Source: a phage. From it: 64,000 nt of DNA. The notes under the pieces were generated by a model. That model was not told where the DNA came from and made no database searches. It was given only the letters and a program-made list of their open reading frames with translations. The position numbers and the translations under genes were made by a program. Shown one piece after another: positions 1 to 64,000 of this stretch; positions within the stretch are counted from its first letter, which is position 1; each line of letters opens with the position of its first letter. The DNA lies in the sequence record PV467749.1, one strand, 5' to 3'.

Positions 1-622
1 TACTTTGACGACCGATTATGATAGAATTTCGGATTAGAAAATTACTACAGTACTGAAAATCTTTGTAGTACTTGTCAAGGATATATGGCATTATCGCTTC
101 TTTCACTTCTTCATATCCATTTGAACTATCAATTGCAGTACAATAATCTTCTCGGTCTTTATTCCCTCGATGATTATCAAACTCGTACTCAAAGAATAAA
201 TTTTCATTTAATGAATTATTTGAACCAACTGATCCACTATAGTATGATTTTCTATCATTCATTCGATCATCGGGGCATGATGCATACATAGAAATGTCAT
301 GTGTTGACGTACCGATATAAATTTTCTTAGTAATGTGATTGTACGCGATGTAATCATAATCTTGTACTCCAGTGAGCATTAACTGGAACATCAATTCATC
401 AGGAACATCAATCAACGGGTACTCAAACTTCGAATATCTACTACGACAGAAATTCTTTTCAAATGCTCGATATGCGATGAAATCTTTTAGGTTTGTAATA
501 GATTCATGCTCATGTGTATTACTGGTGCGTACATTGACATTAGTAGACGAGCAATACCCTTCAGATTCTTCTGTGTAGTCATAATAACCCTTACTGTAGT
601 CAACGATTAGATAAAGTTTCAT
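1..622 (-). CDS. family A (FQ-motif) paralog, 3' end outside window
   Basis: ORF open to window edge; ATG at 620-622 preceded by GGAG; contains DELMFQLML. Confidence 0.5.
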   Translation of the reverse strand, partial: MKLYLIVDYSKGYYDYTEESEGYCSSTNVNVRTSNTHEHESITNLKDFIAYRAFEKNFCRSRYSKFEYPLIDVPDELMFQLMLTGVQDYDYIAYNHITKKIYIGTSTHDISMYASCPDDRMNDRKSYYSGSVGSNNSLNENLFFEYEFDNHRGNKDREDYCTAIDSSNGYEEVKEAIMPYILDKYYKDFQYCSNFLIRNSIIIGRQS

Positions 623-633
623 ATATCTCCAGA

Positions 634-664
634 CAAAAAAAGGACGAGATATTATATCCCGTCC
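634..664 (-). terminator. intrinsic terminator
   Basis: Hairpin GGACGAGAT..ATCCCGTCC 642-664 next to A-run 634-641 (U-run on minus RNA), just 3' of gene 674-979. Confidence 0.5.
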
Positions 665-673
665 TTTGGTTTA

Positions 674-979
674 TTAGTGGCTTGCCCAGCAGTAAACAGG
701 ACGTAGATTTTCCATTGGGTTTACTTCAGGCTTCAGTACTGTAACACGAACTTCATACGGAGTACCATCTGCATGATGGAACGTTTCGTAATGAATACTC
801 TCAATGAAGGTTTCATATTCTTCTTGAGAACGAGCACGAACTGATGGGGAATATTTCTTTTTGGTATCTGATTTTAGTGTAACACTTACTAGTTCTGATT
901 CTTCACCATTTTCAAGTTTATTGAAATCGAACTCTGGTACACCTTCAAACATATCAAATTTCATTCCGTTGTCTTCCAT
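674..979 (-). CDS. hypothetical protein
   Basis: 101 aa ORF, minus strand, terminator downstream. Confidence 0.5.
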   Translation of the reverse strand: MEDNGMKFDMFEGVPEFDFNKLENGEESELVSVTLKSDTKKKYSPSVRARSQEEYETFIESIHYETFHHADGTPYEVRVTVLKPEVNPMENLRPVYCWASH

Positions 980-1030
980 TTTAAATTCCTTTTTATATAA
1001 TGTTAGTTAGATAGTTTTTAATAAATCAGA

Positions 1031-1417
1031 TTAGATTACGTCATACGGTAGAGTACCGTGACGGAATTTATCAAGTTGTGCAAGAACTTCTTTACGTTCG
1101 ACAATCTCTGGCACATCTTCTTGCAGTTGGTCACATACTTCAACGATGAAATCCCAATCGCTCTCACAACTCACACGTACTGCTTCAATTGTTTTCCAAT
1201 CAGCACTAATTTCACCTTCAGGATTTACATACGAAGGCCATACCTTTCCATAGTCTTGTACTGATTTGTCGTTAAGAACACGAATAGCATTGAAAATCTG
1301 TCCAGTACTGAAGTGTTTAGTATTCTTCATGTCTTCTAAGCAACATAGCTTAGGTTCACCCTGGACTTCAATCAGAAGTACACCACCAATAGCTTTTAGA
1401 ACAGAACTTGTATTCAT
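1031..1417 (-). CDS. hypothetical protein
   Basis: 128 aa ORF, minus strand. Confidence 0.5.
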   Translation of the reverse strand: MNTSSVLKAIGGVLLIEVQGEPKLCCLEDMKNTKHFSTGQIFNAIRVLNDKSVQDYGKVWPSYVNPEGEISADWKTIEAVRVSCESDWDFIVEVCDQLQEDVPEIVERKEVLAQLDKFRHGTLPYDVI

Positions 1418-1488
1418 CTATATCTCCATTTATCAAAAAAAGATGTGAACATTATATCACAAGGAATTGTCATGTCCACAATATTTTA

Positions 1489-1782
1489 TCAAATAGTCAA
1501 ACTTTCGTGCCAGTTATTGAAATCGTTAATAGCCAGCATAAACATATTCTCATCATTAAATTCTAGAATATGTTCATTGTATAAGTAGCTAATGTACTTA
1601 TTACTACAGTGTTTGCTATTCATAATTAGCATTTCAACTGCACGTTCATACGAACATGGGCTGAGATACAATTTTGTTCCATCAGGATGCTCAATCTCCA
1701 CAGCACCAGGTGGAATAAAACGTTCACCAGTATAAGGGATATACGGCTCTGTTTTGAAAATAAGTTTGAATTTAGTATCCAT
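1489..1782 (-). CDS. hypothetical protein
   Basis: 97 aa ORF, minus strand. Confidence 0.45.
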   Translation of the reverse strand: MDTKFKLIFKTEPYIPYTGERFIPPGAVEIEHPDGTKLYLSPCSYERAVEMLIMNSKHCSNKYISYLYNEHILEFNDENMFMLAINDFNNWHESLTI

Positions 1783-1798
1783 ACCAAATCCTCCATAA

Positions 1799-2647
1799 TT
1801 ACATTGTTTCTTTTATGTTGCGTAACATAGTATTAACTATGTTCATCTTCCCGCCCAACTTGAAGTAATATTCCAATTTATTAATAATATTACTTTTTAA
1901 TATCTCAAATATTTGATATTCATTTGTTTTGAAACTAAGTTCGAATTGGAAAGTATATAAATTGTTGAATAGATGTACCAACGATGCATCAGGTGATTCC
2001 ATTGTAAATGTGTAGTTGGCACGATAACCAGTACTAATCACTACATCCGATGTTTCACCATTCATTGATATGTCAATATTATACATCATTGGGCGACCAG
2101 TTGCAATATCTTTCATTCGGAAGAATGCAGTACTACGATACACAACACCATCTTCGGTAACCTGTTCTTGTATAGTGATATTTGAAACTTCACTCTCTTT
2201 GAATTTGGATTCGAATGAATGAATACGATTTGATTTTTCATCATCCGTATACATAGTGCATGTATATTTTCCAAAATCATCTCTAGATGTATAAGATTTA
2301 TCACTGGCGGTTTTATAAAACGAAACTCCATTGATGTGTTCTTCTTTGTACATCATAGTGTCATTGGATTTGTAGTATGAACAATTAGGTGTTGAAAGAG
2401 ATTCAAAATTGTTCACATCATGACAGTAAGAAATAGAAGAATCGCTATACAGTACAACATCACGAATTGCAACTTCTTTTGAAGTACCTTTTTTGACAGA
2501 AATTTGAAAGTCATTGCATGGGAAGATTCTATATCCATCGTATGTATCTGATGTACTGATGCCAAATGGTGTTGGGGAATTCAGAAATTCGTTGATATGT
2601 TCAAGTACTGAATACTTTTTGAAATTACGAAAATCTGTGATATCCAT
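1799..2647 (-). CDS. hypothetical protein
   Basis: 282 aa ORF, longest in this block. Confidence 0.55.
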   Translation of the reverse strand: MDITDFRNFKKYSVLEHINEFLNSPTPFGISTSDTYDGYRIFPCNDFQISVKKGTSKEVAIRDVVLYSDSSISYCHDVNNFESLSTPNCSYYKSNDTMMYKEEHINGVSFYKTASDKSYTSRDDFGKYTCTMYTDDEKSNRIHSFESKFKESEVSNITIQEQVTEDGVVYRSTAFFRMKDIATGRPMMYNIDISMNGETSDVVISTGYRANYTFTMESPDASLVHLFNNLYTFQFELSFKTNEYQIFEILKSNIINKLEYYFKLGGKMNIVNTMLRNIKETM

Positions 2648-2671
2648 CGTAATACAATCTCCTAAATTTCG

Positions 2672-2703
2672 GACAAAAAATTAGTCGAGAATAAATCTCG
2701 ACT
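2672..2703 (-). terminator. putative intrinsic terminator
   Basis: Perfect hairpin AGTCGAGA-ataaa-TCTCGACT 2683-2703 followed on minus RNA by AAUUUUUUG. Confidence 0.4.
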
Positions 2704-2814
2704 TGTGTTTTACTTTACCATTCTTCATTGCTTTTTTACGGTCCACATGTGTTTGAGGTTTATTAAACTCATTCATATGCTTTTGTACAAAGTTGTTTAC
2801 ATTTTTAGCCATAC

Positions 2815-3288
2815 TTACTCCAAATCGGGATCTTTAACTGTTAGGCTTTCAATATCACTTGCGTAAAGAACTACATTAGTTTGTGTCTCTGATACTTTAA
2901 AATCATGATAACTATCTTTCACTTTAAAATTATCCAAAATAAACCCTTTACTACAACACATCATGATTTTATCATCTTTGATAGTGTATGTATTCTTTTT
3001 CTTACGTACTTCAGATTGTGGGGTAATATTATCATTGTTACGAATAACACAATCAATGTACTCGTCATTTGTACTCATAGGCATACCCATGATAAACGAA
3101 TTACTAGTACTGATTGTTAGTATAAAAACATTAGTATTTGGATTGTGAAAGAAGTCGTGCATAGTTTTACTGCATAAAAACAAGCACTGAATTATGTCCT
3201 TTACATTGAACATTATATCATGAACTTTGAATGCGTCCAACTCTAAAATGTCATCTATCTTTCCATTCTCAACAGTTTTAATCTCCAT
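2815..3288 (-). CDS. hypothetical protein
   Basis: 157 aa ORF. Confidence 0.5.
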   Translation of the reverse strand: MEIKTVENGKIDDILELDAFKVHDIMFNVKDIIQCLFLCSKTMHDFFHNPNTNVFILTISTSNSFIMGMPMSTNDEYIDCVIRNNDNITPQSEVRKKKNTYTIKDDKIMMCCSKGFILDNFKVKDSYHDFKVSETQTNVVLYASDIESLTVKDPDLE

Positions 3289-3330
3289 GATCTATCCTTG
3301 ATCTTCAAAGGCACTCCATGTGCACATATA

Positions 3331-3831
3331 TTAGGTCACAGCTTTGTATTTCTCCATTGCTTCGGTGATATTCAATACTGCTTGCGGTACGTCACTTTTG
3401 TTGTATGCAATGGTTAGTTTTTCCATGTTATTGAGAAGACTTAGAAACAATGGAAGTACTTCTGCATTGTCACTGAAGTTACAATCATTGACAGTACTCA
3501 ATTGAAATAACTCACCCGCATCAACATTGAGTGTGTTGTATTCTTTAACAATGTTTTCTTCAGTATTGAAGATGTAGAATACAGTCCCCATGTGGTGTAA
3601 GTATACACCAGTTTCATTCTGAATATGACATGGGGTGATTACAATTGCTGTGTTATCAATATTATTTACTATTGTCAAACGCAGACTATGTAACCCAAAG
3701 ATTACAGTACAATCCTTTGTACTGTGTTGGATCTGGTCACTAGTAAAGGAAGACCCACTATGATTTTTAGAACCATTTAGTATTTCTTTGATAATTTTAA
3801 ATGAAATCTTCATCGAATTAGTTAAAAGCAT
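3331..3831 (-). CDS. family A (FQ-motif) paralog
   Basis: 166 aa; motif GELFQLSTV. Confidence 0.55.
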   Translation of the reverse strand: MLLTNSMKISFKIIKEILNGSKNHSGSSFTSDQIQHSTKDCTVIFGLHSLRLTIVNNIDNTAIVITPCHIQNETGVYLHHMGTVFYIFNTEENIVKEYNTLNVDAGELFQLSTVNDCNFSDNAEVLPLFLSLLNNMEKLTIAYNKSDVPQAVLNITEAMEKYKAVT

Positions 3832-4231
3832 GAACTTTACCTTTAAGTAGATTAATTAATGTTCGCATAGATTCAGTACTGACAGTACCAAAATCAACAC
3901 CTAAGCACTCGTATTGAAAGAACTCAATAGAATCAATTGAGTCCAAAGGAATCTCAACAACCTGATTCCCTATACCAGACATAGTAACATTGCTTTTATT
4001 AATCGTCAAGAAGTTTTTTGAATAAGTATTAAATTTTAGTGAAATCGCGTCGGGGTGCTTTGTAACAATGCAGTACTGGGAACCATACACATATAGTACT
4101 TTACTTTCACTAAGATCTGTTTTAAAAAAATGAATCCCATTGAAGTATTTCTCATTGGCTCCCATCGCCGCGATTAGTTCATCTGTTGTTGTTAACCTTG
4201 TTTCGTTCTTCGTTAAACTGTTGAAAAGCAT
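3818..4231 (-). CDS. family A (FQ-motif) paralog
   Basis: 137 aa; motif IEFFQYECL. Confidence 0.5.
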   Translation of the reverse strand: MLFNSLTKNETRLTTTDELIAAMGANEKYFNGIHFFKTDLSESKVLYVYGSQYCIVTKHPDAISLKFNTYSKNFLTINKSNVTMSGIGNQVVEIPLDSIDSIEFFQYECLGVDFGTVSTESMRTLINLLKGKVHAFN

Positions 4232-4652
4232 AGAATACTACCTTAACCATTTGTAGTGTTTCAGACATTACTTCTGATGAAAATTCAACATCATTGAATT
4301 TCAGCATAGTGTTCTGTGTAAAGAAAGTTGCTTCTAAGTCTTCTAGATTGAAGGGTTCATCAAACAAATTAGTACTGAACATGTCAGTCTTCTTCTTGTA
4401 TGTGAACAAGAATTTGGAATTATAACGAAGAACTATTTCATCTTTATTGACCAGAATACGTGCAATGTTCTGACGTGCTAATGTGGTAATGTTTAAATTG
4501 AACACGTTCTTGCGTGTTTCTGTGATATCAACAAAATACCCATCTCCCTGATGGATATTACATCGTACATCCAACCCTTTCTGTACTGTATTGAACAGTG
4601 CATCTTGAATAAAATAATTTGCTGTATCGATGTTTCCTAAAATGTCTAACAT
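4179..4652 (-). CDS. hypothetical protein, divergent family A-like
   Basis: 157 aa; degenerate motif ATFFTQNTM; start may be downstream ATG. Confidence 0.45.
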   Translation of the reverse strand: MLDILGNIDTANYFIQDALFNTVQKGLDVRCNIHQGDGYFVDITETRKNVFNLNITTLARQNIARILVNKDEIVLRYNSKFLFTYKKKTDMFSTNLFDEPFNLEDLEATFFTQNTMLKFNDVEFSSEVMSETLQMVKVVFYAFQQFNEERNKVNNNR

Positions 4653-5164
4653 AACTTCTCCTTGATTGCTGTCATATTTAGAAGAAATTCTTCAAGCAAT
4701 TCCTCTGTAACATACTCAACATACCAGAATATCACAATATCTTTTGAAAGTCGAGTATTCTTAAAAATATCTACTAACTCTTTGTAGTACTCAAGATCAT
4801 ATACATCTTTTATAATTAGTGAGTACTGAAATAGTGATTCTTCAGTTAACTTAAATTCTGGATATAGTAGATCATTAAATTCCTTTGACCCAATTAGGAC
4901 TTTAATTTCTTTAAAATTATTTGTTATACCACCATTGCTTCCATATAACGCCGCATATTCCATGAATTTGGCTTTGGGGTTCCAGTCCAGAACCGTTTCC
5001 CCTTTATATGATAAACGATAGAACGCAGAGAACTTGGTTATTTCCCACGGTTGCTTAATGCCTAATTCATGTATATCAATCCCACTGTACAAAATATCAG
5101 TGAATATCTCACCAATCTTCAATAATAATTTAGTACGTGCTAGTACTGTCATAGGTTCAATCAT
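4646..5164 (-). CDS. family A (FQ-motif) paralog
   Basis: 172 aa; motif EESLFQYSL. Confidence 0.55.
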   Translation of the reverse strand: MIEPMTVLARTKLLLKIGEIFTDILYSGIDIHELGIKQPWEITKFSAFYRLSYKGETVLDWNPKAKFMEYAALYGSNGGITNNFKEIKVLIGSKEFNDLLYPEFKLTEESLFQYSLIIKDVYDLEYYKELVDIFKNTRLSKDIVIFWYVEYVTEELLEEFLLNMTAIKEKLC

Positions 5165-5577
5165 TATACACCTTCATATTCATCAAGGAAATCTTCGATG
5201 ATCATTTCAGCTTCATCCATGTGCATAGCATCAACTTCAACAATGCGAACCTTAGACGTATCCCAAATCATATAGCTAGGAACTGTATCTGGTTCGTAAT
5301 CGTTTTTGTACTGAACTGCATCATAGCCGTTAATTTCGCAGTACTCAATCACTCCACGCCATTCGTCGTCACTGCCCATATCCGTCCACAGAAGCACGTT
5401 ATCAACATCAACTTCTAAGGTATGTAAGTATACTGTATCAGCGTCAACAACGTTCAGTGGGCTTCTCAGCTTGCGTAATGCAGCTTCTAAAGCACTGTGT
5501 TTACCTCCCATATGAAGGCCACCATACGGGATATAAAAGTTATCAATTTTTACAGTACTCGCATGATACAGTTTCAT
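5164..5577 (-). CDS. hypothetical protein
   Basis: 137 aa; no FQ motif. Confidence 0.5.
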   Translation of the reverse strand: MKLYHASTVKIDNFYIPYGGLHMGGKHSALEAALRKLRSPLNVVDADTVYLHTLEVDVDNVLLWTDMGSDDEWRGVIEYCEINGYDAVQYKNDYEPDTVPSYMIWDTSKVRIVEVDAMHMDEAEMIIEDFLDEYEGV

Positions 5578-5586
5578 TATTCATTC

Positions 5587-6171
5587 CTATTTCAGTACTT
5601 TGACCAGGGCTTTAACCGCTGTTTCAAGTTGTGCAAAGTCGTTGATTGTAAGATAATGAATACCCAATGTACTCATTTCTGAATCTATTTTACTATACAA
5701 ATCGAACATGTCAAGTAGATATTGATATGTATATGACTCCGATGACACACATGATTCTTGAAATAGACGTTCTTCCATATCATTTACTACTTCATCATTT
5801 GCGTCTCGAATCACACCATCTTTGTATGTGTAGTAAATCTCATCCCATTCATCTGATAAGCGGAATAGTAAAGGTTTACCATTAAACATCTCAAGGTCAT
5901 ATGCATTGACTTCACTCAATAACATATCATCAGGATCAGGTGTGAAATCGAATTGAGCGAGTGAAGAACCATCATAATCCTTAAGGAATATACCAATAGC
6001 ATTCAATTTAACTTCGCCATAATTGCCATTCTTGAACTTTACACGAATATTAATATCAATGTTTTGAACAGTATCATCATCTTGGAATTGATAATCAATT
6101 TTATACTTTTCCCAAAGTTTTTTAATATCTTTAAAGTACTTAATTTTACTTTCTATTTCTTTAAAGTTCAT
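5587..6171 (-). CDS. family A (FQ-motif) paralog
   Basis: 194 aa; motif EERLFQESC. Confidence 0.55.
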   Translation of the reverse strand: MNFKEIESKIKYFKDIKKLWEKYKIDYQFQDDDTVQNIDINIRVKFKNGNYGEVKLNAIGIFLKDYDGSSLAQFDFTPDPDDMLLSEVNAYDLEMFNGKPLLFRLSDEWDEIYYTYKDGVIRDANDEVVNDMEERLFQESCVSSESYTYQYLLDMFDLYSKIDSEMSTLGIHYLTINDFAQLETAVKALVKVLK

Positions 6172-6799
6172 CTGGAACCGCCATCTCTTGTATGTTCTTG
6201 CATTTTATCATTGCACAATTAGTATGTAAAATGATAGCGTACTTGTGTAATGATTTAATTTTATAACACTCATTAAGTACTGAAATGATGCCCCATAACT
6301 CTTCTACATCAATAGTGATAGGTTCACTAGTACTAAGTTGCATTAGTGCTGCTTCCACATCATCTTTGTTATTGATTTTGAACTGCATACCACGTTTCAG
6401 TATTTTGGTTTTTGGGTTATACTCTGCCATTACATCACCTTCAGGGTAACCCTCGTGTAATAATAATGTAGTCTCATAATCTCCACAATTGAAATTAATT
6501 TCATCATAGTCAGGAACACAAATCATTCCTTCACCATATTGATTATCTACTGATTCGATTGTTAAAATACGCTGATGTTCATTACTCAGGATAATAGAAT
6601 CATGCCAGTACTGCGTAGTGAATTTACTACGTTTCTTTTGACAGCACATACTTGACATGGGACCATACTTTTTATATAGGGACTTCTTGAATGCTATCGC
6701 ATCAGGAGCCACCTTAATAACTTCTCGAATTAGGTCAATAGCTTCTTGATAACTTTTTCTCATTTGTCGTACCCATATAAAATATGATCTAAAGTGCAT
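6161..6799 (-). CDS. hypothetical protein
   Basis: 212 aa; no clear FQ motif. Confidence 0.5.
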   Translation of the reverse strand: MHFRSYFIWVRQMRKSYQEAIDLIREVIKVAPDAIAFKKSLYKKYGPMSSMCCQKKRSKFTTQYWHDSIILSNEHQRILTIESVDNQYGEGMICVPDYDEINFNCGDYETTLLLHEGYPEGDVMAEYNPKTKILKRGMQFKINNKDDVEAALMQLSTSEPITIDVEELWGIISVLNECYKIKSLHKYAIILHTNCAMIKCKNIQEMAVPDEL

Positions 6800-7311
6800 T
6801 GAACTTCTTCATGGAAGAACAGTGGGTAAATTTGTATCAATTTTTCTTTAAGTTCAAGTGAATGACATAATTCTAATGCTTTGATACAATCTTCATATTT
6901 GACTAAATTATGCAATGTACTTAACTGAAAATGTTGTTCTTCAGAGTAAGCTAAATCATATACCAAATTATCATCTAAAAGGTTTGATTTCTTTGAAGGA
7001 TCAAGTACTGTGTTGCTATGACCTACCCAGAAAAAAGCATTGGTGTTCATATTATTACAACCCCAACCTGCCCCCATTTTCTGGTGAATAGCAAAGACAC
7101 AACTATCATAGAGAATAATACCAAGACGCTCTTCGTTGACATAAATCGTAACACCATCGATTGTCATGGTTATTTGGAAACGCATTGAACCTTCACTTCG
7201 TGAACGTGCACAGAAGCCAAGATAACGGTTAATAATTGTATTGATTTTATCTGCCCATCCTTCCACATCTTTGGATGCACATAATTTAAAAAGATCATGA
7301 CTTTGATTCAT
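6760..7311 (-). CDS. family A (FQ-motif) paralog
   Basis: 183 aa; motif EEQHFQLST. Confidence 0.55.
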   Translation of the reverse strand: MNQSHDLFKLCASKDVEGWADKINTIINRYLGFCARSRSEGSMRFQITMTIDGVTIYVNEERLGIILYDSCVFAIHQKMGAGWGCNNMNTNAFFWVGHSNTVLDPSKKSNLLDDNLVYDLAYSEEQHFQLSTLHNLVKYEDCIKALELCHSLELKEKLIQIYPLFFHEEVQCTLDHILYGYDK

Positions 7312-7322
7312 GTAGTTCTCCG

Positions 7323-7904
7323 TTAATCAAGCATAAGTGGCATCATCGCCCATATCTTTTTCATAATCATATCTTCAGTAAAAACAAACGTTTTAGGTGC
7401 AGTATATGATATTGACAACCCAAATGGAAGTACGATTGCATCATCAATTATATTATGAATATCAAACCATGTTTTTACACAATCATATGGTGGAAGTTCA
7501 TGTATTGTACTTAACTGAAAGTATTGTTCTTCACCAAATGTACTGCAATCAATATCACAAATTTTAGTGAATTGATGATTCCATTTAGATATAATACTGT
7601 TTTTATTATTGAACATATTAGTTCTATGCATGAAACCATTTCTGCTAATATGATTTGATATTGCGTTTTCTTCAATATCATTGCTTATTTTAAAATTCAT
7701 GTCAAAGTTGTAGTGCGAACTCGACGATTCTTTGAATTTTAAATGAAAATAACGATTGTTATTAATTTCCATTTCAATACAAAACACATCTGAATCAAAA
7801 CGATTAAACTTGTAATCGTTGTCTTCAGGTAGAGTTTGTAATTTTTTCATAACACCAAGCATAGGGTGCACTAAGCTTCTAATAAAATCATTAGTTATTT
7901 TCAT
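7323..7904 (-). CDS. family A (FQ-motif) paralog
   Basis: 193 aa; motif EEQYFQLST, close relative of 6760-7311. Confidence 0.55.
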   Translation of the reverse strand: MKITNDFIRSLVHPMLGVMKKLQTLPEDNDYKFNRFDSDVFCIEMEINNNRYFHLKFKESSSSHYNFDMNFKISNDIEENAISNHISRNGFMHRTNMFNNKNSIISKWNHQFTKICDIDCSTFGEEQYFQLSTIHELPPYDCVKTWFDIHNIIDDAIVLPFGLSISYTAPKTFVFTEDMIMKKIWAMMPLMLD

Positions 7905-8397
7905 AGTATTCCTTTAGAACTTTAAATGATTCAACAATACTATCTTGTGTGTAATTAGAACTATATACAATTGCATTTGATTTGATTGACCACAGATATG
8001 ACATAAAGGTTATAACACTACTACATGAACTTAATGTATTGTTTTGGAATTCATTTTCTTCAATGTTATCAGTACTGGTATTGATGAATTGGATAGTATC
8101 TTGTTTCTGATTAGACATTGAAACTAAAGTACAATCAGTATAAGGAGTGTACAAAAACGTCTCATTACTAATTGAACTATCATTAGTATATGATGGTTTG
8201 GTAATATAAATCAAACGCATGATATCACGCTCAATACCCGATTTACGACTTTCCACTAAAGAAATCATATCTATATTTTTCATATGATCAACATTGACAT
8301 GGAACTTTTTGTTTAGAATTACATCTTTTGGGGAATTTTTATATGAAGATAAGATCTCATACATCTCAACTAATTCTCGTGCATTTAATAAACTCAT
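7891..8397 (-). CDS. family A (FQ-motif) paralog
   Basis: 168 aa; motif EENEFQNNT. Confidence 0.5.
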   Translation of the reverse strand: MSLLNARELVEMYEILSSYKNSPKDVILNKKFHVNVDHMKNIDMISLVESRKSGIERDIMRLIYITKPSYTNDSSISNETFLYTPYTDCTLVSMSNQKQDTIQFINTSTDNIEENEFQNNTLSSCSSVITFMSYLWSIKSNAIVYSSNYTQDSIVESFKVLKEYYENN

Positions 8398-8822
8398 GTT
8401 TTGTCTCTTAATGAAAGAATATCCTTAGTATAAACTGATACAGAAATGTGATTGTATTTCATCATTAATTTATACACATAAGAAGCTAGTACTAAATCGT
8501 AAATTAATTTAGTATCATACAGTACTCCGTATTGTAAAGCAAGTGAATCAATATCATCTTTACTTTCAATATCCAGAAATGTGCCGAAATATGTAGTACC
8601 GTGGAGATGAAAATTGGAATTAATGCAATCAATGCATTCATTGTCCAACAGAGTAGATGATGATGCCCTCGGTGAATCCCAAATAGTCACTGCGTGTATG
8701 CCCTCAACGAACAAATCTATCCATATTTTGTGTCGTTGTCTTTTTTTTGTTTTATAATTTTCTGGATTTGAAAGTGTAGTTTCAATTATATCCCATATGT
8801 ATAAGCATTCATCTCTTGTCAT
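8394..8822 (-). CDS. hypothetical protein
   Basis: 142 aa; ATGA overlap with neighbour. Confidence 0.5.
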   Translation of the reverse strand: MTRDECLYIWDIIETTLSNPENYKTKKRQRHKIWIDLFVEGIHAVTIWDSPRASSSTLLDNECIDCINSNFHLHGTTYFGTFLDIESKDDIDSLALQYGVLYDTKLIYDLVLASYVYKLMMKYNHISVSVYTKDILSLRDKT

Positions 8823-9400
8823 TATAGCACCTTATCCATTGCTGCATTTAATGCTTTTAAACGATCAACATTCAAAGTATTGAAGATGTACGTTCCTAAA
8901 ATGTGGAAATCGAACTGGTTCTTTTTGTATGTGTGATAAATTAAACTACAAAAAACAACAGTACTAAGAACCTCTTCCGGTATAACGGTGCTCATCTGAA
9001 ACAGTTCTTCATCAACTGTACTTGATTCTGGATTGATAGCTTTTAACTCATACTCTTTATCACCGAATAGTACTTTAATATTATATAAAACACCAACAGT
9101 ACTAATATGAAATGGGTGGTGTGAAAAACTTCCATCATCATTAATTTGGATATCGGATCTAATCTCGCACTCTTCATTACTTTTACTATTATTTTTTACA
9201 ATACAAATATTCCTGGCACCAGAAATAGTAAGAATACCGTGATCGTAATATTCTTTGGACATACATTTAGATGAAAATGACACATCACGAATGAGGTAAT
9301 GTTTGTTAATTTCTTTGGCACTACCAACAATGTGTAGCATCTTTGTACTGATATCATATAGCTGTTGGTGTCTGGCTGTCATATAACTATAAGCGTTCAT
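8822..9400 (-). CDS. family A (FQ-motif) paralog
   Basis: 192 aa; motif DEELFQMST. Confidence 0.55.
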   Translation of the reverse strand: MNAYSYMTARHQQLYDISTKMLHIVGSAKEINKHYLIRDVSFSSKCMSKEYYDHGILTISGARNICIVKNNSKSNEECEIRSDIQINDDGSFSHHPFHISTVGVLYNIKVLFGDKEYELKAINPESSTVDEELFQMSTVIPEEVLSTVVFCSLIYHTYKKNQFDFHILGTYIFNTLNVDRLKALNAAMDKVL

Positions 9401-9971
9401 ATGTATCCTTGATGTTTTTGATTGCCGTGTGTAGCTCTTTTAATGTATCGGATTCACAGTTAATGAACTTACTATACATTACCAATTCACCAGTGTCAAT
9501 AGCTTTTGCAGTTTCATAGCAAAGCATCATGTACTCAAACTCCTTGAAGTTGTCAAGTACTGATCTCTGGAAAATGTATGCTTCACGAATGTCTTCACTT
9601 TGATCTAGTTCTGGTGGAATTTCCAAATATGTATCATTCTCTACGTCATCAAAATTAGATTCAACAATTCGATTAATATCTTCGTGTAAAGCATTGACAA
9701 ATATCATGTTTGGAGTAATGGAACCGATTTGCTCACTATGCCTTGATGTGCGGATATACATTGCCATAGTATCCCATGAACCTTTTTTCGTCGTTCCATA
9801 ATCGTAAACTTTATAAGACTCCAGTACTACTGAACCAAAACGATATGGTGATTTGCATTCAACTTTAAGACGATAATTTCCAATAGGCTCATGTTCAGTA
9901 ATGTTGTGCTTTTCAGATAGTTCTGCAATGTCATGCATCAATTTCATAATTTGAATATGTTCAGCTTGCAT
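9387..9971 (-). CDS. family A (FQ-motif) paralog
   Basis: 194 aa; motif EAYIFQRSV. Confidence 0.5.
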   Translation of the reverse strand: MQAEHIQIMKLMHDIAELSEKHNITEHEPIGNYRLKVECKSPYRFGSVVLESYKVYDYGTTKKGSWDTMAMYIRTSRHSEQIGSITPNMIFVNALHEDINRIVESNFDDVENDTYLEIPPELDQSEDIREAYIFQRSVLDNFKEFEYMMLCYETAKAIDTGELVMYSKFINCESDTLKELHTAIKNIKDTYERL

Positions 9972-10534
9972 TATAAGTCCTCTAATTTAACAGGTACATG
10001 TTCATTGATGAACGTCTTAAGAGCCAGTACTAGATCTTCTAATTCTTCTGTACTGAATTTTAATATAGTTTTAAAGATTATCAATTCATTTCTTTCTATA
10101 ATCTTTGGAATTTCATATGCTAACATAAGATTGCGAACAGTACCAGCGTTGTGTATGAGGTTCGCATTGAATAAAAGTACATCGTACTCGTCTTTTTTAA
10201 TTTTATAATTGTACTCTTCAATTACTTCATGTGTGTATGTATTCTTATAAGCAATTTTATTTTTATGAAATTTATAACCAACAGTAACACTATCATCATA
10301 AAATGTAGAACGATAATCTTGTTTTCTATCGCCGGACGAAATGATGTGTAATGCTGTGTATTTGTCCTCAACATCTAACTCAATGTTTGCATAACTGTTA
10401 ACAGTTTCATTCTTTAGGACGTTAATGTTATATTTCTCATTAACTTTAATGTACTGGCGTGAACCATTATCATCAATGAACTTAAAACAATGCTTTACCA
10501 ACAATGTGATTTCTTTAATTAATTCAGTACTCAT
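9971..10534 (-). CDS. hypothetical protein
   Basis: 187 aa; no FQ motif. Confidence 0.5.
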   Translation of the reverse strand: MSTELIKEITLLVKHCFKFIDDNGSRQYIKVNEKYNINVLKNETVNSYANIELDVEDKYTALHIISSGDRKQDYRSTFYDDSVTVGYKFHKNKIAYKNTYTHEVIEEYNYKIKKDEYDVLLFNANLIHNAGTVRNLMLAYEIPKIIERNELIIFKTILKFSTEELEDLVLALKTFINEHVPVKLEDL

Positions 10535-10595
10535 ATCTTCTCCTGTACTCTGTTAAAAGCGATTATAACACACCTGAATGCTCATGTAAAGCACT

Positions 10596-10621
10596 AAACA
10601 CAAAAAGACCCATAAGGGTCT
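10596..10621 (-). terminator. intrinsic terminator
   Basis: Hairpin AGACCC-ataa-GGGTCT 10606-10621 abutting stop of 10622-11206; U-run follows on minus RNA. Confidence 0.5.
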
Positions 10622-11206
10622 TTATTTTGGTAAAACGCTGTCAATGTACGCTAGAGCCTCATCTCGGAGGTACGTTCCATCTATCGTTATGTAATAGTTC
10701 TTAGGGATATCACTACCAATCTTCTCGTAAATTTTCATACATGATATCACATCTTCATCACAAATGGTACTCAATTGAAACTGTACTTCATCAGTTAAAG
10801 GTACGATATCATGTTTAGATGGGGGGTTGGTATTTTCATTCAAAACAATATCAAACAAATTAGGAGTATTCTTTGACGAAATGTAACGATGTTTACTACG
10901 AATTACCATTCTCGACAGAGAAATACTGGAACTCCATCTTGGGTCCACATCTTCGTATGTTAACGCAATTAACATTTCATAATAATCTTGGAATTTCATT
11001 GATGCATAATATGTTTTGTCCTCACCGTACATTCCAAATGATTTGAATTCAATGTCACCTACATTGTGTGTATCGCTATCACTATTCACGAATTTTAACA
11101 GACTGTTGATTAGTCTGATTAGAATATCATCTTTATTCATTATCAGATAACTCCCTGTGCATGTTGTATAAATCTCTAAAGTCCTGATAGAAATCTTTTT
11201 CTTCAA
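10622..11206 (-). CDS. family A (FQ-motif) paralog
   Basis: 194 aa; motif DEVQFQLST. Confidence 0.55.
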   Translation of the reverse strand: MKKKISIRTLEIYTTCTGSYLIMNKDDILIRLINSLLKFVNSDSDTHNVGDIEFKSFGMYGEDKTYYASMKFQDYYEMLIALTYEDVDPRWSSSISLSRMVIRSKHRYISSKNTPNLFDIVLNENTNPPSKHDIVPLTDEVQFQLSTICDEDVISCMKIYEKIGSDIPKNYYITIDGTYLRDEALAYIDSVLPK

Positions 11207-11699
11207 GAATATCTTTTAAACTAGGAATCTCATCCATAATCTCATCGATATCAGTTTCAATAGTAAAACCTGATTTATAATTTTGTAAGAGATAACTAAA
11301 AGCAACAATGTAAAGAATTTCATTTGGTTTATGGATTAACATGTGTTGGAACATAACTGATTCTAAATCAGATTCAGTACTAAGGTCAGCATAACATGTA
11401 TCGTTTATGTCAATTCGTACTTTACTTGAATTTGGATTCCATGTAAAGCAATGTGTTCCAACTGTTCCCAAACATCCTACTCTTGTACTATCATTTGTTC
11501 CCAAAAAGATATCAAAATACGTTTCATCTGTATAATCGTATTTTTGTACTTTACCTTTTTTAAGGCATAAATCATTATCCTTTCGAAAAGTTTTAGATGA
11601 TAGTGTATCAATGATGCACATTAATGTTTTTGCAAATGCAATACAATGACGTAATTCAAGTCTATGGAAATTATAATTAGTAAAATTCAAAAAATTCAT
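11133..11699 (-). CDS. family A (FQ-motif) paralog
   Basis: 188 aa; motif SVMFQHML; start probably a downstream ATG. Confidence 0.5.
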   Translation of the reverse strand: MNFLNFTNYNFHRLELRHCIAFAKTLMCIIDTLSSKTFRKDNDLCLKKGKVQKYDYTDETYFDIFLGTNDSTRVGCLGTVGTHCFTWNPNSSKVRIDINDTCYADLSTESDLESVMFQHMLIHKPNEILYIVAFSYLLQNYKSGFTIETDIDEIMDEIPSLKDILEEKDFYQDFRDLYNMHRELSDNE

Positions 11700-12238
11700 A
11701 ATTGTACCTTCAATATTTTATCAGCAATTGATATAACCTTGTCATTGAATACATTACCAATTTCAATTCTTATATACATCGCAGGTGGAATCTTTCCCTG
11801 AAGTGCATAATATGTTTGTATACCTAAGTACTCATTATTTGATAATGAAAATTTGATTCTCTCCATATCTATGTCTGATTTTGGTAAATCTAAGAATTCA
11901 TGATGGAAGTCAACATTTTCAGTGTATATCTGTTCGACGTAATTTGAATAGTCACTACTAATGTAGATGCTATCATCACGAACAATTACTTTATAATCAG
12001 AAGGTTCAAACTTATCTTTAGGAGAAAAGAAGACATCATCTATCTTCTCTTCTCGTATACCGAATAACAATTTACCATCGTACTTTACATCAAGCATACT
12101 ACCTAGAATAGTAATTACACAATGTTCATCAATGTCATGACGTAATGAACGAGTCTTGTATTTTGGGTTAATGAAAATTTTCATTAATTTTATACAAATG
12201 TCGGCAATGCATTTTACATTATCATTTTCTATGTACAT
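11696..12238 (-). CDS. hypothetical protein
   Basis: 180 aa. Confidence 0.5.
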   Translation of the reverse strand: MYIENDNVKCIADICIKLMKIFINPKYKTRSLRHDIDEHCVITILGSMLDVKYDGKLLFGIREEKIDDVFFSPKDKFEPSDYKVIVRDDSIYISSDYSNYVEQIYTENVDFHHEFLDLPKSDIDMERIKFSLSNNEYLGIQTYYALQGKIPPAMYIRIEIGNVFNDKVISIADKILKVQL

Positions 12239-12716
12239 CGTAAATCCTCTTTAATTCTTTTACATTTTTAATGAATACTTTCATTGCAGAAATCTCAAAA
12301 GCTAATGATTTAAATTTGCAGTACTTTTTAAAGTACGACATAATGAATAGCATTTTGAGTTCTTTTTCTGTGTAAATTAAACTATTTTGAAAGTAACTTT
12401 CTTCTGATAAATCATCAAGAAAAGGATATACAACTCCATTTGGAGTCAAGAACATGACACGTTCACTCCAAGATCTAAATGAAATGTAATCAGTCTTACC
12501 ACATTCATATAAGGAGTTTATCATTCCGTCAATCATTAAGGAGAACTCAATACTGTATCCTAATCGTTGACACTTGTATCTCTTATCTTCTTTCTTTGTA
12601 ATTACAAAGTGACGACCCAATGCGTCTTTGTTATCGAAAATGAAATCAACTGTCTCTAAACACTCCTTAGCGAACTTTATAGTTTCTCTGTACTTTCGGT
12701 TCATTAGTCTCTCCAA
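12222..12716 (-). CDS. family A (FQ-motif) paralog
   Basis: 164 aa; motif EESYFQNSL. Confidence 0.55.
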   Translation of the reverse strand: MERLMNRKYRETIKFAKECLETVDFIFDNKDALGRHFVITKKEDKRYKCQRLGYSIEFSLMIDGMINSLYECGKTDYISFRSWSERVMFLTPNGVVYPFLDDLSEESYFQNSLIYTEKELKMLFIMSYFKKYCKFKSLAFEISAMKVFIKNVKELKRIYDVHRK

Positions 12717-13117
12717 ACTTTACCAGGGAAGTGTTTCTCGTAGAACTCATCATCACTTAACATATAATCAGGTGTTTCTACTTCTATGGGTTTGTAGAAT
12801 GTTTCTGGAATGTGTGTAATTTTATTGGGTAGTACTTTATGTTCGCGTAAAACCTTCTGTATAGCTCCTAGACGTTGTAAATCAATACAGCCCGGCAGAA
12901 CTAAGCTGTACTGAAATAGCTCATCAGGGGTCATTATAGATACATCCTTGGCTTGTTTGATTTTATTGTTGGCATTAATGAATATATCAAATCCAAGTAC
13001 TGCATTATAGCTTACATATGTTGTTTTGTTTTTGTCAATAGCTGCACTTAAACTATATCCATATATTCCATGTTGGTCAACAATGCATCGTTGCATAATT
13101 TTAATCATTTCGAACAT
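12704..13117 (-). CDS. family A (FQ-motif) paralog
   Basis: 137 aa; motif DELFQYSL. Confidence 0.55.
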   Translation of the reverse strand: MFEMIKIMQRCIVDQHGIYGYSLSAAIDKNKTTYVSYNAVLGFDIFINANNKIKQAKDVSIMTPDELFQYSLVLPGCIDLQRLGAIQKVLREHKVLPNKITHIPETFYKPIEVETPDYMLSDDEFYEKHFPGKVWRD

Positions 13118-13463
13118 AATTTACCTCGTATGTGTTATAATTCCACGTTTTAACACTATCCATTTGTATATCCTGAACTTCATGGAAATATTTAAGTACC
13201 TTCTGGTATTCCATTAGTTCGTACACATCTTCAGTATTGACAGTGCTCTCCTGAAACAATTCCTCTTCTGATAAAGTACTATAATCAGGGATTTTTATTT
13301 CAGAATATATCTCATTCATATATGAATCATTTTGGTAAATCTGTAGATAAAACTGATTATATTCAGGGATATAGGTTACGAAATGGTTCTTGATGAATTC
13401 ATATCTTGAAGCAAAGCAATCATTGCCATCCGTCATGTACTGAATTGTTGTTGTATTATGCAT
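13101..13463 (-). CDS. family A (FQ-motif) paralog
   Basis: 120 aa; motif EEELFQEST. Confidence 0.55.
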   Translation of the reverse strand: MHNTTTIQYMTDGNDCFASRYEFIKNHFVTYIPEYNQFYLQIYQNDSYMNEIYSEIKIPDYSTLSEEELFQESTVNTEDVYELMEYQKVLKYFHEVQDIQMDSVKTWNYNTYEVNYVRND

Positions 13464-13938
13464 TCAAATAATCCACGCATTTATGGTATACATCTAAATC
13501 TAAAAAGAATCGTTGTTTGTATTTGTAATGATGAAGTAGTGCACCATAAAGTAATATAGCATTAAGTACTTTTGCATCATGAATACAAGACCCTTGGAAG
13601 TACATTTCTTCTGTCATGAAAACTAACTCATTGTACGGGATAAGCACTGAATCTCTAAATGTATCAATGTTAATCTTCAAATCGGACCCTTGGCAATATG
13701 AAATATATTCACCTCGGTAATGAAAGTCATTATCGTCAAAGTACTCAGCATATACTTGATTGTTCCTATTATTTTTAAAGGCAAGTCTTCCTTTGGTTGA
13801 ACTGAATTGGTCATATTGGAACATTCCACCAAAAGGCATTCCACCGAAAGGTTGGGGACTTCTGAACTCCTTTGCAATGCGATGAATGTTAGATGCAAAT
13901 TCTAAAACACCATCGTAATCATATTCTGTTGTAATCAT
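13456..13938 (-). CDS. family A (FQ-motif) paralog
   Basis: 160 aa; motif EEMYFQGSC. Confidence 0.55.
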   Translation of the reverse strand: MITTEYDYDGVLEFASNIHRIAKEFRSPQPFGGMPFGGMFQYDQFSSTKGRLAFKNNRNNQVYAEYFDDNDFHYRGEYISYCQGSDLKINIDTFRDSVLIPYNELVFMTEEMYFQGSCIHDAKVLNAILLYGALLHHYKYKQRFFLDLDVYHKCVDYLNA

Positions 13939-14414
13939 AGACCATTTTTCTCCATGTACTCAATGATTTCATCTACGAAGTTTAAATCCATATAGAATCT
14001 ATCATTTGCGTCATTGAGTTCATCTTTAAGTACTGTAAAAATTGTAGAACTAAACACGATTCTCTCATTGTACAAAGTACTGTACTGGAAGAATTCTTCT
14101 TCTGATCTAACATTAAATGTGTCATATTCATCATCATCATTAGATCTAGGATGATAGTACTTAAAACTATCAGATGTATGGAAACAATATGAGATAAAAT
14201 CCCCTGATGGTGCATCGTCAAGTACACGAATACCACAGAAATTCTCATCTGTAGTATGCAACAAATTGCTATTCATTGACAAATAATTTTTGTACGCATA
14301 AAGTGTGCATCGTGGGAGAATTATATTCTCTTTAACTGTTACAAGGAACTTATGAAGTTTAATGATATTTTGTGCGATTTTTTGTGCATTGCTAAATGAT
14401 AGGTCTTTGGACAT
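13935..14414 (-). CDS. family A (FQ-motif) paralog
   Basis: 159 aa; motif EEEFFQYST. Confidence 0.55.
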   Translation of the reverse strand: MSKDLSFSNAQKIAQNIIKLHKFLVTVKENIILPRCTLYAYKNYLSMNSNLLHTTDENFCGIRVLDDAPSGDFISYCFHTSDSFKYYHPRSNDDDEYDTFNVRSEEEFFQYSTLYNERIVFSSTIFTVLKDELNDANDRFYMDLNFVDEIIEYMEKNGL

Positions 14415-14473
14415 TGTGATATAACCCTTTACAATTAATATAAAGAGATTATATCACAAAGATTTGGAGGGTG

Positions 14474-15064
14474 TCAAGAGTTCTCACGAAGTTCTACCAT
14501 TTCTTTCCATACTAAATGGTAATCTTCTAAGTCCAGATAGAAGTCTTCATTTAAGTGCTCATATAAGTACTTGTACATGAATAGTACACCTAAATTGTAT
14601 TCAGTAGTAAGCAATGATTGTTGGAAGTAGTTTTCTTCATTTAGTTCTATATCCATGAACTCAAATCTACCTAGACCTTTTAATGTACGTATCTCAACAT
14701 GTGAAGTATCTGTTTTACTGAAGCACATGAATCCACCTCTAAATTCGGGATCATATTCACATTCATACTGTCCACTGTTATTATAGAAATCTCTATTACC
14801 ATCCTTATCTTTTGGCTTAACAACTGATACGTGAAGGTCGTCATCTTTGTACATTGTACGTTCTGGCGTTTTCACACATTTTAACTTATTTTCTTTAATG
14901 TACTTGATAATATCAATTATATCTTGTGCAGTACTGATTGCTGCCTCGAACGTATCCAACTTAAGATGATTGTATAGAGTTCCCTCGTTCTTTATTTTAT
15001 CTAACATACTAACCTCATAGTTCATACATCTTTGATTTGAATTGCATTGGTCCACCAACTTCAC
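14474..15064 (-). CDS. family A (FQ-motif) paralog
   Basis: 196 aa; motif EENYFQQSL. Confidence 0.55.
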   Translation of the reverse strand: MKLVDQCNSNQRCMNYEVSMLDKIKNEGTLYNHLKLDTFEAAISTAQDIIDIIKYIKENKLKCVKTPERTMYKDDDLHVSVVKPKDKDGNRDFYNNSGQYECEYDPEFRGGFMCFSKTDTSHVEIRTLKGLGRFEFMDIELNEENYFQQSLLTTEYNLGVLFMYKYLYEHLNEDFYLDLEDYHLVWKEMVELRENS

Positions 15065-15353
15065 ATGGATAATTTTCCATAATACGATTCAAAAGTATCT
15101 GGTACTGTTGTAGTACTTCAATTTCCAAATGTATACTACTATCCAGTACTAATGACTCCTGAAACAATTCACCTGTATCTAAACCTGAAAAATCATTTAT
15201 AGTTAGCATTGGCTTATCATTTGTACGCAATGTAAATGATTCCTCATTTCGGATTAATGTACAGAATTCATTATGTTTTCTGTTATAATTCATTTTAACT
15301 AATAATAACTTAGTGTGAGTTGCGTACATTATTTTTACTAATTCAGTCTTCAT
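15015..15353 (-). CDS. family A (FQ-motif) paralog
   Basis: 112 aa; motif GELFQESL; start may be downstream. Confidence 0.5.
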   Translation of the reverse strand: MKTELVKIMYATHTKLLLVKMNYNRKHNEFCTLIRNEESFTLRTNDKPMLTINDFSGLDTGELFQESLVLDSSIHLEIEVLQQYQILLNRIMENYPCEVGGPMQFKSKMYEL

Positions 15354-15702
15354 AACGGAATAAAATTCTCCTGTACTGCTCCGGCTTAGTACTCAATCTC
15401 TTCACCGGATAATTGTCGAAGATCCTTTTCATTTCTTTCTGGATTAAACAAAGAAAATCAAAATCACAATAGTATTTTTTATCCCATACTAAACTTTCTT
15501 GAAATAACTCATCTTCTTGCATTAGCGTAGTATCAATCGTATCTTCACGTGTATTTGAGTACGCTTCATGACATTGAAATCCATCTTCTGACAATTCTAA
15601 TGTATATGCCGCCATTTCAAACATATCATCATTTGTCTTTAACGAAAGTAAACAACAAACGTATTTTTTCGTTGTGTAGTACGTAATACTAATGGTATTC
15701 AT
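15343..15702 (-). CDS. family A (FQ-motif) paralog
   Basis: 119 aa; motif EDELFQESL. Confidence 0.55.
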   Translation of the reverse strand: MNTISITYYTTKKYVCCLLSLKTNDDMFEMAAYTLELSEDGFQCHEAYSNTREDTIDTTLMQEDELFQESLVWDKKYYCDFDFLCLIQKEMKRIFDNYPVKRLSTKPEQYRRILFRYED

Positions 15703-15707
15703 GGCAT

Positions 15708-16310
15708 TTAAACCTCAGTATAAAGCTTACAATAGCTTTCATCGAAATCAAAAATACTTCTCAAGAACTGACAAAGGTCAGTAAAAATATTTACATTTGC
15801 TATATACACATTATCAAATTCTGTTCTTTCGAAGAATGTATGCATAGAATTTGTAATATATCTCATTGCAGATTCACGCTGCATTGTTATATCATTTGTG
15901 AACATCGCATCTTCATCAGTACTGACTAATTCAATATCAAATGATTGCATATATGGGATACTCTTCCCTAGTGCAAAGCTATCACCGTATGATGCTTCAA
16001 CTGCACCTTTAGAATACACCAATTGATATAAGTCCGAAATAGGGTTATAAAAAGTACGACATATTGATGAACATAATTTATTATCTATCCAAAAGAAAAC
16101 CCTATTTGTATTACCGTCAAATGCTATACGCAATCCATCACCATCTAACGATATATCACCATCGAGATTAAAAGAGAACTGAACTAATGCTTTTTCTAAG
16201 TCCATTCTTTTGTGATAAATGATTTCTTGCATATAGATAATATCATTTACTAATTTCTTAAAATACAAATGAACCTCAGTACTACAACATTTATTTGCAT
16301 TTAATAACAT
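15708..16310 (-). CDS. hypothetical protein
   Basis: 200 aa; no FQ motif. Confidence 0.5.
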   Translation of the reverse strand: MLLNANKCCSTEVHLYFKKLVNDIIYMQEIIYHKRMDLEKALVQFSFNLDGDISLDGDGLRIAFDGNTNRVFFWIDNKLCSSICRTFYNPISDLYQLVYSKGAVEASYGDSFALGKSIPYMQSFDIELVSTDEDAMFTNDITMQRESAMRYITNSMHTFFERTEFDNVYIANVNIFTDLCQFLRSIFDFDESYCKLYTEV

Positions 16311-16897
16311 AGTAGTTCCTTATACATTGCGTGTATTCTTTCAATATCTCTGTAATAACTCATATCTTCACGAGTATCATTAAAAATAGTAACACTGAAT
16401 ATATTAATACTAATTGAACTATTATCAATGTACTCTTTTAATTTATTATAAAGATATATACATTTAGTAGATGTATCATCCCACATAAGACTATTTTGAA
16501 AGATGTTTTCTTCTGTATTAGGATATAAGTACTGGTCAATATTGTACTCCAATGAACTATCACAGTTTTTATATACAGAAATAGATGGAAAATTTTTATT
16601 GTACATAATACTAATAACATTATCATTGTATGTAGAAATTAAACTGGTACTGGATGCTACACTTTCATCATAATTCAGTACTGAAATTCTTGCATTATCT
16701 GTGCAGTACAGATGTTTCATTCCACCTCTCATAGCCATAGTAAGAAATTTATCAGTGAACCATATTCCTTTTGTTTTCAGTATAGTTTCATGCATAAGAT
16801 AAGTTTCAATGAAGATTTTTACACGCTCAAATGCTAAGTCAAGTTCATTGTACATAACGGATATCCTTCTGTAAAGAATCAATATATTCTTTAACAA
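16301..16897 (-). CDS. family A (FQ-motif) paralog
   Basis: 198 aa; motif EENIFQNSL. Confidence 0.55.
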   Translation of the reverse strand: MLKNILILYRRISVMYNELDLAFERVKIFIETYLMHETILKTKGIWFTDKFLTMAMRGGMKHLYCTDNARISVLNYDESVASSTSLISTYNDNVISIMYNKNFPSISVYKNCDSSLEYNIDQYLYPNTEENIFQNSLMWDDTSTKCIYLYNKLKEYIDNSSISINIFSVTIFNDTREDMSYYRDIERIHAMYKELLCY

Positions 16898-17036
16898 CTT
16901 GTTCCTGATACTGTGTGCCCAAATACATCAGTACTTTTAACTCTTTGAATTCAGTACTATATGAGTCGGTTTGCATCATTTTAGAAGAATATATATTGAA
17001 TAGTTTGGCAATATCATCTTGGTCTATTATTTTCAT
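16845..17036 (-). CDS. family B (LGTNYQE-motif) small protein, outlier copy
   Basis: 63 aa; motif YLGTQYQEQVV. Confidence 0.5.
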   Translation of the reverse strand: MKIIDQDDIAKLFNIYSSKMMQTDSYSTEFKELKVLMYLGTQYQEQVVKEYIDSLQKDIRYVQ

Positions 17037-17241
17037 ATATTCTCTTCTGGATTAGTTCCTGTAAGTGCTGAATATAACCCTTCATTGCAACATCCTGTTT
17101 GTTAGAGCCAACGAAGAACAATAGCTTAAAGTCATGGTAATCCATTTTTGGTTTAGTAGTGAACCATATGTCCCACACTGCCCTCACAGTTCTCATGTAT
17201 TCAATTCGATTAAATGTTTTTGAATACTTCATCGAAATCAA
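17014..17241 (-). CDS. family B-like small protein
   Basis: 75 aa; degenerate motif FVGSNKQDVAM. Confidence 0.4.
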   Translation of the reverse strand: MISMKYSKTFNRIEYMRTVRAVWDIWFTTKPKMDYHDFKLLFFVGSNKQDVAMKGYIQHLQELIQKRIYENNRPR

Positions 17242-17743
17242 CCTTTAATAAATTGATATTTAAATTACTGTTAAATGCCATCTGCAATTCCATATAGAAC
17301 TGAATAATAGCATAGTCAGGATCAGTACAAGATAGTTGAAAGCACTGTTCTTCAAATGAATTGTAATTGTACTTAGGAATATTAATAGTACGATATAACT
17401 CTGGATAACCCCATATCATAGTGTACACGTCAATTTCAGTACACTTTTTCTTAAAAGTCATCTGTCGAATAGTTTCAGATCTGGATTCAAGGTATACAAC
17501 ATTCTTATGAACGGCTGAACCAATTGAAAGCAATGATGTATCAATGACGTGTTTCTCACGTATCTCACACTTCTGGAATGCACCATTCCCTTGTAGAAGT
17601 TTATGGAAATCGTACTTCTCACTAATAACTGTACTAGGATCAATTAATCCAGTACTGCATTTTTTCAGTACTGGTACGATAGTGCGAATTTTTTTTGATA
17701 AATCTTGTAATGCATCATAATCATTAATGTTAATTTTTCTCAA
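17210..17743 (-). CDS. family A (FQ-motif) paralog
   Basis: 177 aa; motif EEQCFQLSC. Confidence 0.55.
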   Translation of the reverse strand: MRKININDYDALQDLSKKIRTIVPVLKKCSTGLIDPSTVISEKYDFHKLLQGNGAFQKCEIREKHVIDTSLLSIGSAVHKNVVYLESRSETIRQMTFKKKCTEIDVYTMIWGYPELYRTINIPKYNYNSFEEQCFQLSCTDPDYAIIQFYMELQMAFNSNLNINLLKVDFDEVFKNI

Positions 17744-18185
17744 AGGATGCCTCTTCTATAGTAACGAAATCAACTAACCTATCCAGATTTTCAGTGTCAA
17801 GATAAAATACATCCAGTACTGACTTCTGATATAGTACACTAAATGTACATAGATTGTCAAGTGTTCCTTCATTATAAACAGTACTTCCCTGGAAGTACCC
17901 TTCTTCTGTACTCAGAGATAAAATATCAGAAATTTTAAAAGATTCTTCATTCTCATGACGCTCTATCGTAACTTCATCATATTTTCTGTTCAATGAAATA
18001 TAATCGTATGCTAACTCAATTAGACTATAATTATCCGCATTAGTATCAAATAAAGAATCAATTGTAATCTTCGTGCCATTAGAAACTTCTCTTCGTTCAT
18101 CATCTACGTATTCAGGATTTTCTTTGAAGAACTTAACAACTTTTAGAATATCATTTGCTTTCTTGATTGCACTTTCGTAACTCAT
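17730..18185 (-). CDS. family A (FQ-motif) paralog
   Basis: 151 aa; motif EEGYFQGST. Confidence 0.55.
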   Translation of the reverse strand: MSYESAIKKANDILKVVKFFKENPEYVDDERREVSNGTKITIDSLFDTNADNYSLIELAYDYISLNRKYDEVTIERHENEESFKISDILSLSTEEGYFQGSTVYNEGTLDNLCTFSVLYQKSVLDVFYLDTENLDRLVDFVTIEEASFEKN

Positions 18186-18624
18186 TTTTTCTGGACTCCA
18201 TATATATTACCTGATTTAGTTCATATACATAATCTAAATCAATGAATATAGAATTATTAAAGTTCTCTTGCAGGAATGCATTAAAAACTACTAAAGCTCT
18301 TAACGCCCCATTTGGGTATATAGTACTGTACTGGAAGTAAGCATCTTCTGAATTTAAAAATAGTACTTCTTCTTCTGTGAATTCAAAATATTTTCCACCT
18401 TCCTCTATATAATAGAAAGTTCCAGAATCCCATACGAAGTACTTGAATTCCAAATCATAATCATGGGACTCGTACTTATATTCATTACCTAATCCTAGAA
18501 TATCTGTACCAACACTTATAGTACTAATATATGCCCCTTTATAGTCTAAGTACTTTACATTATTTTGAAAGAACTTTACTATATTAACTAATTCCTCAGC
18601 GTGCTTAAGATCACTTTCGTACAT
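18151..18624 (-). CDS. family A (FQ-motif) paralog
   Basis: 157 aa; motif EDAYFQYST. Confidence 0.55.
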   Translation of the reverse strand: MYESDLKHAEELVNIVKFFQNNVKYLDYKGAYISTISVGTDILGLGNEYKYESHDYDLEFKYFVWDSGTFYYIEEGGKYFEFTEEEVLFLNSEDAYFQYSTIYPNGALRALVVFNAFLQENFNNSIFIDLDYVYELNQVIYMESRKNELRKCNQESK

Positions 18625-18938
18625 TATATTTCAATCTCTATATATTTTTGGGTAATTAAGTAATCCCAGTAGTACTTCACATGTTTTTGTATCTCAAGTA
18701 AAGCATAAAAATTAATTCTCTTATCCCATACAAGTGATTCCTGAAAAATAAATGATTCATGATCATCTCTGTAATCACATTCAAGGAAGTCAGGAAGATA
18801 ATCACAATCGTGAAGATATTCAATCATTAAAGATTCATTACATCTTCTAACGGCAAGGTGCTGGAAATTATCATGATCGAAGAAATACATTAAACTAATT
18901 GTACCTGGAATGTACTGAATACTGTATAATAATTTCAT
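18624..18938 (-). CDS. family A (FQ-motif) paralog
   Basis: 104 aa; motif ESFIFQESL. Confidence 0.55.
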   Translation of the reverse strand: MKLLYSIQYIPGTISLMYFFDHDNFQHLAVRRCNESLMIEYLHDCDYLPDFLECDYRDDHESFIFQESLVWDKRINFYALLEIQKHVKYYWDYLITQKYIEIEI

Positions 18939-19378
18939 CGTTTACCCTTATGTTCGGCACGTACATATTCATAATCCAAATAAAACCTTGTACTATCAAT
19001 ACTTTTAAAGTACCACATAATAACTAAAGTATCTAGTACTTCATCATCATACAAAGTACTATTCTGAAAGTAATACTCTTCACTATCCCACGGACCTTTC
19101 AGTACTTCAAAGTTCAATTTTAAAGGTCTGCTGCGATTATAAAAACGGATTTCACCACCATAAGCATAACTGATAAATTCTGCATCTGGATTGTATTGTG
19201 AAAAATCTGCGGGACTTTTGGAATTCAGCCCAAGAATAACTGTAGTTGTGGTAAAATCACTATCCTTGTAGTAGTTACCATTCTCGGCTTTGTATACTTC
19301 TTCGAACTTCCCAGCCTTAATATCTTCAATATATGCCTGTAGTTCTTTTGCTTTATCAAGAGCACTTTGTAATGACAT
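18935..19378 (-). CDS. family A (FQ-motif) paralog, subgroup PWDSEEYYFQ
   Basis: 147 aa; motif EEYYFQNST; one of 4 near-identical tandem copies. Confidence 0.6.
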   Translation of the reverse strand: MSLQSALDKAKELQAYIEDIKAGKFEEVYKAENGNYYKDSDFTTTTVILGLNSKSPADFSQYNPDAEFISYAYGGEIRFYNRSRPLKLNFEVLKGPWDSEEYYFQNSTLYDDEVLDTLVIMWYFKSIDSTRFYLDYEYVRAEHKGKR

Positions 19379-19844
19379 TATCTTCCCCTACAGTATTCTC
19401 TACGTATTCATAATCGAAATAGAAACTATCAGAACCAATACTTTTAAAGTACCACATAATTACAATAACATCTAATTCTTCTTCATTGTACACAGTACTG
19501 TTCTGGAAGTAATATTCTTCACTATCCCACGGACCTTCTAGTACTGAATACGGAATGATTGTGTCATAATCATCGTAATCAGGGCTGTAAATTATAATAT
19601 CTTCATCTCTACAATAACTAATGTACTGATTGTACATATGATATTCACAGTCATCAGTATCACCCGTATCAGTGTGTAGTACTAACGTTTCTGCATGTAT
19701 CTCTGACTCATCATAATCGTCGCGGTCTTTTACAAAAAATTCAGTATCAGATGTTTTATACACACCAGGCACTGAACCTTCTTGTACCATAATCATGTAC
19801 TCATGAATCTTCTTTGCTTCTTTCAATGCACTTTCTAATGACAT
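19356..19844 (-). CDS. family A (FQ-motif) paralog, subgroup PWDSEEYYFQ
   Basis: 162 aa; motif EEYYFQNST. Confidence 0.6.
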   Translation of the reverse strand: MSLESALKEAKKIHEYMIMVQEGSVPGVYKTSDTEFFVKDRDDYDESEIHAETLVLHTDTGDTDDCEYHMYNQYISYCRDEDIIIYSPDYDDYDTIIPYSVLEGPWDSEEYYFQNSTVYNEEELDVIVIMWYFKSIGSDSFYFDYEYVENTVGEDNVITKCS

Positions 19845-19846
19845 TA

Positions 19847-20287
19847 CTAATCCCCTGTACTTAAATATTCACATGCTCCCCAGTCAAGGAAGAAGGGTTC
19901 AAAATTCAATTCCTTAAAGTACCACAAAACAACCAAGGAATCAAGCATTTCTTGGTTAAAAATAAGACTCTGTTGGAAGTAATACTCTTCAGTACCCCAC
20001 GGTCCATCAAGTACCCCGAAGTCAACAGGTGTATTTGATGTGTCAAAAGTAATCTTAGTACCTGGAATATATACAAAAAAACTAGTATATTGACTACATG
20101 AAGAGTACTGTATAGTATTGTCTTTATCATGGCCCATAAGTAAAATATCATCAGAGTATGTCTTTATACCTGATAGATAATACTCATTACCAAATGCACT
20201 TACTTTATCACCATAGAAACCACTTTTTATGTTATCGTGGAAGTGATGTATTTTGTGTGCCAGTTTAAGTGCACTTGCTAAACTCAT
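19847..20287 (-). CDS. family A (FQ-motif) paralog, subgroup PWDSEEYYFQ
   Basis: 146 aa; motif EEYYFQQSL. Confidence 0.6.
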   Translation of the reverse strand: MSLASALKLAHKIHHFHDNIKSGFYGDKVSAFGNEYYLSGIKTYSDDILLMGHDKDNTIQYSSCSQYTSFFVYIPGTKITFDTSNTPVDFGVLDGPWGTEEYYFQQSLIFNQEMLDSLVVLWYFKELNFEPFFLDWGACEYLSTGD

Positions 20288-20754
20288 ATATCCTCTTTAA
20301 TAACTCGTAGTAGATCCAAGTCCAGATAGAAGCTAGGACAATCGGTATTATTAAAGTACCACAGAATGACAAGCTTGTCAAGCACATATTCCTCGTAGAT
20401 AGTATTCTGCTGGAAGTAGAACTCTTCACTTCCCCAGTCATTATCCAGTACTGAATACGGAAGATGTTTCTCTGCTGCACCAGTTTTAATGTCAGTATCT
20501 TGTATTAAAATATCAGCATCACGACAGAAGTACATGTAATTATCTTCCAGATTAACAACACACCCATTGAGTGTTGTTTCAGAAGAATCTAAGTTTTCTT
20601 CATACATGTGAATGTACTCACTACTGTCATCGTATATCATTCGACAATAAGCTTTACCTTCCTTGAATAGATACCCATTGAGACGATTGAGTACTATTTC
20701 CTTTTTACATAAATCAATTAACTTAGCAATTTCTAATGCTCTTGCAAAACTCAT
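20284..20754 (-). CDS. family A (FQ-motif) paralog, subgroup PWDSEEYYFQ
   Basis: 156 aa; motif EEFYFQQNT. Confidence 0.6.
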   Translation of the reverse strand: MSFARALEIAKLIDLCKKEIVLNRLNGYLFKEGKAYCRMIYDDSSEYIHMYEENLDSSETTLNGCVVNLEDNYMYFCRDADILIQDTDIKTGAAEKHLPYSVLDNDWGSEEFYFQQNTIYEEYVLDKLVILWYFNNTDCPSFYLDLDLLRVIKEDI

Positions 20755-20755
20755 A

Positions 20756-20941
20756 TCAACTCCTGTGTTGTGTCTTGATATAATCTCGGTAAACCATGTG
20801 AATATTAGCTATATACAATTCACTAATATCATATGTACCGAAGTACATGTCATTCCTAATGCTGTTGTTATGTCTAATATCAATTACGAATCGTCGAAGT
20901 ATTGTATTCATGAATGATTCCATTTGTTCTTTTTTATTCAT
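20756..20941 (-). CDS. hypothetical small protein
   Basis: 61 aa ORF filling the gap between array members. Confidence 0.4.
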   Translation of the reverse strand: MNKKEQMESFMNTILRRFVIDIRHNNSIRNDMYFGTYDISELYIANIHMVYRDYIKTQHRS

Positions 20942-21282
20942 AGCTTAAAACGATACCTATCTTTGGAATCAGTCTCTATACAGATTCTTCTATATTCTTT
21001 CATCTTCTGTTGGAGTTCAATAACTTCCTCTAGTGTACACAAGTACTTCTTGTCAAATATTAATGACTCTTGAAATATTTCAGCCTCACCCTGTACAGTT
21101 GTATAGTCTTTCATATTTTCTACAACTGTTCCTTTGGACTGATAATCAATTAAGCTAAAGTAAGAACCATTAAATTTAATGTACTGATCCATTTTGTGTT
21201 CATAATCACCTTTGTTAAGATTGCAATACACTTCCAGTGAAGTACTAATCTTAGGTATAAACATAGAAAAATCATATGTCAT
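20938..21282 (-). CDS. family A (FQ-motif) paralog, subgroup FDKKYLCT
   Basis: 114 aa; motif AEIFQESLIFDKKYLCT. Confidence 0.6.
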   Translation of the reverse strand: MTYDFSMFIPKISTSLEVYCNLNKGDYEHKMDQYIKFNGSYFSLIDYQSKGTVVENMKDYTTVQGEAEIFQESLIFDKKYLCTLEEVIELQQKMKEYRRICIETDSKDRYRFKL

Positions 21283-21638
21283 TATGTAATTCCTATATTG
21301 AATTTGTATTCTTGATTAATACTTACATTGGATGTATTCAAAGCAGCATACTCTTTCATTTCATTTTGTATTGTAATAACTTCTTCAAATGTACACAAGT
21401 ACTTCTTATCAAATACTAATGCAGCTTGGAATAGTTCAGCGGCATCCATTACTGTATAATCCGGCATATCTTGATGTGGATACTGTAATGAATCGTAATC
21501 AATAAATGTAAATTTACCCTGAGTGTAATGAATATACTCATTTGCACTGTGCATTAAATCACCTTTGTTTAAATTACAAAAGTACTGAAAACTGTTCTTA
21601 AAAGAATGTACTGATATTACAAAATCAAATTCCATCAC
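21282..21638 (-). CDS. family A (FQ-motif) paralog, subgroup FDKKYLCT
   Basis: 118 aa; motif AELFQAALVFDKKYLCT. Confidence 0.6.
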   Translation of the reverse strand: MMEFDFVISVHSFKNSFQYFCNLNKGDLMHSANEYIHYTQGKFTFIDYDSLQYPHQDMPDYTVMDAAELFQAALVFDKKYLCTFEEVITIQNEMKEYAALNTSNVSINQEYKFNIGIT

Positions 21639-22048
21639 TCTTCCCCTAGATTGAAATGATTACTAAAATTAGTTTCACCAGTTTTACACCATTTATCTAT
21701 ACATTCCCTGTGAATGCATTTAATTCTACGCTGGATTTCAACAATCTCTTCTAATGTACAGATGTACTTCTTGTCAAATACTAATGACTCCTGAAATAGT
21801 GCAGCATCATCCATTAAGGTATAGTCCAGCATATCGGTTGCTTTACAACTAAATCCAGTACCAAGATCCATTAAATAAAATTGTGAATTCCAGAACTTTA
21901 TAACCTTGCCCCTTGTGTAGTTTAAATCACCTTTGTACAAATTACAACACGTAATCAACTCACCCGTGTACATCCATGTCCCTATACAAAATTCATTATA
22001 TTTTATTTCCATAATAATCTCTACTGTAATTAATAAGGTAAACTCCAA
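21635..22048 (-). CDS. family A (FQ-motif) paralog, subgroup FDKKYLCT
   Basis: 137 aa; motif AALFQESLVFDKKYICT. Confidence 0.6.
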   Translation of the reverse strand: MEFTLLITVEIIMEIKYNEFCIGTWMYTGELITCCNLYKGDLNYTRGKVIKFWNSQFYLMDLGTGFSCKATDMLDYTLMDDAALFQESLVFDKKYICTLEEIVEIQRRIKCIHRECIDKWCKTGETNFSNHFNLGEE

Positions 22049-22210
22049 TATAAGGAGAACGTTTGCGGGGGCGGGGTATTTTTTGTTTCAGGAAACATGA
22101 ACTGTACTCTGTGAACACATTTTAAAACTTTATATTAAACATATACCTTAACATGTTTTTCAGCGAAAATTTTTTTGACCCCCCCAGCGGCCTGTGAAAA
22201 CGAAACGTCT

Positions 22211-22426
22211 CTATTTATTCAGCCTAGAAATCTTGATTTCTTCAATCCTTTTCATTGCACAAAGCCTTCGACTCGTCTTCTCGTATATATTCAATACTCG
22301 TTGTACTGCATTATCTGCATCTGCAATCTGAACCAAATATGTATCCTTCAAAATCGAATCCATCATGTATTCAAAACCTTTCACACTATAGCAATATACC
22401 ACTTCCGGCTCTTCAAACGTAATCAT
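22211..22426 (-). CDS. hypothetical small protein
   Basis: 71 aa ORF, minus strand. Confidence 0.4.
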   Translation of the reverse strand: MITFEEPEVVYCYSVKGFEYMMDSILKDTYLVQIADADNAVQRVLNIYEKTSRRLCAMKRIEEIKISRLNK

Positions 22427-22616
22427 AATTCCAATCCCCTATCCCATCTAACCTTCTAAGATATCTTGCGTAAATTATTTCGAAATATCTGTGCAACGAA
22501 ATTACGGATTGCTCATAATCATCATTCCTGTACATTGTGCATGTAAGAAAATCATTTAAACCGTAATCTAAACTGCACTTGAACTTCTCCTTTGCAACAT
22601 CTCTAAAATTATCCAT
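22413..22616 (-). CDS. hypothetical small protein
   Basis: 67 aa ORF, minus strand. Confidence 0.4.
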   Translation of the reverse strand: MDNFRDVAKEKFKCSLDYGLNDFLTCTMYRNDDYEQSVISLHRYFEIIYARYLRRLDGIGDWNYDYV

Positions 22617-22770
22617 AATATGTCCTCTGCACAGCGTAGGTGTACTGTGAACTCAGCACCGTTAATAGGTAATCTATGTTGTAAGCACGATTTCCTCGTT
22701 GACTAGCACGGCTAGAATAAAGAATATTATCCACATATGTATCGAACTGTTCTTCAAATAACTCTTTCAT
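22609..22770 (-). CDS. hypothetical small protein (below ORF-track cutoff)
   Basis: 53 aa ORF read by hand (MKELFEEQFDTYVDN...); its stop overlaps the ATG of 22413-22616; weak SD. Confidence 0.3.
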   Translation of the reverse strand: MKELFEEQFDTYVDNILYSSRASQRGNRAYNIDYLLTVLSSQYTYAVQRTYYG

Positions 22771-22779
22771 CAGCACCCT

Positions 22780-23334
22780 TTAGCACCCTTTAACAACTTT
22801 TGAAATGTAATCTTCTAATGCACCAATGTTCTTTGTATTCGTTCGAACTAAAAGATAACTTAAATCCTCGAACTCCTGAACATAATGCTTAACAGCGTAC
22901 ATGCATCGTAATTCAAAATCTGTATGAACCGTTTTGTACTGAAATAACATCTCTTCTGAAGCCTCTAAAAGCTCTGTGGCTTGTTCTGTACTGAACTTAA
23001 AGGGATTCTGTACTCCTGAACTAAAACACTTTTGTTCGTTCGTCTGGACACCCTGTGATAGATATAATCCTGTGCTACCATCTTGTGTTGATATCGAATT
23101 GAAACCATTACTTGCAACCATTAAATCTGAACTCAATACAAATAATAATTTATCTTCCTTATGAATTAATAAATCTGACTTCAGGGATTTTATTCCTGTA
23201 CTGGTTATATCACCTATACTAAGATTGTCACTGAACTTCTCAGCGTTGTTCGCAATGCTCTGGACAAGATTTTTTAATCTCTTAATGGCACTTCTGTCTT
23301 TTTCTAATGTATCTAATAAACTCATTGAACTCAT
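22780..23334 (-). CDS. family A (FQ-motif) paralog
   Basis: 184 aa after trimming to the ATG with an AGGAA SD; motif EEMLFQYKT. Confidence 0.5.
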   Translation of the reverse strand: MSSMSLLDTLEKDRSAIKRLKNLVQSIANNAEKFSDNLSIGDITSTGIKSLKSDLLIHKEDKLLFVLSSDLMVASNGFNSISTQDGSTGLYLSQGVQTNEQKCFSSGVQNPFKFSTEQATELLEASEEMLFQYKTVHTDFELRCMYAVKHYVQEFEDLSYLLVRTNTKNIGALEDYISKVVKGC

Positions 23335-23344
23335 TGTACTTTCC

Positions 23345-23689
23345 TTACATATTTGTACCGAACAAAACGGAACTTTGAATGCCATTAATCGACACTTCAT
23401 GTACATATATATTTTGTCTGAATACCTGAAGCAATTGAACTAAACTCTGTTGCATAATAATATGCATCGCTAAATTATCAAAGGCCGTTTCGTATTGGAA
23501 TCGTGCAGCTTCATCTTCTATGAAATTCGGAACTTGGACTGGATTTTCAAAATTTGTCCTTGTACTGAACTGTACATCATTGTCCTGTACCTTAATACCA
23601 TATGAATTATCATTGTTATCAACTACATCAAATTCAATTAAACTACCATCTTTACTGACGTTTACTATATAAACTGAAAATCTACTCAT
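23345..23689 (-). CDS. family A (FQ-motif) paralog
   Basis: 114 aa; motif AARFQYET. Confidence 0.5.
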   Translation of the reverse strand: MSRFSVYIVNVSKDGSLIEFDVVDNNDNSYGIKVQDNDVQFSTRTNFENPVQVPNFIEDEAARFQYETAFDNLAMHIIMQQSLVQLLQVFRQNIYVHEVSINGIQSSVLFGTNM

Positions 23690-24204
23690 AATCCTATTTC
23701 CTTTAAATCTTCCAAAAATGTTTCATAATCACTTAAGGAAAAAAAGATATCCGTATCGATGTTCGCATCTAATACATTATACAAATTCTGCATCTGTAAC
23801 ACATCAGGAGCATCAATCAATGATTGCTGGAAATATGCAGCTTCATCTTCTAAAATATCCCTGAATGATCTCTCTCGTACTCTGTGGTGTACTGAATTGA
23901 ATATTGATTTCTCATCCTTAAGCATTGGTAGGTATCGAATGTACATGTGTTCTCTTAGCTCTGGACTGATGGAACCCCTGAACTGTAACACGTATTCGAA
24001 GCACATAACAACATCCTGAAGGTAATTGGCACTGTAATTATTGCTGTAAACAATCTTATGACTTCTGAACTCATCATCATTTCTGAACCAATTGTCACCT
24101 ACTCTGGTGTACTTATGACTAAGCAATCCACCCTCTAACGCTTTGATGATCTTCAAAATGTTGTGTGCAAATGCATATGATGTATTGTACTTGGCCTGAT
24201 ACAT
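23686..24204 (-). CDS. family A (FQ-motif) paralog
   Basis: 172 aa after trimming to ATG at 24202-24204 (GAGG SD); motif AAYFQQSL. Confidence 0.5.
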   Translation of the reverse strand: MYQAKYNTSYAFAHNILKIIKALEGGLLSHKYTRVGDNWFRNDDEFRSHKIVYSNNYSANYLQDVVMCFEYVLQFRGSISPELREHMYIRYLPMLKDEKSIFNSVHHRVRERSFRDILEDEAAYFQQSLIDAPDVLQMQNLYNVLDANIDTDIFFSLSDYETFLEDLKEIGL

Positions 24205-24217
24205 GTGTGCCTCAACC

Positions 24218-24412
24218 TTATCTTGTGTTAAAATATTCACTGAAATGATTATAACACAAAAGCACCACGATGTTAAGCACTCTGTTGTCAAAATCATCTT
24301 GTGATGTAGGATGCAAGGACGCATTGATGTTAAAATTCACTATATCATTGTGGAATTGGTATGTGAACAAATCAAACTTCGTATGCCTTTGTTTGATATC
24401 ATAGGCGGTCAT
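24218..24412 (-). CDS. hypothetical small protein
   Basis: 64 aa ORF between two array members. Confidence 0.4.
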   Translation of the reverse strand: MTAYDIKQRHTKFDLFTYQFHNDIVNFNINASLHPTSQDDFDNRVLNIVVLLCYNHFSEYFNTR

Positions 24413-24413
24413 A

Positions 24414-25022
24414 TTATATATTCAACCCTTTAACAATGGAAATAAATTCTTTGTATACATTTTCAGGTAAAGCTCTACTACCATAAAGAACACTAAATTC
24501 AGGTAACATATCCGAAATCTCTTTCGCTAAATTTATTTCATCCCTGAACATTTGCACAGGCATGATATCCTGTACCAATGATAACTGAAAGAAAAATGAT
24601 TCAATATCTTCATGCACCTCTGAATTTAAATAAATCTCTTCTGGAAACTGGGCTGTACTGTAATAATAAAATACGTCAATTCTTTTTTCATTATTTTGTA
24701 CAAGAGGTAAATTTCTTTCGTCTCTCTTATTAATATTTGTTTTCCATGACTCAATGTTATTCGGAACCCAAAACTCATAAGGTGTCTTCTCTCCTGAAAT
24801 ATTATCCAGCTTCAATCCATAATATTCACTTTCGCCGTACTTTTGCTTCAAAACAATACCTGTACTACTAATGTTTACAATGTACGTATCAACAATCCCT
24901 TCTGTGGTAAAAGGAATATTTAACTCTGAACCTTCAGGGTACTTAGCATTGAATGCATCTAATGCTTTACTTAGCACTGGAATTGCACTTGTACTGTACT
25001 TCATTAATTGGTCTATGTTCAT
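24414..25022 (-). CDS. family A (FQ-motif) paralog
   Basis: 202 aa; motif ESFFFQLSL. Confidence 0.55.
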   Translation of the reverse strand: MNIDQLMKYSTSAIPVLSKALDAFNAKYPEGSELNIPFTTEGIVDTYIVNISSTGIVLKQKYGESEYYGLKLDNISGEKTPYEFWVPNNIESWKTNINKRDERNLPLVQNNEKRIDVFYYYSTAQFPEEIYLNSEVHEDIESFFFQLSLVQDIMPVQMFRDEINLAKEISDMLPEFSVLYGSRALPENVYKEFISIVKGLNI

Positions 25023-25603
25023 TTTAATTCCCCTGTAATCATACTGATATTTGAACGATACATATCGTACACTGTACTTTCTTTCTTGTGCACAATGAAA
25101 TCATAAAGATCAACAAATGCAGGAATAATAATCTTGAATGATTTATTTGGGTACGTCCCAAAATCAACTGTACTCAATTTTGCAACGAGCATAACAACAA
25201 AGATTTCTTCTGGACTATGCAATGTACTGTACTGAAAATATTCCTCAGCACTCATGGCACTTATTGCATTTATATCTTGTGTTTGTAATGTAATATTAAG
25301 ATATTCAAAAATAGAATAAAACTCTGATTTTGTTTGTATTTTGTATTTGTCAATTGGGGTATCTCTCATGAACCATAAACGGTCCTGACCATAAAAAGGA
25401 ATGATTGAATTTGGGGAACCCAAAAAAACTTCTTCTCTATCAATATCCTTTAACTCAATTTGCATACCGGATGAATTGGCAATAATTAATTCATTAAAAA
25501 TGTAATGAACCTTGTGTACAATCTCTTGTACTGAATTGAAATCATCTGGTATTTTAAAATTTTCCATAGGTATCTCCTTAAAAATGATTACACATTGTAC
25601 CAT
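25019..25603 (-). CDS. family A (FQ-motif) paralog
   Basis: 194 aa; motif AEEYFQYST. Confidence 0.55.
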   Translation of the reverse strand: MVQCVIIFKEIPMENFKIPDDFNSVQEIVHKVHYIFNELIIANSSGMQIELKDIDREEVFLGSPNSIIPFYGQDRLWFMRDTPIDKYKIQTKSEFYSIFEYLNITLQTQDINAISAMSAEEYFQYSTLHSPEEIFVVMLVAKLSTVDFGTYPNKSFKIIIPAFVDLYDFIVHKKESTVYDMYRSNISMITGELK

Positions 25604-25640
25604 GCATTTGTACTCGTGTCAAACAAAAAAAGCCCATATC

Positions 25641-26138
25641 TTACGATACAGGCATGTTTATTTGAATTTCATTGTACAAATCATCAATATATAGACATGA
25701 AAACGATAAACTTTCTTTAACTATATTGTTGTGATAAAGCATTTTAAACACTATATAGAAAAATAAATCAATATCATCATGAACTAAATTCTGCTGGAAC
25801 CACCACTCTTCTGTTAAATCTTGTGCATTAAAATCATCAGGAACTTCAATTGACGACATATCAGCATCTTCTTTGTACTCAAACCACATGTCGTCATTTG
25901 GAAAACGTTCATGCTTCTCTGGGTAACAATTGCTGGGATTAAATGCTAAAATATAAAATACCGTCGCAGAATGTTCTTTATTAAAAAATGAATTATTCCA
26001 CACCTGATACCTTTCACCAACATCAAGCTCTTTTGATACTGATGTTATTGCACATAATGTACGATATATTGTTTCTATTTTGTGAACAAATTTAAAGGCT
26101 GCATCTAAACTAAACTCTAAATCAGACATGCGGTGCAT
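25641..26138 (-). CDS. family A (FQ-motif) paralog
   Basis: 165 aa; motif EEWWFQQNL. Confidence 0.55.
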   Translation of the reverse strand: MHRMSDLEFSLDAAFKFVHKIETIYRTLCAITSVSKELDVGERYQVWNNSFFNKEHSATVFYILAFNPSNCYPEKHERFPNDDMWFEYKEDADMSSIEVPDDFNAQDLTEEWWFQQNLVHDDIDLFFYIVFKMLYHNNIVKESLSFSCLYIDDLYNEIQINMPVS

Positions 26139-26458
26139 AAAATTACCTCAACTAAAATAAGAACGGTATTGAATTCGAGGCAACCTTTGATACCTTGATT
26201 GTACATGTACTTTGCTACTACATATTTCTGTACTAAATTATAATTATTAAATTCCTCAAAATTGTAATTTAGAATGAAATTTGTACTCAAAAATAACTTA
26301 TGCATCTCTAATGCACTCTGATAATATTTGTACAACTCACTGATATCAATACTTTGTAAATCACTTTGTTCATATGTATGATAAGGAATGGCGTCAATAT
26401 CAATATTATTAAACCATTCTCTTAACTTATTAATATCAAATGTATTATTCAGCTTCAT
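26117..26458 (-). CDS. hypothetical protein
   Basis: 113 aa; no clear FQ motif. Confidence 0.45.
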   Translation of the reverse strand: MKLNNTFDINKLREWFNNIDIDAIPYHTYEQSDLQSIDISELYKYYQSALEMHKLFLSTNFILNYNFEEFNNYNLVQKYVVAKYMYNQGIKGCLEFNTVLILVEVILCTACLI

Positions 26459-27023
26459 AACTCAATACCTCCATTAAGCACTCATAAACACCATCAATCG
26501 CATAAGCACAAAAACTGAAATTAATTTTGTTATTCTTGTGTAATGGACTATCGTGTACTGTACTCAACATAACACTATAAAACAAAGAACGTTCATGTGT
26601 AAATAATGATTCCTGAAAAAATGCTTCCTCTGATTTAATTTTATTATATTCAATCGATTGATCATTAGAATAAAATGAATCTTGATTTGAATTGTACCAT
26701 GTGTAATCCAAATCATTCTTTGATATAACTGGTGTTGGATTAAACTGTAAAAGACTAATAACACTACGGGCATTTGGGGTATCAGGTGTATTGAATCGTT
26801 TATCAAAATGACTCGTGCACGCAATATGTGAATCAAAATCAGATGGTTTAAACCCCATGAATGCGTTAATGATTCTTGTATATGGTTTTTTATTATGTGC
26901 TGCTTTCTGTACATTATATAAGGCTGCAACAATACAAGCTAACTTTTGTCCCATAAGGATTGCATTAGCGTAGGTGTACTGAATTTCATTGTACTCATTG
27001 CTTTCATTGTACTTCGAGATCAT
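26445..27023 (-). CDS. family A (FQ-motif) paralog
   Basis: 192 aa; motif EEAFFQESL. Confidence 0.55.
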   Translation of the reverse strand: MISKYNESNEYNEIQYTYANAILMGQKLACIVAALYNVQKAAHNKKPYTRIINAFMGFKPSDFDSHIACTSHFDKRFNTPDTPNARSVISLLQFNPTPVISKNDLDYTWYNSNQDSFYSNDQSIEYNKIKSEEAFFQESLFTHERSLFYSVMLSTVHDSPLHKNNKINFSFCAYAIDGVYECLMEVLSYEAE

Positions 27024-27345
27024 GGAACAGCCTCACTTTGCCTAACTCGTCATTGGATATAAATTCGTTAACAGCTTTCTGTATATTCCTTAATAATAGC
27101 ACATCAAATCCTTTTGTGTCAAGCACACATTGCATTTGGAAGAATTCTTCTTCTGATAATGTATTAAAATCCACAAAATTGTCTAATATTACGTCATTAT
27201 CCAAATGTGCCATGTGCCATGTATTTCTTTCGGAGCGTTTAATAAAATTCCATCCATCTGGATAATCGGGTTCTAATTCTACATATATCCCCGATACTGT
27301 ATAAAGCATTTTATATATCATAACTATTGTACTCATTGCTTTCAC
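27004..27345 (-). CDS. family A (FQ-motif) paralog
   Basis: 113 aa; motif LSEEEFFQMQC; close copy of 27342-27653. Confidence 0.6.
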   Translation of the reverse strand: MKAMSTIVMIYKMLYTVSGIYVELEPDYPDGWNFIKRSERNTWHMAHLDNDVILDNFVDFNTLSEEEFFQMQCVLDTKGFDVLLLRNIQKAVNEFISNDELGKVRLFHDLEVQ

Positions 27346-27653
27346 TGTACGTCGATGTCATAATACGCTCCTACCTCATAATCTTTCTTGCTTTGGAATT
27401 CATTAACGACTTTCTGTATATTTCTTAATGTTACCATGTCATGTCCGTACATGTCAACCACCAATTGCATTTGGAAAAATTCTTCTTCAGATAATGTATT
27501 AAAATCTATAAAATAATCCGTAACAACATGTTCGTCTAAATTTGCCATGTACCATTGATTGGTATCGACCTCTTTAACCAAATTCCATGCATCTGGATCG
27601 GATTCTAATTCTACATATATTAATGTTAATGTATACAGCATTTTATACTTCAT
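27342..27653 (-). CDS. family A (FQ-motif) paralog
   Basis: 103 aa; motif LSEEEFFQMQL. Confidence 0.6.
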   Translation of the reverse strand: MKYKMLYTLTLIYVELESDPDAWNLVKEVDTNQWYMANLDEHVVTDYFIDFNTLSEEEFFQMQLVVDMYGHDMVTLRNIQKVVNEFQSKKDYEVGAYYDIDVQ

Positions 27654-28203
27654 AACTATATCCTTGCATTAAAAGAACATAAGCAATATCAACTAATTCT
27701 AAACGAATGAAAAATTTTAAATTATCTTTCAATAGATTCAAATGCATTATACTAAACAACATAAGATACTTCATTTGATTTGTATTGTATATTAGGGATG
27801 TCTGAAATACTTCTGCTTCATTGTAAGGATCAATAAATTTTATACCTTCTTCACTGTAATCCGTTTTGGAATTCTGATATATAAAATAATCATCACCAGC
27901 ATTGTACCACAAATAACCTTCAAAACTAGAATCAAATTCTGAATTTTCATTTCGCATTAAAGGTGATACTGAAATTGGATTTGAACCAACTGTTGCACAA
28001 ACCTCAATGTAAGCATCTTCACTTCCCTTAACTTCCTCTTTGATTTTATCATTGTACTGTCCTGCAAAACCAGCTTTTACTTCCAAATATAAACTACTCC
28101 CAACTTTATTAATTCTTAAAAGGGAACTCTGTACTGTATTCGCATTGTTCAGCACTAACGATATTGTGCAAATCTTATGTACCAATAACTCAATATCATT
28201 CAT
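27643..28203 (-). CDS. family A (FQ-motif) paralog
   Basis: 186 aa; motif AEVFQTSL. Confidence 0.55.
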   Translation of the reverse strand: MNDIELLVHKICTISLVLNNANTVQSSLLRINKVGSSLYLEVKAGFAGQYNDKIKEEVKGSEDAYIEVCATVGSNPISVSPLMRNENSEFDSSFEGYLWYNAGDDYFIYQNSKTDYSEEGIKFIDPYNEAEVFQTSLIYNTNQMKYLMLFSIMHLNLLKDNLKFFIRLELVDIAYVLLMQGYSYEV

Positions 28204-28214
28204 ATTGGTATTCC

Positions 28215-28397
28215 TTAATTTGGTGGATTTGGATGTAATAAACGATCTTGATAATTTAAATGCTCTTGTAATATTGCACTAAGATAATAACTAAAATCAT
28301 TAATTCCACCCTTTAAATGTATATTGTAATACATCTTAATGCTTGTAATCAATGAATTATTTAAATCATCAAATGTTCTTGCTTCATATGATTTCAT
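28215..28397 (-). CDS. hypothetical small protein
   Basis: 60 aa ORF. Confidence 0.35.
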   Translation of the reverse strand: MKSYEARTFDDLNNSLITSIKMYYNIHLKGGINDFSYYLSAILQEHLNYQDRLLHPNPPN

Positions 28398-28536
28398 TAA
28401 AATTCTTCCCTCAAATAACGCTTAATGGCACAATCTAAATAAAAATCATAATACATCATATCTCTATTCTTAACCCATACACAATAATCTGCATTAATAT
28501 TTCTTAATAATATATTCATATTATAATCTTCACACC

Positions 28537-28947
28537 CTAATCGTGCCATTTAATAGGATACTCCGTTCCATTTATTGTATAAGATATAATCCATCCGTAA
28601 TGAATAGGATGATTTTTGTCTGAAACAGGAATAAAATATAAAGATGTACTAGGATTATAACTGAATAAATCGTTGTTACCAATTGTAAAATGTGATAACT
28701 CAATCTTCCTTGTACCTGTACTTGGACGAAGAACATTCTTAACACCGAAGACTGTACCTTGATATTTCTCGGAAAATTCAAACAATGCATCTGCAATTAA
28801 ATCACGAAACTCCGCATGTATGGTTTCAAAAAAATCTATATTACACGATGTTTTAATATCCTTGAACTCCTTATATAAAGAGCTTCTTGTATTCAAAAGA
28901 AATATTACTTTTTTAAGATCCTGAACTATTTCTGGATTCATATTCAT
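28537..28947 (-). CDS. hypothetical protein
   Basis: 136 aa; no family motif. Confidence 0.5.
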   Translation of the reverse strand: MNMNPEIVQDLKKVIFLLNTRSSLYKEFKDIKTSCNIDFFETIHAEFRDLIADALFEFSEKYQGTVFGVKNVLRPSTGTRKIELSHFTIGNNDLFSYNPSTSLYFIPVSDKNHPIHYGWIISYTINGTEYPIKWHD

Positions 28948-29188
28948 TTATCTCATTCTGTAACTTAAGCATCAAAATTTGCATATTAATTTTTTGTACA
29001 AGATGATTGAGAAATTTCTGTACTGTATCTTCTTGTTCTTTTGTACCAAGATAAAATAACATATTAAATTCAGATAATCTCAGAGCGAAATCTTCCTCTC
29101 CCCCTAGTAAACAAAAATCCCTGTACTTTGAAGCATACAAATAAGCATCTATCTTTTTATAATTCACTGTACTTCCTTTCATATGCAT
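28913..29188 (-). CDS. family B (LGTNYQE-motif) small protein, outlier copy
   Basis: 91 aa; motif YLGTKEQEDTV; start probably a downstream ATG. Confidence 0.5.
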   Translation of the reverse strand: MHMKGSTVNYKKIDAYLYASKYRDFCLLGGEEDFALRLSEFNMLFYLGTKEQEDTVQKFLNHLVQKINMQILMLKLQNEINEYESRNSSGS

Positions 29189-29199
29189 TAGGTATCTCC

Positions 29200-29511
29200 T
29201 TATATATTGACATGTTTTGTTATCCCTGCTGTACCTTGTATTAAATTATCATACATATCGAGCATCACTTTTTGAATACTAATTAATACTGGCATCGTGC
29301 AAATATCAATGTCGTATATTAAGCTGTACTGGAATAATTCCTCTTCCTGCATTTGTACTAAATTAGGTAAAAGATAATTGTCTGCCTCTTCATCCTGGTA
29401 CTTGAAATGCATAACACCATCCTTTTTGTACAAAAGAATGTCAATATCACCTAACTCTTCTGCATAACCAAAAATACATATACTCGATGTTTTTGCTATA
29501 TTAAATTTCAT
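29200..29511 (-). CDS. family A (FQ-motif) paralog
   Basis: 103 aa; motif EEELFQYSL. Confidence 0.55.
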   Translation of the reverse strand: MKFNIAKTSSICIFGYAEELGDIDILLYKKDGVMHFKYQDEEADNYLLPNLVQMQEEELFQYSLIYDIDICTMPVLISIQKVMLDMYDNLIQGTAGITKHVNI

Positions 29512-29520
29512 ATTCTTCTC

Positions 29521-29871
29521 TTATATGTAGAATTCACATACGCGTTGAACAAAATTCTTTGGAAGATGACAATGTGCAATCATCTGCTTTTGTACTTCCT
29601 TCATGTCTTCGAATGTAAATCCTAAAGAATCATCATGTACTAACAAGTACTGAAACTCTTCTTCTTCAGAGATAGAACATAAATTCGGTACTGAAATTGT
29701 TTTTGCTTTTCTTGCACCCAATTTCCAATGAAAAGAATTATTGCATTTTCTGTACTCAAATATCTTCAACCCAGAACCTGTATTAAAATCAGCTACTACA
29801 ATGTAACATGAATTCTTACGTACAATACAATTGAACTTACGCATTATCTCCACCTCTCTCCGTCTGTACAA
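29521..29871 (-). CDS. family A (FQ-motif) paralog
   Basis: 116 aa; motif EEEEFQYLL. Confidence 0.55.
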   Translation of the reverse strand: MYRRREVEIMRKFNCIVRKNSCYIVVADFNTGSGLKIFEYRKCNNSFHWKLGARKAKTISVPNLCSISEEEEFQYLLVHDDSLGFTFEDMKEVQKQMIAHCHLPKNFVQRVCEFYI

Positions 29872-30089
29872 GAGTACTGGTACGTTGTCGTTAGGGTAGG
29901 GACCATGTTTGTAATGGGCATATTATTAACAATAACGGTAACAGGCATAAGAATCGTCTCTTCTCTACTCTGTCCTGTCCTTGTGCAATTCATCTTTTGC
30001 ATTTCATCGGACTCCATGAAATACAATACAAATGGTGCAATCCCAAGAACAATACACAAGACGATAAGGAAATTTAAAAAATTCAACAT
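29844..30089 (-). CDS. small membrane protein
   Basis: 81 aa; hydrophobic N-terminal stretch FLIVLCIVLGIAPFVLYF; own promoter upstream. Confidence 0.45.
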   Translation of the reverse strand: MLNFLNFLIVLCIVLGIAPFVLYFMESDEMQKMNCTRTGQSREETILMPVTVIVNNMPITNMVPTLTTTYQYSCTDGERWR

Positions 30090-30118
30090 AATTTTTACCC
30101 CATGATTAACGTACAGGT

Positions 30119-30147
30119 ACTATATCAGTAATGAAAAGTACTGTCAA
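30119..30147 (-). promoter_or_regulatory. sigma70-like promoter
   Basis: Minus-strand TTGACA, 17 bp spacer, TATAGT, upstream of 29844-30089. Confidence 0.45.
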
Positions 30148-30153
30148 GTACTG

Positions 30154-30369
30154 TCATTTGCATTTGGACTTTATTTGACACATCAACCCCCAAATTAAAT
30201 ATCGAACACTATCAGCTTGATAGTTTGTTCCTACTGTGTGTTTTAAGATTAACTCATCTTTCAGTACTGAACATTCTGCATTAGATATAGGAAGAGAATT
30301 AATTCTTTTAATTTCTGGTTGTAAAGTCCTGATAAGATTGGTGTAATCTTTGTATGATAATCTTTTCAT
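30154..30369 (-). CDS. family B (LGTNYQE-motif) small protein
   Basis: 71 aa; motif VGTNYQADSV. Confidence 0.5.
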   Translation of the reverse strand: MKRLSYKDYTNLIRTLQPEIKRINSLPISNAECSVLKDELILKHTVGTNYQADSVRYLIWGLMCQIKSKCK

Positions 30370-30372
30370 TGT

Positions 30373-30714
30373 TCAGTACTCAACGATGTGTTCTTCATAA
30401 CCATTAAACTCCGGTTTAGTTTCTTTCATTAGGACTACCATTTTATGTACTAATGGCATAGGAAATTCTAAATCCCATACTAATGATTCTTGAAAGTATT
30501 CTTCTTCAGATAAAGTACTTAAATCTTTAATATCAACGTGCTTGTATATTTTATTTTCGTAATTAAGAAATGATATATATAAATCATTAACATAAGAATC
30601 ATAAGTAATTGTGAATGGCTTACCCTTGTAGTCCATTACATCTTTACATAGACTGCATTTGATATATGTATGTTCTTCTGAACTGTATACATTGAGTTGT
30701 ATATTAGTTTTCAT
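30373..30714 (-). CDS. family A (FQ-motif) paralog
   Basis: 113 aa; motif DLSTLSEEEYFQESLVWDLEFPMPLVHKM, near-identical to next gene. Confidence 0.6.
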   Translation of the reverse strand: MKTNIQLNVYSSEEHTYIKCSLCKDVMDYKGKPFTITYDSYVNDLYISFLNYENKIYKHVDIKDLSTLSEEEYFQESLVWDLEFPMPLVHKMVVLMKETKPEFNGYEEHIVEY

Positions 30715-30728
30715 AGTTACCTTATATA

Positions 30729-31067
30729 TTAATACTCAATAATGTGATCTTCATAACCATTAGGTACAGGCTTAGTTTCTTTTATTAGTACTATCATCTT
30801 ATGTACTAATGGCATAGGAAACTCCAAATCCCATACTAATGATTCTTGAAAGTATTCCTCTTCAGATAAAGTACTTAAATCTTCAATGTCAATGTGTTCG
30901 TACATGTTATATTTGTAATCAGCAAAAGATATATAAAAACCTCTTGTATTATCATAAGTAAGTGCAAATGGCTTACCTTTGTAGTCCATTACAGAGTTAC
31001 ATGTATGGCATTTGATGTATGTACTTGCAAATGATTTATATACCTTGAGTTTTATATTAGTTTTCAT
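30729..31067 (-). CDS. family A (FQ-motif) paralog
   Basis: 112 aa; same motif as 30373-30714. Confidence 0.6.
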   Translation of the reverse strand: MKTNIKLKVYKSFASTYIKCHTCNSVMDYKGKPFALTYDNTRGFYISFADYKYNMYEHIDIEDLSTLSEEEYFQESLVWDLEFPMPLVHKMIVLIKETKPVPNGYEDHIIEY

Positions 31068-31341
31068 ATTTCTCTTTATTAGCTTGTTTAGATTGTTTGG
31101 TTTTATAGTGAATGAAATCTATTAATGTAATCAAGTACAACGTCAAATAGTACTCTTGTTGATCTGTACCTAATGATACAAAGAACTTGTGCTCATAGAT
31201 TAAAACCTGTTTCTCTTCAAATGGACATTTAATCCTCTGTATAGGCTTAAGTAAATGATAGTACTTATTAAATCTATGATACATTTCTAGTTCTGTCAGT
31301 ACTTTCATATTAAACATGTACTCCATTAGCTGTAGCATCAC
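31057..31341 (-). CDS. family B (LGTNYQE-motif) small protein
   Basis: 94 aa; motif SLGTDQQEYYL; start probably an internal ATG. Confidence 0.5.
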   Translation of the reverse strand: MMLQLMEYMFNMKVLTELEMYHRFNKYYHLLKPIQRIKCPFEEKQVLIYEHKFFVSLGTDQQEYYLTLYLITLIDFIHYKTKQSKQANKEKYEN

Positions 31342-31531
31342 GTAAAGCTCTCAAATACTTCTGTACTGCTTGCTCTTGATGATCTGTACCTAAAAGTATA
31401 TACATCCATAATTCACTGTAATGTACATCTTGTGTATAAGGGTTGTTGTAACTTTTTGATAATATAGCATCAAATTCAGATGCATGAACCCTTGCGAACT
31501 TAAGCATATCTTGTTGTGTTATGATTCTCAT
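31310..31531 (-). CDS. family B (LGTNYQE-motif) small protein
   Basis: 73 aa; motif LGTDHQEQAV. Confidence 0.55.
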   Translation of the reverse strand: MRIITQQDMLKFARVHASEFDAILSKSYNNPYTQDVHYSELWMYILLGTDHQEQAVQKYLRALRDATANGVHV

Positions 31532-31743
31532 ATCTTTTCCTGTACTATCTGCATAAGAATCTCTATGTGTGAATTAACAGTTCTCTCTTGATGCTGTGTT
31601 CCTAAGAGTGTCAGTACTATCATCTCTGAACGCAAAAGATTTTTTTCAAGTTCACTTATATCAGTTCTTGAATCAAGTGCCATATATTTGTGATTATTCT
31701 TCCTGAATAGTGCCAAGTACTCTTGATTTGATATTTCCTTCAT
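31528..31743 (-). CDS. family B (LGTNYQE-motif) small protein
   Basis: 71 aa; motif LGTQHQERTV; ATGA overlap. Confidence 0.55.
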   Translation of the reverse strand: MKEISNQEYLALFRKNNHKYMALDSRTDISELEKNLLRSEMIVLTLLGTQHQERTVNSHIEILMQIVQEKI

Positions 31744-31970
31744 AGTTTATTCCTGATGCCATTTAAAAGTGCTCTAATATGCTCCTGTACGAATTTGTAC
31801 TGACTGTCTGTTCCTAGAGTGAGTAGTAATCTTAAATCTGAACTTTTGATATGATATTCTAAATCATTATTTGATTCTTGCATCAGTTTCTTAAAGGATG
31901 AGAAGTTTGCAGCCATTAGTTCAATGTATTCTGCTGTTCCTAGTGGTTTGTGTATTGGCTGTTTGTGCAT
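31740..31970 (-). CDS. family B (LGTNYQE-motif) small protein
   Basis: 76 aa; motif LGTDSQYKFV. Confidence 0.55.
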   Translation of the reverse strand: MHKQPIHKPLGTAEYIELMAANFSSFKKLMQESNNDLEYHIKSSDLRLLLTLGTDSQYKFVQEHIRALLNGIRNKL

Positions 31971-32182
31971 TTTAATTTTATTACCCTTTTGAGTGTATTA
32001 ATGTAATTATACACATTGGCTTCTTGATAGTTAGTTCCCAGTGTAGCTTGAACATAGATTTCATTTAACTTAATAATTTTATCAGTATCTGGTAGTTTTG
32101 ATGTGTTAATGGCAAATAACTTCAAAAACAGTCCATTTAAGATTGTTAGGTATTCTTCGTCGGTAATGATTCGCATTTGCAT
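31940..32182 (-). CDS. family B (LGTNYQE-motif) small protein
   Basis: 80 aa; motif LGTNYQEANV; near-copy of next gene. Confidence 0.55.
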   Translation of the reverse strand: MQMRIITDEEYLTILNGLFLKLFAINTSKLPDTDKIIKLNEIYVQATLGTNYQEANVYNYINTLKRVIKLKCTNSQYTNH

Positions 32183-32388
32183 TGGATAAACCTTTTTAGT
32201 TCTTTGATGTAATCATTAATATTGCATTCTTGATAGTTAGTCCCTAGGGTAGCTTGAACATAGATTTCACTCATTAGAATATTTTTTTCTTCATCAGGTA
32301 AATCTGTGGTCTTTGCTATATACAATTTTAGAATTAAACTACTTAATAGTTCGTGGTATTCACTTGGTGAAAGGATTTTCATTTGCAT
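32146..32388 (-). CDS. family B (LGTNYQE-motif) small protein
   Basis: 80 aa; motif LGTNYQECNI. Confidence 0.55.
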   Translation of the reverse strand: MQMKILSPSEYHELLSSLILKLYIAKTTDLPDEEKNILMSEIYVQATLGTNYQECNINDYIKELKRFIQCKCESLPTKNT

Positions 32389-32594
32389 GTTCTCAGTACA
32401 GATTCTTTAAGTTCATCGATGTAGTCCTCAACGAATTGCTCTTGGAAGTTAGTTCCAACATATAAAAGAACTCTTAAATCTGCTCTAAGTAACTCTTTTT
32501 CATCATCATCTATATCAGACAATGTTATGTTTAAGAATTTACTTGTATTAAAGATTAACAATTCTGTTTGTTCACTGTGGCTTAAAATTTTCAT
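32379..32594 (-). CDS. family B (LGTNYQE-motif) small protein
   Basis: 71 aa; motif VGTNFQEQFV. Confidence 0.55.
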   Translation of the reverse strand: MKILSHSEQTELLIFNTSKFLNITLSDIDDDEKELLRADLRVLLYVGTNFQEQFVEDYIDELKESVLRTCK

Positions 32595-32802
32595 AATCTC
32601 TTTTTGCTTTCCTCGCCAAAAGGTACATATACGATTCTTCGTATTGTGCTTGGTAGTTTGTGTTTAAGAGTCGAAACAACTTCTGTTCTGCTAGAACGAG
32701 TTGCTTATCTTCATAACAACGATAGCGTATCAACTTTTTGTATTCGATGTTGATTACATCCATTACTATAAGCCCATGTTCATCATCTGTCAAGTGTTTC
32801 AT
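32572..32802 (-). CDS. family B (LGTNYQE-motif) small protein
   Basis: 76 aa; motif LNTNYQAQYE. Confidence 0.5.
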   Translation of the reverse strand: MKHLTDDEHGLIVMDVINIEYKKLIRYRCYEDKQLVLAEQKLFRLLNTNYQAQYEESYMYLLARKAKRDYENFKPQ

Positions 32803-33041
32803 GCATTTTTTCTTTTTCTTATATGTTTAGTTAAAAGGTATATTAGTTTTCTGATGTATTCTTCTTGGTAGTTTGTTCCTAGGAGTGCAAGAAGCTTTGC
32901 TTCAACTAGAGCTAATTGACGTTCTTCAAATGTGTGTTCCAGTATGTACTTTGGGTTTGATTTTTTAGAAATTGCACTATTAGTTTTCATTACAATCTTA
33001 TGATATTCATTAACTGTTAGGATTTTTAAATTCTTGAGCAT
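32799..33041 (-). CDS. family B (LGTNYQE-motif) small protein
   Basis: 80 aa; motif LGTNYQEEYI. Confidence 0.55.
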   Translation of the reverse strand: MLKNLKILTVNEYHKIVMKTNSAISKKSNPKYILEHTFEERQLALVEAKLLALLGTNYQEEYIRKLIYLLTKHIRKRKNA

Positions 33042-33267
33042 GTACCTTTTCCTTTATAGAGAATTTAAGATATCGAAGCATACTTTCAATGTAATACTCT
33101 TGTCTGTCAGTTCCAAGAAAGTACATGAGTTGAATGTATAAAACTTCTGCACTCCTTTCGGCAGGTGACTTGTTTGTGTCGTTTGGAAGTTGATTTGTAA
33201 GTTTTCTGGATTTAATTAATCGTTCTTTTAACTCATCGTCTGTTAAGTATTTCATTTCATTTTGCAT
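33010..33267 (-). CDS. family B (LGTNYQE-motif) small protein
   Basis: 85 aa; motif LGTDRQEYYI; near-copy of 33477-33713. Confidence 0.55.
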   Translation of the reverse strand: MQNEMKYLTDDELKERLIKSRKLTNQLPNDTNKSPAERSAEVLYIQLMYFLGTDRQEYYIESMLRYLKFSIKEKVHAQEFKNPNS

Positions 33268-33487
33268 TTACTTTTTCCATAATACTCATTACAAGATGTT
33301 CAATCATATTTTGAACCATAAATTCTTGTTTATCAGTTCCAAGAACGTATTGTAGCTTCTGAAACAATACATTCGCAGACATTTCATATATTGATTGATT
33401 TGGAACGAACTTAAGAGTAATGTTATTGGCTTTTAACATCTTCTCTTGAAATTCTTCATTCGTTAAGTATATCATTTCACTTTGCAT
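33257..33487 (-). CDS. family B (LGTNYQE-motif) small protein
   Basis: 76 aa; motif LGTDKQEFMV. Confidence 0.55.
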   Translation of the reverse strand: MQSEMIYLTNEEFQEKMLKANNITLKFVPNQSIYEMSANVLFQKLQYVLGTDKQEFMVQNMIEHLVMSIMEKVNAK

Positions 33488-33713
33488 TTATTTTTTCCAT
33501 AATAGTGATTTTAAGATATTTAATTATACGTTCAACGTGATACTCTTGCCTATCAGTTCCAAGAAGGTATGGTAATGACTGGAATAAAACTTCTGCACTC
33601 CTTTCCGCTGGGGTTTGGTTTGGGTTGTGTGGAAGATATTTTGTAAGTTTTTTGGATTTATCTAGTCTTTCTGTTAACTCATCATGTGTTAAGTATATCA
33701 TTTCATTTTGCAT
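33477..33713 (-). CDS. family B (LGTNYQE-motif) small protein
   Basis: 78 aa; motif LGTDRQEYHV. Confidence 0.55.
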   Translation of the reverse strand: MQNEMIYLTHDELTERLDKSKKLTKYLPHNPNQTPAERSAEVLFQSLPYLLGTDRQEYHVERIIKYLKITIMEKINAK

Positions 33714-33940
33714 TTAATGTTCCTTACGTAAATTGTCTGGATTAAAAGTGAAATCCATTTTTCTACATATTGGTTTTGATACTGTGTACCTAAGAGGAAC
33801 TGCATTTTAAACTCTGCTTCAAGTTCATATCTCTTTTCTATAGAAAAGCTTAAATGACCATATTCCTTATCGTATCGTCTCATAGCTTCCCCAATTCTAT
33901 CAAATCTTTCTGCTAATCTGATGTTATTCACAATATTCAT
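33698..33940 (-). CDS. family B (LGTNYQE-motif) small protein
   Basis: 80 aa; motif LGTQYQNQYV. Confidence 0.55.
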   Translation of the reverse strand: MNIVNNIRLAERFDRIGEAMRRYDKEYGHLSFSIEKRYELEAEFKMQFLLGTQYQNQYVEKWISLLIQTIYVRNIKCKMK

Positions 33941-34194
33941 CGATCAGTACACCTCAGTGGTTGGGTCATTTGATAAAAGTACAGCTTACCTTTGATTTCC
34001 AATAGTAACTCCGCGATTAAGCGATTTACTTCTGGCTCTTGATAGTTTGTTCCTAAGAATACACCCATCTTTAACTCACGCATCATAATCATTTTCTTAC
34101 TGTGTTGAATTTCTGGGTTGTGATAGATTGTATTACGTTTGTGTGTAATTTTTGTCATACGCTCGGTATATTCATCTTTACTTAAATTGATCAT
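33937..34194 (-). CDS. family B (LGTNYQE-motif) small protein
   Basis: 85 aa; motif LGTNYQEPEV. Confidence 0.55.
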   Translation of the reverse strand: MINLSKDEYTERMTKITHKRNTIYHNPEIQHSKKMIMMRELKMGVFLGTNYQEPEVNRLIAELLLEIKGKLYFYQMTQPLRCTDR

Positions 34195-34427
34195 TTTTTA
34201 TTCTCCAAAGCATCGCATTTATTTTCGATACAATTCATTAGTTCTCTAAGATAGTTTTTTACCTTACCTGCCTGATAGTTCGTCCCCAGGAAGTTGCATA
34301 ACTCTGCTTCTATTATTTTGATTCTTCTGTTATCAGGTTTCAATTTTTTGTTATTGAAGATTTGAATCCTTATATCCCTTGATGCATTTAAACGTTTTTG
34401 ATAATCATGGTAAGATAAATGAATCAT
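34191..34427 (-). CDS. family B (LGTNYQE-motif) small protein
   Basis: 78 aa; motif LGTNYQAGKV. Confidence 0.55.
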   Translation of the reverse strand: MIHLSYHDYQKRLNASRDIRIQIFNNKKLKPDNRRIKIIEAELCNFLGTNYQAGKVKNYLRELMNCIENKCDALENKK

Positions 34428-34642
34428 TTACTTTGTATCTCTCTCTTGAGGGCATCAATTAACAACAGTACAGCATTCTCTTGATAGTTTGTTCCTAAGA
34501 CTGAAAGCATCTTAATCTCATTTACTACAATCAACTTCTTTGAGCGTTCAATAATGTTACTATTATAAACGGCGTTACGTGCTGGATAAGTTTTTGCAAG
34601 ACGATCATAATATTCATCTTTACTTAAATTAATCATTTGCAT
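34424..34642 (-). CDS. family B (LGTNYQE-motif) small protein
   Basis: 72 aa; motif LGTNYQENAV. Confidence 0.55.
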   Translation of the reverse strand: MQMINLSKDEYYDRLAKTYPARNAVYNSNIIERSKKLIVVNEIKMLSVLGTNYQENAVLLLIDALKREIQSK

Positions 34643-34851
34643 TTACTTTTGACCTCTTTCAGTAGAGCATCAACCCATATGTCTACATACATTTGTTGAT
34701 AGTTTGTGTCTAATAGTGCACCTACATATAGTTCAGCTACCATTGCGTGCTTTAGGTCAACAGGGATGCTCTTATCAGATTGAATCTTTACCCTTCTGCT
34801 TCCACATGTTTTCAGAAGCTTAACATATTCGTAACCTATTAATTTTCTCAT
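34633..34851 (-). CDS. family B (LGTNYQE-motif) small protein
   Basis: 72 aa; motif LDTNYQQMYV. Confidence 0.55.
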   Translation of the reverse strand: MRKLIGYEYVKLLKTCGSRRVKIQSDKSIPVDLKHAMVAELYVGALLDTNYQQMYVDIWVDALLKEVKSKCK

Positions 34852-35063
34852 TCTCTGGATAACACCTTGTTGCGTAAGGCACTTAACAATACGTCAGTGT
34901 AGATGTTTTGATAGTTTGTTCCTACGAAAGCACCCAACTTCATTTCAGCTATTATAACACATTTGTCCTCTTGTGCAATAGACTTGTCTAAAGAAATACT
35001 AACAACTTTCCTTCTTATAGCTTGTAACCTCCAATGATACTGAAACTCATTTAGTGTTATCAT
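34848..35063 (-). CDS. family B (LGTNYQE-motif) small protein
   Basis: 71 aa; motif VGTNYQNIYT. Confidence 0.55.
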   Translation of the reverse strand: MITLNEFQYHWRLQAIRRKVVSISLDKSIAQEDKCVIIAEMKLGAFVGTNYQNIYTDVLLSALRNKVLSRE

Positions 35064-35298
35064 TATCTCGTCTCCATATCTCGGTTCTAATGTGTTGACA
35101 TTGTGCTTCGATGAACATATCTATTGATTTGGCAATTGCGTTTTTATCTGTGCCAGTCATCAGTACAAGCATCTCGGCCTCACAGTGAAGTAAACGCATG
35201 ATATCATAGGGTAATATTCCAGATACCGTGTCATAGTGTTTCTGTGCCAGTGTCTGTAATAGTTTACAATACATTTTGTGATTTAGTCTGTGTCGCAT
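35047..35298 (-). CDS. family B-like small protein (divergent)
   Basis: 83 aa; degenerate motif TGTDKNAIAK. Confidence 0.45.
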   Translation of the reverse strand: MRHRLNHKMYCKLLQTLAQKHYDTVSGILPYDIMRLLHCEAEMLVLMTGTDKNAIAKSIDMFIEAQCQHIRTEIWRRDNDNTK

Positions 35299-35558
35299 TG
35301 TTTATTCCATTCTTTTTTTTTGGCCTTGATGGTTTTATATTGGATTTGGTTTCTTAATGCTGATAAGTATCGTTGAATGAACAGATCTTGATAGTTTGTT
35401 CCAATGAATTTCATAAGATAAAGTTCACCGTTGATAACATCCACTTCAGGTGCACCATATAAGGCATTGTTTTTTCTAAGGGCATGGATTAAAGAGAATA
35501 GGGCAGTTTGATACTCAACTCCTGATAAAATCTTCATGTTTTGTGAGCAAATAATCAT
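35283..35558 (-). CDS. family B (LGTNYQE-motif) small protein
   Basis: 91 aa; motif IGTNYQDLFI. Confidence 0.5.
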   Translation of the reverse strand: MIICSQNMKILSGVEYQTALFSLIHALRKNNALYGAPEVDVINGELYLMKFIGTNYQDLFIQRYLSALRNQIQYKTIKAKKKEWNKQCDTD

Positions 35559-35772
35559 CTAGTTTATCCTGTATAACATTCGTTAATTGTTCGATATATT
35601 CTGTGCAAAACTTATCTTGATATTGAGTCCCCATAAAGTACAGCAACCATAGCTCATTAACTTTAGCTCGCATTTGGTTCCATGTAAGGCTGGGGTCATC
35701 GTAGACTATCCTTGCTATAGGGGTTAGTTTACGGACTATAGTTTCATATTCATCTAGTGTTAAGTGTTTCAT
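35515..35772 (-). CDS. family B (LGTNYQE-motif) small protein
   Basis: 85 aa; motif MGTQYQDKFC. Confidence 0.5.
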   Translation of the reverse strand: MKHLTLDEYETIVRKLTPIARIVYDDPSLTWNQMRAKVNELWLLYFMGTQYQDKFCTEYIEQLTNVIQDKLDDYLLTKHEDFIRS

Positions 35773-35987
35773 TTACATTTGTCCCTTATTAGATCAGTGA
35801 GGGCAACTATGTGTGCAACAACATACTCTTCCTGAAAGTTCGTCCCCAGTACAGCCATCATGCGTATATCGGTGGTGTTTATCCTGTGTTCCCTTACACA
35901 TAAACCTTCTGTGTGAGGAAGTGTAAAATATTTGTTTATTGCAGCAACGATAATTTTATTCTTCTCGGAGTTACTTAAATGTTTCAT
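35769..35987 (-). CDS. family B (LGTNYQE-motif) small protein
   Basis: 72 aa; motif LGTNFQEEYV. Confidence 0.55.
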   Translation of the reverse strand: MKHLSNSEKNKIIVAAINKYFTLPHTEGLCVREHRINTTDIRMMAVLGTNFQEEYVVAHIVALTDLIRDKCK

Positions 35988-36196
35988 AGTTTACTCCTGA
36001 TATAATTCTGAAGTGCAATTAAGTATTCCCCTACATAATACACCTGAAAGTCTGTATCAAGGAATGCACCCATAAGTAAATCTTTTTCTAATACCCTTGA
36101 TAAGTTAAGGTCTGCATTTGAAAGGTATATAAGTAAGATTTCACCCTGTGCGGAATTGAAACGTTTCTTATATTCTTCTGGTGTTAAAAAAATCAT
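35984..36196 (-). CDS. family B (LGTNYQE-motif) small protein
   Basis: 70 aa; motif LDTDFQVYYV; near-copy of next gene. Confidence 0.55.
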   Translation of the reverse strand: MIFLTPEEYKKRFNSAQGEILLIYLSNADLNLSRVLEKDLLMGAFLDTDFQVYYVGEYLIALQNYIRSKL

Positions 36197-36408
36197 AATT
36201 TGCTCCTGATATATTTCTCAAGAGATGACAAATACTTTTCCTCATAATACTTCTGATAGTCTGTTCCTAAGAATGCACCCAAAAGTATTTCATTTTCCAA
36301 TACCTCGGCTAAGTTTAAATCAGAAGTCTCTTCGTATATTATGAGGATTTCAAGTTGTCTGGCAGCGATGCGTTCAGTATATTGATATGAGTTTTCTATA
36401 ATAATCAT
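36193..36408 (-). CDS. family B (LGTNYQE-motif) small protein
   Basis: 71 aa; motif LGTDYQKYYE. Confidence 0.55.
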   Translation of the reverse strand: MIIIENSYQYTERIAARQLEILIIYEETSDLNLAEVLENEILLGAFLGTDYQKYYEEKYLSSLEKYIRSKL

Positions 36409-36614
36409 AATTTACTCTTTATATCTTGAATTAAAAATCGAATCCATTCTTCAACATAATCTTCCTGATGGTTTGTGTTCAGTACAGCCAACATGCGGAT
36501 CTCTGCTCTTGCAACTTCAATTTCAGTTTTAGGAAGGTCTTTGCTGATATCCACCATTAAGTCCATGTATTTCAAGATAAGACCGTATGATTGGGTTCGT
36601 GTTATAGTTTTCAT
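36405..36614 (-). CDS. family B (LGTNYQE-motif) small protein
   Basis: 69 aa; motif LNTNHQEDYV. Confidence 0.55.
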   Translation of the reverse strand: MKTITRTQSYGLILKYMDLMVDISKDLPKTEIEVARAEIRMLAVLNTNHQEDYVEEWIRFLIQDIKSKL

Positions 36615-36811
36615 TGTTTCCTCGTGGACAATATTTTATTTTTCAATGTATCCATATATTGAATCACCCATCTTTCCTGATAGTTAGTTCCCAAAGTAAT
36701 CAAAAGGTATAACTCCATTCGTTCTACGTGTGTGTCTGTATTATAAATCTTTGTGAAGTTTTTACGTAACAGTTCTTGATAATCTTCTTTATTTAAAATA
36801 CGCATTTTCAT
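36611..36811 (-). CDS. family B (LGTNYQE-motif) small protein
   Basis: 66 aa; motif LGTNYQERWV. Confidence 0.55.
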   Translation of the reverse strand: MKMRILNKEDYQELLRKNFTKIYNTDTHVERMELYLLITLGTNYQERWVIQYMDTLKNKILSTRKQ

Positions 36812-37005
36812 AGTCTACCTTTTATGTCCCTTCGTAATTCTTGTAAGTATAGTTCGATATACTTTTCTTGATAGTTAGTTCCTATGAAAAGTTTCATAAC
36901 CAATTCACGCTTATATGCAATACCACGGATATGTGACATATGTAGGATATATGCCATGTTGGATATGAGTGTGTGGTTGTGCTCTTCTTGAGTTAAAATA
37001 CGCAT
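36808..37005 (-). CDS. family B (LGTNYQE-motif) small protein, first gene of array
   Basis: 65 aa; motif IGTNYQEKYI. Confidence 0.55.
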   Translation of the reverse strand: MRILTQEEHNHTLISNMAYILHMSHIRGIAYKRELVMKLFIGTNYQEKYIELYLQELRRDIKGRL

Positions 37006-37254
37006 AGGGACTCCATTAAAAATAATATCAATCCAATAATATACGATTCATATAAAAAGTCAATAACATTTTATAAGTAATACCCCTTTATCGAAGTCGC
37101 TAAGGTTACCCGCCCTTTAGCCCCCTACGCATTTTGCCATAGTCCAATCCCTTTTTATTCATAAAAGTCAAGGGATTACCTATGCATTTTTTTAACGCTG
37201 AAGTTTAAAAATGCCTTGACTTTTTTATGATTCAGTACTAAATCCTTTTACGCA

Positions 37255-37464
37255 TTAATCCTTCGTTACGCTTACGATTATCTGTGTATCCCCATAGTCC
37301 TGCCATACTTCCACGCCAGCCGTCGCCCTGGTTAGTCGTGCTGTCATCTGCTTAATGGTCTTAGGCTTTAGTGGAACCTGTTGCAGTACTGTACGCATAG
37401 CACTATCGACGTTATCATGTACGCCTGCAATAGTGCCTAGGACGCTGTATACTGTATAGAACAT
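37255..37464 (-). CDS. hypothetical small protein
   Basis: 69 aa; AGGAGG SD; intergenic hairpin AGGCCGC..GCGGCCT upstream. Confidence 0.5.
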   Translation of the reverse strand: MFYTVYSVLGTIAGVHDNVDSAMRTVLQQVPLKPKTIKQMTARLTRATAGVEVWQDYGDTQIIVSVTKD

Positions 37465-37532
37465 ATGTATGCCCTCCTGATATAGTTAAGGCCGCTACAA
37501 GGCGGCCTATGATGTTTGGTGATGTGTAACGC

Positions 37533-37934
37533 TTACAGTCCTAAGATAGTGCGTGCTTCGTTACGTTCCGTACACAGCTGCATGATGTGAGCAAGTAAGT
37601 CCTTGCTAATGTATCCGGTGTTCATAGCTTCACGAATAGATACATCATAAGCACCGAACCCAGTGCGAACGATACGCACATCATTCAGGTTAGTATTATA
37701 GATACCGCCGAGATCAACGGCTTCGAATACTACATCAACAGAATATTCATTGTTGCCATCGTGGAAGTTTTCCAGTGCAATAGTATTGGAAACCGCCCAA
37801 CGTTTGCAGTTTCCAATGATGCGGCACTGTTCCGGTTGGATAGTGCCATTACTTACAGCGTACTCCAGTGCATCTTTACCAAAAGTCCGAGCCAGTACTA
37901 AAACGTCAGCGAAGGAAGTGATTGAGAAGGTCAT
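37533..37934 (-). CDS. hypothetical protein
   Basis: 133 aa from ATG 37932-37934 (AAGGAG SD); track ORF extended through promoter. Confidence 0.55.
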   Translation of the reverse strand: MTFSITSFADVLVLARTFGKDALEYAVSNGTIQPEQCRIIGNCKRWAVSNTIALENFHDGNNEYSVDVVFEAVDLGGIYNTNLNDVRIVRTGFGAYDVSIREAMNTGYISKDLLAHIMQLCTERNEARTILGL

Positions 37935-37988
37935 GATAAAACTCCTTAATTTAGGAGGGAGAACCATTTCCCCCTCTCTATGTAAAAC

Positions 37989-38016
37989 ATTATACATGAA
38001 TCTAAGTACTATGCAA
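37989..38016 (-). promoter_or_regulatory. sigma70-like early promoter
   Basis: Minus-strand TTGCAT, 16 bp spacer, TATAAT; transcript start context TACAT. Confidence 0.5.
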
Positions 38017-38023
38017 GTACTTT

Positions 38024-38356
38024 TTACATTTTGATACCTGGATTCAGGTAGCGGTGAGATCCATACTCTGGATCGGTTTCGGTCCAGTACTGTAAATCGA
38101 TAGTACCTTTCGCGTTAATCTTGTCTACCAGCTTATTCATCTTAGCGTATACTACATCAGCATCGATGCGTTTAAAGCCAGTGGCTTTAGTGAAGTAGTA
38201 GTGATTTGCTTCACTATCATTCAGGATGTACCGAGAACCGTTTGCCGTTTGTGCGATAATGATTGAGTATTCTACGTTACGGTCGAGGCCGTCGATGAAT
38301 ACAGAGGAAACATTAGTACGGATGAATGCTTTAACGATAGCGATTGAAGTAGTCAT
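38024..38356 (-). CDS. hypothetical protein
   Basis: 110 aa; AGGAG SD. Confidence 0.55.
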   Translation of the reverse strand: MTTSIAIVKAFIRTNVSSVFIDGLDRNVEYSIIIAQTANGSRYILNDSEANHYYFTKATGFKRIDADVVYAKMNKLVDKINAKGTIDLQYWTETDPEYGSHRYLNPGIKM

Positions 38357-38409
38357 TTTGAATCTCCTAACTTTGTGGGCCGTCGCACCATTGCCGCCCT
38401 ACGAGATAC

Positions 38410-38438
38410 ATTATCGCAGTACTGATATACTTTGTCAA
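38410..38438 (-). promoter_or_regulatory. sigma70-like early promoter
   Basis: Minus-strand TTGACA, 17 bp spacer with CAGTACTG, GATAAT. Confidence 0.5.
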
Positions 38439-38560
38439 TACTTTTTTATTAATAGTTTTCACCCCACCAGCAGATAGTTACTCACCGTTATTAACTATAT
38501 ATTTTGGATACACCTATGCACCCTGTGGGCTAGTTTTTGTCTATGCGTATATAATAGCAA

Positions 38561-38584
38561 AGGGACTGACCGGAGTCAATCCCT
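38561..38584. terminator. bidirectional terminator inside repeated intergenic cassette
   Basis: Hairpin AGGGACTGAC-cgga-GTCAATCCCT with T7 on plus and U-rich tail on minus; 3' of gene 38602-38802. Confidence 0.5.
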
Positions 38585-38601
38585 TTTTTTATTCTTTTTT
38601 G

Positions 38602-38802
38602 TTAGATGATTCTCCAATCATCAACGATCATGGTAAGATACCGAACCAGTGATTCGAGTGATTCGTGTTCTCGATAGTCTGCCGCTCCACCAGCGGTACA
38701 AGTACAGCCGATTAAGCCGTTTTGTAGTTCCTGGATCTTTACGTCGATCTGGTTGGCTTTAGCTTCTTTCAGTACTGCAACCAGGGCGATAGCGATAGAC
38801 AT
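38602..38802 (-). CDS. hypothetical small protein
   Basis: 66 aa. Confidence 0.5.
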   Translation of the reverse strand: MSIAIALVAVLKEAKANQIDVKIQELQNGLIGCTCTAGGAADYREHESLESLVRYLTMIVDDWRII

Positions 38803-38892
38803 AATGTTTTACTCCAAACTATTGGCGGGAGAACTATTCCCCCGCTCTATGTAAAACATTATACATTACTGGTTAGTACTGTCAAATAGTTT

Positions 38893-39150
38893 TTATGAAA
38901 TATCTTCGATGTAGTCGGCCCATTTCATTTTTTCAGTACTGTCAATGGCGACCGGATTATTTGGATCAAACCATTCACCATCACCGCAATACATACCCAC
39001 GGCTACGGTTTTATAGCCATCCTGGGCAGTACACCACGACATTGCACGATAGATATGGCCTTTAACTGGTTGCAGTACTGGTAACGTTTTATGGTCTTCT
39101 ACGTAGGCCATAGCTTGTGGATTTACCCGATATTGTGTGAACTGATCCAT
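38893..39150 (-). CDS. hypothetical protein
   Basis: 85 aa. Confidence 0.5.
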   Translation of the reverse strand: MDQFTQYRVNPQAMAYVEDHKTLPVLQPVKGHIYRAMSWCTAQDGYKTVAVGMYCGDGEWFDPNNPVAIDSTEKMKWADYIEDIS

Positions 39151-39226
39151 TATGTTTCCCCTTGTAGTTAGTAAAGTTATTACATCAGTACTATCAAGCT
39201 ATGTCAATAGTACTGAAATAAAACTT

Positions 39227-39451
39227 TTAGATTAGATTATTGAGGCCGTCAATGGTAGACTCACCTTCTTCTTTCTCCCATTGTCGGTAGTACTTCCATG
39301 CTTCATGATAGGTGGCGATTAGTTCATCTTTTTGATCCTGGTTACATGCCAGTACTGAATCACGGTGAGCGGTGTTATAGATAGAATCGAATGATTTCTT
39401 CTCTTCTGCCAGGTTAGCTACTTCCCGCATCAGTTCATCAAAGTTAGCCAT
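39227..39451 (-). CDS. hypothetical small protein
   Basis: 74 aa; promoter and hairpin upstream. Confidence 0.5.
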   Translation of the reverse strand: MANFDELMREVANLAEEKKSFDSIYNTAHRDSVLACNQDQKDELIATYHEAWKYYRQWEKEEGESTIDGLNNLI

Positions 39452-39518
39452 TTTATTACTCCTTTTAGTGGGGGAGGATATCTCCCCCTATGCAAAACAT
39501 TATACTTTGTTTTAGTTA

Positions 39519-39782
39519 TTATGCAAGTACTTTTTTCATATAAACATTAAATTCTACACCGCCGTAACCTTCCACGATGATATGTTTTGCGTTATCACGT
39601 TTGCACATAGTGAAACCGTTGTTGATGTGTTCTGAATTTTCCAGGGCGACATCACCGATAGCGGCACATACAGCACTAATAACAGTATTCCGCAAAGTAC
39701 TGGTATCATTGGCGGTCATAGTAGTTTGCAGTACTACGTTGTCGTATACGTGTGCATTGATAGTGATTTCGATAGTGTTCAT
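39519..39782 (-). CDS. hypothetical protein
   Basis: 87 aa from ATG 39780-39782 (AGGAG SD); track N-terminus MFYIERGKWF is promoter and hairpin sequence. Confidence 0.55.
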   Translation of the reverse strand: MNTIEITINAHVYDNVVLQTTMTANDTSTLRNTVISAVCAAIGDVALENSEHINNGFTMCKRDNAKHIIVEGYGGVEFNVYMKKVLA

Positions 39783-39869
39783 GTTGTATCTCCTGGACTT
39801 GAGGGGAAACCATTTCCCCCTCTCGATATAAAACATTATACGTTAATCTAACTACAATGCAAGTACTTT

Positions 39870-40061
39870 TTAAATTTTATTTCCGATATAGTCCGGCATG
39901 TTCTTTTCAGTCATACGCTTTGCTAATGTCTGCATATGGCTTATAGCGTTCAAGGTGTCTTCCTCCAGGGATGAATCGAGATAATCAGGATCATTCTTCA
40001 CCTTGCAATGATTATGATAGCGTAGTACTGCCAGTACTTTTTTAACTTCTTCAACTGTCAT
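39870..40061 (-). CDS. hypothetical small protein
   Basis: 63 aa; ATGA overlap with upstream gene. Confidence 0.5.
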   Translation of the reverse strand: MTVEEVKKVLAVLRYHNHCKVKNDPDYLDSSLEEDTLNAISHMQTLAKRMTEKNMPDYIGNKI

Positions 40062-40330
40062 AATAAGTACTCCACTTCGTTAGCTTTCAGGTTAGTATCA
40101 ATCATCAATGGTTTTTTGTAGTTCACAAAACGATTAGTTTTTTCGATAGCAAATCCCATATAATCCAGCTTACTAACAGTACATTCATTCTTAAAAACTT
40201 CTTTCGCTGCATCGATGGCTGATTGCATGGATAACCGACCATCTAAATTAATGTTTCCAAATGATCCACCAGCAGAAGTAGGATTACCGTTCATATCTTT
40301 AATGATCATAGTAGCGGAGTAGCTGGACAT
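40058..40330 (-). CDS. hypothetical protein
   Basis: 90 aa; PeSL cassette upstream. Confidence 0.55.
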   Translation of the reverse strand: MSSYSATMIIKDMNGNPTSAGGSFGNINLDGRLSMQSAIDAAKEVFKNECTVSKLDYMGFAIEKTNRFVNYKKPLMIDTNLKANEVEYLL

Positions 40331-40352
40331 AATTTTGTTTCCTTTTATTGGT

Positions 40353-40411
40353 GGGGAGAACTATTCTCCCCTTGATGTAAACTATTATACAGTACTGATA
40401 TACTTTGTCAA
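40353..40411 (-). promoter_or_regulatory. promoter plus stem-loop cassette (PeSL-like)
   Basis: TTGACA 40406-40411, 16 bp spacer, TATAAT 40384-40389, then hairpin GGGGAGA-actat-TCTCCCC 40353-40371. Confidence 0.55.
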
Positions 40412-40417
40412 ATACTT

Positions 40418-40825
40418 TTATTCGCCCATATAGATTAGATTATCATCGCCTACATAGGGATCGCAAACGTTGATTTCTTCGCAGTACTTAGTGAATATAT
40501 CATCATAGTGACCGATATCACGATCCCAAAAACCAGTGCCGTGACCTTCGCGAGTAAGAAAGAGATCATGACCTGCATGACTATAAGTATAATCAGGATT
40601 ATGGTGTTTTTGTACTGTTTCCATATCTTCACCATGTACAGCAAGGAAACGTGAACATGCAATCACTGCCGCTTGATGGGCTTGCTCTGATAATTCATAA
40701 TCTTCCAGGTATTCGCCGTTCTCATTGTGTACTGTACTGAATTGCATAGCTTCAATGTAACCAGCGACCATTGCAGCATGATTTTTATCGTTGGCGATGG
40801 ACCGAGCTTGATTAGTAGTAGTCAT
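40418..40825 (-). CDS. hypothetical protein
   Basis: 135 aa; His-rich motif GHDLFLTREGHGTGFWDRDIGHYDD. Confidence 0.55.
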   Translation of the reverse strand: MTTTNQARSIANDKNHAAMVAGYIEAMQFSTVHNENGEYLEDYELSEQAHQAAVIACSRFLAVHGEDMETVQKHHNPDYTYSHAGHDLFLTREGHGTGFWDRDIGHYDDIFTKYCEEINVCDPYVGDDNLIYMGE

Positions 40826-40846
40826 GATTTTATTCCTTTTAGTATC

Positions 40847-40905
40847 GGGGAGAACTATTCTCCCCTTGATGTAAACTATTATACAGTACTGGTATACTTT
40901 GTCAA
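40847..40905 (-). promoter_or_regulatory. promoter plus stem-loop cassette (PeSL-like)
   Basis: Identical architecture to 40353-40411. Confidence 0.55.
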
Positions 40906-40908
40906 TAC

Positions 40909-41130
40909 TTAATTACGTTTAAAATGATATGTACCTTTATCATCCTGTACGCCCCATACTGATTTACCATTTAAACCAGTGAAGCCGGATTGTAATTCAA
41001 TATGGAAACCATTATTATCAACTACAAAAACTTTTTTATTTTCATCCCGATAGCATTGATATTCTTCACCTGCTTTAAATGCTGCATCATTCAGAAGATT
41101 TGAAGCGTGAACGCAGGTCATAGTAGTCAT
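40909..41130 (-). CDS. hypothetical small protein
   Basis: 73 aa from ATG 41128-41130; track ORF extended through promoter. Confidence 0.5.
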   Translation of the reverse strand: MTTMTCVHASNLLNDAAFKAGEEYQCYRDENKKVFVVDNNGFHIELQSGFTGLNGKSVWGVQDDKGTYHFKRN

Positions 41131-41317
41131 CGTCTTGATTCCTTTTAGTACTAGGGAGAACCATTTCCCCCTCTCGATATAAAACATTATACGCTCATTG
41201 AGATAGTTTGCAAGTACTTTTTTAAAAATAGTTTTCAGTACTGAATACTTATATAATAGATACACTTCCGCACCCTATGGGTCAGTGAGTTATCTCTCAA
41301 TGGATATATAATAGCAA

Positions 41318-41341
41318 AGGGACTGACCGGAGTCAATCCCT
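41318..41341. terminator. bidirectional terminator inside repeated intergenic cassette
   Basis: Same hairpin as 38561-38584, followed by T6; 3' of kinase-like gene. Confidence 0.5.
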
Positions 41342-41354
41342 TTTTTAATCTTTT

Positions 41355-41939
41355 TTATCGTGTTACCTTACTTGCTGCCACATCACGCTTTTTATAGTAC
41401 TGATTCCAGATATTGCAGGTTAAACCGTAATCAAGTACTTTAATAAGGCCATTACGATCCTGGCCGATATTCTGTTTTCTGATATCTCTTATCGTTAGTG
41501 TTGATAATGTATCATCGACGTGTTGTAGTGCATCAGCAAAGCGGTGCTGGCGTTCGATTGCATTACGTTTAATATTGTACTTTAATTCATTGCACGCGTT
41601 TACGTGCTTCACACTACCTTTGCTTGCAGTACTCAACCGATCCATAACGATAAACATATTATCAGGATCGCATAAATGCATATGCACCTTTGCAAAGTAC
41701 TGTTTCAACTGAGGGCGGTCATAGTCTAAAAAATTCCATACCTTACATTCAGTTTCATTTTGTTCTACACCCGCATCACAATTCGCGACCTTAATCACTA
41801 ACCGATCATTTAAAGCGAAAACTATACGGGAAGAACCAGCACCGATGATCTCCAGGCCAGCTAACCGACAAGCTGAAAGGATCTCTTTGTTGGTTTCCAT
41901 TTCTGACAGTGTACGGATGAATTTAGTATAATTACGCAT
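41355..41939 (-). CDS. protein kinase-like protein (minimal ePK/RIO/KdoK-like fold)
   Basis: 194 aa from ATG 41937-41939 (AAGGAG SD); motifs in order IIGAGSSRIVF, VIKV, RDIRKQN, VLDYG. Confidence 0.5.
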   Translation of the reverse strand: MRNYTKFIRTLSEMETNKEILSACRLAGLEIIGAGSSRIVFALNDRLVIKVANCDAGVEQNETECKVWNFLDYDRPQLKQYFAKVHMHLCDPDNMFIVMDRLSTASKGSVKHVNACNELKYNIKRNAIERQHRFADALQHVDDTLSTLTIRDIRKQNIGQDRNGLIKVLDYGLTCNIWNQYYKKRDVAASKVTR

Positions 41940-41970
41940 TGCATGTTCTCCTTGAGTTAATGAAACTATA

Positions 41971-42213
41971 TTACAGTACTTTACTATCAATGGCAACTAC
42001 TTTTTTAACATTAACGGCGTGGATCACTTCCTTCGTGTTTTTAGTACTGAATACTTTCGCCGCTCCTTGTTCGACCGTGATACGATAGCGACCATTAACA
42101 TCAACCATATTAATAAAGTCCGGCGTGCTGAATGGTGTTGTTTTACATTTGAGTACTGTTAACAGTTCCACCAGCGATGTAGTTTCTTTGATACGTTTTT
42201 CTAAAGTAATCAT
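41971..42213 (-). CDS. hypothetical protein
   Basis: 80 aa from ATG 42211-42213; upstream leader duplicated at 42490-42546. Confidence 0.5.
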   Translation of the reverse strand: MITLEKRIKETTSLVELLTVLKCKTTPFSTPDFINMVDVNGRYRITVEQGAAKVFSTKNTKEVIHAVNVKKVVAIDSKVL

Positions 42214-42270
42214 TTTGTTTCCCCCGTGTTGGTATGTACATATAGTACTAAAACATTTGAGTACTGTCAA

Positions 42271-42489
42271 TTAGATAATATTATATTTCTTAAAATAAAA
42301 TGCGTCCTGTGTTGGTTGATACTCAATTCCATTGCCGTTATTGACTTCAACTAATAAACCTTTGTCAATAAGTTTTTTAATAGTACGATACCCTTGTTGA
42401 AAATTGGTAAAATGTGAATCATTACGAAAGGTATAACCGTGCTTAACTGCTTCATCAATAGTTTTCTTTTCGATTTTAGATAATTTCAT
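42271..42489 (-). CDS. hypothetical small protein
   Basis: 72 aa from ATG 42487-42489; promoter TTGACA-17-TACTAT upstream. Confidence 0.5.
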   Translation of the reverse strand: MKLSKIEKKTIDEAVKHGYTFRNDSHFTNFQQGYRTIKKLIDKGLLVEVNNGNGIEYQPTQDAFYFKKYNII

Positions 42490-42542
42490 TTTGTTTCTCC
42501 CGTGTTGGTATGTGTACATAGTACTAAAACATTTGAGTACTG

Positions 42543-42797
42543 TCAACGTGATATTAGTTTTATTTTCTTATTGTATTGTTGATGCTCATAAAGGTTTATC
42601 TTTCCTGTGTTCTCGATTACTATCCTGTTGTTAGTGTCCACGTCGATTACACGCAGTTTCCCGTTGCTTAACTTCCTAGGTAATAGGTTACCATTAATAA
42701 ACTCATTAGCAAGCTGTACGGCCTTTGTGATGATTCTCTGAGGTGCTTTATAGTGTACCCGTAAGATGTTATCTTTATATAGTTGAACCTTAATCAT
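42543..42797 (-). CDS. hypothetical protein
   Basis: 84 aa. Confidence 0.5.
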   Translation of the reverse strand: MIKVQLYKDNILRVHYKAPQRIITKAVQLANEFINGNLLPRKLSNGKLRVIDVDTNNRIVIENTGKINLYEHQQYNKKIKLISR

Positions 42798-42804
42798 TTT
42801 GTTT

Positions 42805-42836
42805 GTCCGATAAAAAAGGCGGGAACTGATCCCGCC
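42805..42836 (-). terminator. intrinsic terminator
   Basis: Hairpin GGCGGGA-actga-TCCCGCC 42818-42836 with U-run on minus RNA; 3' of gene 42859-43254. Confidence 0.55.
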
Positions 42837-42858
42837 GTGTTGTTAGTACTGCAAGTTA

Positions 42859-43254
42859 TTAGATAACCTGGCGGCGTTTACTGTATACTGTTACACGATT
42901 ACCCTTACGATCATGTCGGATCTCTTTCTGGTTGCGAATCAGTTCACTTGGACGCTTAAGGTTTGCCAGGTGATCCGCGTGAGTCCATGCGGTGTGGTTT
43001 ACCTGTACTTTGATATCAGAATCAGCGATAAACTCATCTTGTGCGTCAAGTATTGCCGCCAGCATATCCGCTCGTTTTAGTTCTGCTGCTGTCAGTACTG
43101 GCTCAGGTGAATTCACAATATCAGAGATTTCTTTGAACTGTACGGCCCAGCGTTGACCTTTCGGTGCATCTTTGCCCATGTCTTTAAATGCTGCTCCTTC
43201 CTCGCGTGCAACAATACGGGCAGCTTCACGGGTAGCGTAGAATTTAGTAATCAT
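42859..43254 (-). CDS. hypothetical protein, paralog of 54841-55107
   Basis: 131 aa; shared N-terminal YFATRE.AR..AR..GA.FKDMG and C-terminal DRKGNRVTVY. Confidence 0.55.
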   Translation of the reverse strand: MITKFYATREAARIVAREEGAAFKDMGKDAPKGQRWAVQFKEISDIVNSPEPVLTAAELKRADMLAAILDAQDEFIADSDIKVQVNHTAWTHADHLANLKRPSELIRNQKEIRHDRKGNRVTVYSKRRQVI

Positions 43255-43349
43255 GGTATACATCCTATTAGTTAAGTTAGTACTACAAGTTAGAGTCTAT
43301 TATAAAGTACTATCTGGACAGTGTCAAATAGTACTTTAAATGGATTCTA

Positions 43350-43673
43350 TTACATGTCTTTCTTACGTTTTACATCGTGGTAGCGAACTGTAATTTCTTT
43401 GTTGATCTCTTCCTCGATGCGGTGAATAACTTTTTCTTTCGGGTTGAAACCTATAACGGTTTCTTTAATGATCTCCAAGCCCGTGTATTCGCCTTGTGTA
43501 CCGTAACCGTATGTAAAGGTTTCGTGTCCCAGGTCTTCCCAGCGATCACCAATCAATGCGGACACGTAGCAGGAGTGGTAAGTATTGCCGTGGCTATCAG
43601 TCCACCGATTAACTTTAATGTCAAAGGAGGTTACAATTTTCAGTTCTACTTTCTGGGTAAGGATCATAGCCAT
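43350..43673 (-). CDS. hypothetical protein, paralog of 49861-50184
   Basis: 107 aa; shared RWTDS.GNTYHSC.VS and TYGY; C-terminal VKRKKD. Confidence 0.55.
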   Translation of the reverse strand: MAMILTQKVELKIVTSFDIKVNRWTDSHGNTYHSCYVSALIGDRWEDLGHETFTYGYGTQGEYTGLEIIKETVIGFNPKEKVIHRIEEEINKEITVRYHDVKRKKDM

Positions 43674-43696
43674 TTTTATTTCTCTCTCTTTGTTAG

Positions 43697-43757
43697 GAGG
43701 GGAACCATTCCCCTCGCTTGATGTAAACTATTATACAGTACTAAGATACTTTGTCAA
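43697..43757 (-). promoter_or_regulatory. promoter plus stem-loop cassette (PeSL-like)
   Basis: TTGACA 43752-43757, TATAAT 43730-43735, hairpin GAGGGGAA-cca-TTCCCCTC 43697-43715. Confidence 0.55.
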
Positions 43758-43760
43758 TAC

Positions 43761-43943
43761 TTATTTTTTGGAAAGTTTACGCATTAATTCTACGCTTTCT
43801 TGTGAACGTTTTGCTACCTGGCAAGCTGTATGGGCAGTAAACATTTTTGTATAGTCTGACGCTTTGCCACCGAACCGAGCGGCACGTTCACGGGCACTTG
43901 GAACTAATACTATTTCTTTCTTGCAGATAGTGCACTTAGCCAT
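43761..43943 (-). CDS. hypothetical small protein
   Basis: 60 aa; cysteines CTIC and C at 40. Confidence 0.45.
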   Translation of the reverse strand: MAKCTICKKEIVLVPSARERAARFGGKASDYTKMFTAHTACQVAKRSQESVELMRKLSKK

Positions 43944-43966
43944 TTTTATTTCTCTCTTTTAGTTAG

Positions 43967-44026
43967 GAGGGGAACCATTCCCCCTCTCGATGTAAACTAT
44001 TATACAGTACTAAGATACTTTGTCAA
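43967..44026 (-). promoter_or_regulatory. promoter plus stem-loop cassette (PeSL-like)
   Basis: Near-duplicate of 43697-43757. Confidence 0.55.
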
Positions 44027-44029
44027 TAC

Positions 44030-44305
44030 TTAAGTATTGTAAATGTCGTGAATAGTGATAAAGTTTTTACGACCGTAAACATGTAAATCAGTATCAATGT
44101 AGTGCTTATCAAGTACATCATCGACGCTTAAAGACGTGTCGTGAATATCTTCATAAAATTGTGGATCAACAATCGTGCTTAAGTCATCTGGCGTTAACTT
44201 ATCGTTAAGGCATTGAACCGCCTGGATATCTGCTTCACGTTTCCATTGTTCCAGATTAGTAGTCAGTACTTGCTCGATTTCGTTAGCTGTAAGTAAAGTC
44301 CGCAT
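44030..44305 (-). CDS. hypothetical protein
   Basis: 91 aa. Confidence 0.5.
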   Translation of the reverse strand: MRTLLTANEIEQVLTTNLEQWKREADIQAVQCLNDKLTPDDLSTIVDPQFYEDIHDTSLSVDDVLDKHYIDTDLHVYGRKNFITIHDIYNT

Positions 44306-44374
44306 TTTAATGTTTCCTTATCAGTGGTTGATGTAAGTATTATACTCGTTTACTTTCTATTGTCAAACTATTTT

Positions 44375-44447
44375 ATCAGGGGAGTTTTTCGTATGTCTTA
44401 CTCCTGGACTACTTAACGGGGTTACTTATTTCGTTCCCCGTCCTGAT
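44375..44447 (-). ncRNA. candidate structured RNA element between tandem promoters (copy 1)
   Basis: 73 nt, outer stem ATCAGG/CCTGAT, inner hairpin CGGGG..CCCCG; second copy at 54161-54235 with compensatory stem changes. Confidence 0.3.
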
Positions 44448-44582
44448 GTAAAACATTATACTTGATTCTAAGTACAATGCAAGTACTTTTTAAAAATAGT
44501 TTTCAGTACTAGCCACCAGTAAACAATAGATACATTTATGCACCCGGTGGGCTGATTTGTTTCTATGCGTATATAATAGCAA

Positions 44583-44606
44583 AGGGACTGACCGGAGTCA
44601 ATCCCT
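44583..44606. terminator. bidirectional terminator inside repeated intergenic cassette
   Basis: Same hairpin as 38561-38584, T5 follows. Confidence 0.5.
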
Positions 44607-44619
44607 TTTTCAATTATTT

Positions 44620-44769
44620 TTAAACTTCTTTCGGGTTGCGATATGTGATAGCGTTCGGGTACATTTGTTTAATGTTATTCCATGCCTGGTTAACATTATA
44701 ACCACTTGATCGAATCAGTTGGTTATTACCGACACCTTGAAACACTACTTCAAATAAGAATTCTTTCAT
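44620..44769 (-). CDS. hypothetical small protein (below ORF-track cutoff)
   Basis: 49 aa ORF read by hand (MKEFLFEVVFQGVGNNQ...); ATGA overlap with stop of upstream gene. Confidence 0.35.
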   Translation of the reverse strand: MKEFLFEVVFQGVGNNQLIRSSGYNVNQAWNNIKQMYPNAITYRNPKEV

Positions 44770-44939
44770 GCTTTCACCTCGCTATCTGCTTTGCCTTTAC
44801 GCCAGGCCGTTGCTAATTGTTCGCGTTGCCATAAGTCGAGTGATACGTAAAGTTTTGCATTATCACCCTTCGGATATTCGCCAGTAGTACCAATCCGATA
44901 AAACAGATCTTTCAGTACTGTTAATTCTACCTGGACCAT
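44766..44939 (-). CDS. hypothetical small protein
   Basis: 57 aa from ATG 44937-44939; track ORF extended through promoter. Confidence 0.45.
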   Translation of the reverse strand: MVQVELTVLKDLFYRIGTTGEYPKGDNAKLYVSLDLWQREQLATAWRKGKADSEVKA

Positions 44940-45026
44940 TATACTTTCCTCTTTGTTCGGAGGGGAACTATTCCCCTTCCGATATAAAACATTATACACT
45001 TTATTCAGTACTGTGCAAGTACTTTT

Positions 45027-45239
45027 TTAATCTTTCAGCCAATGATCCTGAATGAATTTTTCACCGGAACCTTGCTGCATTGATTGTAACAGACGTTCGC
45101 GATGAGCGGCGGCGAATTGCTCAGTACTATGCGTTACACCTGGTTGATATCTGGATTCACCATTGGGGGCGATGTATTGTACATCCCACGGTTTTTCGTT
45201 AGTATCAGACCATTTACGAACGATTAGTTGACCTTGCAT
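45027..45239 (-). CDS. hypothetical small protein
   Basis: 70 aa; PeSL cassette upstream. Confidence 0.5.
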   Translation of the reverse strand: MQGQLIVRKWSDTNEKPWDVQYIAPNGESRYQPGVTHSTEQFAAAHRERLLQSMQQGSGEKFIQDHWLKD

Positions 45240-45324
45240 TTTTCTTTCCTCTTAGTGGGGAGAATCATTTCTCCCCTTCATGTAAACTATTATACAGTAC
45301 TATAATCTATTGTCCAGTACTTTT

Positions 45325-45513
45325 TTACAGTTTATGAATCAATTCTTTATCTAAGCGATAGCGTACATTATTAATGGTAACAGCATTATTTTTAATGCTA
45401 CGCTGTACGGGTCCACCAGCAATAACAAACGTTGCTTTATTGCCCCGAACAATGATAGCACTTCCAGGATTACCGAAATCATCTTGTACTAAAATACTTG
45501 ATAAGTTTTCCAT
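45325..45513 (-). CDS. hypothetical small protein
   Basis: 62 aa; promoter and GGGGAA..TTCCCC hairpin upstream. Confidence 0.5.
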   Translation of the reverse strand: MENLSSILVQDDFGNPGSAIIVRGNKATFVIAGGPVQRSIKNNAVTINNVRYRLDKELIHKL

Positions 45514-45591
45514 TTTTATTTCCTCTTAGTAGGGGAAGATGTTTCCCCTTGATGCAAGTACTATAACAGTACTGAAAACTAAATGCAAGTA

Positions 45592-45948
45592 CTATGATAA
45601 AATCATGATAGGATATTCACTATCGATCAGTACCTCGAATCCGAATCCTTCGTACCATTCTTTAAGATTAAAGGCGTTATCTTCTCCCGTATCGCATTCT
45701 AAGATGATACAATCTGAATCATCGGCGGCATCGATAAAGGCATTCATTAATTCGTTACCTTCACCATTGCCCCGACTATCAGGATCAACATAAAGAGAAT
45801 CAATAAACGCTACACGGTCATAATCAAGATCCGGTGCAATGATTCCACGTTTAACAAACCAGTACTGCAATTGTGCTACTTTGCCCTGTACTTGATAACC
45901 AGTGATCTCGCCATTGTCAGTAGTACGCGTGATATGTTGTATTCCCAT
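45592..45948 (-). CDS. GNAT-family acetyltransferase-like protein
   Basis: 118 aa; motif A-like VDPDSRGNGEGNELMNAF and C-terminal EGFGFEV. Confidence 0.5.
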   Translation of the reverse strand: MGIQHITRTTDNGEITGYQVQGKVAQLQYWFVKRGIIAPDLDYDRVAFIDSLYVDPDSRGNGEGNELMNAFIDAADDSDCIILECDTGEDNAFNLKEWYEGFGFEVLIDSEYPIMILS

Positions 45949-46011
45949 GATTTCAATCCTCAGTTAAGATATAAAACATTATACACTACTGGATAGTACT
46001 GTCAATACTTT

Positions 46012-46269
46012 TTATCTCATAGATCTATGCCAACAATTACGCGGATCTCTTTTAAAAGTACTATCATGATCCTCCTGGCAAGTAATACAATACATGCACC
46101 CTATAACGGCCTGGCGTCGATTCTCAGGGATTTTATCGCCGCAGTCGAGGCAATGTACTAGTGATTCTCTTTGTGCGTTAATTTGCTTTCTAGCGTGGTT
46201 AACGGCGGCCTGAATCACTGCGTTAATCTCGTCTTGCTCGGCCCCATCTTTCGCGAATCCTACTGCCAT
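46012..46269 (-). CDS. TraR/DksA-family C4 zinc-finger protein
   Basis: 85 aa; CLDCGDKIPENRRQAVIGCMYCITCQE matches C-x2-CG-x2-IP-x2-RR and C-x2-CQ. Confidence 0.6.
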   Translation of the reverse strand: MAVGFAKDGAEQDEINAVIQAAVNHARKQINAQRESLVHCLDCGDKIPENRRQAVIGCMYCITCQEDHDSTFKRDPRNCWHRSMR

Positions 46270-46430
46270 TATTTTAACCTCATTATAAAAATACTATAGT
46301 ACTGTAATGCTACAATAATACTACTAGTGTTTATCTTATTCAAACCATATGATACTACATATCCACCAGCATTACCACGGATAGTAACGCCTTTGTACTG
46401 TCTATATAAATTCAACTGCGTATATTGCCT

Positions 46431-46503
46431 TTGATCAAGAATTGATCAGAATTATACTCCTTATGCTAAATTGATCCAGTACTTTTTTGATCATTTATTG
46501 ATC
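46431..46503. repeat. GATC / TGATCA cluster
   Basis: Five GATC sites within 73 bp inside a 290-bp non-coding leader. Confidence 0.5.
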
Positions 46504-46605
46504 GATATTATATAGTTACATTTGTGCACCCTATGGGTTAGTGACGTTCTCGTCTTGATGTAAGTATTATGCCAGTACTGGCATTGTATGTCAACAATTA
46601 TTTTC

Positions 46606-46643
46606 AAAAAAAGAAAAAGCCCACCAGCGTTAACCAGTGGGCT
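46606..46643 (-). terminator. intrinsic terminator
   Basis: Hairpin AGCCCAC..GTGGGCT 46618-46643 with long U-rich tail on minus RNA. Confidence 0.45.
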
Positions 46644-46649
46644 ATAATC

Positions 46650-46793
46650 TTACATCTTGCGGATAATCTTAACAGTATCTTTCACCGATTTACCGTTTTG
46701 CTGACATTGCTCGATCATTGCGTATTGTTCTGCGGTCAGATCCTCGCCAGTTTTTGCCAGTACTGCATCGATGAATGAATCCAGTGCGATCAT
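46650..46793 (-). CDS. hypothetical small protein (below ORF-track cutoff)
   Basis: 47 aa ORF read by hand (MIALDSFIDAVLAKTGEDL...), terminator immediately 3'. Confidence 0.4.
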   Translation of the reverse strand: MIALDSFIDAVLAKTGEDLTAEQYAMIEQCQQNGKSVKDTVKIIRKM

Positions 46794-46884
46794 TTTGTTT
46801 CTCTCTTATGTTAAGTTAACTACTGTTTATAAAACTTATTATACAGTACTATCAAACTATGTCAATAGTACTGGTAATATATTT

Positions 46885-47097
46885 TTAGTTAATGATAGTC
46901 AGTGTAAAATTGTAATCACCTGCCTGGTATAGTACTTTGTCGCCGAACGTTCCAACACGTTTCATATTGCAATAGATACCCATAACACTTTTTACATCTT
47001 TGATATTCCGAACGCCAGTAATATCCTTGTTTAAATGATCGTGATCAGAAAATAAAACTTGTTTTGCATTTTTCAGTACAGTGCAGATATTAGCCAT
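46885..47097 (-). CDS. hypothetical small protein
   Basis: 70 aa; PeSL cassette upstream. Confidence 0.5.
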   Translation of the reverse strand: MANICTVLKNAKQVLFSDHDHLNKDITGVRNIKDVKSVMGIYCNMKRVGTFGDKVLYQAGDYNFTLTIIN

Positions 47098-47193
47098 TTT
47101 GTTTTCTCTCTCTGTTAGTGGGGAGAAGTTTTTCTCCCCTTGATGTAAACTATTATACAGTACTATAATCTATTGTCAAACTATTTTTTTATA

Positions 47194-47535
47194 TTATTCG
47201 AAATCTTCTGGACCGGACTGATAATCATCTTCACCGCATGCACTTTCTAACGTTTCACCAGTGTAGTCATCAGTTAGTGAGTCATCCTCATAGTTCACGT
47301 CTACGCCAGTGATGTAAAACTGGCTATCGTCTGGATCATTGAAATTAATTTTTTGGATGTTTACAATAACTGTATTGATACCCAGGACACCGCCATCAGC
47401 CGTTACAAAGTACTGATATTTTTCACAACCGCCTGAATTGAAACCGTAATTAATTTCGGCCCGACCATCATTTAAACGCAGTGCCTGGGCGATGATTTCA
47501 TTTTCAAAGTTAGATTGAGCAATTGAGATAGTCAT
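47194..47535 (-). CDS. hypothetical acidic protein
   Basis: 113 aa; strongly acidic C-terminus. Confidence 0.5.
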   Translation of the reverse strand: MTISIAQSNFENEIIAQALRLNDGRAEINYGFNSGGCEKYQYFVTADGGVLGINTVIVNIQKINFNDPDDSQFYITGVDVNYEDDSLTDDYTGETLESACGEDDYQSGPEDFE

Positions 47536-47617
47536 GATTTGTTTCCTTATTACCAGGGGAAACCGTTTCCCCTTTCGATGTAAAACATTATACGCTTATC
47601 AGGAAGTAATGCAAGTA

Positions 47618-48085
47618 CTATTTCACGTTAATTTCAAAGTACTGCTCTTTGATGTTTTCCTGTTGGTAAATCTCGTTTAATGCTTTAAGATCTAAAACCT
47701 GTTTACCTGCTGCCTGAATATACTTTTTAAGAGTCGCTAACAGCTTCTCAGGCGTGTTTGTAGTCTTACGTGTTGGGATCTTATCGTGCCCCATAGCGTA
47801 ATACTGCTTACGTGCTATAGTACTGATAACACTGCGGTACGGTTCCATGATCAGCTTGTCTGTGTATTCGTCGCTATCCCCAAACTTCATACCGTGGATC
47901 GCAAAGGTCATCATCATGCGGTCGTTATCGCGGATATTGTGGGGGCAGTCGGCAAGCTCGCGAGTCAGTGACATAGTGATCCCCACGTCGCCACCCAGCG
48001 GTAAAGGTCGGGCGATAAAGAAACCGTTAGGGAATACTTTCAGGAAGTTTTCTTGAACTGCTGCGACGAATTCGATGCTATTCAT
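47618..48085 (-). CDS. hypothetical protein
   Basis: 155 aa; PeSL cassette upstream. Confidence 0.55.
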   Translation of the reverse strand: MNSIEFVAAVQENFLKVFPNGFFIARPLPLGGDVGITMSLTRELADCPHNIRDNDRMMMTFAIHGMKFGDSDEYTDKLIMEPYRSVISTIARKQYYAMGHDKIPTRKTTNTPEKLLATLKKYIQAAGKQVLDLKALNEIYQQENIKEQYFEINVK

Positions 48086-48300
48086 AATTCATTTCCTTAA
48101 TTAGTGGGGGAAACCGTTTCCCCTTTCGATGTAAAACATTATACGCCTATTGAGATAGTTTGCAAGTACTTTTTAAAAATAGTTTTCAGTACTCAATACT
48201 TATATAATAGATACACTTCCGCACCCTGTGGGCTAGTGAGCTATCTCTCAATGAATATATAATAGCAAAATGGCTGACCGAAGTCAACCACTTTTTTCAT

Positions 48301-48435
48301 TTATTTTTTAGCTTTAAGTACTGCGGCCTTTCGCGTCATGCCTTGCTTGATGTACTCCTTTACTTTCGCTTTTTTAGCGTTTACCTTGTCTGCTTTCGTT
48401 TTAGGAGTACTGTAAATTATACCGTTAGGATTCAT
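48301..48435 (-). CDS. hypothetical small basic protein (below ORF-track cutoff)
   Basis: 44 aa Lys-rich ORF read by hand; start overlaps stop of 48436-48525. Confidence 0.35.
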   Translation of the reverse strand: MNPNGIIYSTPKTKADKVNAKKAKVKEYIKQGMTRKAAVLKAKK

Positions 48436-48525
48436 TTAAATCACCATAAAGAATAGATAGGTTACTAACAATGCCGCGATCAATGCACCGACCAGGGCCG
48501 AACTATAGTAAGCTAATGATTTCAT
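48436..48525 (-). CDS. hypothetical hydrophobic peptide
   Basis: 29 aa (MKSLAYYSSALVGALIAALLVTYLFFMVI); ATGA overlap with upstream gene. Confidence 0.3.
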   Translation of the reverse strand: MKSLAYYSSALVGALIAALLVTYLFFMVI

Positions 48526-48674
48526 TTTTTAGCCTGAAAATAATGTTTAATTTGAGCGGCGGTCAGTGCACAATTACGCAGGAAGTTTTCTGTATAACTT
48601 TTGCGAGTACTGAAAGAGAATTGACCTTTGCCGTTACCGATAGTAACATCAAACCGAGCGTTGTATTGTTTCAT
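48522..48674 (-). CDS. hypothetical small protein
   Basis: 50 aa from ATG 48672-48674 (AGGAG SD); first gene of a coupled trio. Confidence 0.45.
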   Translation of the reverse strand: MKQYNARFDVTIGNGKGQFSFSTRKSYTENFLRNCALTAAQIKHYFQAKK

Positions 48675-48755
48675 TTTGATTCTCCTGTTATTGGGGAGAA
48701 TCATTTCTCCCCTCTATGTAAAACATTATACGCGTTTAAAAACTAATTACAAGTA

Positions 48756-48902
48756 CTATTTTTTAGATTTACGCAAACTTTCTACCATCTCAGGAGTAAG
48801 GCCCGGCGGGTAGGAAACTACTTCATCAACGAAACGTAATGGGAATACCCCATCTAAGGTTGAACGTGCTTTCTTGTTAGTACTCTTTTTTGATGCTTTC
48901 AT
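48756..48902 (-). CDS. hypothetical small protein (below ORF-track cutoff)
   Basis: 48 aa ORF read by hand; PeSL cassette upstream. Confidence 0.4.
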   Translation of the reverse strand: MKASKKSTNKKARSTLDGVFPLRFVDEVVSYPPGLTPEMVESLRKSKK

Positions 48903-48971
48903 TTCATATTCCTTAATTAGTGGGGAGAATCATTTCTCCCCTTCATGTAAAACATTATACGCGTTTAAAAA

Positions 48972-49181
48972 CTAATTACAAGTACTATTTGAAAGTAAAT
49001 GCTCATACGCTGCATTAACTACGTTTTCAATAACCGACTGTACAGAAAGATCCCCCACGTCCTGGCTATAGTAGAAATTGCTTACAGTGGTGTCATCGTA
49101 TGCAAATACTTTACCAGGTACGGCATCAATCACATACATATTAACCTTTAAGATGTCGATCTTATCCTGTACAGTAAGCAT
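48972..49181 (-). CDS. hypothetical small protein
   Basis: 69 aa. Confidence 0.5.
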   Translation of the reverse strand: MLTVQDKIDILKVNMYVIDAVPGKVFAYDDTTVSNFYYSQDVGDLSVQSVIENVVNAAYEHLLSNSTCN

Positions 49182-49186
49182 ATTAA

Positions 49187-49459
49187 TTACCCTTTTAAGT
49201 ACTGGATTAAGTAGTCTTGTTGATCTTCGGTGATTGCCGCCATCTTCCCTAGTACTGGATTAATGATATAATCCCCGGTAACGTCCTGTAACGCATTCTC
49301 AGGCGGTGAAACGGCTGGGGTAGCCATAGCCATCGCCTGGACTTGTTCGACGCTGTATCGCTCATATAGGCGGCATTCTTCCGGTGTTAACATAGCATCA
49401 GTACGCTTCATCGGTTTAATGATGCTTTCGATCTCATTCAGTACTTGATTAACGTTCAT
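49187..49459 (-). CDS. hypothetical protein
   Basis: 90 aa. Confidence 0.5.
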   Translation of the reverse strand: MNVNQVLNEIESIIKPMKRTDAMLTPEECRLYERYSVEQVQAMAMATPAVSPPENALQDVTGDYIINPVLGKMAAITEDQQDYLIQYLKG

Positions 49460-49510
49460 GGTATAATCCCCAATATAAGCGGCCTGAATCGACCGCTAAC
49501 GATGTTTTGA

Positions 49511-49780
49511 TTAATAGGTGTATGGTTGACGCTCAAACAATGATTGCACGTTGTACGCCCCGCTTATGGGCTTCGCTGGTAAATCAATTTTATATTGTTC
49601 ACGCTTAAAGATAATAAAACGGCAATTGTTTTTAACATCAAAATTGATTGAACGTTCCAGGAGTTTTCCATCGTGCACAAATACAAGATAACCGCTTGCT
49701 ACTTGTTTTGTAGTACTGGTTGCAACCATAGACCGCCGAACATGTGTACCTGCGTCGATTAAAGTACTGATATTTTTCAT
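49511..49780 (-). CDS. hypothetical protein
   Basis: 89 aa. Confidence 0.5.
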   Translation of the reverse strand: MKNISTLIDAGTHVRRSMVATSTTKQVASGYLVFVHDGKLLERSINFDVKNNCRFIIFKREQYKIDLPAKPISGAYNVQSLFERQPYTY

Positions 49781-49860
49781 TATACGATCCTCTTAAGTTA
49801 ATTTAATTTCTTTCCCCTATGCAGACACTATATCAAAGTATCTGCATAAAGTAAAGCTAA

Positions 49861-50184
49861 TTAAAGATCTTTTTTGCGTTTAACATTCTGTACAGTACAA
49901 TGCAACGGGATATTAAGATCATTGCACAAACGAGTAAGGGAGGTTTCATCAGTATTAAGCCCGTCTACTGATTCCTTTAAGAGAGATAACGCCGTTTGTT
50001 GATATGCATCTTCATAGCCATAAGTAAATGATTCAACCGCCAGATCATTCAAACCGTTATCCAGTTCAACGCTTACATGACAAGAATGATAAGTATTGCC
50101 ATATGAATCAGTCCAACGTTTACCGTCAACATTGATTGCACGGATTGCAGCCAGGGAAACGGTGTTAATGATAGTTTTAGCCAT
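49861..50184 (-). CDS. hypothetical protein, paralog of 43350-43673
   Basis: 107 aa; shared RWTDSYGNTYHSCHVS and TYGY motifs. Confidence 0.55.
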   Translation of the reverse strand: MAKTIINTVSLAAIRAINVDGKRWTDSYGNTYHSCHVSVELDNGLNDLAVESFTYGYEDAYQQTALSLLKESVDGLNTDETSLTRLCNDLNIPLHCTVQNVKRKKDL

Positions 50185-50273
50185 TTTTGTATTCCTTAAA
50201 TTAATATGTTGTCTTGATAAAATCTATTATGCCAGTACTATCAAACTATGTCAATAGTACTGTGATAATATTT

Positions 50274-50417
50274 TTACTTACTTTTTGCTTTCTTTGCTGC
50301 TTCCACCTGGTCGGCCCATTCTTTACCCCATACTTGTAAATTATAATGGTACTGGCAAAGAGCAACGCCCCGCTTTAAACCAGTAATAGATTTCTGACCA
50401 CATTGACAAGTTTTCAT
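50274..50417 (-). CDS. hypothetical small Cys-containing protein (below ORF-track cutoff)
   Basis: 47 aa ORF read by hand (MKTCQCGQKS...); PeSL cassette upstream. Confidence 0.4.
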   Translation of the reverse strand: MKTCQCGQKSITGLKRGVALCQYHYNLQVWGKEWADQVEAAKKAKSK

Positions 50418-50502
50418 TTTAGTTTCCTTGTAGTGGGGAGAACCATTTCTCCCCTTGATGTAATGTATTATACTTTATTCGATTTACTTTGCAAGTACTT
50501 TT

Positions 50503-50730
50503 TTAATTTAATTCATCAAGGCAAAGGATACGCTCAACGCCCAAATCAGTTAAACTAATCGACGGCACTTGATAGGTTTCAATGTATGCTACACTTGCCC
50601 ACTGACCGAACTCATTAACGGCCCAGGTATTCATTGCATTTTGCAATTCCGCACCTTCCTTGTTGGTAATGACTGCAACTACTTGTTCGTTGCCAGTAGT
50701 ACCAGATACGCGAGTAATGATAATAGCCAT
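50503..50730 (-). CDS. hypothetical small protein
   Basis: 75 aa from ATG 50728-50730; track ORF extended through promoter. Confidence 0.5.
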   Translation of the reverse strand: MAIIITRVSGTTGNEQVVAVITNKEGAELQNAMNTWAVNEFGQWASVAYIETYQVPSISLTDLGVERILCLDELN

Positions 50731-50962
50731 TGTTTTGATTCCTTTGATTTTGAAGGAGAACCGTTTCCCCCTCTCGATGTAAAACATTATACGCTAATCT
50801 CTTAATCGTGCAAGTACTTTTTATTACTTTTTGCAAAATACTTTAAACGCTCTCAATCGCGTTCTTACAGCCTTAACGCCACCAGCTAGGGCAATGCATC
50901 AGATAATCAGTTTAATGCGTTAGAATCGTTTCTAGGCGGTGCTGGTGGCCTGGTAAACGATA

Positions 50963-50994
50963 AACACAAAAAAGCCCACCGTTTAAGGTGGGCT
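50963..50994 (-). terminator. intrinsic terminator
   Basis: Hairpin AGCCCACC-gtttaa-GGTGGGCT 50973-50994, U-run on minus RNA, 3' of gene 51016-51498. Confidence 0.6.
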
Positions 50995-51015
50995 AGTGAT
51001 TCAGTACTTTAATTG

Positions 51016-51498
51016 TTATGCTTCAACTTTGCGATGAGCTTCGATCCATTCCTCGCGAGTCATACCACTGGAGTTAATCGCGTCCAGTACTACCGCAATA
51101 CAGTTACCACGCACCGGAATCAGATATTCTTCCCCGTTGTCCAGTACTACCGCTACGCGTTCCTGAATCCATTTTTTGGCTTTTACTTCTGGCTTGTCTT
51201 CCCCATACTTAACCGCCAGGGCTTTTTGTGCCATCTCTGTAACTACTTCCAGATCCAATCCAACTACTGCCGCCTGAATACTTTCGATTGTTGCTTGTAG
51301 TTCTGCTTCACGGGCCGCCTTTGCCGCTTCAATTTCTGCCGCTTTATTTGCTTGTAGTTCTTTCGCAGTACTGTACGCGATGTTAAAATTATTGCGTACC
51401 GCTTTCATGGTATCGTTATCCAGTTCAGCCAGGATCTCAGCCGCTACGTTAGTTTCATTTGCTACCAGTGCTTTGATGAATGATTTTACATTAGCCAT
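51016..51498 (-). CDS. hypothetical Ala/Glu-rich protein
   Basis: 160 aa from ATG 51496-51498 (AGGA SD); promoter TTGACA-16-TAGAAT upstream. Confidence 0.55.
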   Translation of the reverse strand: MANVKSFIKALVANETNVAAEILAELDNDTMKAVRNNFNIAYSTAKELQANKAAEIEAAKAAREAELQATIESIQAAVVGLDLEVVTEMAQKALAVKYGEDKPEVKAKKWIQERVAVVLDNGEEYLIPVRGNCIAVVLDAINSSGMTREEWIEAHRKVEA

Positions 51499-51697
51499 TT
51501 TATAAATCCTCAATTAAAGTTTAGTTTACGTTTATTAGTGTATCAAAGTTTTCTCGACGTGTCCAGTTTTTCGTTCGACTTACTGGCGGTCTACTTAGTG
51601 CTCCCCGTCTTGATGTAATACATTCTACGCTTTTCTGCGGTAATGTCAACTACTTTCTTAAAACTATTTTCAAAGTATCTCAGTACTACGATACTAC

Positions 51698-51724
51698 AAA
51701 AACAAAAAAGCCCACCAGGTGGGC
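51698..51724 (-). terminator. intrinsic terminator
   Basis: Hairpin AGCCCACC..GGTGGGCT 51708-51724 with U-run on minus RNA, 3' of gene 51732-51962. Confidence 0.55.
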
Positions 51725-51731
51725 TATGTAC

Positions 51732-51962
51732 TTAATCAGTGAGTAAAATATTAAACACTTTACCATTTAACGTTATTGGTGCACTGCTACCAGGCTCAAG
51801 ATCCGTTAATATACCTGCAATCGCTTTATCATTGGCGACCTTTCCAGTGTCCAACAGTACTACAGTACTGATAAGATTAACGCTCGTTTCAATATCATAA
51901 TGCACGGCGTTAAGTAGTTGTGTAGTACTGCTTTCGTTAAGTAAAACAATTCGCTTAGTCAT
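51732..51962 (-). CDS. hypothetical small protein
   Basis: 76 aa. Confidence 0.5.
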   Translation of the reverse strand: MTKRIVLLNESSTTQLLNAVHYDIETSVNLISTVVLLDTGKVANDKAIAGILTDLEPGSSAPITLNGKVFNILLTD

Positions 51963-51983
51963 GATGTTACCCCGTAGTATCTA

Positions 51984-52283
51984 TCAACGGCAATTAATAA
52001 CGCCGGTATGCGTTACTTTCTCAGTATCCATTACAGTGACCGAACCGCGTTTAGTACTGGCATCATAATAAATTGTTGTGCTACCGTTTTCGTCTTCTTC
52101 ATGGAACGGGCCGTTTTTAAATGCTTCCGGCTGGATCTCTAAATCCTTTAATACAATCTCGCCAGTACTTTCATCGGTCATTGCAACAGTGCACTGAATG
52201 AATTTTTCACTACTTACATCTAATGACGCATTAACAGCGAAAGAGGAAACAGATAAAGCCAGGGCGATGATTGTAATTTTCAT
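51984..52283 (-). CDS. secreted or periplasmic protein with signal peptide
   Basis: 99 aa from ATG 52281-52283; N-terminus MKITIIALALSVSSFAVNA then S. Confidence 0.5.
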   Translation of the reverse strand: MKITIIALALSVSSFAVNASLDVSSEKFIQCTVAMTDESTGEIVLKDLEIQPEAFKNGPFHEEDENGSTTIYYDASTKRGSVTVMDTEKVTHTGVINCR

Positions 52284-52389
52284 TTGATTATCCTTAGTTA
52301 CCAGGGGAACCGCTCCCCTATGCAAAACATTATACGCGTTTAAAAACTAATTGCAAGTATTTTAATAAAAAGTATTTGAAAAATAATTG

Positions 52390-52418
52390 TTGACAACTGC
52401 ATCCAGTACTGGCATAAT
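52390..52418 (+). promoter_or_regulatory. plus-strand sigma70-like promoter, antisense to gene array
   Basis: TTGACA 52390-52395, 17 bp spacer with CAGTACTG, CATAAT 52413-52418. Confidence 0.45.
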
Positions 52419-52499
52419 TACTACATCAAGACGAAACAGTCACTAACCCACCGGGTGCCGAGATCCGTCTATTAAATGATTCAGTACTGAAAAAGTAAC

Positions 52500-52518
52500 G
52501 GGGAGTTATTATCTCCCC
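52500..52518. terminator. bidirectional terminator
   Basis: Hairpin GGGGAG-ttattat-CTCCCC; U-rich on both strands; 3' of minus gene 52525-52746 and of the short plus transcript. Confidence 0.5.
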
Positions 52519-52524
52519 GCGTTG

Positions 52525-52746
52525 TTATTTTGTAAGGTATAAACAGAAGTCGCCTTTATTTGCTACGCCGCCAGTGTAACGCGATGAATAGTTAGAAACG
52601 TCCTGGACTTCTGCTATTACCAGGGTATCATCATTCAATTCGTCGCAGAAGCAAACGGCTGGATCTTGTACGCCGATTTTGTCGGCATGTTCCCGCATAG
52701 ATTTAACCAGTGCTTCCAGTTGGGAAAGAGTAGTGATATTAGCCAT
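52525..52746 (-). CDS. hypothetical small protein
   Basis: 73 aa from ATG 52744-52746; track ORF extended through promoter. Confidence 0.5.
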   Translation of the reverse strand: MANITTLSQLEALVKSMREHADKIGVQDPAVCFCDELNDDTLVIAEVQDVSNYSSRYTGGVANKGDFCLYLTK

Positions 52747-52832
52747 TTTATTTTCCTCATTACCAGGGAGAACCATTTCTCCCTTTGATGTAAACCATTA
52801 TACAGTACTGAAAACTAATTGCAAGTACTTTT

Positions 52833-53093
52833 TCAATATTGTTTGTCGTCGTCTTCCTCGATGAATTGACCGACGAAATGATCTACTTTCGCTTTGAGGC
52901 TTTTATAATCTTCTTCTACTTCCTTTAAACGTTCCTGGTAGTATTCCAATGCTTCAAGATACGCCGCCTCAGCAGTTTTTGCACGCATGGCTAAATTCAT
53001 GCCACGCGTTTCATCAAATAGCCAATAACCATCGGTGCACTGGCTAATAGATAATGTCTTGCTTAGTGCTGTATAGCTAATTACTTTACTCAT
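52833..53093 (-). CDS. hypothetical protein
   Basis: 86 aa; charged helical C-terminal half; GAGGG SD. Confidence 0.5.
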   Translation of the reverse strand: MSKVISYTALSKTLSISQCTDGYWLFDETRGMNLAMRAKTAEAAYLEALEYYQERLKEVEEDYKSLKAKVDHFVGQFIEEDDDKQY

Positions 53094-53150
53094 TAGATAA
53101 CCCTCAGTAAAGGCGGGAACTATTACCCGCCATTATCTCAGTACTGAATA

Positions 53151-53390
53151 TTACATTCCAACCATTGCAGCACGGATCGCAGTAGTGCTATATTTGAATC
53201 CGTCCGGCGTTGTAGTAGTACCGTTGGCTTTTAATCTGCGGTACATACATTCCGCAGCAATATCTTTAGTTCTACTTTGTGCGATGCAACTTTGTGCAAG
53301 CCGATACAATGACTCACCGTTATTAATCCAAAGGCTTACATTCCAATGAGTTTTGTTTTTGTGTCCGTTGTAAGTTTTAGTACTAGCCAT
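53151..53390 (-). CDS. hypothetical protein, paralog of 55196-55435
   Basis: 79 aa from ATG 53388-53390; shared HKNKTHWNVSLWINN and PDGFKYSTTAIRAAMVGM. Confidence 0.55.
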   Translation of the reverse strand: MASTKTYNGHKNKTHWNVSLWINNGESLYRLAQSCIAQSRTKDIAAECMYRRLKANGTTTTPDGFKYSTTAIRAAMVGM

Positions 53391-53480
53391 TTTTAAATCC
53401 TCGTTTGAGCGGGGAACCACTCCCCGCCTTGATGTAAAGTATTATACGCTTTTAAACTTAGTTTACAAGTACTTTTTAAA

Positions 53481-54092
53481 TTAATATTCGATTGATTCCA
53501 CTACGCCATCAATAACATTGAATTGATATTCGTTACCCTCAATCAGTGCAGTAATGTTTTCAGTAGTGAATTGATCCTCATATGCATTCTCTAAATCACG
53601 GTACAACTTACGAGATAATTCACGGATCGCATCAGTCAGTAAGTTTTCCAGGTCATCAGCAAGTGCCGCTTGTTTTACAGTTAAATCAGTGTAGCGAGTA
53701 TCAACGCAACCGCTTACCGTGTTTTCGTGTGCGTAGCGAGAGTGTGAACGTTCTACACTCATTGCCAAATCATCTTCATTCAACAAGTGACGGATTGAAC
53801 GATATTTCGTTAACGCCTTAACCTTGCGTAAAAACTTCTCAGCGTCAACGTGGTTAGTACTGATTGATGCACCGTCACCTTGCGACCAAAAACCACTGTA
53901 TTGCAATTCAGCTTCATCTATGCCGTATTCTGGTAGTACTGTTTCTTTATAGTACTCGATAACGCCCTCAGCAAAGAAATTATCCTCACATGAACGCTCA
54001 CGATCCCGAACCAGTTCGATAGCCGCCGTTTTTTGTTCTGCGTTCAGTTCAGAAAAAGCCATAACAAAAGTAGTAGTAGTGATAGTTTTCAT
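53481..54092 (-). CDS. hypothetical protein
   Basis: 203 aa; motif YSGFWSQGDGASIS; no family recognised. Confidence 0.55.
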   Translation of the reverse strand: MKTITTTTFVMAFSELNAEQKTAAIELVRDRERSCEDNFFAEGVIEYYKETVLPEYGIDEAELQYSGFWSQGDGASISTNHVDAEKFLRKVKALTKYRSIRHLLNEDDLAMSVERSHSRYAHENTVSGCVDTRYTDLTVKQAALADDLENLLTDAIRELSRKLYRDLENAYEDQFTTENITALIEGNEYQFNVIDGVVESIEY

Positions 54093-54160
54093 TTTGTAAC
54101 CCTCATTCAGTAGTTGATGTAAGTATTATACGCTTTTAAAAACATTTGTCAAACTATTTT

Positions 54161-54235
54161 ATCAGGGGAGTTTTTCGTGTGCCTTACTCCTGGGCTACTT
54201 AACGGGAAGTTACTTATTTCGTTCCCCGTCCTGAT
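54161..54235 (-). ncRNA. candidate structured RNA element between tandem promoters (copy 2)
   Basis: 75 nt duplicate of 44375-44447; inner stem CGGGAA..TTCCCG replaces CGGGG..CCCCG. Confidence 0.3.
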
Positions 54236-54316
54236 GTAAAACATTATACGCTTATTGAGATAGTTTGCAAGTACTTTTTAAAAATAGTTTTCAGTACTGA
54301 ATAGTAAAAAAAAGTA

Positions 54317-54345
54317 TTGACAGCATTATCAAGTACTGGCATAAT
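54317..54345 (+). promoter_or_regulatory. plus-strand sigma70-like promoter
   Basis: TTGACA, 17 bp spacer with AGTACTG, CATAAT; followed by the ACCCACCGGGTGC box. Confidence 0.45.
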
Positions 54346-54522
54346 ATACCCCATGACAACAGCTAACCCACCGGGTGCACAATTGTAACTATACTAAACT
54401 AATTTTTCTATAGATACACTCCCGCACCCTATGGGCTACGGCTTATCTGCCAATGAATACATTATGCCAGTACTGACAAAATAAGTCAATACCGGCAATT
54501 GTAAATTTTTCAAAAAATATGA

Positions 54523-54753
54523 TTATACTGCAATCGCGTCCAGGCTGTAATAATAATAAGTGCCGTATTGGTGTACTTTATTACCTTTTATTTCAGTACT
54601 GAATGAATCCGAACGATTTGCATATGATGTTAATTTAAAGTACTTTGATTTGCTGATACGTTGCCATACACCACAGATCCGCTGTAAGTAAGTAGTTTTA
54701 TTCGTGGTCGTATCTTTTACGGTTTTAACTTCAGTCATATACATATTAGTCAT
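54523..54753 (-). CDS. hypothetical small protein
   Basis: 76 aa; PeSL cassette upstream. Confidence 0.5.
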   Translation of the reverse strand: MTNMYMTEVKTVKDTTTNKTTYLQRICGVWQRISKSKYFKLTSYANRSDSFSTEIKGNKVHQYGTYYYYSLDAIAV

Positions 54754-54840
54754 TTTTATTACTCCAGGTTATAGGCGGGAAGAGTTCCCGCTCTCGATGT
54801 AAAACATTATACGCCTTTAAACATAGTTTGCAAGTACTTT

Positions 54841-55107
54841 TTATTCAAGTACTGCAATCTTTTTAGTACGGTACACGGTCACGCGGTTGCCCTTTCGGTC
54901 GAGCTTTATTTCTACCACTCGACGCGATACACTATCGGGACTTTTTAAGGCCGCTAACCAGTACTGTAATGATCTGGCGGTACTACGCTTTACAATGGCC
55001 CAACGTTTACCACGTTCCGATTGTACGCCCATATCTTTAAACGTTGCCCCGTCCTGGCGTGCGGCGATCCGAGCTTGTTCACGCGTCGCAAAATACTTAA
55101 TATTCAT
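54841..55107 (-). CDS. hypothetical protein, paralog of 42859-43254
   Basis: 88 aa from ATG 55105-55107. Confidence 0.55.
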   Translation of the reverse strand: MNIKYFATREQARIAARQDGATFKDMGVQSERGKRWAIVKRSTARSLQYWLAALKSPDSVSRRVVEIKLDRKGNRVTVYRTKKIAVLE

Positions 55108-55195
55108 GCTGTTGCCCTTATCGTTGGTGTATGAATAAAACACTATTATAAAGTACTATCCCCGTGCAATAGTACTTTAAATAAATTCTATTCTA

Positions 55196-55435
55196 TTACA
55201 TTCCAACCATTGCCGCACGGATCGCAGTAGTGCTATATTTGAATCCGTCCGGTGTTTTATCTTGTCCAGTCTGTTCTAAAAATAACATCATATGACGGGC
55301 CGCATCATTGCGATTAGTGCTATCGTTAATAAAGTCCTGGGCCAACCGGTATAATGATTCATCGTTATTAATCCAAAGGCTTACATTCCAATGAGTTTTG
55401 TTTTTGTGACCTAAGAACATTTTTGATTTAGCCAT
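55196..55435 (-). CDS. hypothetical protein, paralog of 53151-53390
   Basis: 79 aa from ATG 55433-55435. Confidence 0.55.
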   Translation of the reverse strand: MAKSKMFLGHKNKTHWNVSLWINNDESLYRLAQDFINDSTNRNDAARHMMLFLEQTGQDKTPDGFKYSTTAIRAAMVGM

Positions 55436-55528
55436 TTTTTTAATCCTCTTATATAGTGGGGAACTATTCCCCACCTGATGTAAAACATTATACGCTTTTA
55501 AACTTAGTTTGCAAGTACTTTATTAAAC

Positions 55529-55891
55529 TTATTTGTAAATTTTGCCACTTTCTACCCATACCAGGAAACGAGGCATATTATCCCATGCATCTTGCTTTAA
55601 GTTTAAGCCGTGCAATTCCTCAGTTGTTGCCATGCCTGGGACTGGTTTACTATACACCGAGAATTTTTCGCCCATGTACTGATAAACCATCGTCAAATCA
55701 CTGGCGATCATCTTATGGATCATCGCATCAAGCATCACGGTCGCGGCGTATTGTTCACGCTTAAGCGGCAGCATTTTAATCAGTTCGCGGTATGCGTCAA
55801 TGTGAGTTTTAACCGTTGCCGCCGGAAGATCTTTCATCTCGTCGCGGAAGTTAACCAGGTTAGCAATAATTTTGGTGATTTGAGTCGCCAT
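55529..55891 (-). CDS. hypothetical protein
   Basis: 120 aa from ATG 55889-55891; track ORF extended through promoter. Confidence 0.55.
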   Translation of the reverse strand: MATQITKIIANLVNFRDEMKDLPAATVKTHIDAYRELIKMLPLKREQYAATVMLDAMIHKMIASDLTMVYQYMGEKFSVYSKPVPGMATTEELHGLNLKQDAWDNMPRFLVWVESGKIYK

Positions 55892-56199
55892 CGTTTTAAT
55901 CTCTCTTAAAAGTGAGTTAGGAGCGTTTCCCCCGTCTCGATGTAAAACATTATACGCCTTTAAACATAGTTTACAAGTACTTTCTACAAATACTTTTAAA
56001 ATAGTTTTCTTTCTATATAGGGAAACTATCATTCAGTACTGAATCAACCAAATCACTACTACACCCCGTAAAACGGCCTCAATCGCATTCTAACGCATTA
56101 TTACACCTAAGCTATACATTTGCACCATTCTAATCATTCCAGTGCGTTACGGGCCGTTTAAACGCGTTAAATTATTTTCAATTATTTTGTTTTTAGGTA

Positions 56200-56227
56200 T
56201 TGACTCAGTACTAAAAAAGCGTATAAT
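56200..56227 (+). promoter_or_regulatory. plus-strand promoter 1 of non-coding hub
   Basis: TTGACT, 16 bp spacer with CAGTACT, TATAAT. Confidence 0.45.
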
Positions 56228-56415
56228 TACTACATAGACGCGAGAAAGCGGATACCCCAGGGGGTGCGGAATTGTGCCCAAAATTCAAGATATAAAAAAA
56301 GGATACACTCCCGCACCCTAGCAGGTAAACGCACTTTCTCAGTACTGAAATATAGTACCATAGTCCGGCCCAGGATAGCAAGCAAATTAATTAAAACTTT
56401 TTTGCTTCCAGGGTA

Positions 56416-56443
56416 TTGCTTTATTTTTTCAGTACTGTATAAT
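56416..56443 (+). promoter_or_regulatory. plus-strand promoter 2 of non-coding hub
   Basis: TTGCTT, 16 bp spacer with CAGTACTG, TATAAT. Confidence 0.4.
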
Positions 56444-56540
56444 AGTTCCATCAAGTCGAGAAAGACTCAAGCCCACCGGGTGCATAGTTACGCCCAAAAT
56501 TCAGTACTGAAAAAATTTTTAAAAATATCCGTCCAGGTCG

Positions 56541-56569
56541 TTGACATTGCCCCCAGTTTATAAGATAAT
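56541..56569 (+). promoter_or_regulatory. plus-strand promoter 3 of non-coding hub
   Basis: TTGACA, 17 bp spacer, GATAAT; faces the iteron cluster. Confidence 0.45.
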
Positions 56570-56659
56570 GATTCCAGATTCAGAAAAATCTAACACCAGA
56601 TACTGCGGGGAAACTATCCCCACGCGGTAGGGGAACTATTGGAAAAAACAAAATAAAAT

Positions 56660-56810
56660 TTTGATTTAGCCGTCTATACTTCCAGACGTGTAACCATCTA
56701 GCCGTTTAGCCGTCCAAACGTCTAGCCATCCAGCCATCCAGAAATCTAGCCGTTTAGCCGTCTAGATGGATAGCCATCTTTACTTCCAGACTTCTGGAGG
56801 GCTAGACATA
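56660..56810. repeat. iteron cluster
   Basis: Short direct repeats TAGCCGT, CCATCCAG, GGCTAGA and twice TACTTCCAGAC within about 150 bp; no ORF. Confidence 0.55.
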
Positions 56811-57180
56811 TCTACGCCCAAAATCCATCCAGGGTAACTACACCCAAAATCCGTCAGTACTATACCATAGATCTATCTTTTGAAAGGGAGTATTCAGTAC
56901 TGCCATCATAGCCCTCACTATGTTACCCTAGGAGGATGAAGACTATCATGTAGTACTGAATACTGTTAGAGGGAATCCACCAGCTTGTGCTGGTGGCATA
57001 ATGCTTTAGATTAAAATCAGTACTGACACCATTCTGTTAATATCAGTACTGTTATTACGATTTTCATATGAGGTTCAAAAAGATGTACCACCACAGGAGG
57101 AACTATCTTTTCTGTACTGTCTCACGACAGGAGGTAGAGTAAATGAATTGTTCGCAGCAACTCATCTCTCTATGTAGAAC

Positions 57181-57209
57181 ATTATACAGTACTGAATCAT
57201 AATGTCAAT
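57181..57209 (-). promoter_or_regulatory. minus-strand promoter facing into the non-coding hub
   Basis: TTGACA 57204-57209, 17 bp spacer with CAGTACTG, TATAAT 57181-57186. Confidence 0.45.
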
Positions 57210-57875
57210 AGCTTTCTTTCATTATTCAGTACTGATATTCTTGAGAACTACCCGACTACAAACATCATTATATCCCACAAATCATAAACGTCCCAACGTA
57301 AATTTCAACTTTCGAAGAACCAACTTTTATTTCATAGGTACTCCAAAATTTTTAGGATCGAGATTTAGGATGGAGTACTAACCAACTTTTTGCTGGAGCC
57401 TCAAGGGGTAATTGAATTTTACCCCGAAGGGTAAAAGGGTAATTGAAATTAAGGTGAAAGTAATAATTCAGTACTAATCATTGCGTGATTACTTTTGATT
57501 ACATTTGATGTAATTTGCAAAATGGAAAAGGAGCTTGGAAACTACAAAGTACGGCAGACTTCCTCTGCCTACTTAGTGACATATCGACACCTTCAGTACT
57601 GAATACTTTTAGGGCAGTACTGAATCCTTCCCTAGCATTCTTGAGTAATCTTGTCTATAATAATCAGTACTGAATCATATATAATCATTCTGTGATTCTA
57701 CGGTGCTCATATAAATGTTTATATATGATTACTTATGACTACATATGATTACGGGGTTTAGCCTGGGGAGAATCCTAGTGATCGCATTTGTCCAGGCTGA
57801 ATTTTAACAATTCTTCTAATTGTTAAAGCCTGTCCAATGCTTTCCCTGCGGAGCTTCCCCTGTCTATATGTTGAA

Positions 57876-58082
57876 TTACTTCCTATATATAAGCATTAAC
57901 ATATAGTAGTACTGATTATGCTGTACATTCTCTTTAATATTATAAGGGTCTATAGCAATCTCGGTACATCTGTTAAATGCATATCTATTAAATGCCAGTA
58001 CTATTATAGATCTAATCCATGCTTGGTCAGTCGGTGGTAGTTTACTTATATAGTACTCTTTATAGTTTTTTATGTTCTGCAT
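57876..58082 (-). CDS. family C small protein
   Basis: 68 aa; conserved N-terminal K-[EY]-YY-x-KL and C-terminal Y..L.LIYR. Confidence 0.5.
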   Translation of the reverse strand: MQNIKNYKEYYISKLPPTDQAWIRSIIVLAFNRYAFNRCTEIAIDPYNIKENVQHNQYYYMLMLIYRK

Positions 58083-58093
58083 AGTATACCTTA

Positions 58094-58285
58094 TTATTTC
58101 AAAGTACCATATAGTACTCTTAATAGGAAGTAGTACGTATTAGAGATATCATTAGTAGTTAAAACAATCTTAGTACACATATTAAATTCGTATTGAGTCA
58201 TTGCCAGGGGGATTAAATTGTTAACCCATGCTTGTTCGTTTTCTTTGAGTTTACTTATATAGAAATCTTTATGTTCTTTATTCAT
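58094..58285 (-). CDS. family C small protein
   Basis: 63 aa; MNKEHKDFYISKL...LLRVLYG. Confidence 0.5.
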   Translation of the reverse strand: MNKEHKDFYISKLKENEQAWVNNLIPLAMTQYEFNMCTKIVLTTNDISNTYYFLLRVLYGTLK

Positions 58286-58487
58286 ATAGGAATAGTATAC
58301 CTATGATGCCGGAGTACATATTAGTACTGTTATTATTGTCGTTTGCGTTTAAGGTCATTTGAATACAATTATTGTAGCATAATCTGCCGAAATATGTATC
58401 AGTACTTAAAGGTGCTGTAGTCCTTAGAAACATTTGTTCTGTGGGGCTGAGGTGTTTGGAGTAGAATTCTTTATGTTCTTTATTCAT
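58278..58487 (-). CDS. family C small protein
   Basis: 69 aa; MNKEHKEFYSKHL; near-copy of 58861-59067. Confidence 0.5.
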   Translation of the reverse strand: MNKEHKEFYSKHLSPTEQMFLRTTAPLSTDTYFGRLCYNNCIQMTLNANDNNNSTNMYSGIIGILFLYE

Positions 58488-58492
58488 ATTAG

Positions 58493-58678
58493 TTAGTGTC
58501 TGTATATAAGTAATAGTAAGAATACGTACTGCACCTGTTCATCTTTAGTATTGAGTACTGTACGTATTGCGTCATGGAACAAGAATATAGTACTTGGGTC
58601 ATTAGAATTTAAGGGGTTTACGGGGACGGCGTGTTTGTAGTTCCCTTTAACAAATTGTATATAGTATTCTCTATGCAT
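58493..58678 (-). CDS. family C small protein
   Basis: 61 aa; MHREYYIQF...LLLLIYRH. Confidence 0.5.
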   Translation of the reverse strand: MHREYYIQFVKGNYKHAVPVNPLNSNDPSTIFLFHDAIRTVLNTKDEQVQYVFLLLLIYRH

Positions 58679-58679
58679 A

Positions 58680-58868
58680 TCAGTACCTATATATTAGGGC
58701 GAGAATGTAGTACAGTTTATATGTATTATAATCTGGGTTGATAGCACATAGTGTGTGGTAGTGGAATTGTTTGGTATTTTTCTTATCCTTGATATCTATT
58801 GGGATTTGTGGTATAAGCATTTGGGAGTTTAGATCGAGATGGCTTAAGTAGAATTCTTTGTTATTCAT
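58680..58868 (-). CDS. family C small protein
   Basis: 62 aa; MNNKEFYLSHL...ILALIYRY. Confidence 0.5.
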   Translation of the reverse strand: MNNKEFYLSHLDLNSQMLIPQIPIDIKDKKNTKQFHYHTLCAINPDYNTYKLYYILALIYRY

Positions 58869-59067
58869 AGAAGAATATTAGTCCCATTACGCCTGAGTAT
58901 TGAATATTTTTGTTATTGTTTTCTAAAGCTTCTAGAGTAATACGTATACAATTATTAAAGCAATCTCTGGCGTGTGGTGTATCTAAACGTAAAGGTGATA
59001 CACTCCTTAGAAACATTTGTTCTGATGCACTGAGGTGTTTGGTGTAAAATTCTTTCTGTTCGTTCAT
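58861..59067 (-). CDS. family C small protein
   Basis: 68 aa; MNEQKEFYTKHL. Confidence 0.5.
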   Translation of the reverse strand: MNEQKEFYTKHLSASEQMFLRSVSPLRLDTPHARDCFNNCIRITLEALENNNKNIQYSGVMGLIFFYE

Positions 59068-59077
59068 ATTGGCCTCT

Positions 59078-59266
59078 TTAGTACACGAAAGCTAGGTACA
59101 GTACATGATACAGTACTCGATGATAGCTATCAAAATCTAGTATACATGCTTTAGTGCACATAGTAAAGTACACTTTATCGTTTTGAGCATTGATACCGCG
59201 AGGTTTATCTAATAGATTAGTACTGAGGTACATTGGGAAATATTTTGTGTAGTATTCTTTATGCAT
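59078..59266 (-). CDS. family C small protein
   Basis: About 62 aa from the internal ATG (MHKEYYTKYF); track ORF 59078-59311 is longer. Confidence 0.45.
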   Translation of the reverse strand: MHKEYYTKYFPMYLSTNLLDKPRGINAQNDKVYFTMCTKACILDFDSYHRVLYHVLYLAFVY

Positions 59267-59267
59267 A

Positions 59268-59450
59268 TTAGTACCTGAATATAAGTAGGATAGTGTTATA
59301 TAATTGGTCATAGCTACTACTATTTTCTATACTGCGTTCTATGCAATTATTGAATCCCAGTACTGCCAAATCGTTATCCAGGGGGACTTTATATCTGGCG
59401 TAGTGTTCAAATATACTGGGGAGAAATTGTGTGTAGTATTCTTTGTGCAT
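59268..59450 (-). CDS. family C small protein
   Basis: 60 aa; MHKEYYTQFL...ILLIFRY. Confidence 0.5.
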   Translation of the reverse strand: MHKEYYTQFLPSIFEHYARYKVPLDNDLAVLGFNNCIERSIENSSSYDQLYNTILLIFRY

Positions 59451-59451
59451 A

Positions 59452-59643
59452 TTAGTACTTATATATTAGTAAAAGGATGTGATACAGTACTCTATTATAG
59501 TCCTCAATATATATCGAGGATTTAGTGCACTGAATGAAGTAGTCTTTTTCGTAGTCTTTTTCTATACTCAATTGTTTTGTTGGTACAAGGTGTTGGAGAT
59601 ACATTGGGAGTTTCTCTATGTAGTATTCTTTGTGGTTATTCAT
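59452..59643 (-). CDS. family C small protein
   Basis: 63 aa; MNNHKEYYIEKL...ILLLIYKY. Confidence 0.5.
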   Translation of the reverse strand: MNNHKEYYIEKLPMYLQHLVPTKQLSIEKDYEKDYFIQCTKSSIYIEDYNRVLYHILLLIYKY

Positions 59644-59651
59644 ATTATGTG

Positions 59652-59825
59652 TTATTTCGTGAAAACAAGGGTTAGTACTGCATAGTACAAGTCATACGTA
59701 TCTTTAGGGTTAATAGCACCTTTAATACATTCTTTCATTACTTCATTATAGATAATTTTAGTACTGAATGTATTGGATGTTACTATATCGGAATTAAGGT
59801 ACGAGAGGTAGAATTCTTTATACAT
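59652..59825 (-). CDS. family C small protein
   Basis: About 57 aa from the internal ATG (MYKEFYLSYL); track ORF 59652-59888 is longer. Confidence 0.45.
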   Translation of the reverse strand: MYKEFYLSYLNSDIVTSNTFSTKIIYNEVMKECIKGAINPKDTYDLYYAVLTLVFTK

Positions 59826-60477
59826 AGTTTGAAATATACGTAATGAGGTGATGAAATTTCTTATCAGTACTGATAAGTTCCTGTACATGTTTTGTTAGTT
59901 TGTACGCGTTTTTATAGAGTCCTGGATTATCGATTACAGTACTGTACATGAATTCTTCTTCCTCGGATAATTCTTTGTGTTCTAGTTCTTTGAGGAATTG
60001 CAGTACTGTATCAGTTTCGTTAGTACGTTGCTTTTGGAAGAAGTGCATGTTATCGTGTATTTTTTCTGAACCCATGCAGTACATATCGCCGATTTGGAAT
60101 TGTGCAGTACTGATATCATGGGTGCTATTACAATTCCCGAAGAAGTATACATTCCCGAAAGATAGAATTATAGTGCACGGGATATTATCCATGTGTATAT
60201 AGATAGATGCATTCTTTAGTGCTTTTGTGCTGGTATTAGTACTCAATACTTTTAAATCAGTATTATAGATATTAATAAAAGCAAGAGCTATATTATTTTT
60301 CTTCAAGTACGATTTGAGGTTCTTAGATACGAGAACATTTCTGGATTTTTTCTTTTTATTTCGTTTCTTTAGTACACACGGGTCGTAAGTATATGCTGGT
60401 GTAAAAGATTCTGCTTGAATACTGTTGAGGTATTTAAAGTGCTTAAGGTATTGTTTGCTGTGTGCATTAAGTTTCAT
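59818..60477 (-). CDS. family A-like protein embedded in family C array
   Basis: 219 aa; motif LSEEEEFMYSTVID (FM in place of FQ). Confidence 0.5.
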   Translation of the reverse strand: MKLNAHSKQYLKHFKYLNSIQAESFTPAYTYDPCVLKKRNKKKKSRNVLVSKNLKSYLKKNNIALAFINIYNTDLKVLSTNTSTKALKNASIYIHMDNIPCTIILSFGNVYFFGNCNSTHDISTAQFQIGDMYCMGSEKIHDNMHFFQKQRTNETDTVLQFLKELEHKELSEEEEFMYSTVIDNPGLYKNAYKLTKHVQELISTDKKFHHLITYISNYV

Positions 60478-60487
60478 TTGGTTTCCT

Positions 60488-60667
60488 TTATACAGATGCG
60501 AGAGCGAGGATTTCCCTGAAGGGATTATCTTTTGTTAGTGCGTGATGAATGCAGCTATTGAGATTAATATTTTTAGTACTATTAGTTGCCAGGTTGTAGT
60601 ACTTCACGAAGGTGTCGTACATGAAACGGTCTTTAATGCTTATGTGTTCTATATAGTATTCTTGCAT
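60488..60667 (-). CDS. family C small protein (below ORF-track cutoff)
   Basis: 59 aa ORF read by hand (MQEYYIEHISIKDRF...). Confidence 0.4.
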   Translation of the reverse strand: MQEYYIEHISIKDRFMYDTFVKYYNLATNSTKNINLNSCIHHALTKDNPFREILALASV

Positions 60668-60675
60668 ATTATTCC

Positions 60676-60864
60676 TTACATAGAGATGAGTTTCAGTACA
60701 TCAATATACATATAACGTTCAGATGACAGTACACGGGTAGTGATAATCTCAATCGATATATTTTTAATTCCATGTGCAGATGATTGATGGTGCTGAATAA
60801 ATGAGTTGTGCATACTTTGTTCTATGTGGTTTAGTTTATTGAAGTAGTACTCAAAAGTGTTCAT
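60676..60864 (-). CDS. family C small protein, subgroup VLKLI
   Basis: 62 aa; MNTFEYYFNKL...YIDVLKLISM. Confidence 0.5.
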   Translation of the reverse strand: MNTFEYYFNKLNHIEQSMHNSFIQHHQSSAHGIKNISIEIITTRVLSSERYMYIDVLKLISM

Positions 60865-60871
60865 GTCTACC

Positions 60872-61051
60872 TTAGATTAAGATTAGTTTAAGTACTTCTC
60901 TGTACGTGTACTTTTCGTTTTGTGCTTCTACTGTACACGAGAGTAGATAACGTTTTTTATCTCTTTTGTTCCCGACTGTGTAGTACCTTTGGAATTTATT
61001 ATAGTTGTATCTATCTTTGTGCTGGAGGTTATAGATATAGAATTCTTGCAT
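60872..61051 (-). CDS. family C small protein, subgroup VLKLI (below ORF-track cutoff)
   Basis: 59 aa ORF read by hand (MQEFYIYNL...YTYREVLKLILI). Confidence 0.4.
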   Translation of the reverse strand: MQEFYIYNLQHKDRYNYNKFQRYYTVGNKRDKKRYLLSCTVEAQNEKYTYREVLKLILI

Positions 61052-61059
61052 AGAGTACC

Positions 61060-61245
61060 TTAGATTGCTATCAGTTTGAGTACTTCAATATATGTGCGGT
61101 ACTCTGCTTTAATTAAATTTGTACACACTGTAAGGGAATTTCTTTGTATAAGTTTATTGCCGCTTTTATACGCATTTCTCCACACATAGAGATGAGATCT
61201 TTCAGGCATAGATAGTTTATTTGTATAGTACTCAAATGTGTTCAT
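61060..61245 (-). CDS. family C small protein, subgroup VLKLI
   Basis: 61 aa; MNTFEYYTNKL...YIEVLKLIAI. Confidence 0.5.
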   Translation of the reverse strand: MNTFEYYTNKLSMPERSHLYVWRNAYKSGNKLIQRNSLTVCTNLIKAEYRTYIEVLKLIAI

Positions 61246-61253
61246 ATATTACC

Positions 61254-61436
61254 TCAAATAGAGATTAGTTTAAGTACTTCTCTGTATGTGTACTTTTCGT
61301 TTTGTGCATCTCTTGTGCTTGTATATAGGTATCCTCGACGATATTTGTTGCTCCCGTTCTTGTAGTTGAATTCGAACTTATTGTAGATGAATCTATCGCC
61401 AGGCTGTAATTTACTTAAGTACAATTCAATGTTCAT
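61254..61436 (-). CDS. family C small protein, subgroup VLKLI
   Basis: About 60 aa from the internal ATG (MNIELYLSKL...YTYREVLKLISI). Confidence 0.45.
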   Translation of the reverse strand: MNIELYLSKLQPGDRFIYNKFEFNYKNGSNKYRRGYLYTSTRDAQNEKYTYREVLKLISI

Positions 61437-61446
61437 AGTATTCTCT

Positions 61447-61632
61447 TTACATATCAATAAGTTTCAGTACTGCTCTGTACGTGTACTTAGTTGTTAGTGC
61501 TTCTTTTATAGCAATACAGAAGTAATGTTGTTTGTCTCTTATACTACCGCGTTTGTAGTACCATACATTGGAGTTGTGGGTGTACTTGTCCCTGTCGGAT
61601 AGATTTTGGTAATAGTATAATATATGATTCAT
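61447..61632 (-). CDS. family C small protein, subgroup VLKLI
   Basis: 61 aa; ...YTYRAVLKLIDM. Confidence 0.5.
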   Translation of the reverse strand: MNHILYYYQNLSDRDKYTHNSNVWYYKRGSIRDKQHYFCIAIKEALTTKYTYRAVLKLIDM

Positions 61633-61841
61633 GGTAATGTAATTAGCCTTATTATGTTAAAGTACTCGGTCCCTGGTACACCTTGTAGAATATTATCAAC
61701 TACATTTTCTTGGTGCAGGATTAATACATTCGGTGCGGTTCTTTTAAGGTTTTTTAAAGTACTGTATTCTTGTTTAAGGATGAACTGTACATCTTTAGGG
61801 AGAATATCTAAGTAGTACTGGTGTATGTTCATAGTTTTCAT
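61629..61841 (-). CDS. family C small protein
   Basis: 70 aa; MKTMNIHQYYLDIL...IIRLITLP. Confidence 0.5.
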   Translation of the reverse strand: MKTMNIHQYYLDILPKDVQFILKQEYSTLKNLKRTAPNVLILHQENVVDNILQGVPGTEYFNIIRLITLP

Positions 61842-61852
61842 ATAGTACTCTT

Positions 61853-62038
61853 TTAGAACTTAAAGATGAGGTTCATGATAGATAAGTACTTAGTTTCAGG
61901 AAATTGATGTTCTATTGCATAACGTGTCTCCAGTCTGAAGTCAAATTTATAAAAGGGACTATTCATATCCATAGGTTCATTGGGAAATGAATCTCTGTAT
62001 TGTTTGTGCAGCTTACTACAGTAGAATTCTTTATACAT
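61853..62038 (-). CDS. family C small protein
   Basis: 61 aa; MYKEFYCSKL...IMNLIFKF. Confidence 0.5.
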   Translation of the reverse strand: MYKEFYCSKLHKQYRDSFPNEPMDMNSPFYKFDFRLETRYAIEHQFPETKYLSIMNLIFKF

Positions 62039-62039
62039 A

Positions 62040-62252
62040 TTAGTGCTCGATTAAAAGGGTTAGGATGTAATAGTATTGCATACTTTCTACCCCTTGTACA
62101 GCATTTCTTATTTTATTATTCCTGTACGAGTTCAAGAGTTTAGGACAATGTTTGAAGTTTATATAATTATTTTGTGTATACAGTAGGCTTTCTCGTAGAC
62201 CTTTTGTTGGTAGTGCATCAATGTAGTACTGTTCAATGTTCATAGTGTTCAT
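62040..62252 (-). CDS. family C small protein
   Basis: 70 aa; MNTMNIEQYYIDAL...ILTLLIEH. Confidence 0.5.
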   Translation of the reverse strand: MNTMNIEQYYIDALPTKGLRESLLYTQNNYINFKHCPKLLNSYRNNKIRNAVQGVESMQYYYILTLLIEH

Positions 62253-62476
62253 AGAGCTACCAGTACTAAGATTTTTGATAATTGTTTATTGCTATCCCCG
62301 CAGATGTTGCTGTGTAAAATACTCACTACAAGGGTATCAAGTGCATTGTTCAGCATAAGGTTACATCCAGTACTGTTATGTGTTTTTAGCTCAATTAGCC
62401 ACGAACTATCCGCGAGAAACTTCGCGTACTCTAGTTCATTTAGAGTATTAATGTAGTACTTAAGTGTAGTTGTCAT
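62249..62476 (-). CDS. family C-like small protein, first gene of array
   Basis: 75 aa; MTTTLKYYINTL...ILVLVAL. Confidence 0.45.
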   Translation of the reverse strand: MTTTLKYYINTLNELEYAKFLADSSWLIELKTHNSTGCNLMLNNALDTLVVSILHSNICGDSNKQLSKILVLVAL

Positions 62477-62562
62477 GTACAGTTCTCCTTATATTCCTTA
62501 TATTCCTTCTATAGTACATCAGTACTGAAAGGTTGTCAAGGGTTTTCTTTTTGGGGTAAATA

Positions 62563-62571
62563 TGATATAAT
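62563..62571 (+). promoter_or_regulatory. extended -10 promoter
   Basis: TGaTATAAT about 15 bp upstream of AGGAGG SD and ATG 62588; no good -35 at 17 bp. Confidence 0.35.
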
Positions 62572-62587
62572 GAATAAAGGAGGAAAT

Positions 62588-63724
62588 ATGTTACCTTTTG
62601 CAAGAATGGTTAAGTACGGGAACGTAGCACCAGATAAACTAAAAATACGTGATATTGTTGCAGGTGCTAATTCATTATTACTAATAACCGAGGATAATGA
62701 ATTATGGGTGCGTGGTAATAATGCGTATGGCAAATTAGGTATAGGAACTGATACTATAGTGAATGTAACCGAGTGGACTAAAGTTAGAGATGATGTTAAG
62801 TTTGCTTGTGCTAGTAATTTAGTATGCGTTGTATTAACTGTAGATAATAAAATTTTCTACTGTGGTGATCAATGGTTTGAATCTGGTGGTTCGACAAGTT
62901 CTAAAGTTGTTACATGGAAAGATGTTACGACACAATTTAGTGCAGTGAATCTAAGCACAGTTCGTGAAATGAAAATAACTTATTATTGTGTAGGATTACT
63001 TACAAATGATAATAGATTATATGCTAAAGGATATGATAATAACCAATCATTTGGTGGTTCAACAAGCAAAGTTAATGCTGTATTAGTTGCGTCAAATGTT
63101 TCAAAATTCTACACTTCTCTATCTGGTACTATATATTCTAGTACTACTGGTGGTTACTACCGCTGTGGTATAAGCAATACTGGAGCATTGGGTACTAGCA
63201 CAAATTTAACTTCTTATAATTTGTACTCTGCTCCCGAATTTGCATCCGAATGTGCAGTTGGTATGTCAACATTAAACTCTGGTATATTATATTATGATAC
63301 TAATGGTATCACTAGATATGTTATAGCAGGTCAAAATAGAAATTATCAACTAGGTAATTCTTCTTCAAATACCACAAACGTATATTCGTATACAGAATTA
63401 ACCGGATATAGAGGCAGGTTTAGGGATTTGTGGAGTGATATGAATAACTCTGTTCTTTCTTTTGCTATAAGCACAGATGGCAATACTTTATATTATGCTG
63501 GTACTAACAATACACTATCTTCTGGTGATCCTGGTGTTGAATATTCATCTGCATTTAAAGAAGTACCACACGGGTTTAATGATATAACAAAGGTGGTATC
63601 GTTAGCCTATCTATCTATAGTGCAAGATTCAACTGGATGGTATTATTCTGGAAATGCAACTACGTTATATGGTTTGCCATCGAGTGATGAATTTATACCA
63701 TTACCATTACCAACAATAATTTAA
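62588..63724 (+). CDS. RCC1-like repeat protein
   Basis: 378 aa from ATG after AGGAGG SD; repeats such as VRGNNAYGKLGIG and YAKGYDNNQSFGG. Confidence 0.5.
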   Translation: MLPFARMVKYGNVAPDKLKIRDIVAGANSLLLITEDNELWVRGNNAYGKLGIGTDTIVNVTEWTKVRDDVKFACASNLVCVVLTVDNKIFYCGDQWFESGGSTSSKVVTWKDVTTQFSAVNLSTVREMKITYYCVGLLTNDNRLYAKGYDNNQSFGGSTSKVNAVLVASNVSKFYTSLSGTIYSSTTGGYYRCGISNTGALGTSTNLTSYNLYSAPEFASECAVGMSTLNSGILYYDTNGITRYVIAGQNRNYQLGNSSSNTTNVYSYTELTGYRGRFRDLWSDMNNSVLSFAISTDGNTLYYAGTNNTLSSGDPGVEYSSAFKEVPHGFNDITKVVSLAYLSIVQDSTGWYYSGNATTLYGLPSSDEFIPLPLPTII

Positions 63725-63730
63725 ATACAG

Positions 63731-63757
63731 GCCAGTACTTGATACTGGCTTTTTTTG
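63731..63757 (+). terminator. intrinsic terminator
   Basis: Hairpin GCCAGTA-cttga-TACTGGC 63731-63749 followed by T7. Confidence 0.6.
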
Positions 63758-63790
63758 ATTAAATATAGTATAATGAATAAGGGAGGGAAT

Positions 63791-64000
63791 ATGTTACCTT
63801 TTGTAAGAATGTTTGATTATGGAAATGAAGCTCCTACCAACTCTGGTCGTTATAAAATATATTCCAGTGATTCTATGTATCTTCATGATACTTATACTGA
63901 CAAGTTGTATGCATCTTCTGCGACGAATTGGGGTACTGGTACAGGTGTAGCATCGAGTAAATTTATTCTTTGTGCGGAGAATGTTAAACGAGTTCTATTG
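63791..64000 (+). CDS. paralog of RCC1-like repeat protein, 3' end outside window
   Basis: Starts MLPFVRMFDYGN, same N-terminus as 62588-63724; GGGAGG SD; ORF open to window end. Confidence 0.45.
   Translation, partial: MLPFVRMFDYGNEAPTNSGRYKIYSSDSMYLHDTYTDKLYASSATNWGTGTGVASSKFILCAENVKRVLL

Follow-up and report, generated by a model that had tools for sequence, protein, structure and literature searches.

Intergenic cassettes in the terminal repeat of an Asteriusvirus may join a terminator, an embedded promoter and a conserved small structured RNA

Four intergenic cassettes of an Asteriusvirus (PBECO4/121Q-like) jumbo coliphage may be autonomous minus-strand modules with three parts in one, namely a terminator, a promoter embedded in it and a conserved small structured RNA. 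We give this reading an even chance. The cassettes were analysed in a window of 64,000 nt (PV467749.1), by which we mean the whole stretch of DNA studied here. Judged by sequence, the predicted unit is autonomous and gene-like: the RNA element is kept across genera, the flanking genes are not. Our best guess is that the element is a non-coding RNA of the immediate-early phase, autonomous and equipped with an invariant hairpin for protein recognition. It is so far undescribed in Rfam and in the literature searched.

The cassettes and their family

The cassettes are located in a direct terminal repeat of ~21 kb, which is an array of small minus-strand early genes. A sequence-only reading of the window had reported four copies of ~130 bp, and all four are present where it placed them. 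They form a direct-repeat family (D16) with copies at 38507-38599, 41264-41356, 44529-44621 and 48215-48307, and their relatedness extends well beyond the terminator hairpin. This hairpin, GGGACTGACCGGAGTCAATCCC, is identical in cassettes 1-3 (expected 0), and in cassette 4 two of its pairs have changed in a compensatory way. The string [TC]TCCGCACCC, described as common to the copies, occurs in cassettes 2 and 4, whereas cassettes 1 and 3 have CTATGCACCC and TTATGCACCC. The family is also larger than the four copies: the core GCACCCNNTGGG occurs 10 times in the window compared to 0.34 expected occurrences, and there are 10 full units and one partial copy, distributed over both strands. The cores are read on the minus strand at 38518, 41270, 44540, 46526, 48221 and 54424, and on the plus strand at 52447, 54367, 56256 and 56472. 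The features are as follows.

38559..38586, minus strand: cassette 1, terminator hairpin of gene 38602-38802, with the -35 TTGACT (38579-38574) inside the stem
38551..38579, minus strand: cassette 1, predicted promoter TTGACT-N17-TATTAT with TGn
38506..38544, minus strand: cassette 1, element RNA (predicted start ~38544; 40.8 bits), with a short A-rich 5' segment, core CCCACAGGGTGC at 38529-38518 and a 3' arm ending at 38506
41316..41343, minus strand: cassette 2, terminator hairpin of gene 41355-~41940, with the embedded -35 at 41336-41331
41308..41336, minus strand: cassette 2, predicted promoter TTGACT-N17-TATTAT (TGn)
41258..41301, minus strand: cassette 2, element RNA, core 41281-41270 (64.4 bits)
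44581..44608, minus strand: cassette 3, terminator hairpin of gene 44620-44769, with the embedded -35 at 44601-44596
44528..44601, minus strand: cassette 3, promoter and element RNA, -10 at 44578-44573, core 44551-44540
48267..48294, minus strand: cassette 4, variant terminator hairpin of gene 48301-48435, with the embedded -35 at 48287-48282
48209..48287, minus strand: cassette 4, promoter and element RNA, -10 at 48264-48259, core 48232-48221 (63.4 bits)
46514..46594, minus strand: unfused member, TTGACA-N17-TGgCATAAT and element, core 46537-46526; H1 GACG-AGAA-CGUC, with a separate terminator (46643-46618) just upstream
52390..52470, plus strand: member opposite to the genes, promoter and element, core 52447-52458, running into the hairpin 52499-52519
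52499..52519, plus strand: hairpin shared with the terminator of the minus-strand gene 52525-52776, terminator-like on both strands
54317..54390, plus strand: plus-strand half of a convergent pair, core 54367-54378 (27.8 bits)
54412..54489, minus strand: minus-strand half of the pair, core 54435-54424 (48.6 bits)
56200..56279, plus strand: member facing the partial copy, core CCCAGGGGGTGC at 56256-56267
56300..56320, minus strand: partial copy, UAGGGUGC-GGGAG-UGUAUCC followed by U7 (15.1 bits, E 0.7), its 3' helix being terminator-like
56416..56495, plus strand: member pointing to the presumed physical genome end, core 56472-56483 (48.2 bits)

Terminator hairpin and embedded promoter

The cassette hairpin had been taken for a bidirectional terminator, better formed on the plus strand. 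A terminator-type hairpin does exist, but its energies favour the minus strand, with -19.5 kcal/mol (z -7.1) as minus-strand RNA compared to -13.2 as plus-strand RNA, and -15.9 compared to -6.4 kcal/mol in cassette 4. The predicted functional strand of the module is the minus (gene-sense) strand. There the stem has a U·G pair, where plus-strand RNA would have mismatched C·A. A terminator scan reports the hairpin on the minus strand (terminator-like, 12 pairs in cassette 1), where the final three stem pairs are A-U and the tail is UUUGCUAUUAU, with a short and interrupted U-run. The T-run is the sole feature that is better on the plus strand: a stretch of U6-7 is present there, but it comes after the mismatch-bearing stem. 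The loop is of the UNCG type (UUCG in cassette 4), and the hairpin follows the stop codons of the minus-strand genes 38602-38802, 41355-, 44620-44769 and 48301-48435 at a distance of 10-16 nt. This GC-rich hairpin would stop transcription of the upstream early gene.

The stem also holds the -35 hexamer of a predicted sigma-70 promoter, which the bidirectional reading had not taken into account; likewise, the reverse complement of the string TATATAATAG is a TGn-TATTAT -10 element that had been missed. All four cassettes contain TTGACT-N17-TGnTATTAT with 10/12 hexamer matches to sigma-70 (9-11/12 in other copies), and a generic promoter scan independently found all four cassette promoters, each with TG before the -10. 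TTGACT lies within the 5' arm of the hairpin, and directly upstream of hairpin and -35 is an A5-7 tract, the 'T-run' of the plus strand, in a position that fits an UP element. Across nine phages, 83 of the 90 motif occurrences have a predicted sigma-70 promoter with at least 9/12 matches, the -10 of which ends 21-29 nt before CCCA. These sequence features are best explained by a strong host sigma-70 promoter. We propose that the 5' arm of the hairpin provides the -35 and, together with the UP-like A-tract and TGn-TATTAT 17 bp downstream, forms this promoter; as the -35 is inside the terminator hairpin, transcription would restart ~30 bp past its stop.

The fusion of terminator and promoter is restricted to copies co-oriented with the genes. 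A -35 inside a stable hairpin was found in 23 of 40 co-oriented copies, a figure obtained with a strict filter that missed several more co-oriented copies of this kind, compared to none of the 22 copies opposite to the genes. Past the cassette promoter follows the non-coding element and then a second complete promoter, with the gene start 150-210 bp downstream. Such a -35-inside-terminator arrangement is a compact, portable 'stop-and-restart' part that may be useful for understanding and engineering phage transcription units.

Structure and ends of the element RNA

The predicted RNA of ~55 nt consists of a 5' hairpin with an A-rich loop, an invariant CCC-ANN-GGGUGC and a G·U-rich 3' helix, and the element spans about +3 to about +55 relative to the predicted start. 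The starts are predicted near 38544, 41301, 44566, 46559, 48252 and 54454 on the minus strand and near 52425, 54352, 56234 and 56450 on the plus strand. A few leader bases are followed by H1 (3-5 bp, A-rich purine loop), a spacer of 3-5 nt and H2 (R-CCC-ANN-GGG-U); behind H2 come GC and a G·U-rich segment, for which two folds are predicted, extension into a second hairpin or back-pairing with GGGUGC (H3). The second hairpin CAGTGAG-ttatct-CTCAATG noted previously in the 41.3 and 48.2 kb copies is indeed there and corresponds to H1 of cassette 2 (UGAG-AGAUAA-CUCA). At 54.43 kb the same loop is flanked by GGC..GCC, as claimed, which is H1 UGGC-AGAUAA-GCCG of the member at 54412..54489 (minus strand). 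The covariation is real, but this hairpin is the 5' hairpin of an RNA from a predicted minus-strand promoter, and the 54.4 kb site is a full member of a 10-copy family conserved across genera, not an outlying variant.

H1 is properly positioned in 53 of 66 distinct copies, compared to 10.9 ± 2.9 in shuffles, and each of its four pairs changes in both partners (37 cells in one count, 23-34 sequences per pair in another). RNAalifold selected H1 and H2 unprompted. H2 accepts loops of 3 or 4 nt and shows one compensatory CCU/AGG change. H3 is paired in 88.5% compared to 29-55% in slid registers, and it is specific to the promoter-sense strand, since G·U pairs make up most of it. In the 3' arm, variation is confined to G·U-compatible transitions. 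H2 and H3 are mutually exclusive, as they compete for one GGG. Copies of a 'short' class, including cassettes 1 and 3, have little or no H1 stem, and the fold stability of the element is ordinary (z about -1 to -2).

Several further features were considered and rejected. A long-range helix closing the element was no better than shuffled sequence (5'/3' duplex -3.7 vs -3.3 kcal/mol), and an AGAUA:UAUCU pairing seen in two minimum-energy folds was restricted to one H1 type. An 11-codon ORF in 54367+ hits an in-frame stop in 46537- and is hence not conserved as a leader peptide. As to a plus-strand sRNA antisense to the element, the TATAAT at 41252-41257 is without a -35, was not reported by the scan and is missing in cassettes 1 and 3.

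The ends of the predicted RNA differ with orientation. Single copies opposite to the genes meet a hairpin and U-tract terminator within ~25-35 nt, and the layout of an sRNA gene with its own promoter and terminator is found in 52447+, RaK2 18163+/25231+, fENko 12344+/20037+ and Hallingskeid 17453+. The 52447+ RNA (~100 nt) probably ends at the hairpin 52499-52519. In the four cassettes and other co-oriented copies, the next gene promoter follows without an intervening terminator, and the RNA there would be a leader rather than a discrete sRNA. We infer that the embedded promoter drives a small structured RNA (leader bases, H1, spacer, H2, G·U-rich segment) which would be an abundant immediate-early non-coding RNA, free-standing (~95-110 nt) in units that face a terminator, and the 5'-terminal part of a longer transcript in units co-oriented with genes. 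The invariant hairpin would serve as a recognition site for a host or phage protein (decoy, sponge or handle), and H1 would confer identity on each paralogue.

It is unlikely that the element acts in cis as a leader which tunes the flow into downstream early genes, either by put/nut-like antitermination or as an H2/H3 attenuator. Its place directly after the promoter and its two or three small hairpins, whose pairings exclude one another (CCC:GGG vs GGGUGC:RYRYCY), would suit this role, and so would the terminator-like U-run right after H3 in a few copies (56319-56300, GAP32 11528, CBB 11360). Moreover, an element adjoins six of the roughly nine terminators of the region. Of the ten window copies, six lie in operon orientation and four are opposite to all genes. 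Against this role, half of the copies overall oppose genes and run into a terminator behind which no gene follows. Each downstream gene has a promoter of its own, the downstream genes are not conserved, and the U-tract after H3 is missing in most copies. The stretches between cassettes contain many promoters, but the scan predicted no further terminators that would have to be read through. Like HK022 put and lambda nut, the elements are promoter-proximal, transcribed small stem-loops in several copies in an early region with terminators. The put RNAs are ~65-70 nt long with long stems, and nut requires boxA and a boxB pentaloop hairpin; judged against their consensus sequences, the alignment contains neither a boxA-like nor a boxB-like sequence, and the stems are 3-7 bp. 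The number of copies also differs (2 compared to 10-13 here), and half of the copies here oppose operons and end at a terminator. A gene-specific leader was ruled out by the unrelated proteins encoded downstream in different genera and by H1 types that do not follow the gene.

Distribution, comparable systems and possible function

Rak2-like phages of five other genera contain 10-13 units each, and among the sequences searched the element is conserved in all Rak2-like phages and confined to them and to their terminal repeat. BLAST identity across genera is 80-88% and limited to stretches of 42-82 nt that contain parts of promoter and element. Co-oriented copies of different genera are followed by unrelated genes, and H1 type is independent of the gene. 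A 15-mer scan of IMG/VR yielded 78 loci, of which Rak2-like contigs (345-380 kb) alone passed the promoter and helix test; the remaining loci fail it and were rejected as chance matches. An Rfam scan of 36-58 kb (E<=10) placed no family on the elements and gave only sub-threshold matches from terminator hairpins, tRNA and tmRNA genes were not found, and no description of the element came up in the literature when it was searched for the sequence, the phages and the genus. Likenesses to CRISPR repeats (I-E, I-F), ToxI repeats, CsrA GGA-loop sponges, the elemental pause consensus and, over 14 nt, tmRNA helix 2 were considered and dropped without any match; as to CsrA, no more than about one loop in two contains GGA.

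Recognition at the DNA level could explain the invariant 12-mer just as well. A reading built on this appears quite unlikely to us. In it, the 12-mer is either an operator shortly past the start of a special class of promoter or an origin/iteron-like site that transcription activates, and the cassette is a mobile terminator/promoter unit that mainly serves to shuffle early genes by recombination. The 12-mer is invariant where RNA pairing alone would permit covariation, both orientations occur, and inverted pairs are 57-86 bp apart. The region is made up of repeated promoter and stem-loop modules like the PeSLs (promoter-early stem-loops), composite terminator/promoter cassettes of T4-type phages (Arbiol 2010, PMC2839356; Comeau 2014, PMC4122927). 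Against a DNA site stand the promoter at a fixed distance and in constant relative orientation in nearly all copies, the RNA signatures on the transcribed strand (H1 covariation and the transition-only, G·U-compatible 3' arm) and the tolerance of 3- and 4-nt CCC-GGG spacings, which is ill-suited to a rigid DNA site. PeSLs are likewise short repeated intergenic modules of a plastic early region, with a stem-loop or terminator and a near-consensus sigma-70 promoter after A/T-rich DNA, a pattern closely followed by the ordinary gene promoters of the window (families D1-D10). In PeSLs, however, the stem-loop is just upstream of the promoter, whereas the cassette stem overlaps the promoter and has the -35 inside. 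A PeSL ends in a Shine-Dalgarno sequence and start codon, whereas the cassette promoter drives a non-coding element followed by a second promoter; and unlike a PeSL, the element is also found without a stem-loop and in the opposite orientation. The role proposed for PeSLs is recombination, and no RNA function has been proposed (PMC2839356, PMC4122927). Their association with indels and replacements was not seen for the cassettes: in the three phages compared (the window, G17 and vB_Ec-M-J) the elements are collinear, with spacings within ~30 bp and no indel at cassettes. An apparent cassette indel (a 6.6-kb vs 4-kb BLAST difference) was discarded, as BLAST had joined repeated cassettes.

Convergent pairs occur in the window (54367+/54435- and 56256+/56303-), and 2-3 pairs are found in each of CBB, GAP32, Hallingskeid and fENko-Kae01. 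It may be speculated that convergent or overlapping units make dsRNA or polymerase collisions and thereby act as insulators between early blocks, with the single copies as decayed halves. The pairs are frequent and fold to perfect long hairpins of 12-17 bp, and cassettes 1 and 3 have kept a degenerate inverted CCACCAG segment. We nevertheless regard this as very unlikely, as single copies are the majority and are conserved to the same degree as paired ones, and neither dsRNA nor collision needs H1 covariation. A bidirectional terminator with conserved flanks and an accessory plus-strand hairpin, without promoter or RNA gene, is highly improbable: flanked by an A-run and a T-run, the hairpin could stop transcription in either direction, the annotation of G17 calls it a terminator, and in the convergent pairs of other phages such a hairpin could end the partner's RNA, but no plus-strand promoter feeds the cassettes (the only TATAAT is that at 41252-41257), the plus-strand stem is mismatched, and the promoter spacing and the same element after ordinary promoters elsewhere are left unexplained.

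Other known systems resemble the three-in-one module in part. As a precedent, PA5oct, a Pseudomonas jumbo phage, produces two highly abundant RNAs, ncRNA001 and ncRNA002, from its direct terminal repeat; they are 236-451 nt long and derived from RNA-seq, with no structure or motif described (PMC7318152). PA5oct belongs to a related jumbo lineage and has a long terminal repeat of small early genes transcribed by host polymerase. Its ncRNAs have no known sequence relation to the element, and we found no copy of the element in PA5oct, including its terminal repeat. The terminal redundancy of SPO1 and the first-step-transfer DNA of T5 are host-takeover or pre-early modules, and they resemble the region as first-entering terminal repeats with many strong host-type promoters, small genes and terminators; to our knowledge, no repeated conserved non-coding RNA unit has been described in modules of this type. 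The REP units and BIMEs of enterobacteria are also short, conserved, palindromic intergenic units right behind genes. They are found in either orientation, often as inverted pairs, can form hairpins and influence where transcripts end. They have no sequence similarity to the element, and REP units are chromosomal, mobilised by RAYT transposases, promoterless and transcribed solely within neighbouring mRNAs.

Rak2-like phages (Asteriusvirus, Alcyoneusvirus, Mimasvirus and their relatives) are currently isolated for use in therapy, yet their first 20 kb, i.e. the terminal repeat that presumably enters the cell first, are annotated almost wholly as 'hypothetical protein'. The sequence of this repeat that is most conserved across genera is a predicted promoter-driven structured RNA in 10-13 copies and not a protein gene. 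If the RNAs are made, they would rank with the first and most plentiful products of the phage, and a function in host takeover or anti-defence would be an obvious one to consider. More tentatively, and with some doubt on our side, the units may represent an unrecognised class of phage immediate-early RNAs that flood the cell and capture or re-program a host factor in the first minutes of infection. Such a class would comprise ~10 paralogous genes per terminal repeat and ~20 per packaged genome, with near-consensus host promoters, a shared invariant 12-nt hairpin 'handle' and a paralogue-specific 5' hairpin. Candidate targets would be an RNA-binding factor conserved in enterobacteria, a defence directed at RNA, or RNA polymerase itself, and the promoters within terminator hairpins would be a way of packing RNA genes between early operons.

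Cassette hairpins and their predicted promoters

The repeated cassette is explained with good confidence, from sequence comparison, by a hairpin that would act as a terminator and double as a promoter, together with a conserved structured transcript downstream (a predicted RNA of ~55 nt, hereafter the element). The four copies reported by a sequence-only reading (about 38470-38600, 41230-41345, 44490-44610 and 48180-48295, cassettes 1-4) were recovered at these positions as direct-repeat family D16. The consensus quoted for them is exact in two copies and the other two deviate. The family is real but bigger than claimed, as the core GCACCCNNTGGG occurs 10 times in the window compared to 0.34 expected occurrences. 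Copies 1-3 share the 22-nt hairpin without any difference, and copy 4 carries two compensatory pair changes that keep TTGAC.

With the ten cores oriented to read CCCANNGGGTGC, TTGAC[AT]-N16/17-[TC]AT[AT]AT precedes all of them (10/10), and its distance from the core hardly varies. The promoter of the four cassettes lies on the minus, gene-sense strand with TTGACT inside the 5' arm of the hairpin. The TATTAT, with TG before it, is the reverse complement of the previously noted 'TATATAATAG', and what had been read as a plus-strand T-run is the A-tract just upstream of the -35 on the minus strand. A generic promoter scan independently listed the four cassette promoters (10/12 matches, 17-bp spacer, TGn).

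The plus strand had been regarded as the better terminator strand. This was not borne out, as the hairpin is much more stable as minus-strand RNA (-19.5 vs -13.2 kcal/mol; copy 4, -15.9 vs -6.4 kcal/mol), and a pair that is U·G in the minus-strand stem corresponds to a C·A mismatch in plus-strand RNA. Moreover, the cassette hairpins start 10-16 nt past the stop codons of minus-strand genes. In six phages, a stable hairpin encloses the -35 in at least 23 of 40 co-oriented copies (same strand as the early genes) compared to 0 of 22 opposite copies. Based on strand stability, position behind stop codons and the co-oriented-only enclosure of the -35, the cassette hairpin is the predicted terminator of the upstream gene with a promoter built into it.

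A second terminator type (AGCCCAC...GTGGGCT plus T-run, minus strand; 46618-46643, 50973-50994 and 51709-51725) has a 5' arm similar to AGCCCAC, with which the element core begins.

Structure of the predicted RNA

A hairpin of 3-5 bp (H1) was detected between the predicted start and the core in 53 of 66 distinct copies (shuffles, 10.9 ± 2.9). Its 3' arm ends 3-5 nt upstream of CCCA, and A-rich sequences (AGAACAA, AGAUAA, GCGAAA, GAGAAA) form the loop. H1 is the second hairpin of the sequence-only reading, which was present as CAGTGAG/CTCAATG in copies 2 and 4 and in its GGC/GCC version at 54.44 kb. The stem at this position comes in at least 18 different sequences, and all four pairs vary on both sides in a same-register subset, which was picked for register and in which only covariation counts as evidence. 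RNAalifold revealed compensatory changes in 23-34 sequences per pair in a model-guided alignment of 67 copies, which is biased toward H1. A short class including cassettes 1 and 3 has just an A-rich segment and a marginal stem at H1.

Unprompted, RNAalifold also gives R-CCC-ANN-GGG-U as a 4-bp hairpin (H2), the outer pair being G·U in 35 sequences and A-U in 29. H2 is supported by model-found variants with 4-base instead of 3-base loops (CCC-UCAA-GGG, CCC-UAGA-GGG, CCC-AAAA-GGG) and by one double change, CCU-ACA-AGG. Furthermore, GGGUGC is able to pair with RYRYCY six bases downstream (H3), with 88.5% of the cells in an ungapped alignment paired vs 29-55% when the partner was slid. The variable side of H3 shows transitions only, which preserve G·U/G-C or U-A/U·G pairs. 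By arithmetic from these data, the paired fraction is about 44% if only pairs that would survive on the opposite strand are counted; hence, H3 belongs specifically to the promoter-sense strand. H2 and H3 compete for the same GGG, and the thermodynamic ensemble prefers H2 (mean pair probability 0.54 vs 0.21). H2 could coexist with a 4-bp remnant of H3. The overall stability of the element is not unusual (z about -1 to -2). Therefore, the case for an RNA structure rests on position and covariation.

Orientation, neighbours and possible roles

Of the ten window copies, six point the same way as the genes and four the other way. Every co-oriented copy has the complete promoter of the next gene downstream of it, and no terminator separates the two. 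Homology of the first gene downstream of these copies was limited to the sister phages CBB and GAP32; in cases of cross-genus homology among downstream proteins, the copies carry different H1 types, and the widely conserved H1 type UUGGCAGAUAAGCCG lies upstream of unrelated genes. The element is therefore conserved independently of its neighbours, which argues for a module with a putative function of its own. A gene-specific leader was rejected, since the H1 type does not track the downstream gene and downstream genes are not conserved across genera. We suggest that the promoters are active immediately after infection and that the element RNA may act on its own. The invariant CCC-ANN-GGGUGC could be a protein recognition site; its invariance exceeds pairing needs.

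Alternatively, the element may be a cis-acting antitermination or attenuation element. It may also be a DNA-level site or a recombination cassette similar to the composite terminator/promoter cassettes (PeSLs) of T4-type phages (PMC2839356, PMC4122927), which the general layout of the terminal repeat resembles.

Opposite single copies, in the window and in other genera, run after ~25-35 nt into a hairpin plus U-tract that usually belongs to the converging gene. Together they form a ~95-110 nt unit that looks like a small-RNA gene. Convergent pairs are common:

Facing complete units (convergent; cores 57-86 bp apart)
54317-54489, window
22681-22797 and 25491-25607, L004
22166-22282 and 24995-25111, L005

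Transcripts of such pairs would be complementary to one another over their full length, each forming a perfect long hairpin of 12-17 bp, and an insulator or dsRNA role may be considered for them. The plain 'bidirectional terminator' first proposed explains the least.

Distribution and the terminal repeat

The 4-kb stretch around the cassettes is 94-98% identical to Asteriusvirus jumbo coliphages (EC.P1, G17, vB_Ec-M-J, fEgEco12, PBECO4 relatives). Its counterpart in vB_Ec-M-J lies within an annotated 21.5-kb direct terminal repeat, and a 21-kb repeat was confirmed by experiment in fEgEco12 (PMC13070987). Collinearity places the terminal repeat of the window at about 37.1-57.6 kb. Intergenus BLAST matches (Klebsiella RaK2, K64-1 and Muenster; Cronobacter GAP32; Pectobacterium CBB; Erwinia Hallingskeid; Klebsiella fENko-Kae01 / Salmonella 7t3) showed 80-88% identity, limited to stretches of 42-82 nt with parts of promoter and element. 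Searching the terminal-repeat regions of eight relatives for the core (≤1 mismatch) revealed 90 sites, about 85 of them real (10-13 per phage); 83 of the 90 have a promoter (at least 9/12) with the -10 end 21-29 nt upstream of CCCA. A covariance model made from 19 element copies detected exactly the ten known copies of the window plus a partial copy at 56300-56320, and had no match in the window's 37 kb outside the terminal repeat. An exact 15-mer scan of IMG/VR gave 78 loci, of which only 345-380 kb contigs passed the promoter and helix test. No element copy was found in the more distant Pseudomonas phage PA5oct. These searches indicate with good confidence that the family is multi-copy and confined to the terminal repeats of Rak2-like phages.

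Rfam contains no family matching the element, and a literature search by element sequence strings returned nothing relevant. The records of G17 and GAP32 annotate such sites solely as 'terminator' or 'stem_loop'; in the CBB paper, RpoD-like promoters are the only entries listed, and the phAPEC6 and fEgEco12 (PMC13070987) papers do not cover regulatory elements. The closest precedent comes from the terminal repeat of PA5oct, where RNA-seq located two abundant ncRNAs (PMC7318152); PA5oct lacks the element motif. Hence, the finding is akin both to composite terminator/promoter cassettes and to phage small RNAs, and is apparently an undescribed, putative RNA family.

The terminal repeat contains an array of ~50 small minus-strand ORFs, the majority with their own near-consensus sigma-70 promoter and a leader with a perfect 8-bp hairpin (families D1-D10; promoter scan). 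Some 20-25 of these ordinary early-gene modules lie at 37900-56100 (e.g. 45234-45327, 48092-48207) in the order TTG[CA][AC]A-N16-TATAAT, leader GTTTTACATCRAR, perfect 8-bp hairpin (GGGGAGAA-NNNN-TTCTCCCC), ACTAA and ribosome-binding site. The leader and H1 of the element resemble a derived form of this module. Predicted promoters at 50226-50254 and 38410-38438 belong to the element class (TTGACA-N17-[CG]ATAAT with TGn) yet directly drive ordinary genes, so the class is not confined to the element. Outside the terminal repeat, direct-repeat families D8, D11, D12, D17 and D18 (40-207 nt, spacing ~210-440 bp; 15427-21835 and 30377-37000) are probably signatures of small paralogous genes arranged in tandem.

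Eleven Chi sites (GCTGGTGG; 0.38 expected) occur at 38464-56996, all within the terminal repeat and nine on the minus strand. By orientation, the latter would face RecBCD entering the right-hand repeat copy's inner-boundary end; on the plus strand, the site at 56989-56996 is ~600 bp away from the presumed left end of the genome. Some Chi sites fall within terminator stems (46621-46628) or, in related phages, within element promoter spacers. This suggests a Chi-based protection of linear ends. The palindrome AGTACT is present 274 times in the whole window vs ~21 predicted by base composition. The excess extends over all three window parts and over coding and non-coding DNA alike, and the palindrome often takes the form CAGTACTG within promoter spacers, providing the TG of the extended -10 there. 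The non-coding stretch 56000-57800 adjoins the presumed physical genome end and contains 8-bp tandem repeats (CGTCTAGC / CATCCAGC, family D13), especially at 56671-56822, into which a predicted plus-strand consensus promoter (56541-56569) is directed. This stretch may act as a signal for packaging, end recognition or injection.

Follow-up and report, generated by a model that had tools for sequence, protein, structure and literature searches.

Gene and product

Can a protein of 194 residues, ending one helix after its putative magnesium-binding motif, be a working kinase, and what would it phosphorylate? The question is raised by positions 41,355 to 41,939 of a 64,000-nucleotide stretch of phage DNA (sequence record PV467749.1; the whole stretch is called the window here), for which a minimal protein-kinase-like gene had been proposed from the letters alone. 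The window comes from an Asteriusvirus jumbo coliphage of the PBECO4/121Q/G17/Sharanji/UE-S1 group, the genomes of which are 348-386 kb, and its closest DNA match is UE-S1 (98.3%). The proposed length of the product, 194 aa, was confirmed by ORF 41355-41939; the strand, which had gone unstated, is minus. The gene starts with the ATG at 41939-41937 and ends with the stop codon at 41357-41355.

41355..41939, stop codon included, minus strand: coding sequence of the kinase gene (194 aa, 22.4 kDa, pI 9.1), supported by the ORF, orthologues, dN/dS and phrog_4301
41947..41953, minus strand: ribosome-binding site AAGGAGA, 7 nt 5' of the ATG, read directly from the sequence and annotated at the same place in UE-S1

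A longer ORF of 213 aa, starting at TTG 41996, is possible according to a mechanical list of ORFs, and the 585-bp frame is the choice in all annotated orthologues. Compared with five orthologues that have synonymous differences, the gene gave dN/dS values of 0-0.09; in the four of them with non-synonymous differences as well, the range was 0.03-0.09. The gene is thus real and under purifying selection. An identical protein sequence is already found on 29 public contigs, phage vB_Ec-M-J among them, and the phAPEC6 orthologue is gp500c, which the body text of the phAPEC6 virion-proteome paper does not name. No paralogue of the kinase was found within the window.

Evidence for a kinase fold

The original prediction had named a search against kinase profiles (Pkinase, RIO, Kdo) and structure prediction as checks, and had taken the lack of any significant kinase-profile match together with an unrelated fold as the outcome that would speak against it. 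Neither was found. As a single sequence, the protein matched Pfam Pkinase (PF00069) over residues 46-181 with E=0.0035 and 17.2 bits, which is below the gathering cut-off of 31.7, and the match spans only profile positions 26-152 of 263. The Pfam RIO1 and Kdo profiles gave no match even at E<=10, so that this part of the search came back empty, and an NCBIfam scan of the protein likewise gave no match. When phmmer was run against PDB, 16 weak matches were obtained, 16/16 of them to protein kinases; in these alignments RDIRKQN pairs with HRDIKPSN of MKK4 and HRDIKPQN of bacterial kinases, and DYG pairs with DFG. A profile built from 13 sequences of close homologues gave 315 PDB matches at E<=10. 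Among the 60 listed, 58 are kinases, and the remaining two are haemoglobin chains in which no stretch aligned significantly. The alignments to this profile cover the segment from the G-loop to DFG, the MKK7 alignment running over residues 29-182, and the best match, to MKK4, had E=1.5e-4. With a 56-sequence profile the MKK4 match improved to E=2.5e-5. The nearest sequence families are the Ser/Thr/Tyr protein kinases (MKK4/7, PKC, BTK, PknB-like). When the 56 members were themselves scanned against Pfam at E<=0.01, five matched Pkinase, one matched ABC1, and no other family was matched. Independently, the record of the Muenster depositors gives HHpred 99.9% for the orthologue to 6J5T_M, a plant kinase chain.

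Structure prediction depended on the depth of the alignment. AlphaFold supplied with the 13 close homologues gave a poor model (pLDDT 50.7), but with the 56-sequence alignment, which includes distant relatives, it gave a kinase fold with pLDDT 95.1 and pTM 0.89. The model begins with two N-terminal helices, which are followed by beta1-beta3, alphaC (residues 55-73), beta4-beta5, alphaD (109-120) and alphaE (130-145), after which come the catalytic loop, beta7-beta8, DYG and one terminal helix (175-193). The elements of the PKL fold are all present, namely a five-stranded N-lobe with alphaC, a hinge, alphaD/alphaE, and the catalytic and metal-binding loops. In BFVD there are many other phage proteins of 140-260 aa with the same fold. 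We are nearly certain that the protein truly has the kinase fold and that its catalytic set is intact.

One specific assignment was tried and set aside. PADLOC PD-T4-6, a defence kinase, gave weak matches (E>=0.0013), which we read as generic kinase similarity.

Catalytic residues and a native truncation

The four motifs named in the original prediction do stand in canonical order: IIGAGSSRIVF at residues 31-41, VIKV at 47-50, RDIRKQN at 151-157 and DYG at 170-172. The spacing of 19 residues given for DYG is also correct, counted from R151. To place these motifs in a family context, conservation was counted in 221 family proteins of 140-320 aa aligned to the family HMM.

41826..41843, minus strand: G-loop codons G33-A-G35-S36-S-R38, with Arg38 at the third-glycine position (R38 in 221/221, G35 in 214/221, S36 in 214/221)
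41790..41792, minus strand: codon of Lys50 (VIKV), the ATP-anchoring beta3 lysine (221/221), aligned with the VAIK lysine region of MKK7
41748..41762, minus strand: codons Q60-N61-E-T-E64, with Glu64 as the alphaC glutamate (E64 in 221/221, Q60 in 220/221, N61 in 216/221), in model helix 55-73
41469..41489, minus strand: catalytic-loop codons R151-D152-I-R-K-Q-N157, aligned with MKK4 and bacterial kinases (D152 in 216/221)
41424..41432, minus strand: codons D170-Y-G172, the DFG-equivalent magnesium-binding motif (D170 and G172 each in 218/221), aligned with DFG in all listed kinase alignments
41361..41417, minus strand: codons of the single C-terminal helix, residues 175-193, in the AlphaFold model (block pLDDT 84-87)

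The Q60-N61 pair is a family-specific signature, one helical turn ahead of Glu64. At the position of Asn157, N is found in 36 of 39 close relatives and N or Q in all 39; distant relatives have H, S, T or N there, in a loop that is one residue longer and reads "GDxxxxx(H/S)WG". The HRDxK lysine is not conserved in the family: the +2 residue is Arg154 here and variable elsewhere, and Lys155, at +3, is also unconserved.

Compared with canonical Ser/Thr/Tyr kinases (PF00069; MKK4/MKK7, PknB), the mini-kinase has Arg for the third G-loop Gly, has no conserved HRDxK Lys and scores under the Pfam cut-off, and above all it stops early. The chain ends 22 residues after DYG and is without activation segment, P+1 loop, APE motif, alphaF Asp and alphaG-alphaI. 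The entire activation segment, together with the alphaF-alphaI subdomain, is replaced by the single C-terminal helix. The product had been described at the outset as much shorter than typical kinases, and this proved to be a trait of the whole family. The close homologues are all 191-212 aa, and because the median number of residues after DxG is 20 across the 221 relatives, the truncation is native design, not an artefact.

A large family in large phages

The protein is a direct member of phrog_4301, a family of unknown function (E=4.3e-41; residues 3-188 on profile positions 13-185 of 225), and of a wider family of large-phage mini-kinases. A tblastn search found the kinase in 60 phage records, an unlisted Xanthomonas record among them, and every phage listed is a jumbo phage of 310-386 kb. 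The phages listed are Escherichia/Salmonella Asteriusvirus isolates, the Klebsiella phages RaK2, K64-1 and Muenster, the Salmonella phages Munch, 7t3 and SE_PL, Erwinia phage Hallingskeid, Yersinia phage fHe-Yen9-04 and Pectobacterium phage CBB. An exhaustive profile search of 1.84 billion cluster representatives (50% identity) gave 2071 proteins at E<=1e-3, of which 245 also passed E<=1e-10; the majority of these proteins are 180-260 aa long and have the same end point. The motifs GxGSSRxV, (V/I)(I/L)KxA, GxxQNxxE, D...G and LDYG are shared by the family. Distant members differ in the catalytic loop, with its one extra residue and His, Ser or Thr for Asn157, and they lie in other genomic modules. 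All inspected contigs that carry relatives resemble large phages, and the family is seated in large-phage genomes wherever checked.

Long relatives were scanned against Pfam for fusion partners. The scans were mostly empty, and two relatives had domains: in P0121 one ORF also has GNAT, 2H-phosphoesterase and CCA-adding enzyme domains, and P0132 is a tape-measure-like protein. Either one may be a gene-calling fusion.

The kinase likeness is not new: "protein kinase, function unknown" is the reading given in several GenBank and UniProt records and in one paper. Existing names are "serine/threonine-protein kinase PRP4" (fEgEco12), "PknA" (Turkey3), "protein kinase domain-containing protein" (ph0011 and PBECO4, UniProt), "putative protein kinase" (Munch, SE_PL and Muenster) and "protein kinase" (K64-1, RefSeq). 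The majority of records still say "hypothetical", and the relatives listed by a word-index search have only "hypothetical protein" names or kinase-type Pfam matches. Pfam has no model for the family, and a literature search found neither a survey of it nor an experiment on it. As far as we found, what is apparently unrecorded is that there is a very large family of core-only kinases lacking a Pfam model, in large phages wherever checked.

Location in the terminal repeat and expression

The position of the gene in the genome was taken from related records. In vB_Ec-M-J the orthologue, at 16690-17274, lies within an annotated direct terminal repeat, 1..21525 (21,525 bp), and a second copy of identical length is found at 373738-374322, the position predicted from the right repeat. 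The Muenster orthologue lies within a PhageTerm-predicted repeat, 1..20030. By these two repeats, the gene belongs with the terminal-repeat genes of Rak2-like jumbo phages. Among the records listed, those of 368-384 kb have two copies of the kinase gene and those of 348-358 kb have one. Mapped from vB_Ec-M-J, the repeat would run from about window 37,100 to 57,000-58,600, with boundaries that are the depositors' annotations. Because a shorter repeat, of only 8,298 bp (8.3 kb), was described by the authors of UE-S1, these boundaries are provisional. With the gene inside the direct terminal repeat, there would therefore be two copies per virion genome. This duplication of a mini-kinase gene in a terminal repeat is, as far as found, apparently unrecorded.

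The part of the window from 38700 to 58600 contains 12 perfect (12/12) sigma-70 promoters, TTGACA-16/17-TATAAT, all on the coding strand. Closer to the kinase gene, the following elements were found.

41306..41343, minus strand: 38-bp terminator/promoter cassette directly 3' of the kinase gene, from a terminator and promoter scan
41968..41996, minus strand: weak sigma-70-like promoter TTGCCA-17-TAATAT (9/12) directly 5' of the kinase gene, from a consensus scan only
42546-42518 and 42270-42242, minus strand: two repeated sigma-70-like promoters TTGACA-17-TACTAT (10/12), from a promoter scan

The hairpin of the cassette (41343-41316) has a 12-bp stem and includes the -35 box (TTGACT) of the promoter that follows, TTGACT-17-TATTAT. 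Three exact copies of the 38-bp cassette are found in the window, at 38549, 41306 and 44571, and the UE-S1 annotation has a terminator at the same site. The 10/12 promoters precede two small co-oriented genes, and a third small gene, 42543-42797, lies just upstream. The three small genes are followed by the kinase gene with no terminator between, and the nearest upstream terminator is at 42836-42818; the kinase gene is the last of a short unit that extends from this terminator to the 41343-41316 hairpin. PHROG scans of the three upstream genes and other neighbours gave "unknown function" or no match only.

The location in the terminal repeat and the run of consensus sigma-70 promoters make it probable that the gene is transcribed by host RNAP soon after DNA entry. 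Promoter consensus and position thus argue for early expression, although the promoter directly upstream of the kinase gene is weak at 9/12, which counts against this reading. A literature search for a transcriptome of the Asteriusvirus-type phage group found none.

Relation to T7 gp0.7 and to reduced kinases

The kinases T7K (T7 gp0.7) and JSS1_004 were recently shown to be broad anti-defence weapons of phages. For T7K, roles in host takeover and in anti-defence are proven, and both early kinases inactivate defence systems (PMC13645617; PMC12345140). The mini-kinase resembles them in being phage-encoded, in lying near the genome end among genes of the host-RNAP-transcribed type, and in having a small atypical kinase domain, and T7K-type models are structurally similar to it (BFVD Foldseek E about 2e-6). 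T7 gp0.7 had been cited in the original prediction as the classic example of a small phage kinase used for host takeover. As an analogy the comparison holds; as homology it does not, since hhalign of the 56-sequence family against T7 gp0.7 gave a probability of 1.4% over 27 columns, in the G-loop-to-lysine stretch only. Membership of the T7 gp0.7 family was therefore rejected. In T7K the DFG position is occupied by DPV, and the C-terminal part is a shut-off/DNA-binding domain (PMC13645617), whereas the mini-kinase has DYG, ends 22 residues later and is without such a domain. The same jumbo phages are reported to have a separate T7K-like gene as well, in G17 and Munch (PMC13645617) and in Sharanji (WNN14432.1). 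It was not found in Sharanji within the first 62 kb or so of genes, and the window ends at about Sharanji 42.7 kb; by accession numbering, the T7K-like gene of the group should lie further on, outside the window. Rak2-like jumbo phages thus have a different and much smaller kinase in their duplicated terminal repeat, among early-type promoters, and its independence of T7K is also apparently unrecorded, as far as found.

Known kinases in which the C-lobe is missing its substrate-binding half often prove to be something other than ordinary protein kinases: RIO and Bud32 are mainly ATPases, OspG depends on an E2~ubiquitin partner, and ArkI has RNA as its substrate. OspG, at 196 aa, is about the size of the mini-kinase. 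RIO and Bud32/PRPK, in which the metal-binding loop is followed by two or three C-terminal helices, act in ribosome or tRNA-modification complexes; the mini-kinase has no sequence match to the Pfam families of either. The bacterial effectors OspG, NleH and SteC resemble it in having a kinase core with a depleted C-lobe and in being delivered from a parasite to its host (PMC13395416). The N-lobe of SteC gave a weak match to the 56-sequence profile (8jbi_D, E=0.0055). Activation of the OspG type, by E2~ubiquitin, is implausible for a mini-kinase in a bacterial host.

Proposed function

The mini-kinase would be a "one-and-a-half-lobe" protein kinase, predicted to be catalytically competent. In the predicted layout, a two-helix N-terminal extension is followed by a normal N-lobe (G-loop, Lys50, alphaC Glu64) and by only the start of a C-lobe, made of alphaD, alphaE, the catalytic loop with Asp152...Asn157 and DYG with Asp170, and closed by the one terminal helix. 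Lys50-Glu64, Asn157 and Asp170 are the residues expected to bind ATP-Mg, with Asp152 as the catalytic base. The invariant Arg38 of the G-loop may replace the positive charge of the unconserved HRDxK lysine. Because the activation segment, the P+1 loop and alphaF-alphaI are all missing, the enzyme would escape the kind of regulation that cellular kinases undergo and would have an open, poorly selective substrate site. It may then act as a constitutive kinase that phosphorylates Ser/Thr of host (perhaps phage) proteins early in infection, so as to take over the host or disarm its defences, with T7 gp0.7 as a functional analogue of independent evolutionary origin. We infer the host-takeover role from genome position and promoters. 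Given the early-type setting and the T7K/JSS1_004 precedents, an early kinase phosphorylating host proteins, in takeover or counter-defence, is the likeliest role, and we put it forward tentatively. Against a protein-kinase role are the precedents of RIO, Bud32, OspG and ArkI described above, the single-sequence score under the Pkinase cut-off and the His, Ser or Thr that distant relatives have for the metal-binding Asn, and against one common role for the family is the varied context of distant relatives (RNA repair, replication, structural modules). It is possible, if rather doubtful, that the family forms a second phage-kinase class, one that is independent of T7K and in which "core-only" proteins of ~200 aa without activation segment serve as constitutive anti-defence/takeover kinases or as non-protein (e.g. 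RNA) kinases.

If active, the mini-kinase, which stops one helix past DFG, would rank as roughly the smallest self-sufficient core of a protein kinase so far known, and at 22 kDa it would be a convenient protein in which to study why the activation segment and alphaF-alphaI are needed. Those who use Asteriusvirus isolates in phage therapy should be aware of it as an unannotated putative host-modifying enzyme.

Alternative functions

An active phosphotransferase need not act on protein. The substrate could be RNA (tRNA 2'-OH/5'-OH, as for archaeal ArkI), a nucleotide, an antibiotic-like small molecule, a lipid or a sugar, and we consider this unlikely, while noting that several observations fit it. 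Every peptide-binding element of canonical kinases is lacking, the best Foldseek matches of the model are the aminoglycoside phosphotransferases APH(2''), and the structural matches also include ArkI. Gene neighbourhoods point the same way in places. The distant relative P0189 adjoins a polynucleotide-kinase/CPD-like gene, a NUDIX gene, a T4-type RNA ligase 1 and an HD protein, P0239 is near KTI12-like and RtcB genes, and P0121 shares its ORF with the 2H-phosphoesterase and CCA-adding-enzyme domains mentioned above. In sequence, however, the protein is nearest to Ser/Thr/Tyr protein kinases, and APH, choline kinase and ArkI are not among its nearest families; archaeal ArkI/Ark1, of which ArkI acts on tRNA, shows no match at the sequence level, and the few Pfam matches of the 56 members are of the Pkinase and ABC1 types only. 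An RNA-repair neighbourhood was found in only 2/9 contexts examined and is absent from this phage and its closest relative, and a polynucleotide kinase of the P-loop type is already present at the P0189 locus. Other distant relatives lie in replication modules or between the neck protein and the tail sheath, and the closest non-Asteriusvirus relative, on the P0007 contig, lies in a run of tiny ORFs beside a ParE-like gene.

It is improbable, in our judgement, that the protein instead resembles RIO, Bud32 or OspG in being an ATPase or a partner-dependent switch, one that remodels or blocks a host or phage partner. By this account the partner may be encoded by one of the co-transcribed small genes, and the switch would work via ATP binding/hydrolysis or autophosphorylation. 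The reduced architecture is in common with RIO, Bud32 and OspG, as is well established (for OspG and SteC, see PMC13395416). The closing position of the kinase gene, in a run with three small co-oriented genes, would suit a partner encoded nearby, as would the overlap of some relatives' genes with the stop codon of a neighbouring gene. These upstream genes are not kept with the kinase across genera, those of Muenster and of the P0007 contig being different, RIO1 and Kdo are unmatched as noted, and the catalytic base Asp152 is conserved even though a pure ATPase has less need of it.

The view that the protein is a pseudokinase or nucleotide-binding scaffold with no turnover could draw on the unconserved HRDxK lysine, on His, Ser or Thr in place of Asn in most distant relatives, and on Arg for the third G-loop glycine. 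We think it very unlikely, since Lys50, Glu64, Asp152 and Asp170 are essentially invariant in >200 diverse sequences, a pattern typical of active enzymes, and N or Q is kept at the Asn157 position throughout the protein's own subgroup (39/39). Finally, a chance resemblance of motifs in a protein that is not kinase-like, which would fit the Pfam score under the cut-off and the poor 13-sequence AlphaFold run, is refuted by the consistent in-register kinase matches, the high-confidence fold model and the depositors' independent HHpred annotation.

Terminal repeat and its promoters

Mapping to the related jumbo phage vB_Ec-M-J placed the repeat edges in the window at ~37,100 and ~57,000-58,600. 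By this mapping, the window seems to hold one entire copy of the direct terminal repeat with unique sequence on either side, as expected from an assembly in which both repeats were collapsed. The terminal repeat of UE-S1, another related jumbo phage, is only 8.3 kb according to its authors, so the terminal-repeat boundaries disagree between reports.

Between 38700 and 58600, 12 promoters on the minus strand, which is the coding strand, match the sigma-70 consensus at all 12 of 12 positions (TTGACA-16/17-TATAAT), against a chance expectation far below 1. Judged by these matches, 38700-58600 looks like a dense array of host RNA polymerase promoters in the terminal-repeat region. A 38-bp cassette, AAAGGGATTGACTCCGGTCAGTCCCTTTGCTATTATAT, also occurs on the minus strand in three exact copies, with one variant.

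Copies of the 38-bp cassette found by sequence scan
38549-38586, minus strand, exact copy
41306-41343, minus strand, exact copy
44571-44608, minus strand, exact copy
48267-48294, minus strand, variant

The cassette forms a terminator-like hairpin with a 12-bp stem. A TTGACT -35 box lies inside the stem and loop of this hairpin, and TATTAT follows 17 nt further on, so a single unit appears to act as terminator and promoter at once between predicted early genes.

Repeated promoter sequences also gave rise to spurious N-terminal extensions in the mechanical ORF list. These extensions share identical peptides, beginning MTVLKCFST and MFYIERGKWF, and the true starts of the affected ORFs are ATGs further downstream.

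Repeated promoter sequences and extended ORFs
42242-42270, repeated promoter sequence
42518-42546, repeated promoter sequence
41265, 39836, 42270 and 42546, starts of extended ORFs in the mechanical list

Relatives of the mini-kinase

Some metagenomic proteins carry three to six tandem mini-kinase domains within one called ORF, among them P0021 (693 aa), P0023 (923 aa), P0027 (638 aa) and P0030 (969 aa). These ORFs may be genuine poly-kinases, or may be adjoining paralogues joined where the wrong genetic code was used in gene calling. Two further relatives are possible gene-calling fusions. In P0121 (2130 aa), GNAT, 2H-phosphoesterase and CCA-adding-enzyme domains are joined to mini-kinase stretches. 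In P0132 (3248 aa), a mini-kinase domain (857-1033) lies within a tape-measure-like protein with PhageMin_Tail at 125-315, an arrangement that, if true, would imply virion-borne delivery.

Small toxin-like genes lie beside or close to the kinase gene in relatives.

Toxin-like neighbors
L019 4745-4996, ParE-like gene, directly upstream of the kinase gene P0007, the closest relative outside Asteriusvirus
L007 (Klebsiella phage Muenster) 563-811, YafQ-like ribonuclease toxin, two genes upstream of the kinase gene

The gene for P0189, a distant member, lies immediately upstream of polynucleotide-kinase/CPD-like, NUDIX, T4-type RNA ligase 1, HD protein and DNA ligase genes on a 306-kb JGI contig (L008 6001-9967); this arrangement was found in three independent contigs.

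Other genes in the window

Several tandem families of small paralogous genes occupy 12222-31067 on the minus strand, together with additional paralogous pairs. A gene whose product has RCC1 ("regulator of chromosome condensation") repeats lies on the strand opposite to the kinase gene.

Other features
12.2-20.8 kb, minus strand, six small paralogues
15.0-22.0 kb, minus strand, five small paralogues
13.1-31.1 kb, minus strand, three small paralogues
62570-63724, plus strand, RCC1-repeat protein gene (phrog_4219, E=6e-59)

The region of the related phage Sharanji that matches the RCC1-repeat gene has about ten same-strand genes in a row, all of ~380 aa, and one of these genes carries an RCC1-repeat annotation; in vB_Ec-M-J, ten RCC1 annotations lie beneath the match to the window.

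Follow-up and report, generated by a model that had tools for sequence, protein, structure and literature searches.

Few promoter regions are used as widely in molecular biology as the early region A1-A2-A3 of phage T7. The 5'-terminal stabiliser hairpins of bacterial and phage mRNAs, such as that of the ompA leader, need no conserved loop sequence. In phage HK022, by comparison, an early sigma70 transcript begins with putL, an RNA of ~70 nt that folds into two stem-loops and requires no phage protein (PMC9378689). T4-type phages carry PeSL (promoter-early stem-loop) elements, in which strong sigma70-like early promoters, repeated and combined with G-rich/C-rich stem-loops, lie on either side of small orphan genes and favour their modular shuffling; each stem-loop precedes the promoter and acts as a terminator (PMC2839356).

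We analysed a stretch of phage DNA of 64,000 nucleotides (record PV467749.1, hereafter the window), whose relatives are Escherichia jumbo phages of ~350 kb in the genus Asteriusvirus (PBECO4, 121Q, phAPEC6 and others, at 92-98% identity). Its minus strand holds, at ~37.9-57.2 kb, an array of small ORFs with a sigma70-type promoter 5' of each. TATAAT-N7-ATC followed by purines is shared by 29 of these promoters (37975-57186, minus strand), where 0.36 would be expected by chance, and the spacing and first transcribed bases of this family are those of the T7 A1 type (AUCGAGAGGG; TATAAT-N7-ATCRRRR). The annotated start of T7 A1 is the A of ATCGAGAGGGA, and by analogy the array transcripts would start at the A of ATCGAG or ATCAGG; promoter use, start sites and the existence of the RNA discussed below are predictions from the DNA. 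Most of the 29 promoters have a short G-rich/C-rich hairpin in the 5' UTR and then a ribosome-binding site, and this hairpin covaries across the array (GGGGAGAA..UUCUCCCC, GGGGAAAC..GUUUCCCC and GCGGGAAC..UUCCCGC).

Copies of the element in the early promoter array

An earlier note on this DNA had described two copies of a ~75-nt element with an outer stem ATCAGG/CCTGAT, each between an upstream (P1) and a downstream (P2) minus-strand promoter. Sequence comparison bears this out (copies A and B, Table 1): the copies are near-identical, the outer stem is found in both, both have the two flanking promoters, and P2 is a perfect consensus in both. The two copies differ by 3 substitutions, all in loop 2 or the junction, and by 2 nt in length, and the repeat exceeds the element itself, since the alignment spans ~190 nt and takes in P2, the element, and P1 with its A/T-rich tract. 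P1 of copy A went unlisted by a simple promoter scan because its TTGCAT matches 3/6 positions. When both copies were folded, as the note had proposed, the minus-strand RNA gave the expected three-way junction (z = -3.2 and -2.0), and the plus strand folded worse. The P1 transcript of copy A is predicted, from the annotated start of T7 A1, to begin at the first A of the element (44447). The statement that the element is not a tRNA also holds, as ARAGORN reports neither tRNA nor tmRNA genes in the whole window.

Two parts of that description need to be revised. Copies A and B are real, but "duplicated" understates their number, as the window has three copies. Copy C is a short form whose promoter lies directly downstream of an intrinsic terminator (51725-51709). 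For the loop motif TAAGNCNNAYGAAMAAC the window gives exactly 3 matches where 0.16 would be expected, and covariance searches of the window return the same three copies A, B and C. To say that the element is inserted between tandem promoters is misleading, because P1-motif-P2 recurs as a unit, which is the arrangement of A1 and A2 in T7.

Table 1. Coordinates of the three copies, their promoters and the ORFs downstream (window positions; all on the minus strand)
Copy	Feature	Position	Strand	Details
A	P1	44455..44482	-	TTGCAT-16-TATAAT, A/T-rich tract upstream; member of the 29-promoter family
A	Element, long form	44375..44447	-	73 nt; fold and covariance matches
A	Outer helix	44447-44442 with 44380-44375	-	AUCAGG with CCUGAU
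A	Hairpin 1	about 44441-44415	-	ACGGGG/CCCCGU
A	Junction		-	UAAGUAGUCCA
A	Hairpin 2	44404-44381	-	GGAGU/ACUCC, loop AAGACAUACGAAAA
A	P2	44339..44366	-	TTGACA-16-TATAAT, 12/12
A	ORF, putatively driven by P2	44305-44030	-	91 aa (phrog_14947)
B	P1	54243..54270	-	TTGCAA-16-TATAAT
B	Element, long form	54161..54235	-	75 nt; architecture as in copy A
B	Hairpin 1, 3' arm		-	CUUCCCG, giving a G.U and an A-U pair
B	Loop 2		-	AAGGCACACGAAAA
B	P2	54125..54152	-	TTGACA-16-TATAAT, 12/12
B	ORF, putatively driven by P2	54092-53481	-	203 aa (phrog_5162)
C	Promoter	51622..51649	-	TTGACA-16-TAGAAT
C	Element, short form	51553..51614	-	lacks hairpin 1; missed in the earlier note
C	Closing helix	51609-51606 with 51559-51556	-	GACG with CGUC
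C	Junction		-	CUAAGUAGACCG
C	Hairpin 2	51586-51563	-	CCAGU/ACUGG, loop AAGUCGAACGAAAA
C	Putative P2-like promoter, weak	51546-51518	-	TTGATA-17-TAAACT, as read from the sequence
C	ORF 3' of the element	51498-51016	-	160 aa

Several other features of the window were recorded alongside these copies. The leader of the 160-aa ORF has AAACUUUAAUUGAGGA just 5' of the start codon (minus strand, 51505-51525), which we take to resemble the translational enhancer and ribosome-binding site of the T7 gene 10 leader; AACUUUAAGAGGA stands at the equivalent position in a fragment of a Munch/7t3-like jumbo phage (L051). A 93-nt unit occurs four times (38507-38599, 41264-41356, 44529-44621 and 48215-48307). 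On the minus strand it contains a 12-bp terminator hairpin (AAAGGGATTGACTCCGGTCAGTCCCTTT) overlapped by a promoter-like TTGACT-17-TATTAT with a TG extension, followed by a conserved box (GCCCACNGGGTGC), and it may serve as a regulatory site or be transcribed as a small unit of its own. On the plus strand, at 54317-54345 and 52390-52418, extended -10 promoters close to consensus (TTGACA-17-CATAAT with TG) oppose the minus-strand array, possibly as sources of antisense transcripts or small RNAs. Downstream of the first of them (54317) comes a CCCACCGGGTGCA box, the same as in the 93-nt unit but in opposite orientation. The non-coding run at 56671-56822 consists of ~19 imperfect 8-bp units (CCGTCTAG / CCATCCAG / CCGTTTAG) and looks like iterons or a protein-binding array; its neighbourhood is inside the direct terminal repeat in some related records. 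Outside the early region, families of direct repeats of 100-200 nt spaced 340-590 nt apart (D7, D10 and D14-D18, at 15.1-21.8, 27.0-30.9 and 32.6-35.4 kb) suggest arrays of small paralogous genes.

Counterparts in T7 and other phages

When IMG/VR was scanned with the two conserved single-stranded pieces, the stems being left free, T7-like contigs were returned, and a slightly relaxed pattern gave 53 loci, nearly all of them from podophages (contigs of 37-45 kb). The T7 reference record has the motif, as ccggggtcaaccggATAAGTAGACAGCCTGATAAGTCGCACGAAAAACAGGtaTTGACA, in the interval between its annotated A1 (498) and A2 (626) promoters, and in phiYeO3-12 it is flanked by the annotated putative A1 and A2. 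A blastn search with the T7 A1-A2 region matched 493 records; the motif, a piece of ~48 nt, is the best-conserved stretch of the region in these T7-like genomes and all that aligns in the distant ones. A covariance model made from T7-like sequences only, which had been retrieved with a pattern from the window motif whose stems were N or outside the pattern, finds exactly the three window copies (E = 4.9e-6, 1.6e-4 and 2.4e-3; next match 0.63), with copy C as its best match. Hairpin 1, WUAAGUAG and hairpin 2 with the loop UAAGnCnnAYGAAMAAC, the parts by which the T7-type A1-A2 motif is recognised, are all present, and so is its location between two sigma70-type early promoters and downstream of an A1-like start, the P2 of copy C being weak. 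The jumbo phage fragment L051 likewise has P1, a three-way junction and P2; its helices all differ in sequence (CGGGG/CCCCG, GAUAAC/GUUAUC and GUCAG/CUGAC), and its junction and loop 2 are kept. We therefore consider it very probable that the element is a conserved structured RNA motif equivalent to that between A1 and A2 of T7.

The element was found at 103 places in 45 phage records. Every Asteriusvirus examined has two long-form copies, or four where the region falls in the terminal repeat. The element is also present in a few Justusliebigvirus (muut, outra and EmilieFrey), in A7_1 and A5-4, whose records give Vequintavirinae only, and in two further Vequintavirinae, A73 and W70. All these records keep the order P1-element-P2, with different P1 variants and downstream genes. 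Among these long-form copies the stems are invariant and loop 1 is 12-16 nt long. Informative variants emerged when ~250 kb of early regions from related phages were searched by nhmmer and with a covariance model. In a copy of EJP2 hairpin 2 is GGUGU/ACACC, an A-U to U-A swap. The short form has the hairpin 2 CCAGU/ACUGG and lacks hairpin 1, and its closing helix is GACG/CGUC in the window and UCAGG..CG/CG..CCUGG in phage Turkey5.

A first IMG/VR scan with a long-form pattern found 121Q only, and a metagenome scan anchored on P2 found the element in 6 of 14 loci, all Asteriusvirus-like, the other 8 being unrelated chance matches. A pattern match in a 74-kb contig (L063) lacked the promoter context and was taken as chance, and a scan of GTDB genomes gave no match. 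The copies of CMSTMSU (MH494197) were left out, as that record has many indels; at 11497-11598 and 22164-22258 it shows several single-base deletions relative to all other Asteriusvirus genomes, which are probably assembly errors, and it is flagged UNVERIFIED_ORG.

Gene order places the same P1-motif-P2 block upstream of at least 5 different genes in three phage lineages, an arrangement compatible with shuffling, and the motif appears to travel with early-gene cassettes by recombination. The 91-aa gene of phrog_14947 (window 44030-44305) also lies 3' of the element in the unrelated Justusliebigvirus muut (2171-2446), where the nucleotide sequence matches that of the window around the start codon, and whole promoter-leader-gene cassettes seem to move between phage families.

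Conservation of pairing

The earlier note had argued for a functional RNA structure from what it saw as a compensatory change between the inner hairpins of copies A and B. This argument is wrong: the 5' arm CGGGGAA is the same in both and only the 3' arm differs, CCCCG vs CUUCCCG. Compared with its closest relatives (CUCCCCG), copy B has a single C-to-U, which turns a G-C pair into G.U. The difference in hairpin 1 is one-sided (an indel, or a C-to-U giving G.U), with no double substitution. The conclusion of a functional RNA structure is nevertheless supported. The search for further copies that the note had suggested did reveal real compensatory changes, which are seen only once diverged copies are added; they affect both hairpins and are seen in T7-like phages as well as in other jumbo phages.

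Each homologue, folded alone, forms hairpin 1 and hairpin 2, or in the short form hairpin 2 without hairpin 1; the folding energy of this short form is unexceptional (z = -0.3 and -0.6). Covariation was scored on a sequence-only MAFFT alignment of 35 distinct sequences with a two-hairpin model. In this alignment 88.8% of the cells pair, compared with 78.5% in column shuffles (0/500 reach it), 7 of the 9 pairs change on both sides (2/500 shuffles), and the covariation score is 0.261 vs 0.110, figures which derive from a handful of diverged lineages rather than from independent events. The T7-like sequences by themselves are 98.5% paired (0/500 shuffles reach it), with 4 pairs that change on both sides. 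Relatedness can by itself let sequences outscore their shuffles, with no structure involved, so that the slid controls, which pair 17-45%, and the number of distinct stem versions are more persuasive. Covariation of helix 1 in a model-fitted alignment (A4) was not used, as the short forms were fitted there in two registers.

The stem versions are numerous. Hairpin 2 is built as CCUG/CAGG (the T7 stem), CUUG/CAAG, GUCAG/CUGAC, GGAG/CUCC, GGUG/CACC or CCAG/CUGG, with the same loop in all, and hairpin 1 as CCGG/CCGG, CCAG/CUGG, CCUGG/CCAGG, ACCCG/CGGGU, GAUAAC/GUUAUC or ACGGGG/CCCCGU, while the closing helix has four different sequences. The parts that are kept are unpaired, namely the junction UAAGUAG and the loop of hairpin 2. 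In the helices of the T7-like sequences, G.U occurs 11 times vs once for A.C, and therefore the pairing is read on the strand transcribed from A1/P1.

Candidate functions and comparison with known systems

There is good support for the view that the element is a transcribed spacer and that P1-motif-P2 is a module of tandem early promoters, and the core of the element (hairpin 1, UAAGUAG and hairpin 2) is common to T7 relatives, Rak2-like jumbo phages, Justusliebigvirus and two Vequintavirinae. In the mechanism that we propose, host sigma70 RNA polymerase would start at P1 and produce an RNA whose first six bases, AUCAGG, would pair with CCUGAU ~70 nt downstream and close a three-way junction with the two hairpins. 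The motif would act as RNA and in cis, carried by transcripts of the upstream promoter only, those from P2 lacking it. In the jumbo-phage forms, the buried 5' end may guard the P1 transcript against 5'-end-dependent decay, and the two conserved unpaired motifs on their covarying stems may give a component of the host a place to dock. A partner from the host is likelier because very different coliphage lineages share the motif, and the candidate we favour is the RNA polymerase engaged in transcription, or else a factor for termination or decay. As an outcome, transcription or RNA derived from P1 would differ in fate, i.e., in processivity or stability, from that derived from P2. The downstream proteins are without known function and differ between copies, so that autoregulation by the downstream product is unlikely.

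This specific mode of action, a cis-acting leader RNA that engages a host factor, is offered tentatively, as the foremost of several candidates none of which is individually probable. Averaged with the much firmer identification of the motif, our best explanation as a whole stands slightly on the favourable side of an even chance. It is a more speculative thought that a short structured RNA, transcribed from the first early promoter, is common to T7-like podophages and Rak2-like jumbo myophages and docks on a host machine without the help of a phage protein; that machine would be RNA polymerase, Rho or the RNA-decay apparatus, reprogrammed by an RNA of a new put-like or decoy class. After the cis-acting leader, we rank the other readings in the order of a put-like modifier, a trans-acting decoy, a plain stabiliser, a DNA-level element of P2 and a relic.

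A put-like RNA would stay, as a nascent two-hairpin structure, on its polymerase and suppress pausing or termination, so that P1-initiated polymerases alone would read through terminators or Rho sites further downstream. We hold this to be unlikely, although the element has the architecture of putL (PMC9378689), although its presence in unrelated coliphages makes a host target likely, and although the three window copies all open transcription units just after terminators. Our models R1 and R2 find no match in HK022 20,000-34,000, the early region that by gene order should hold the put sites (best E = 0.32, partial), and the short stems and large loops seen here contrast with the long bulged stems of put. 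Moreover, T7 transcripts from A2 and A3 lack the motif, and copy C serves a single-gene unit ending at a terminator (50994-50973), for which read-through is not obviously needed. Somewhat less probable is a small RNA acting in trans, in which a short RNA, abundantly made from P1, would tie up an RNA-binding factor of the host in early infection; its 3' end might come from processing within the A/U-rich stretch, or form where the polymerase runs into another sitting on the consensus P2. The compact stable fold and protected 5' end would suit such a decoy, as would the UAAGUA-like motif repeated in loop 1, junction and loop 2, and the structure of A and B, by its coordinates, ends ~9 nt upstream of the perfect-consensus -35 hexamer of P2. 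But no terminator follows the element, no 3' end is definable, and E. coli genomes give no match for a target or mimic. We give a similarly low chance to a generic 5' stabiliser, whose structure would only bury the 5' end, as the hairpins of the other 26 promoters may, and whose loops would have no partner. Hairpin 1 does stand exactly at the standard 5' hairpin site with the same GGGGAA start, and the outer helix begins at the predicted +1; however, such a stabiliser leaves unexplained why loop and junction are near-invariant across T7-like and jumbo phages while the stems change, and the T7 motif lies behind a separate 5' hairpin.

A further reading is at the DNA level, where the A-tract and its flanks would form an UP element, a curvature signal or a factor site for P2, and the hairpins would be incidental. 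The motif is always just upstream of a second promoter, and GAAAAACAGG of T7 lies at about -47 to -38 of A2, presumably the position of the proximal UP subsite, given the UP consensus. In the T7-like phages, the A-rich end of loop 2 together with the 3' arm overlaps this UP-element position, and part of the sequence conservation could thus lie in the DNA. As an account of the whole element it is improbable, because the stem sequences vary freely yet stay complementary and G.U is tolerated where A.C is not. In addition, the distance from hairpin 2 to the -35 hexamer of P2 (about 2, 16 and 22-30 nt) differs by non-integral helical turns, and this variable spacing argues against a fixed-phase DNA site. 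The element might finally be a relic, the leftover 5' UTR (a hairpin and a Shine-Dalgarno-like AGGAG) of a cassette deleted by recombination between repeated promoters and kept along with P2. A standard 5' UTR gives a weak alignment with the element (E = 0.27), and the small ORFs of the region, flanked by promoters, form a recombining array that resembles the PeSL cassettes of T4-type phages. Yet the element is conserved with compensatory changes in Autographiviridae, Rak2-like jumbo phages, Justusliebigvirus and Vequintavirinae, and AGGAG gives way to CCAG or CCUG in other copies, so that we find this origin very hard to credit.

Known RNA families and sites were also compared. Rfam 15 gives no gathering-level match in the window, with only chance-level ones (E >= 1.6) at 44300-44520, and nothing at E <= 1 in the T7 A1-A3 region. 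There is no terminator-like site inside A or B and no U-tract, which sets aside an intrinsic terminator or attenuator, and a PeSL cassette does not fit either, as the hairpins here are transcribed, coming after the -10 hexamer, and lack a U-tract. The lambda nut or rrn-type boxA (GCTCTTTAACAA) has only chance-level matches with 2 mismatches in the window, on the plus strand and outside the early array; an rrn-type boxA of this sequence is present in the early leader of T7 (514-525) and of a T7-like contig (L031, about 1725-1737), downstream of the last tandem promoter. A small ORF in the element was rejected, the transcribed strand having no start codon; the plus-strand ATG of copy A opens 7 codons, and copy B has GTG there with a different sequence after it. 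CsrA-type sites were dismissed since the GGA triplets are in stems and are lost in other copies, and T7 primase sites in the loop of hairpin 1 are not conserved. No E. coli genome match was found for a host homologue or a long complementarity, in a search insensitive to short pairings. The literature yielded no published name, function or description of the motif, although older T7 papers might mention it, and no transcriptome of Asteriusvirus or Justusliebigvirus. The element is thus apparently the local version of an RNA motif undescribed in Rfam 15 or the searchable literature.

If an RNA that docks on a host machine is indeed made there, the classic T7 A1-A2-A3 region would contain an unrecognised functional element. 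A conserved RNA structure backed by covariation, which this region has in common with 350-kb jumbo phages, would make the spacers of tandem early promoters functional and not filler. The motif would be a candidate for how phages handle their first transcripts differently, by stability, polymerase processivity or host-factor titration. It is also an example of small regulatory modules exchanged between otherwise unrelated phage lineages. For annotation, it offers a searchable motif that marks early transcription units in coliphages.

Among described systems, putL and putR of HK022, cis-acting antiterminator RNAs that bind the beta' zinc-binding domain and prevent termination with no need of protein factors, are similar to the motif in size (~70 nt), in having two stem-loops and in their place at the start of an early phage transcript made by host polymerase, but differ in that no sequence or structure similarity is detectable and in that the motif has short stems with loops of 12-17 nt. 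The early array has the same general look as the PeSL cassettes, and no described system parallels the whole array more closely, whereas the motif is set apart from PeSL by its conserved loops and its two promoters. Stabilisers of the ompA type are likewise similar in that structure begins at or a few bases from the 5' end, but the loops and junction of the motif are kept across distant phages. The T7 A1-A2 spacer (about nt 536-590) is alike in far more respects: it has two sigma70 promoters 115-130 bp apart, first transcribed bases of the A1 type (AUCGAG/AUCAGG), and then in the same order a hairpin, WUAAGUAG, a second hairpin with the loop UAAGnCnnAYGAAMAAC and a second promoter. T7-like genomes have one copy and the window three, the stem sequences differing throughout. 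The T7 motif is found further in, 38-90 nt from the 5' end; a separate 5' hairpin precedes it and the 5' end does not close it, whereas in the window the first transcribed bases would themselves close the three-way junction.
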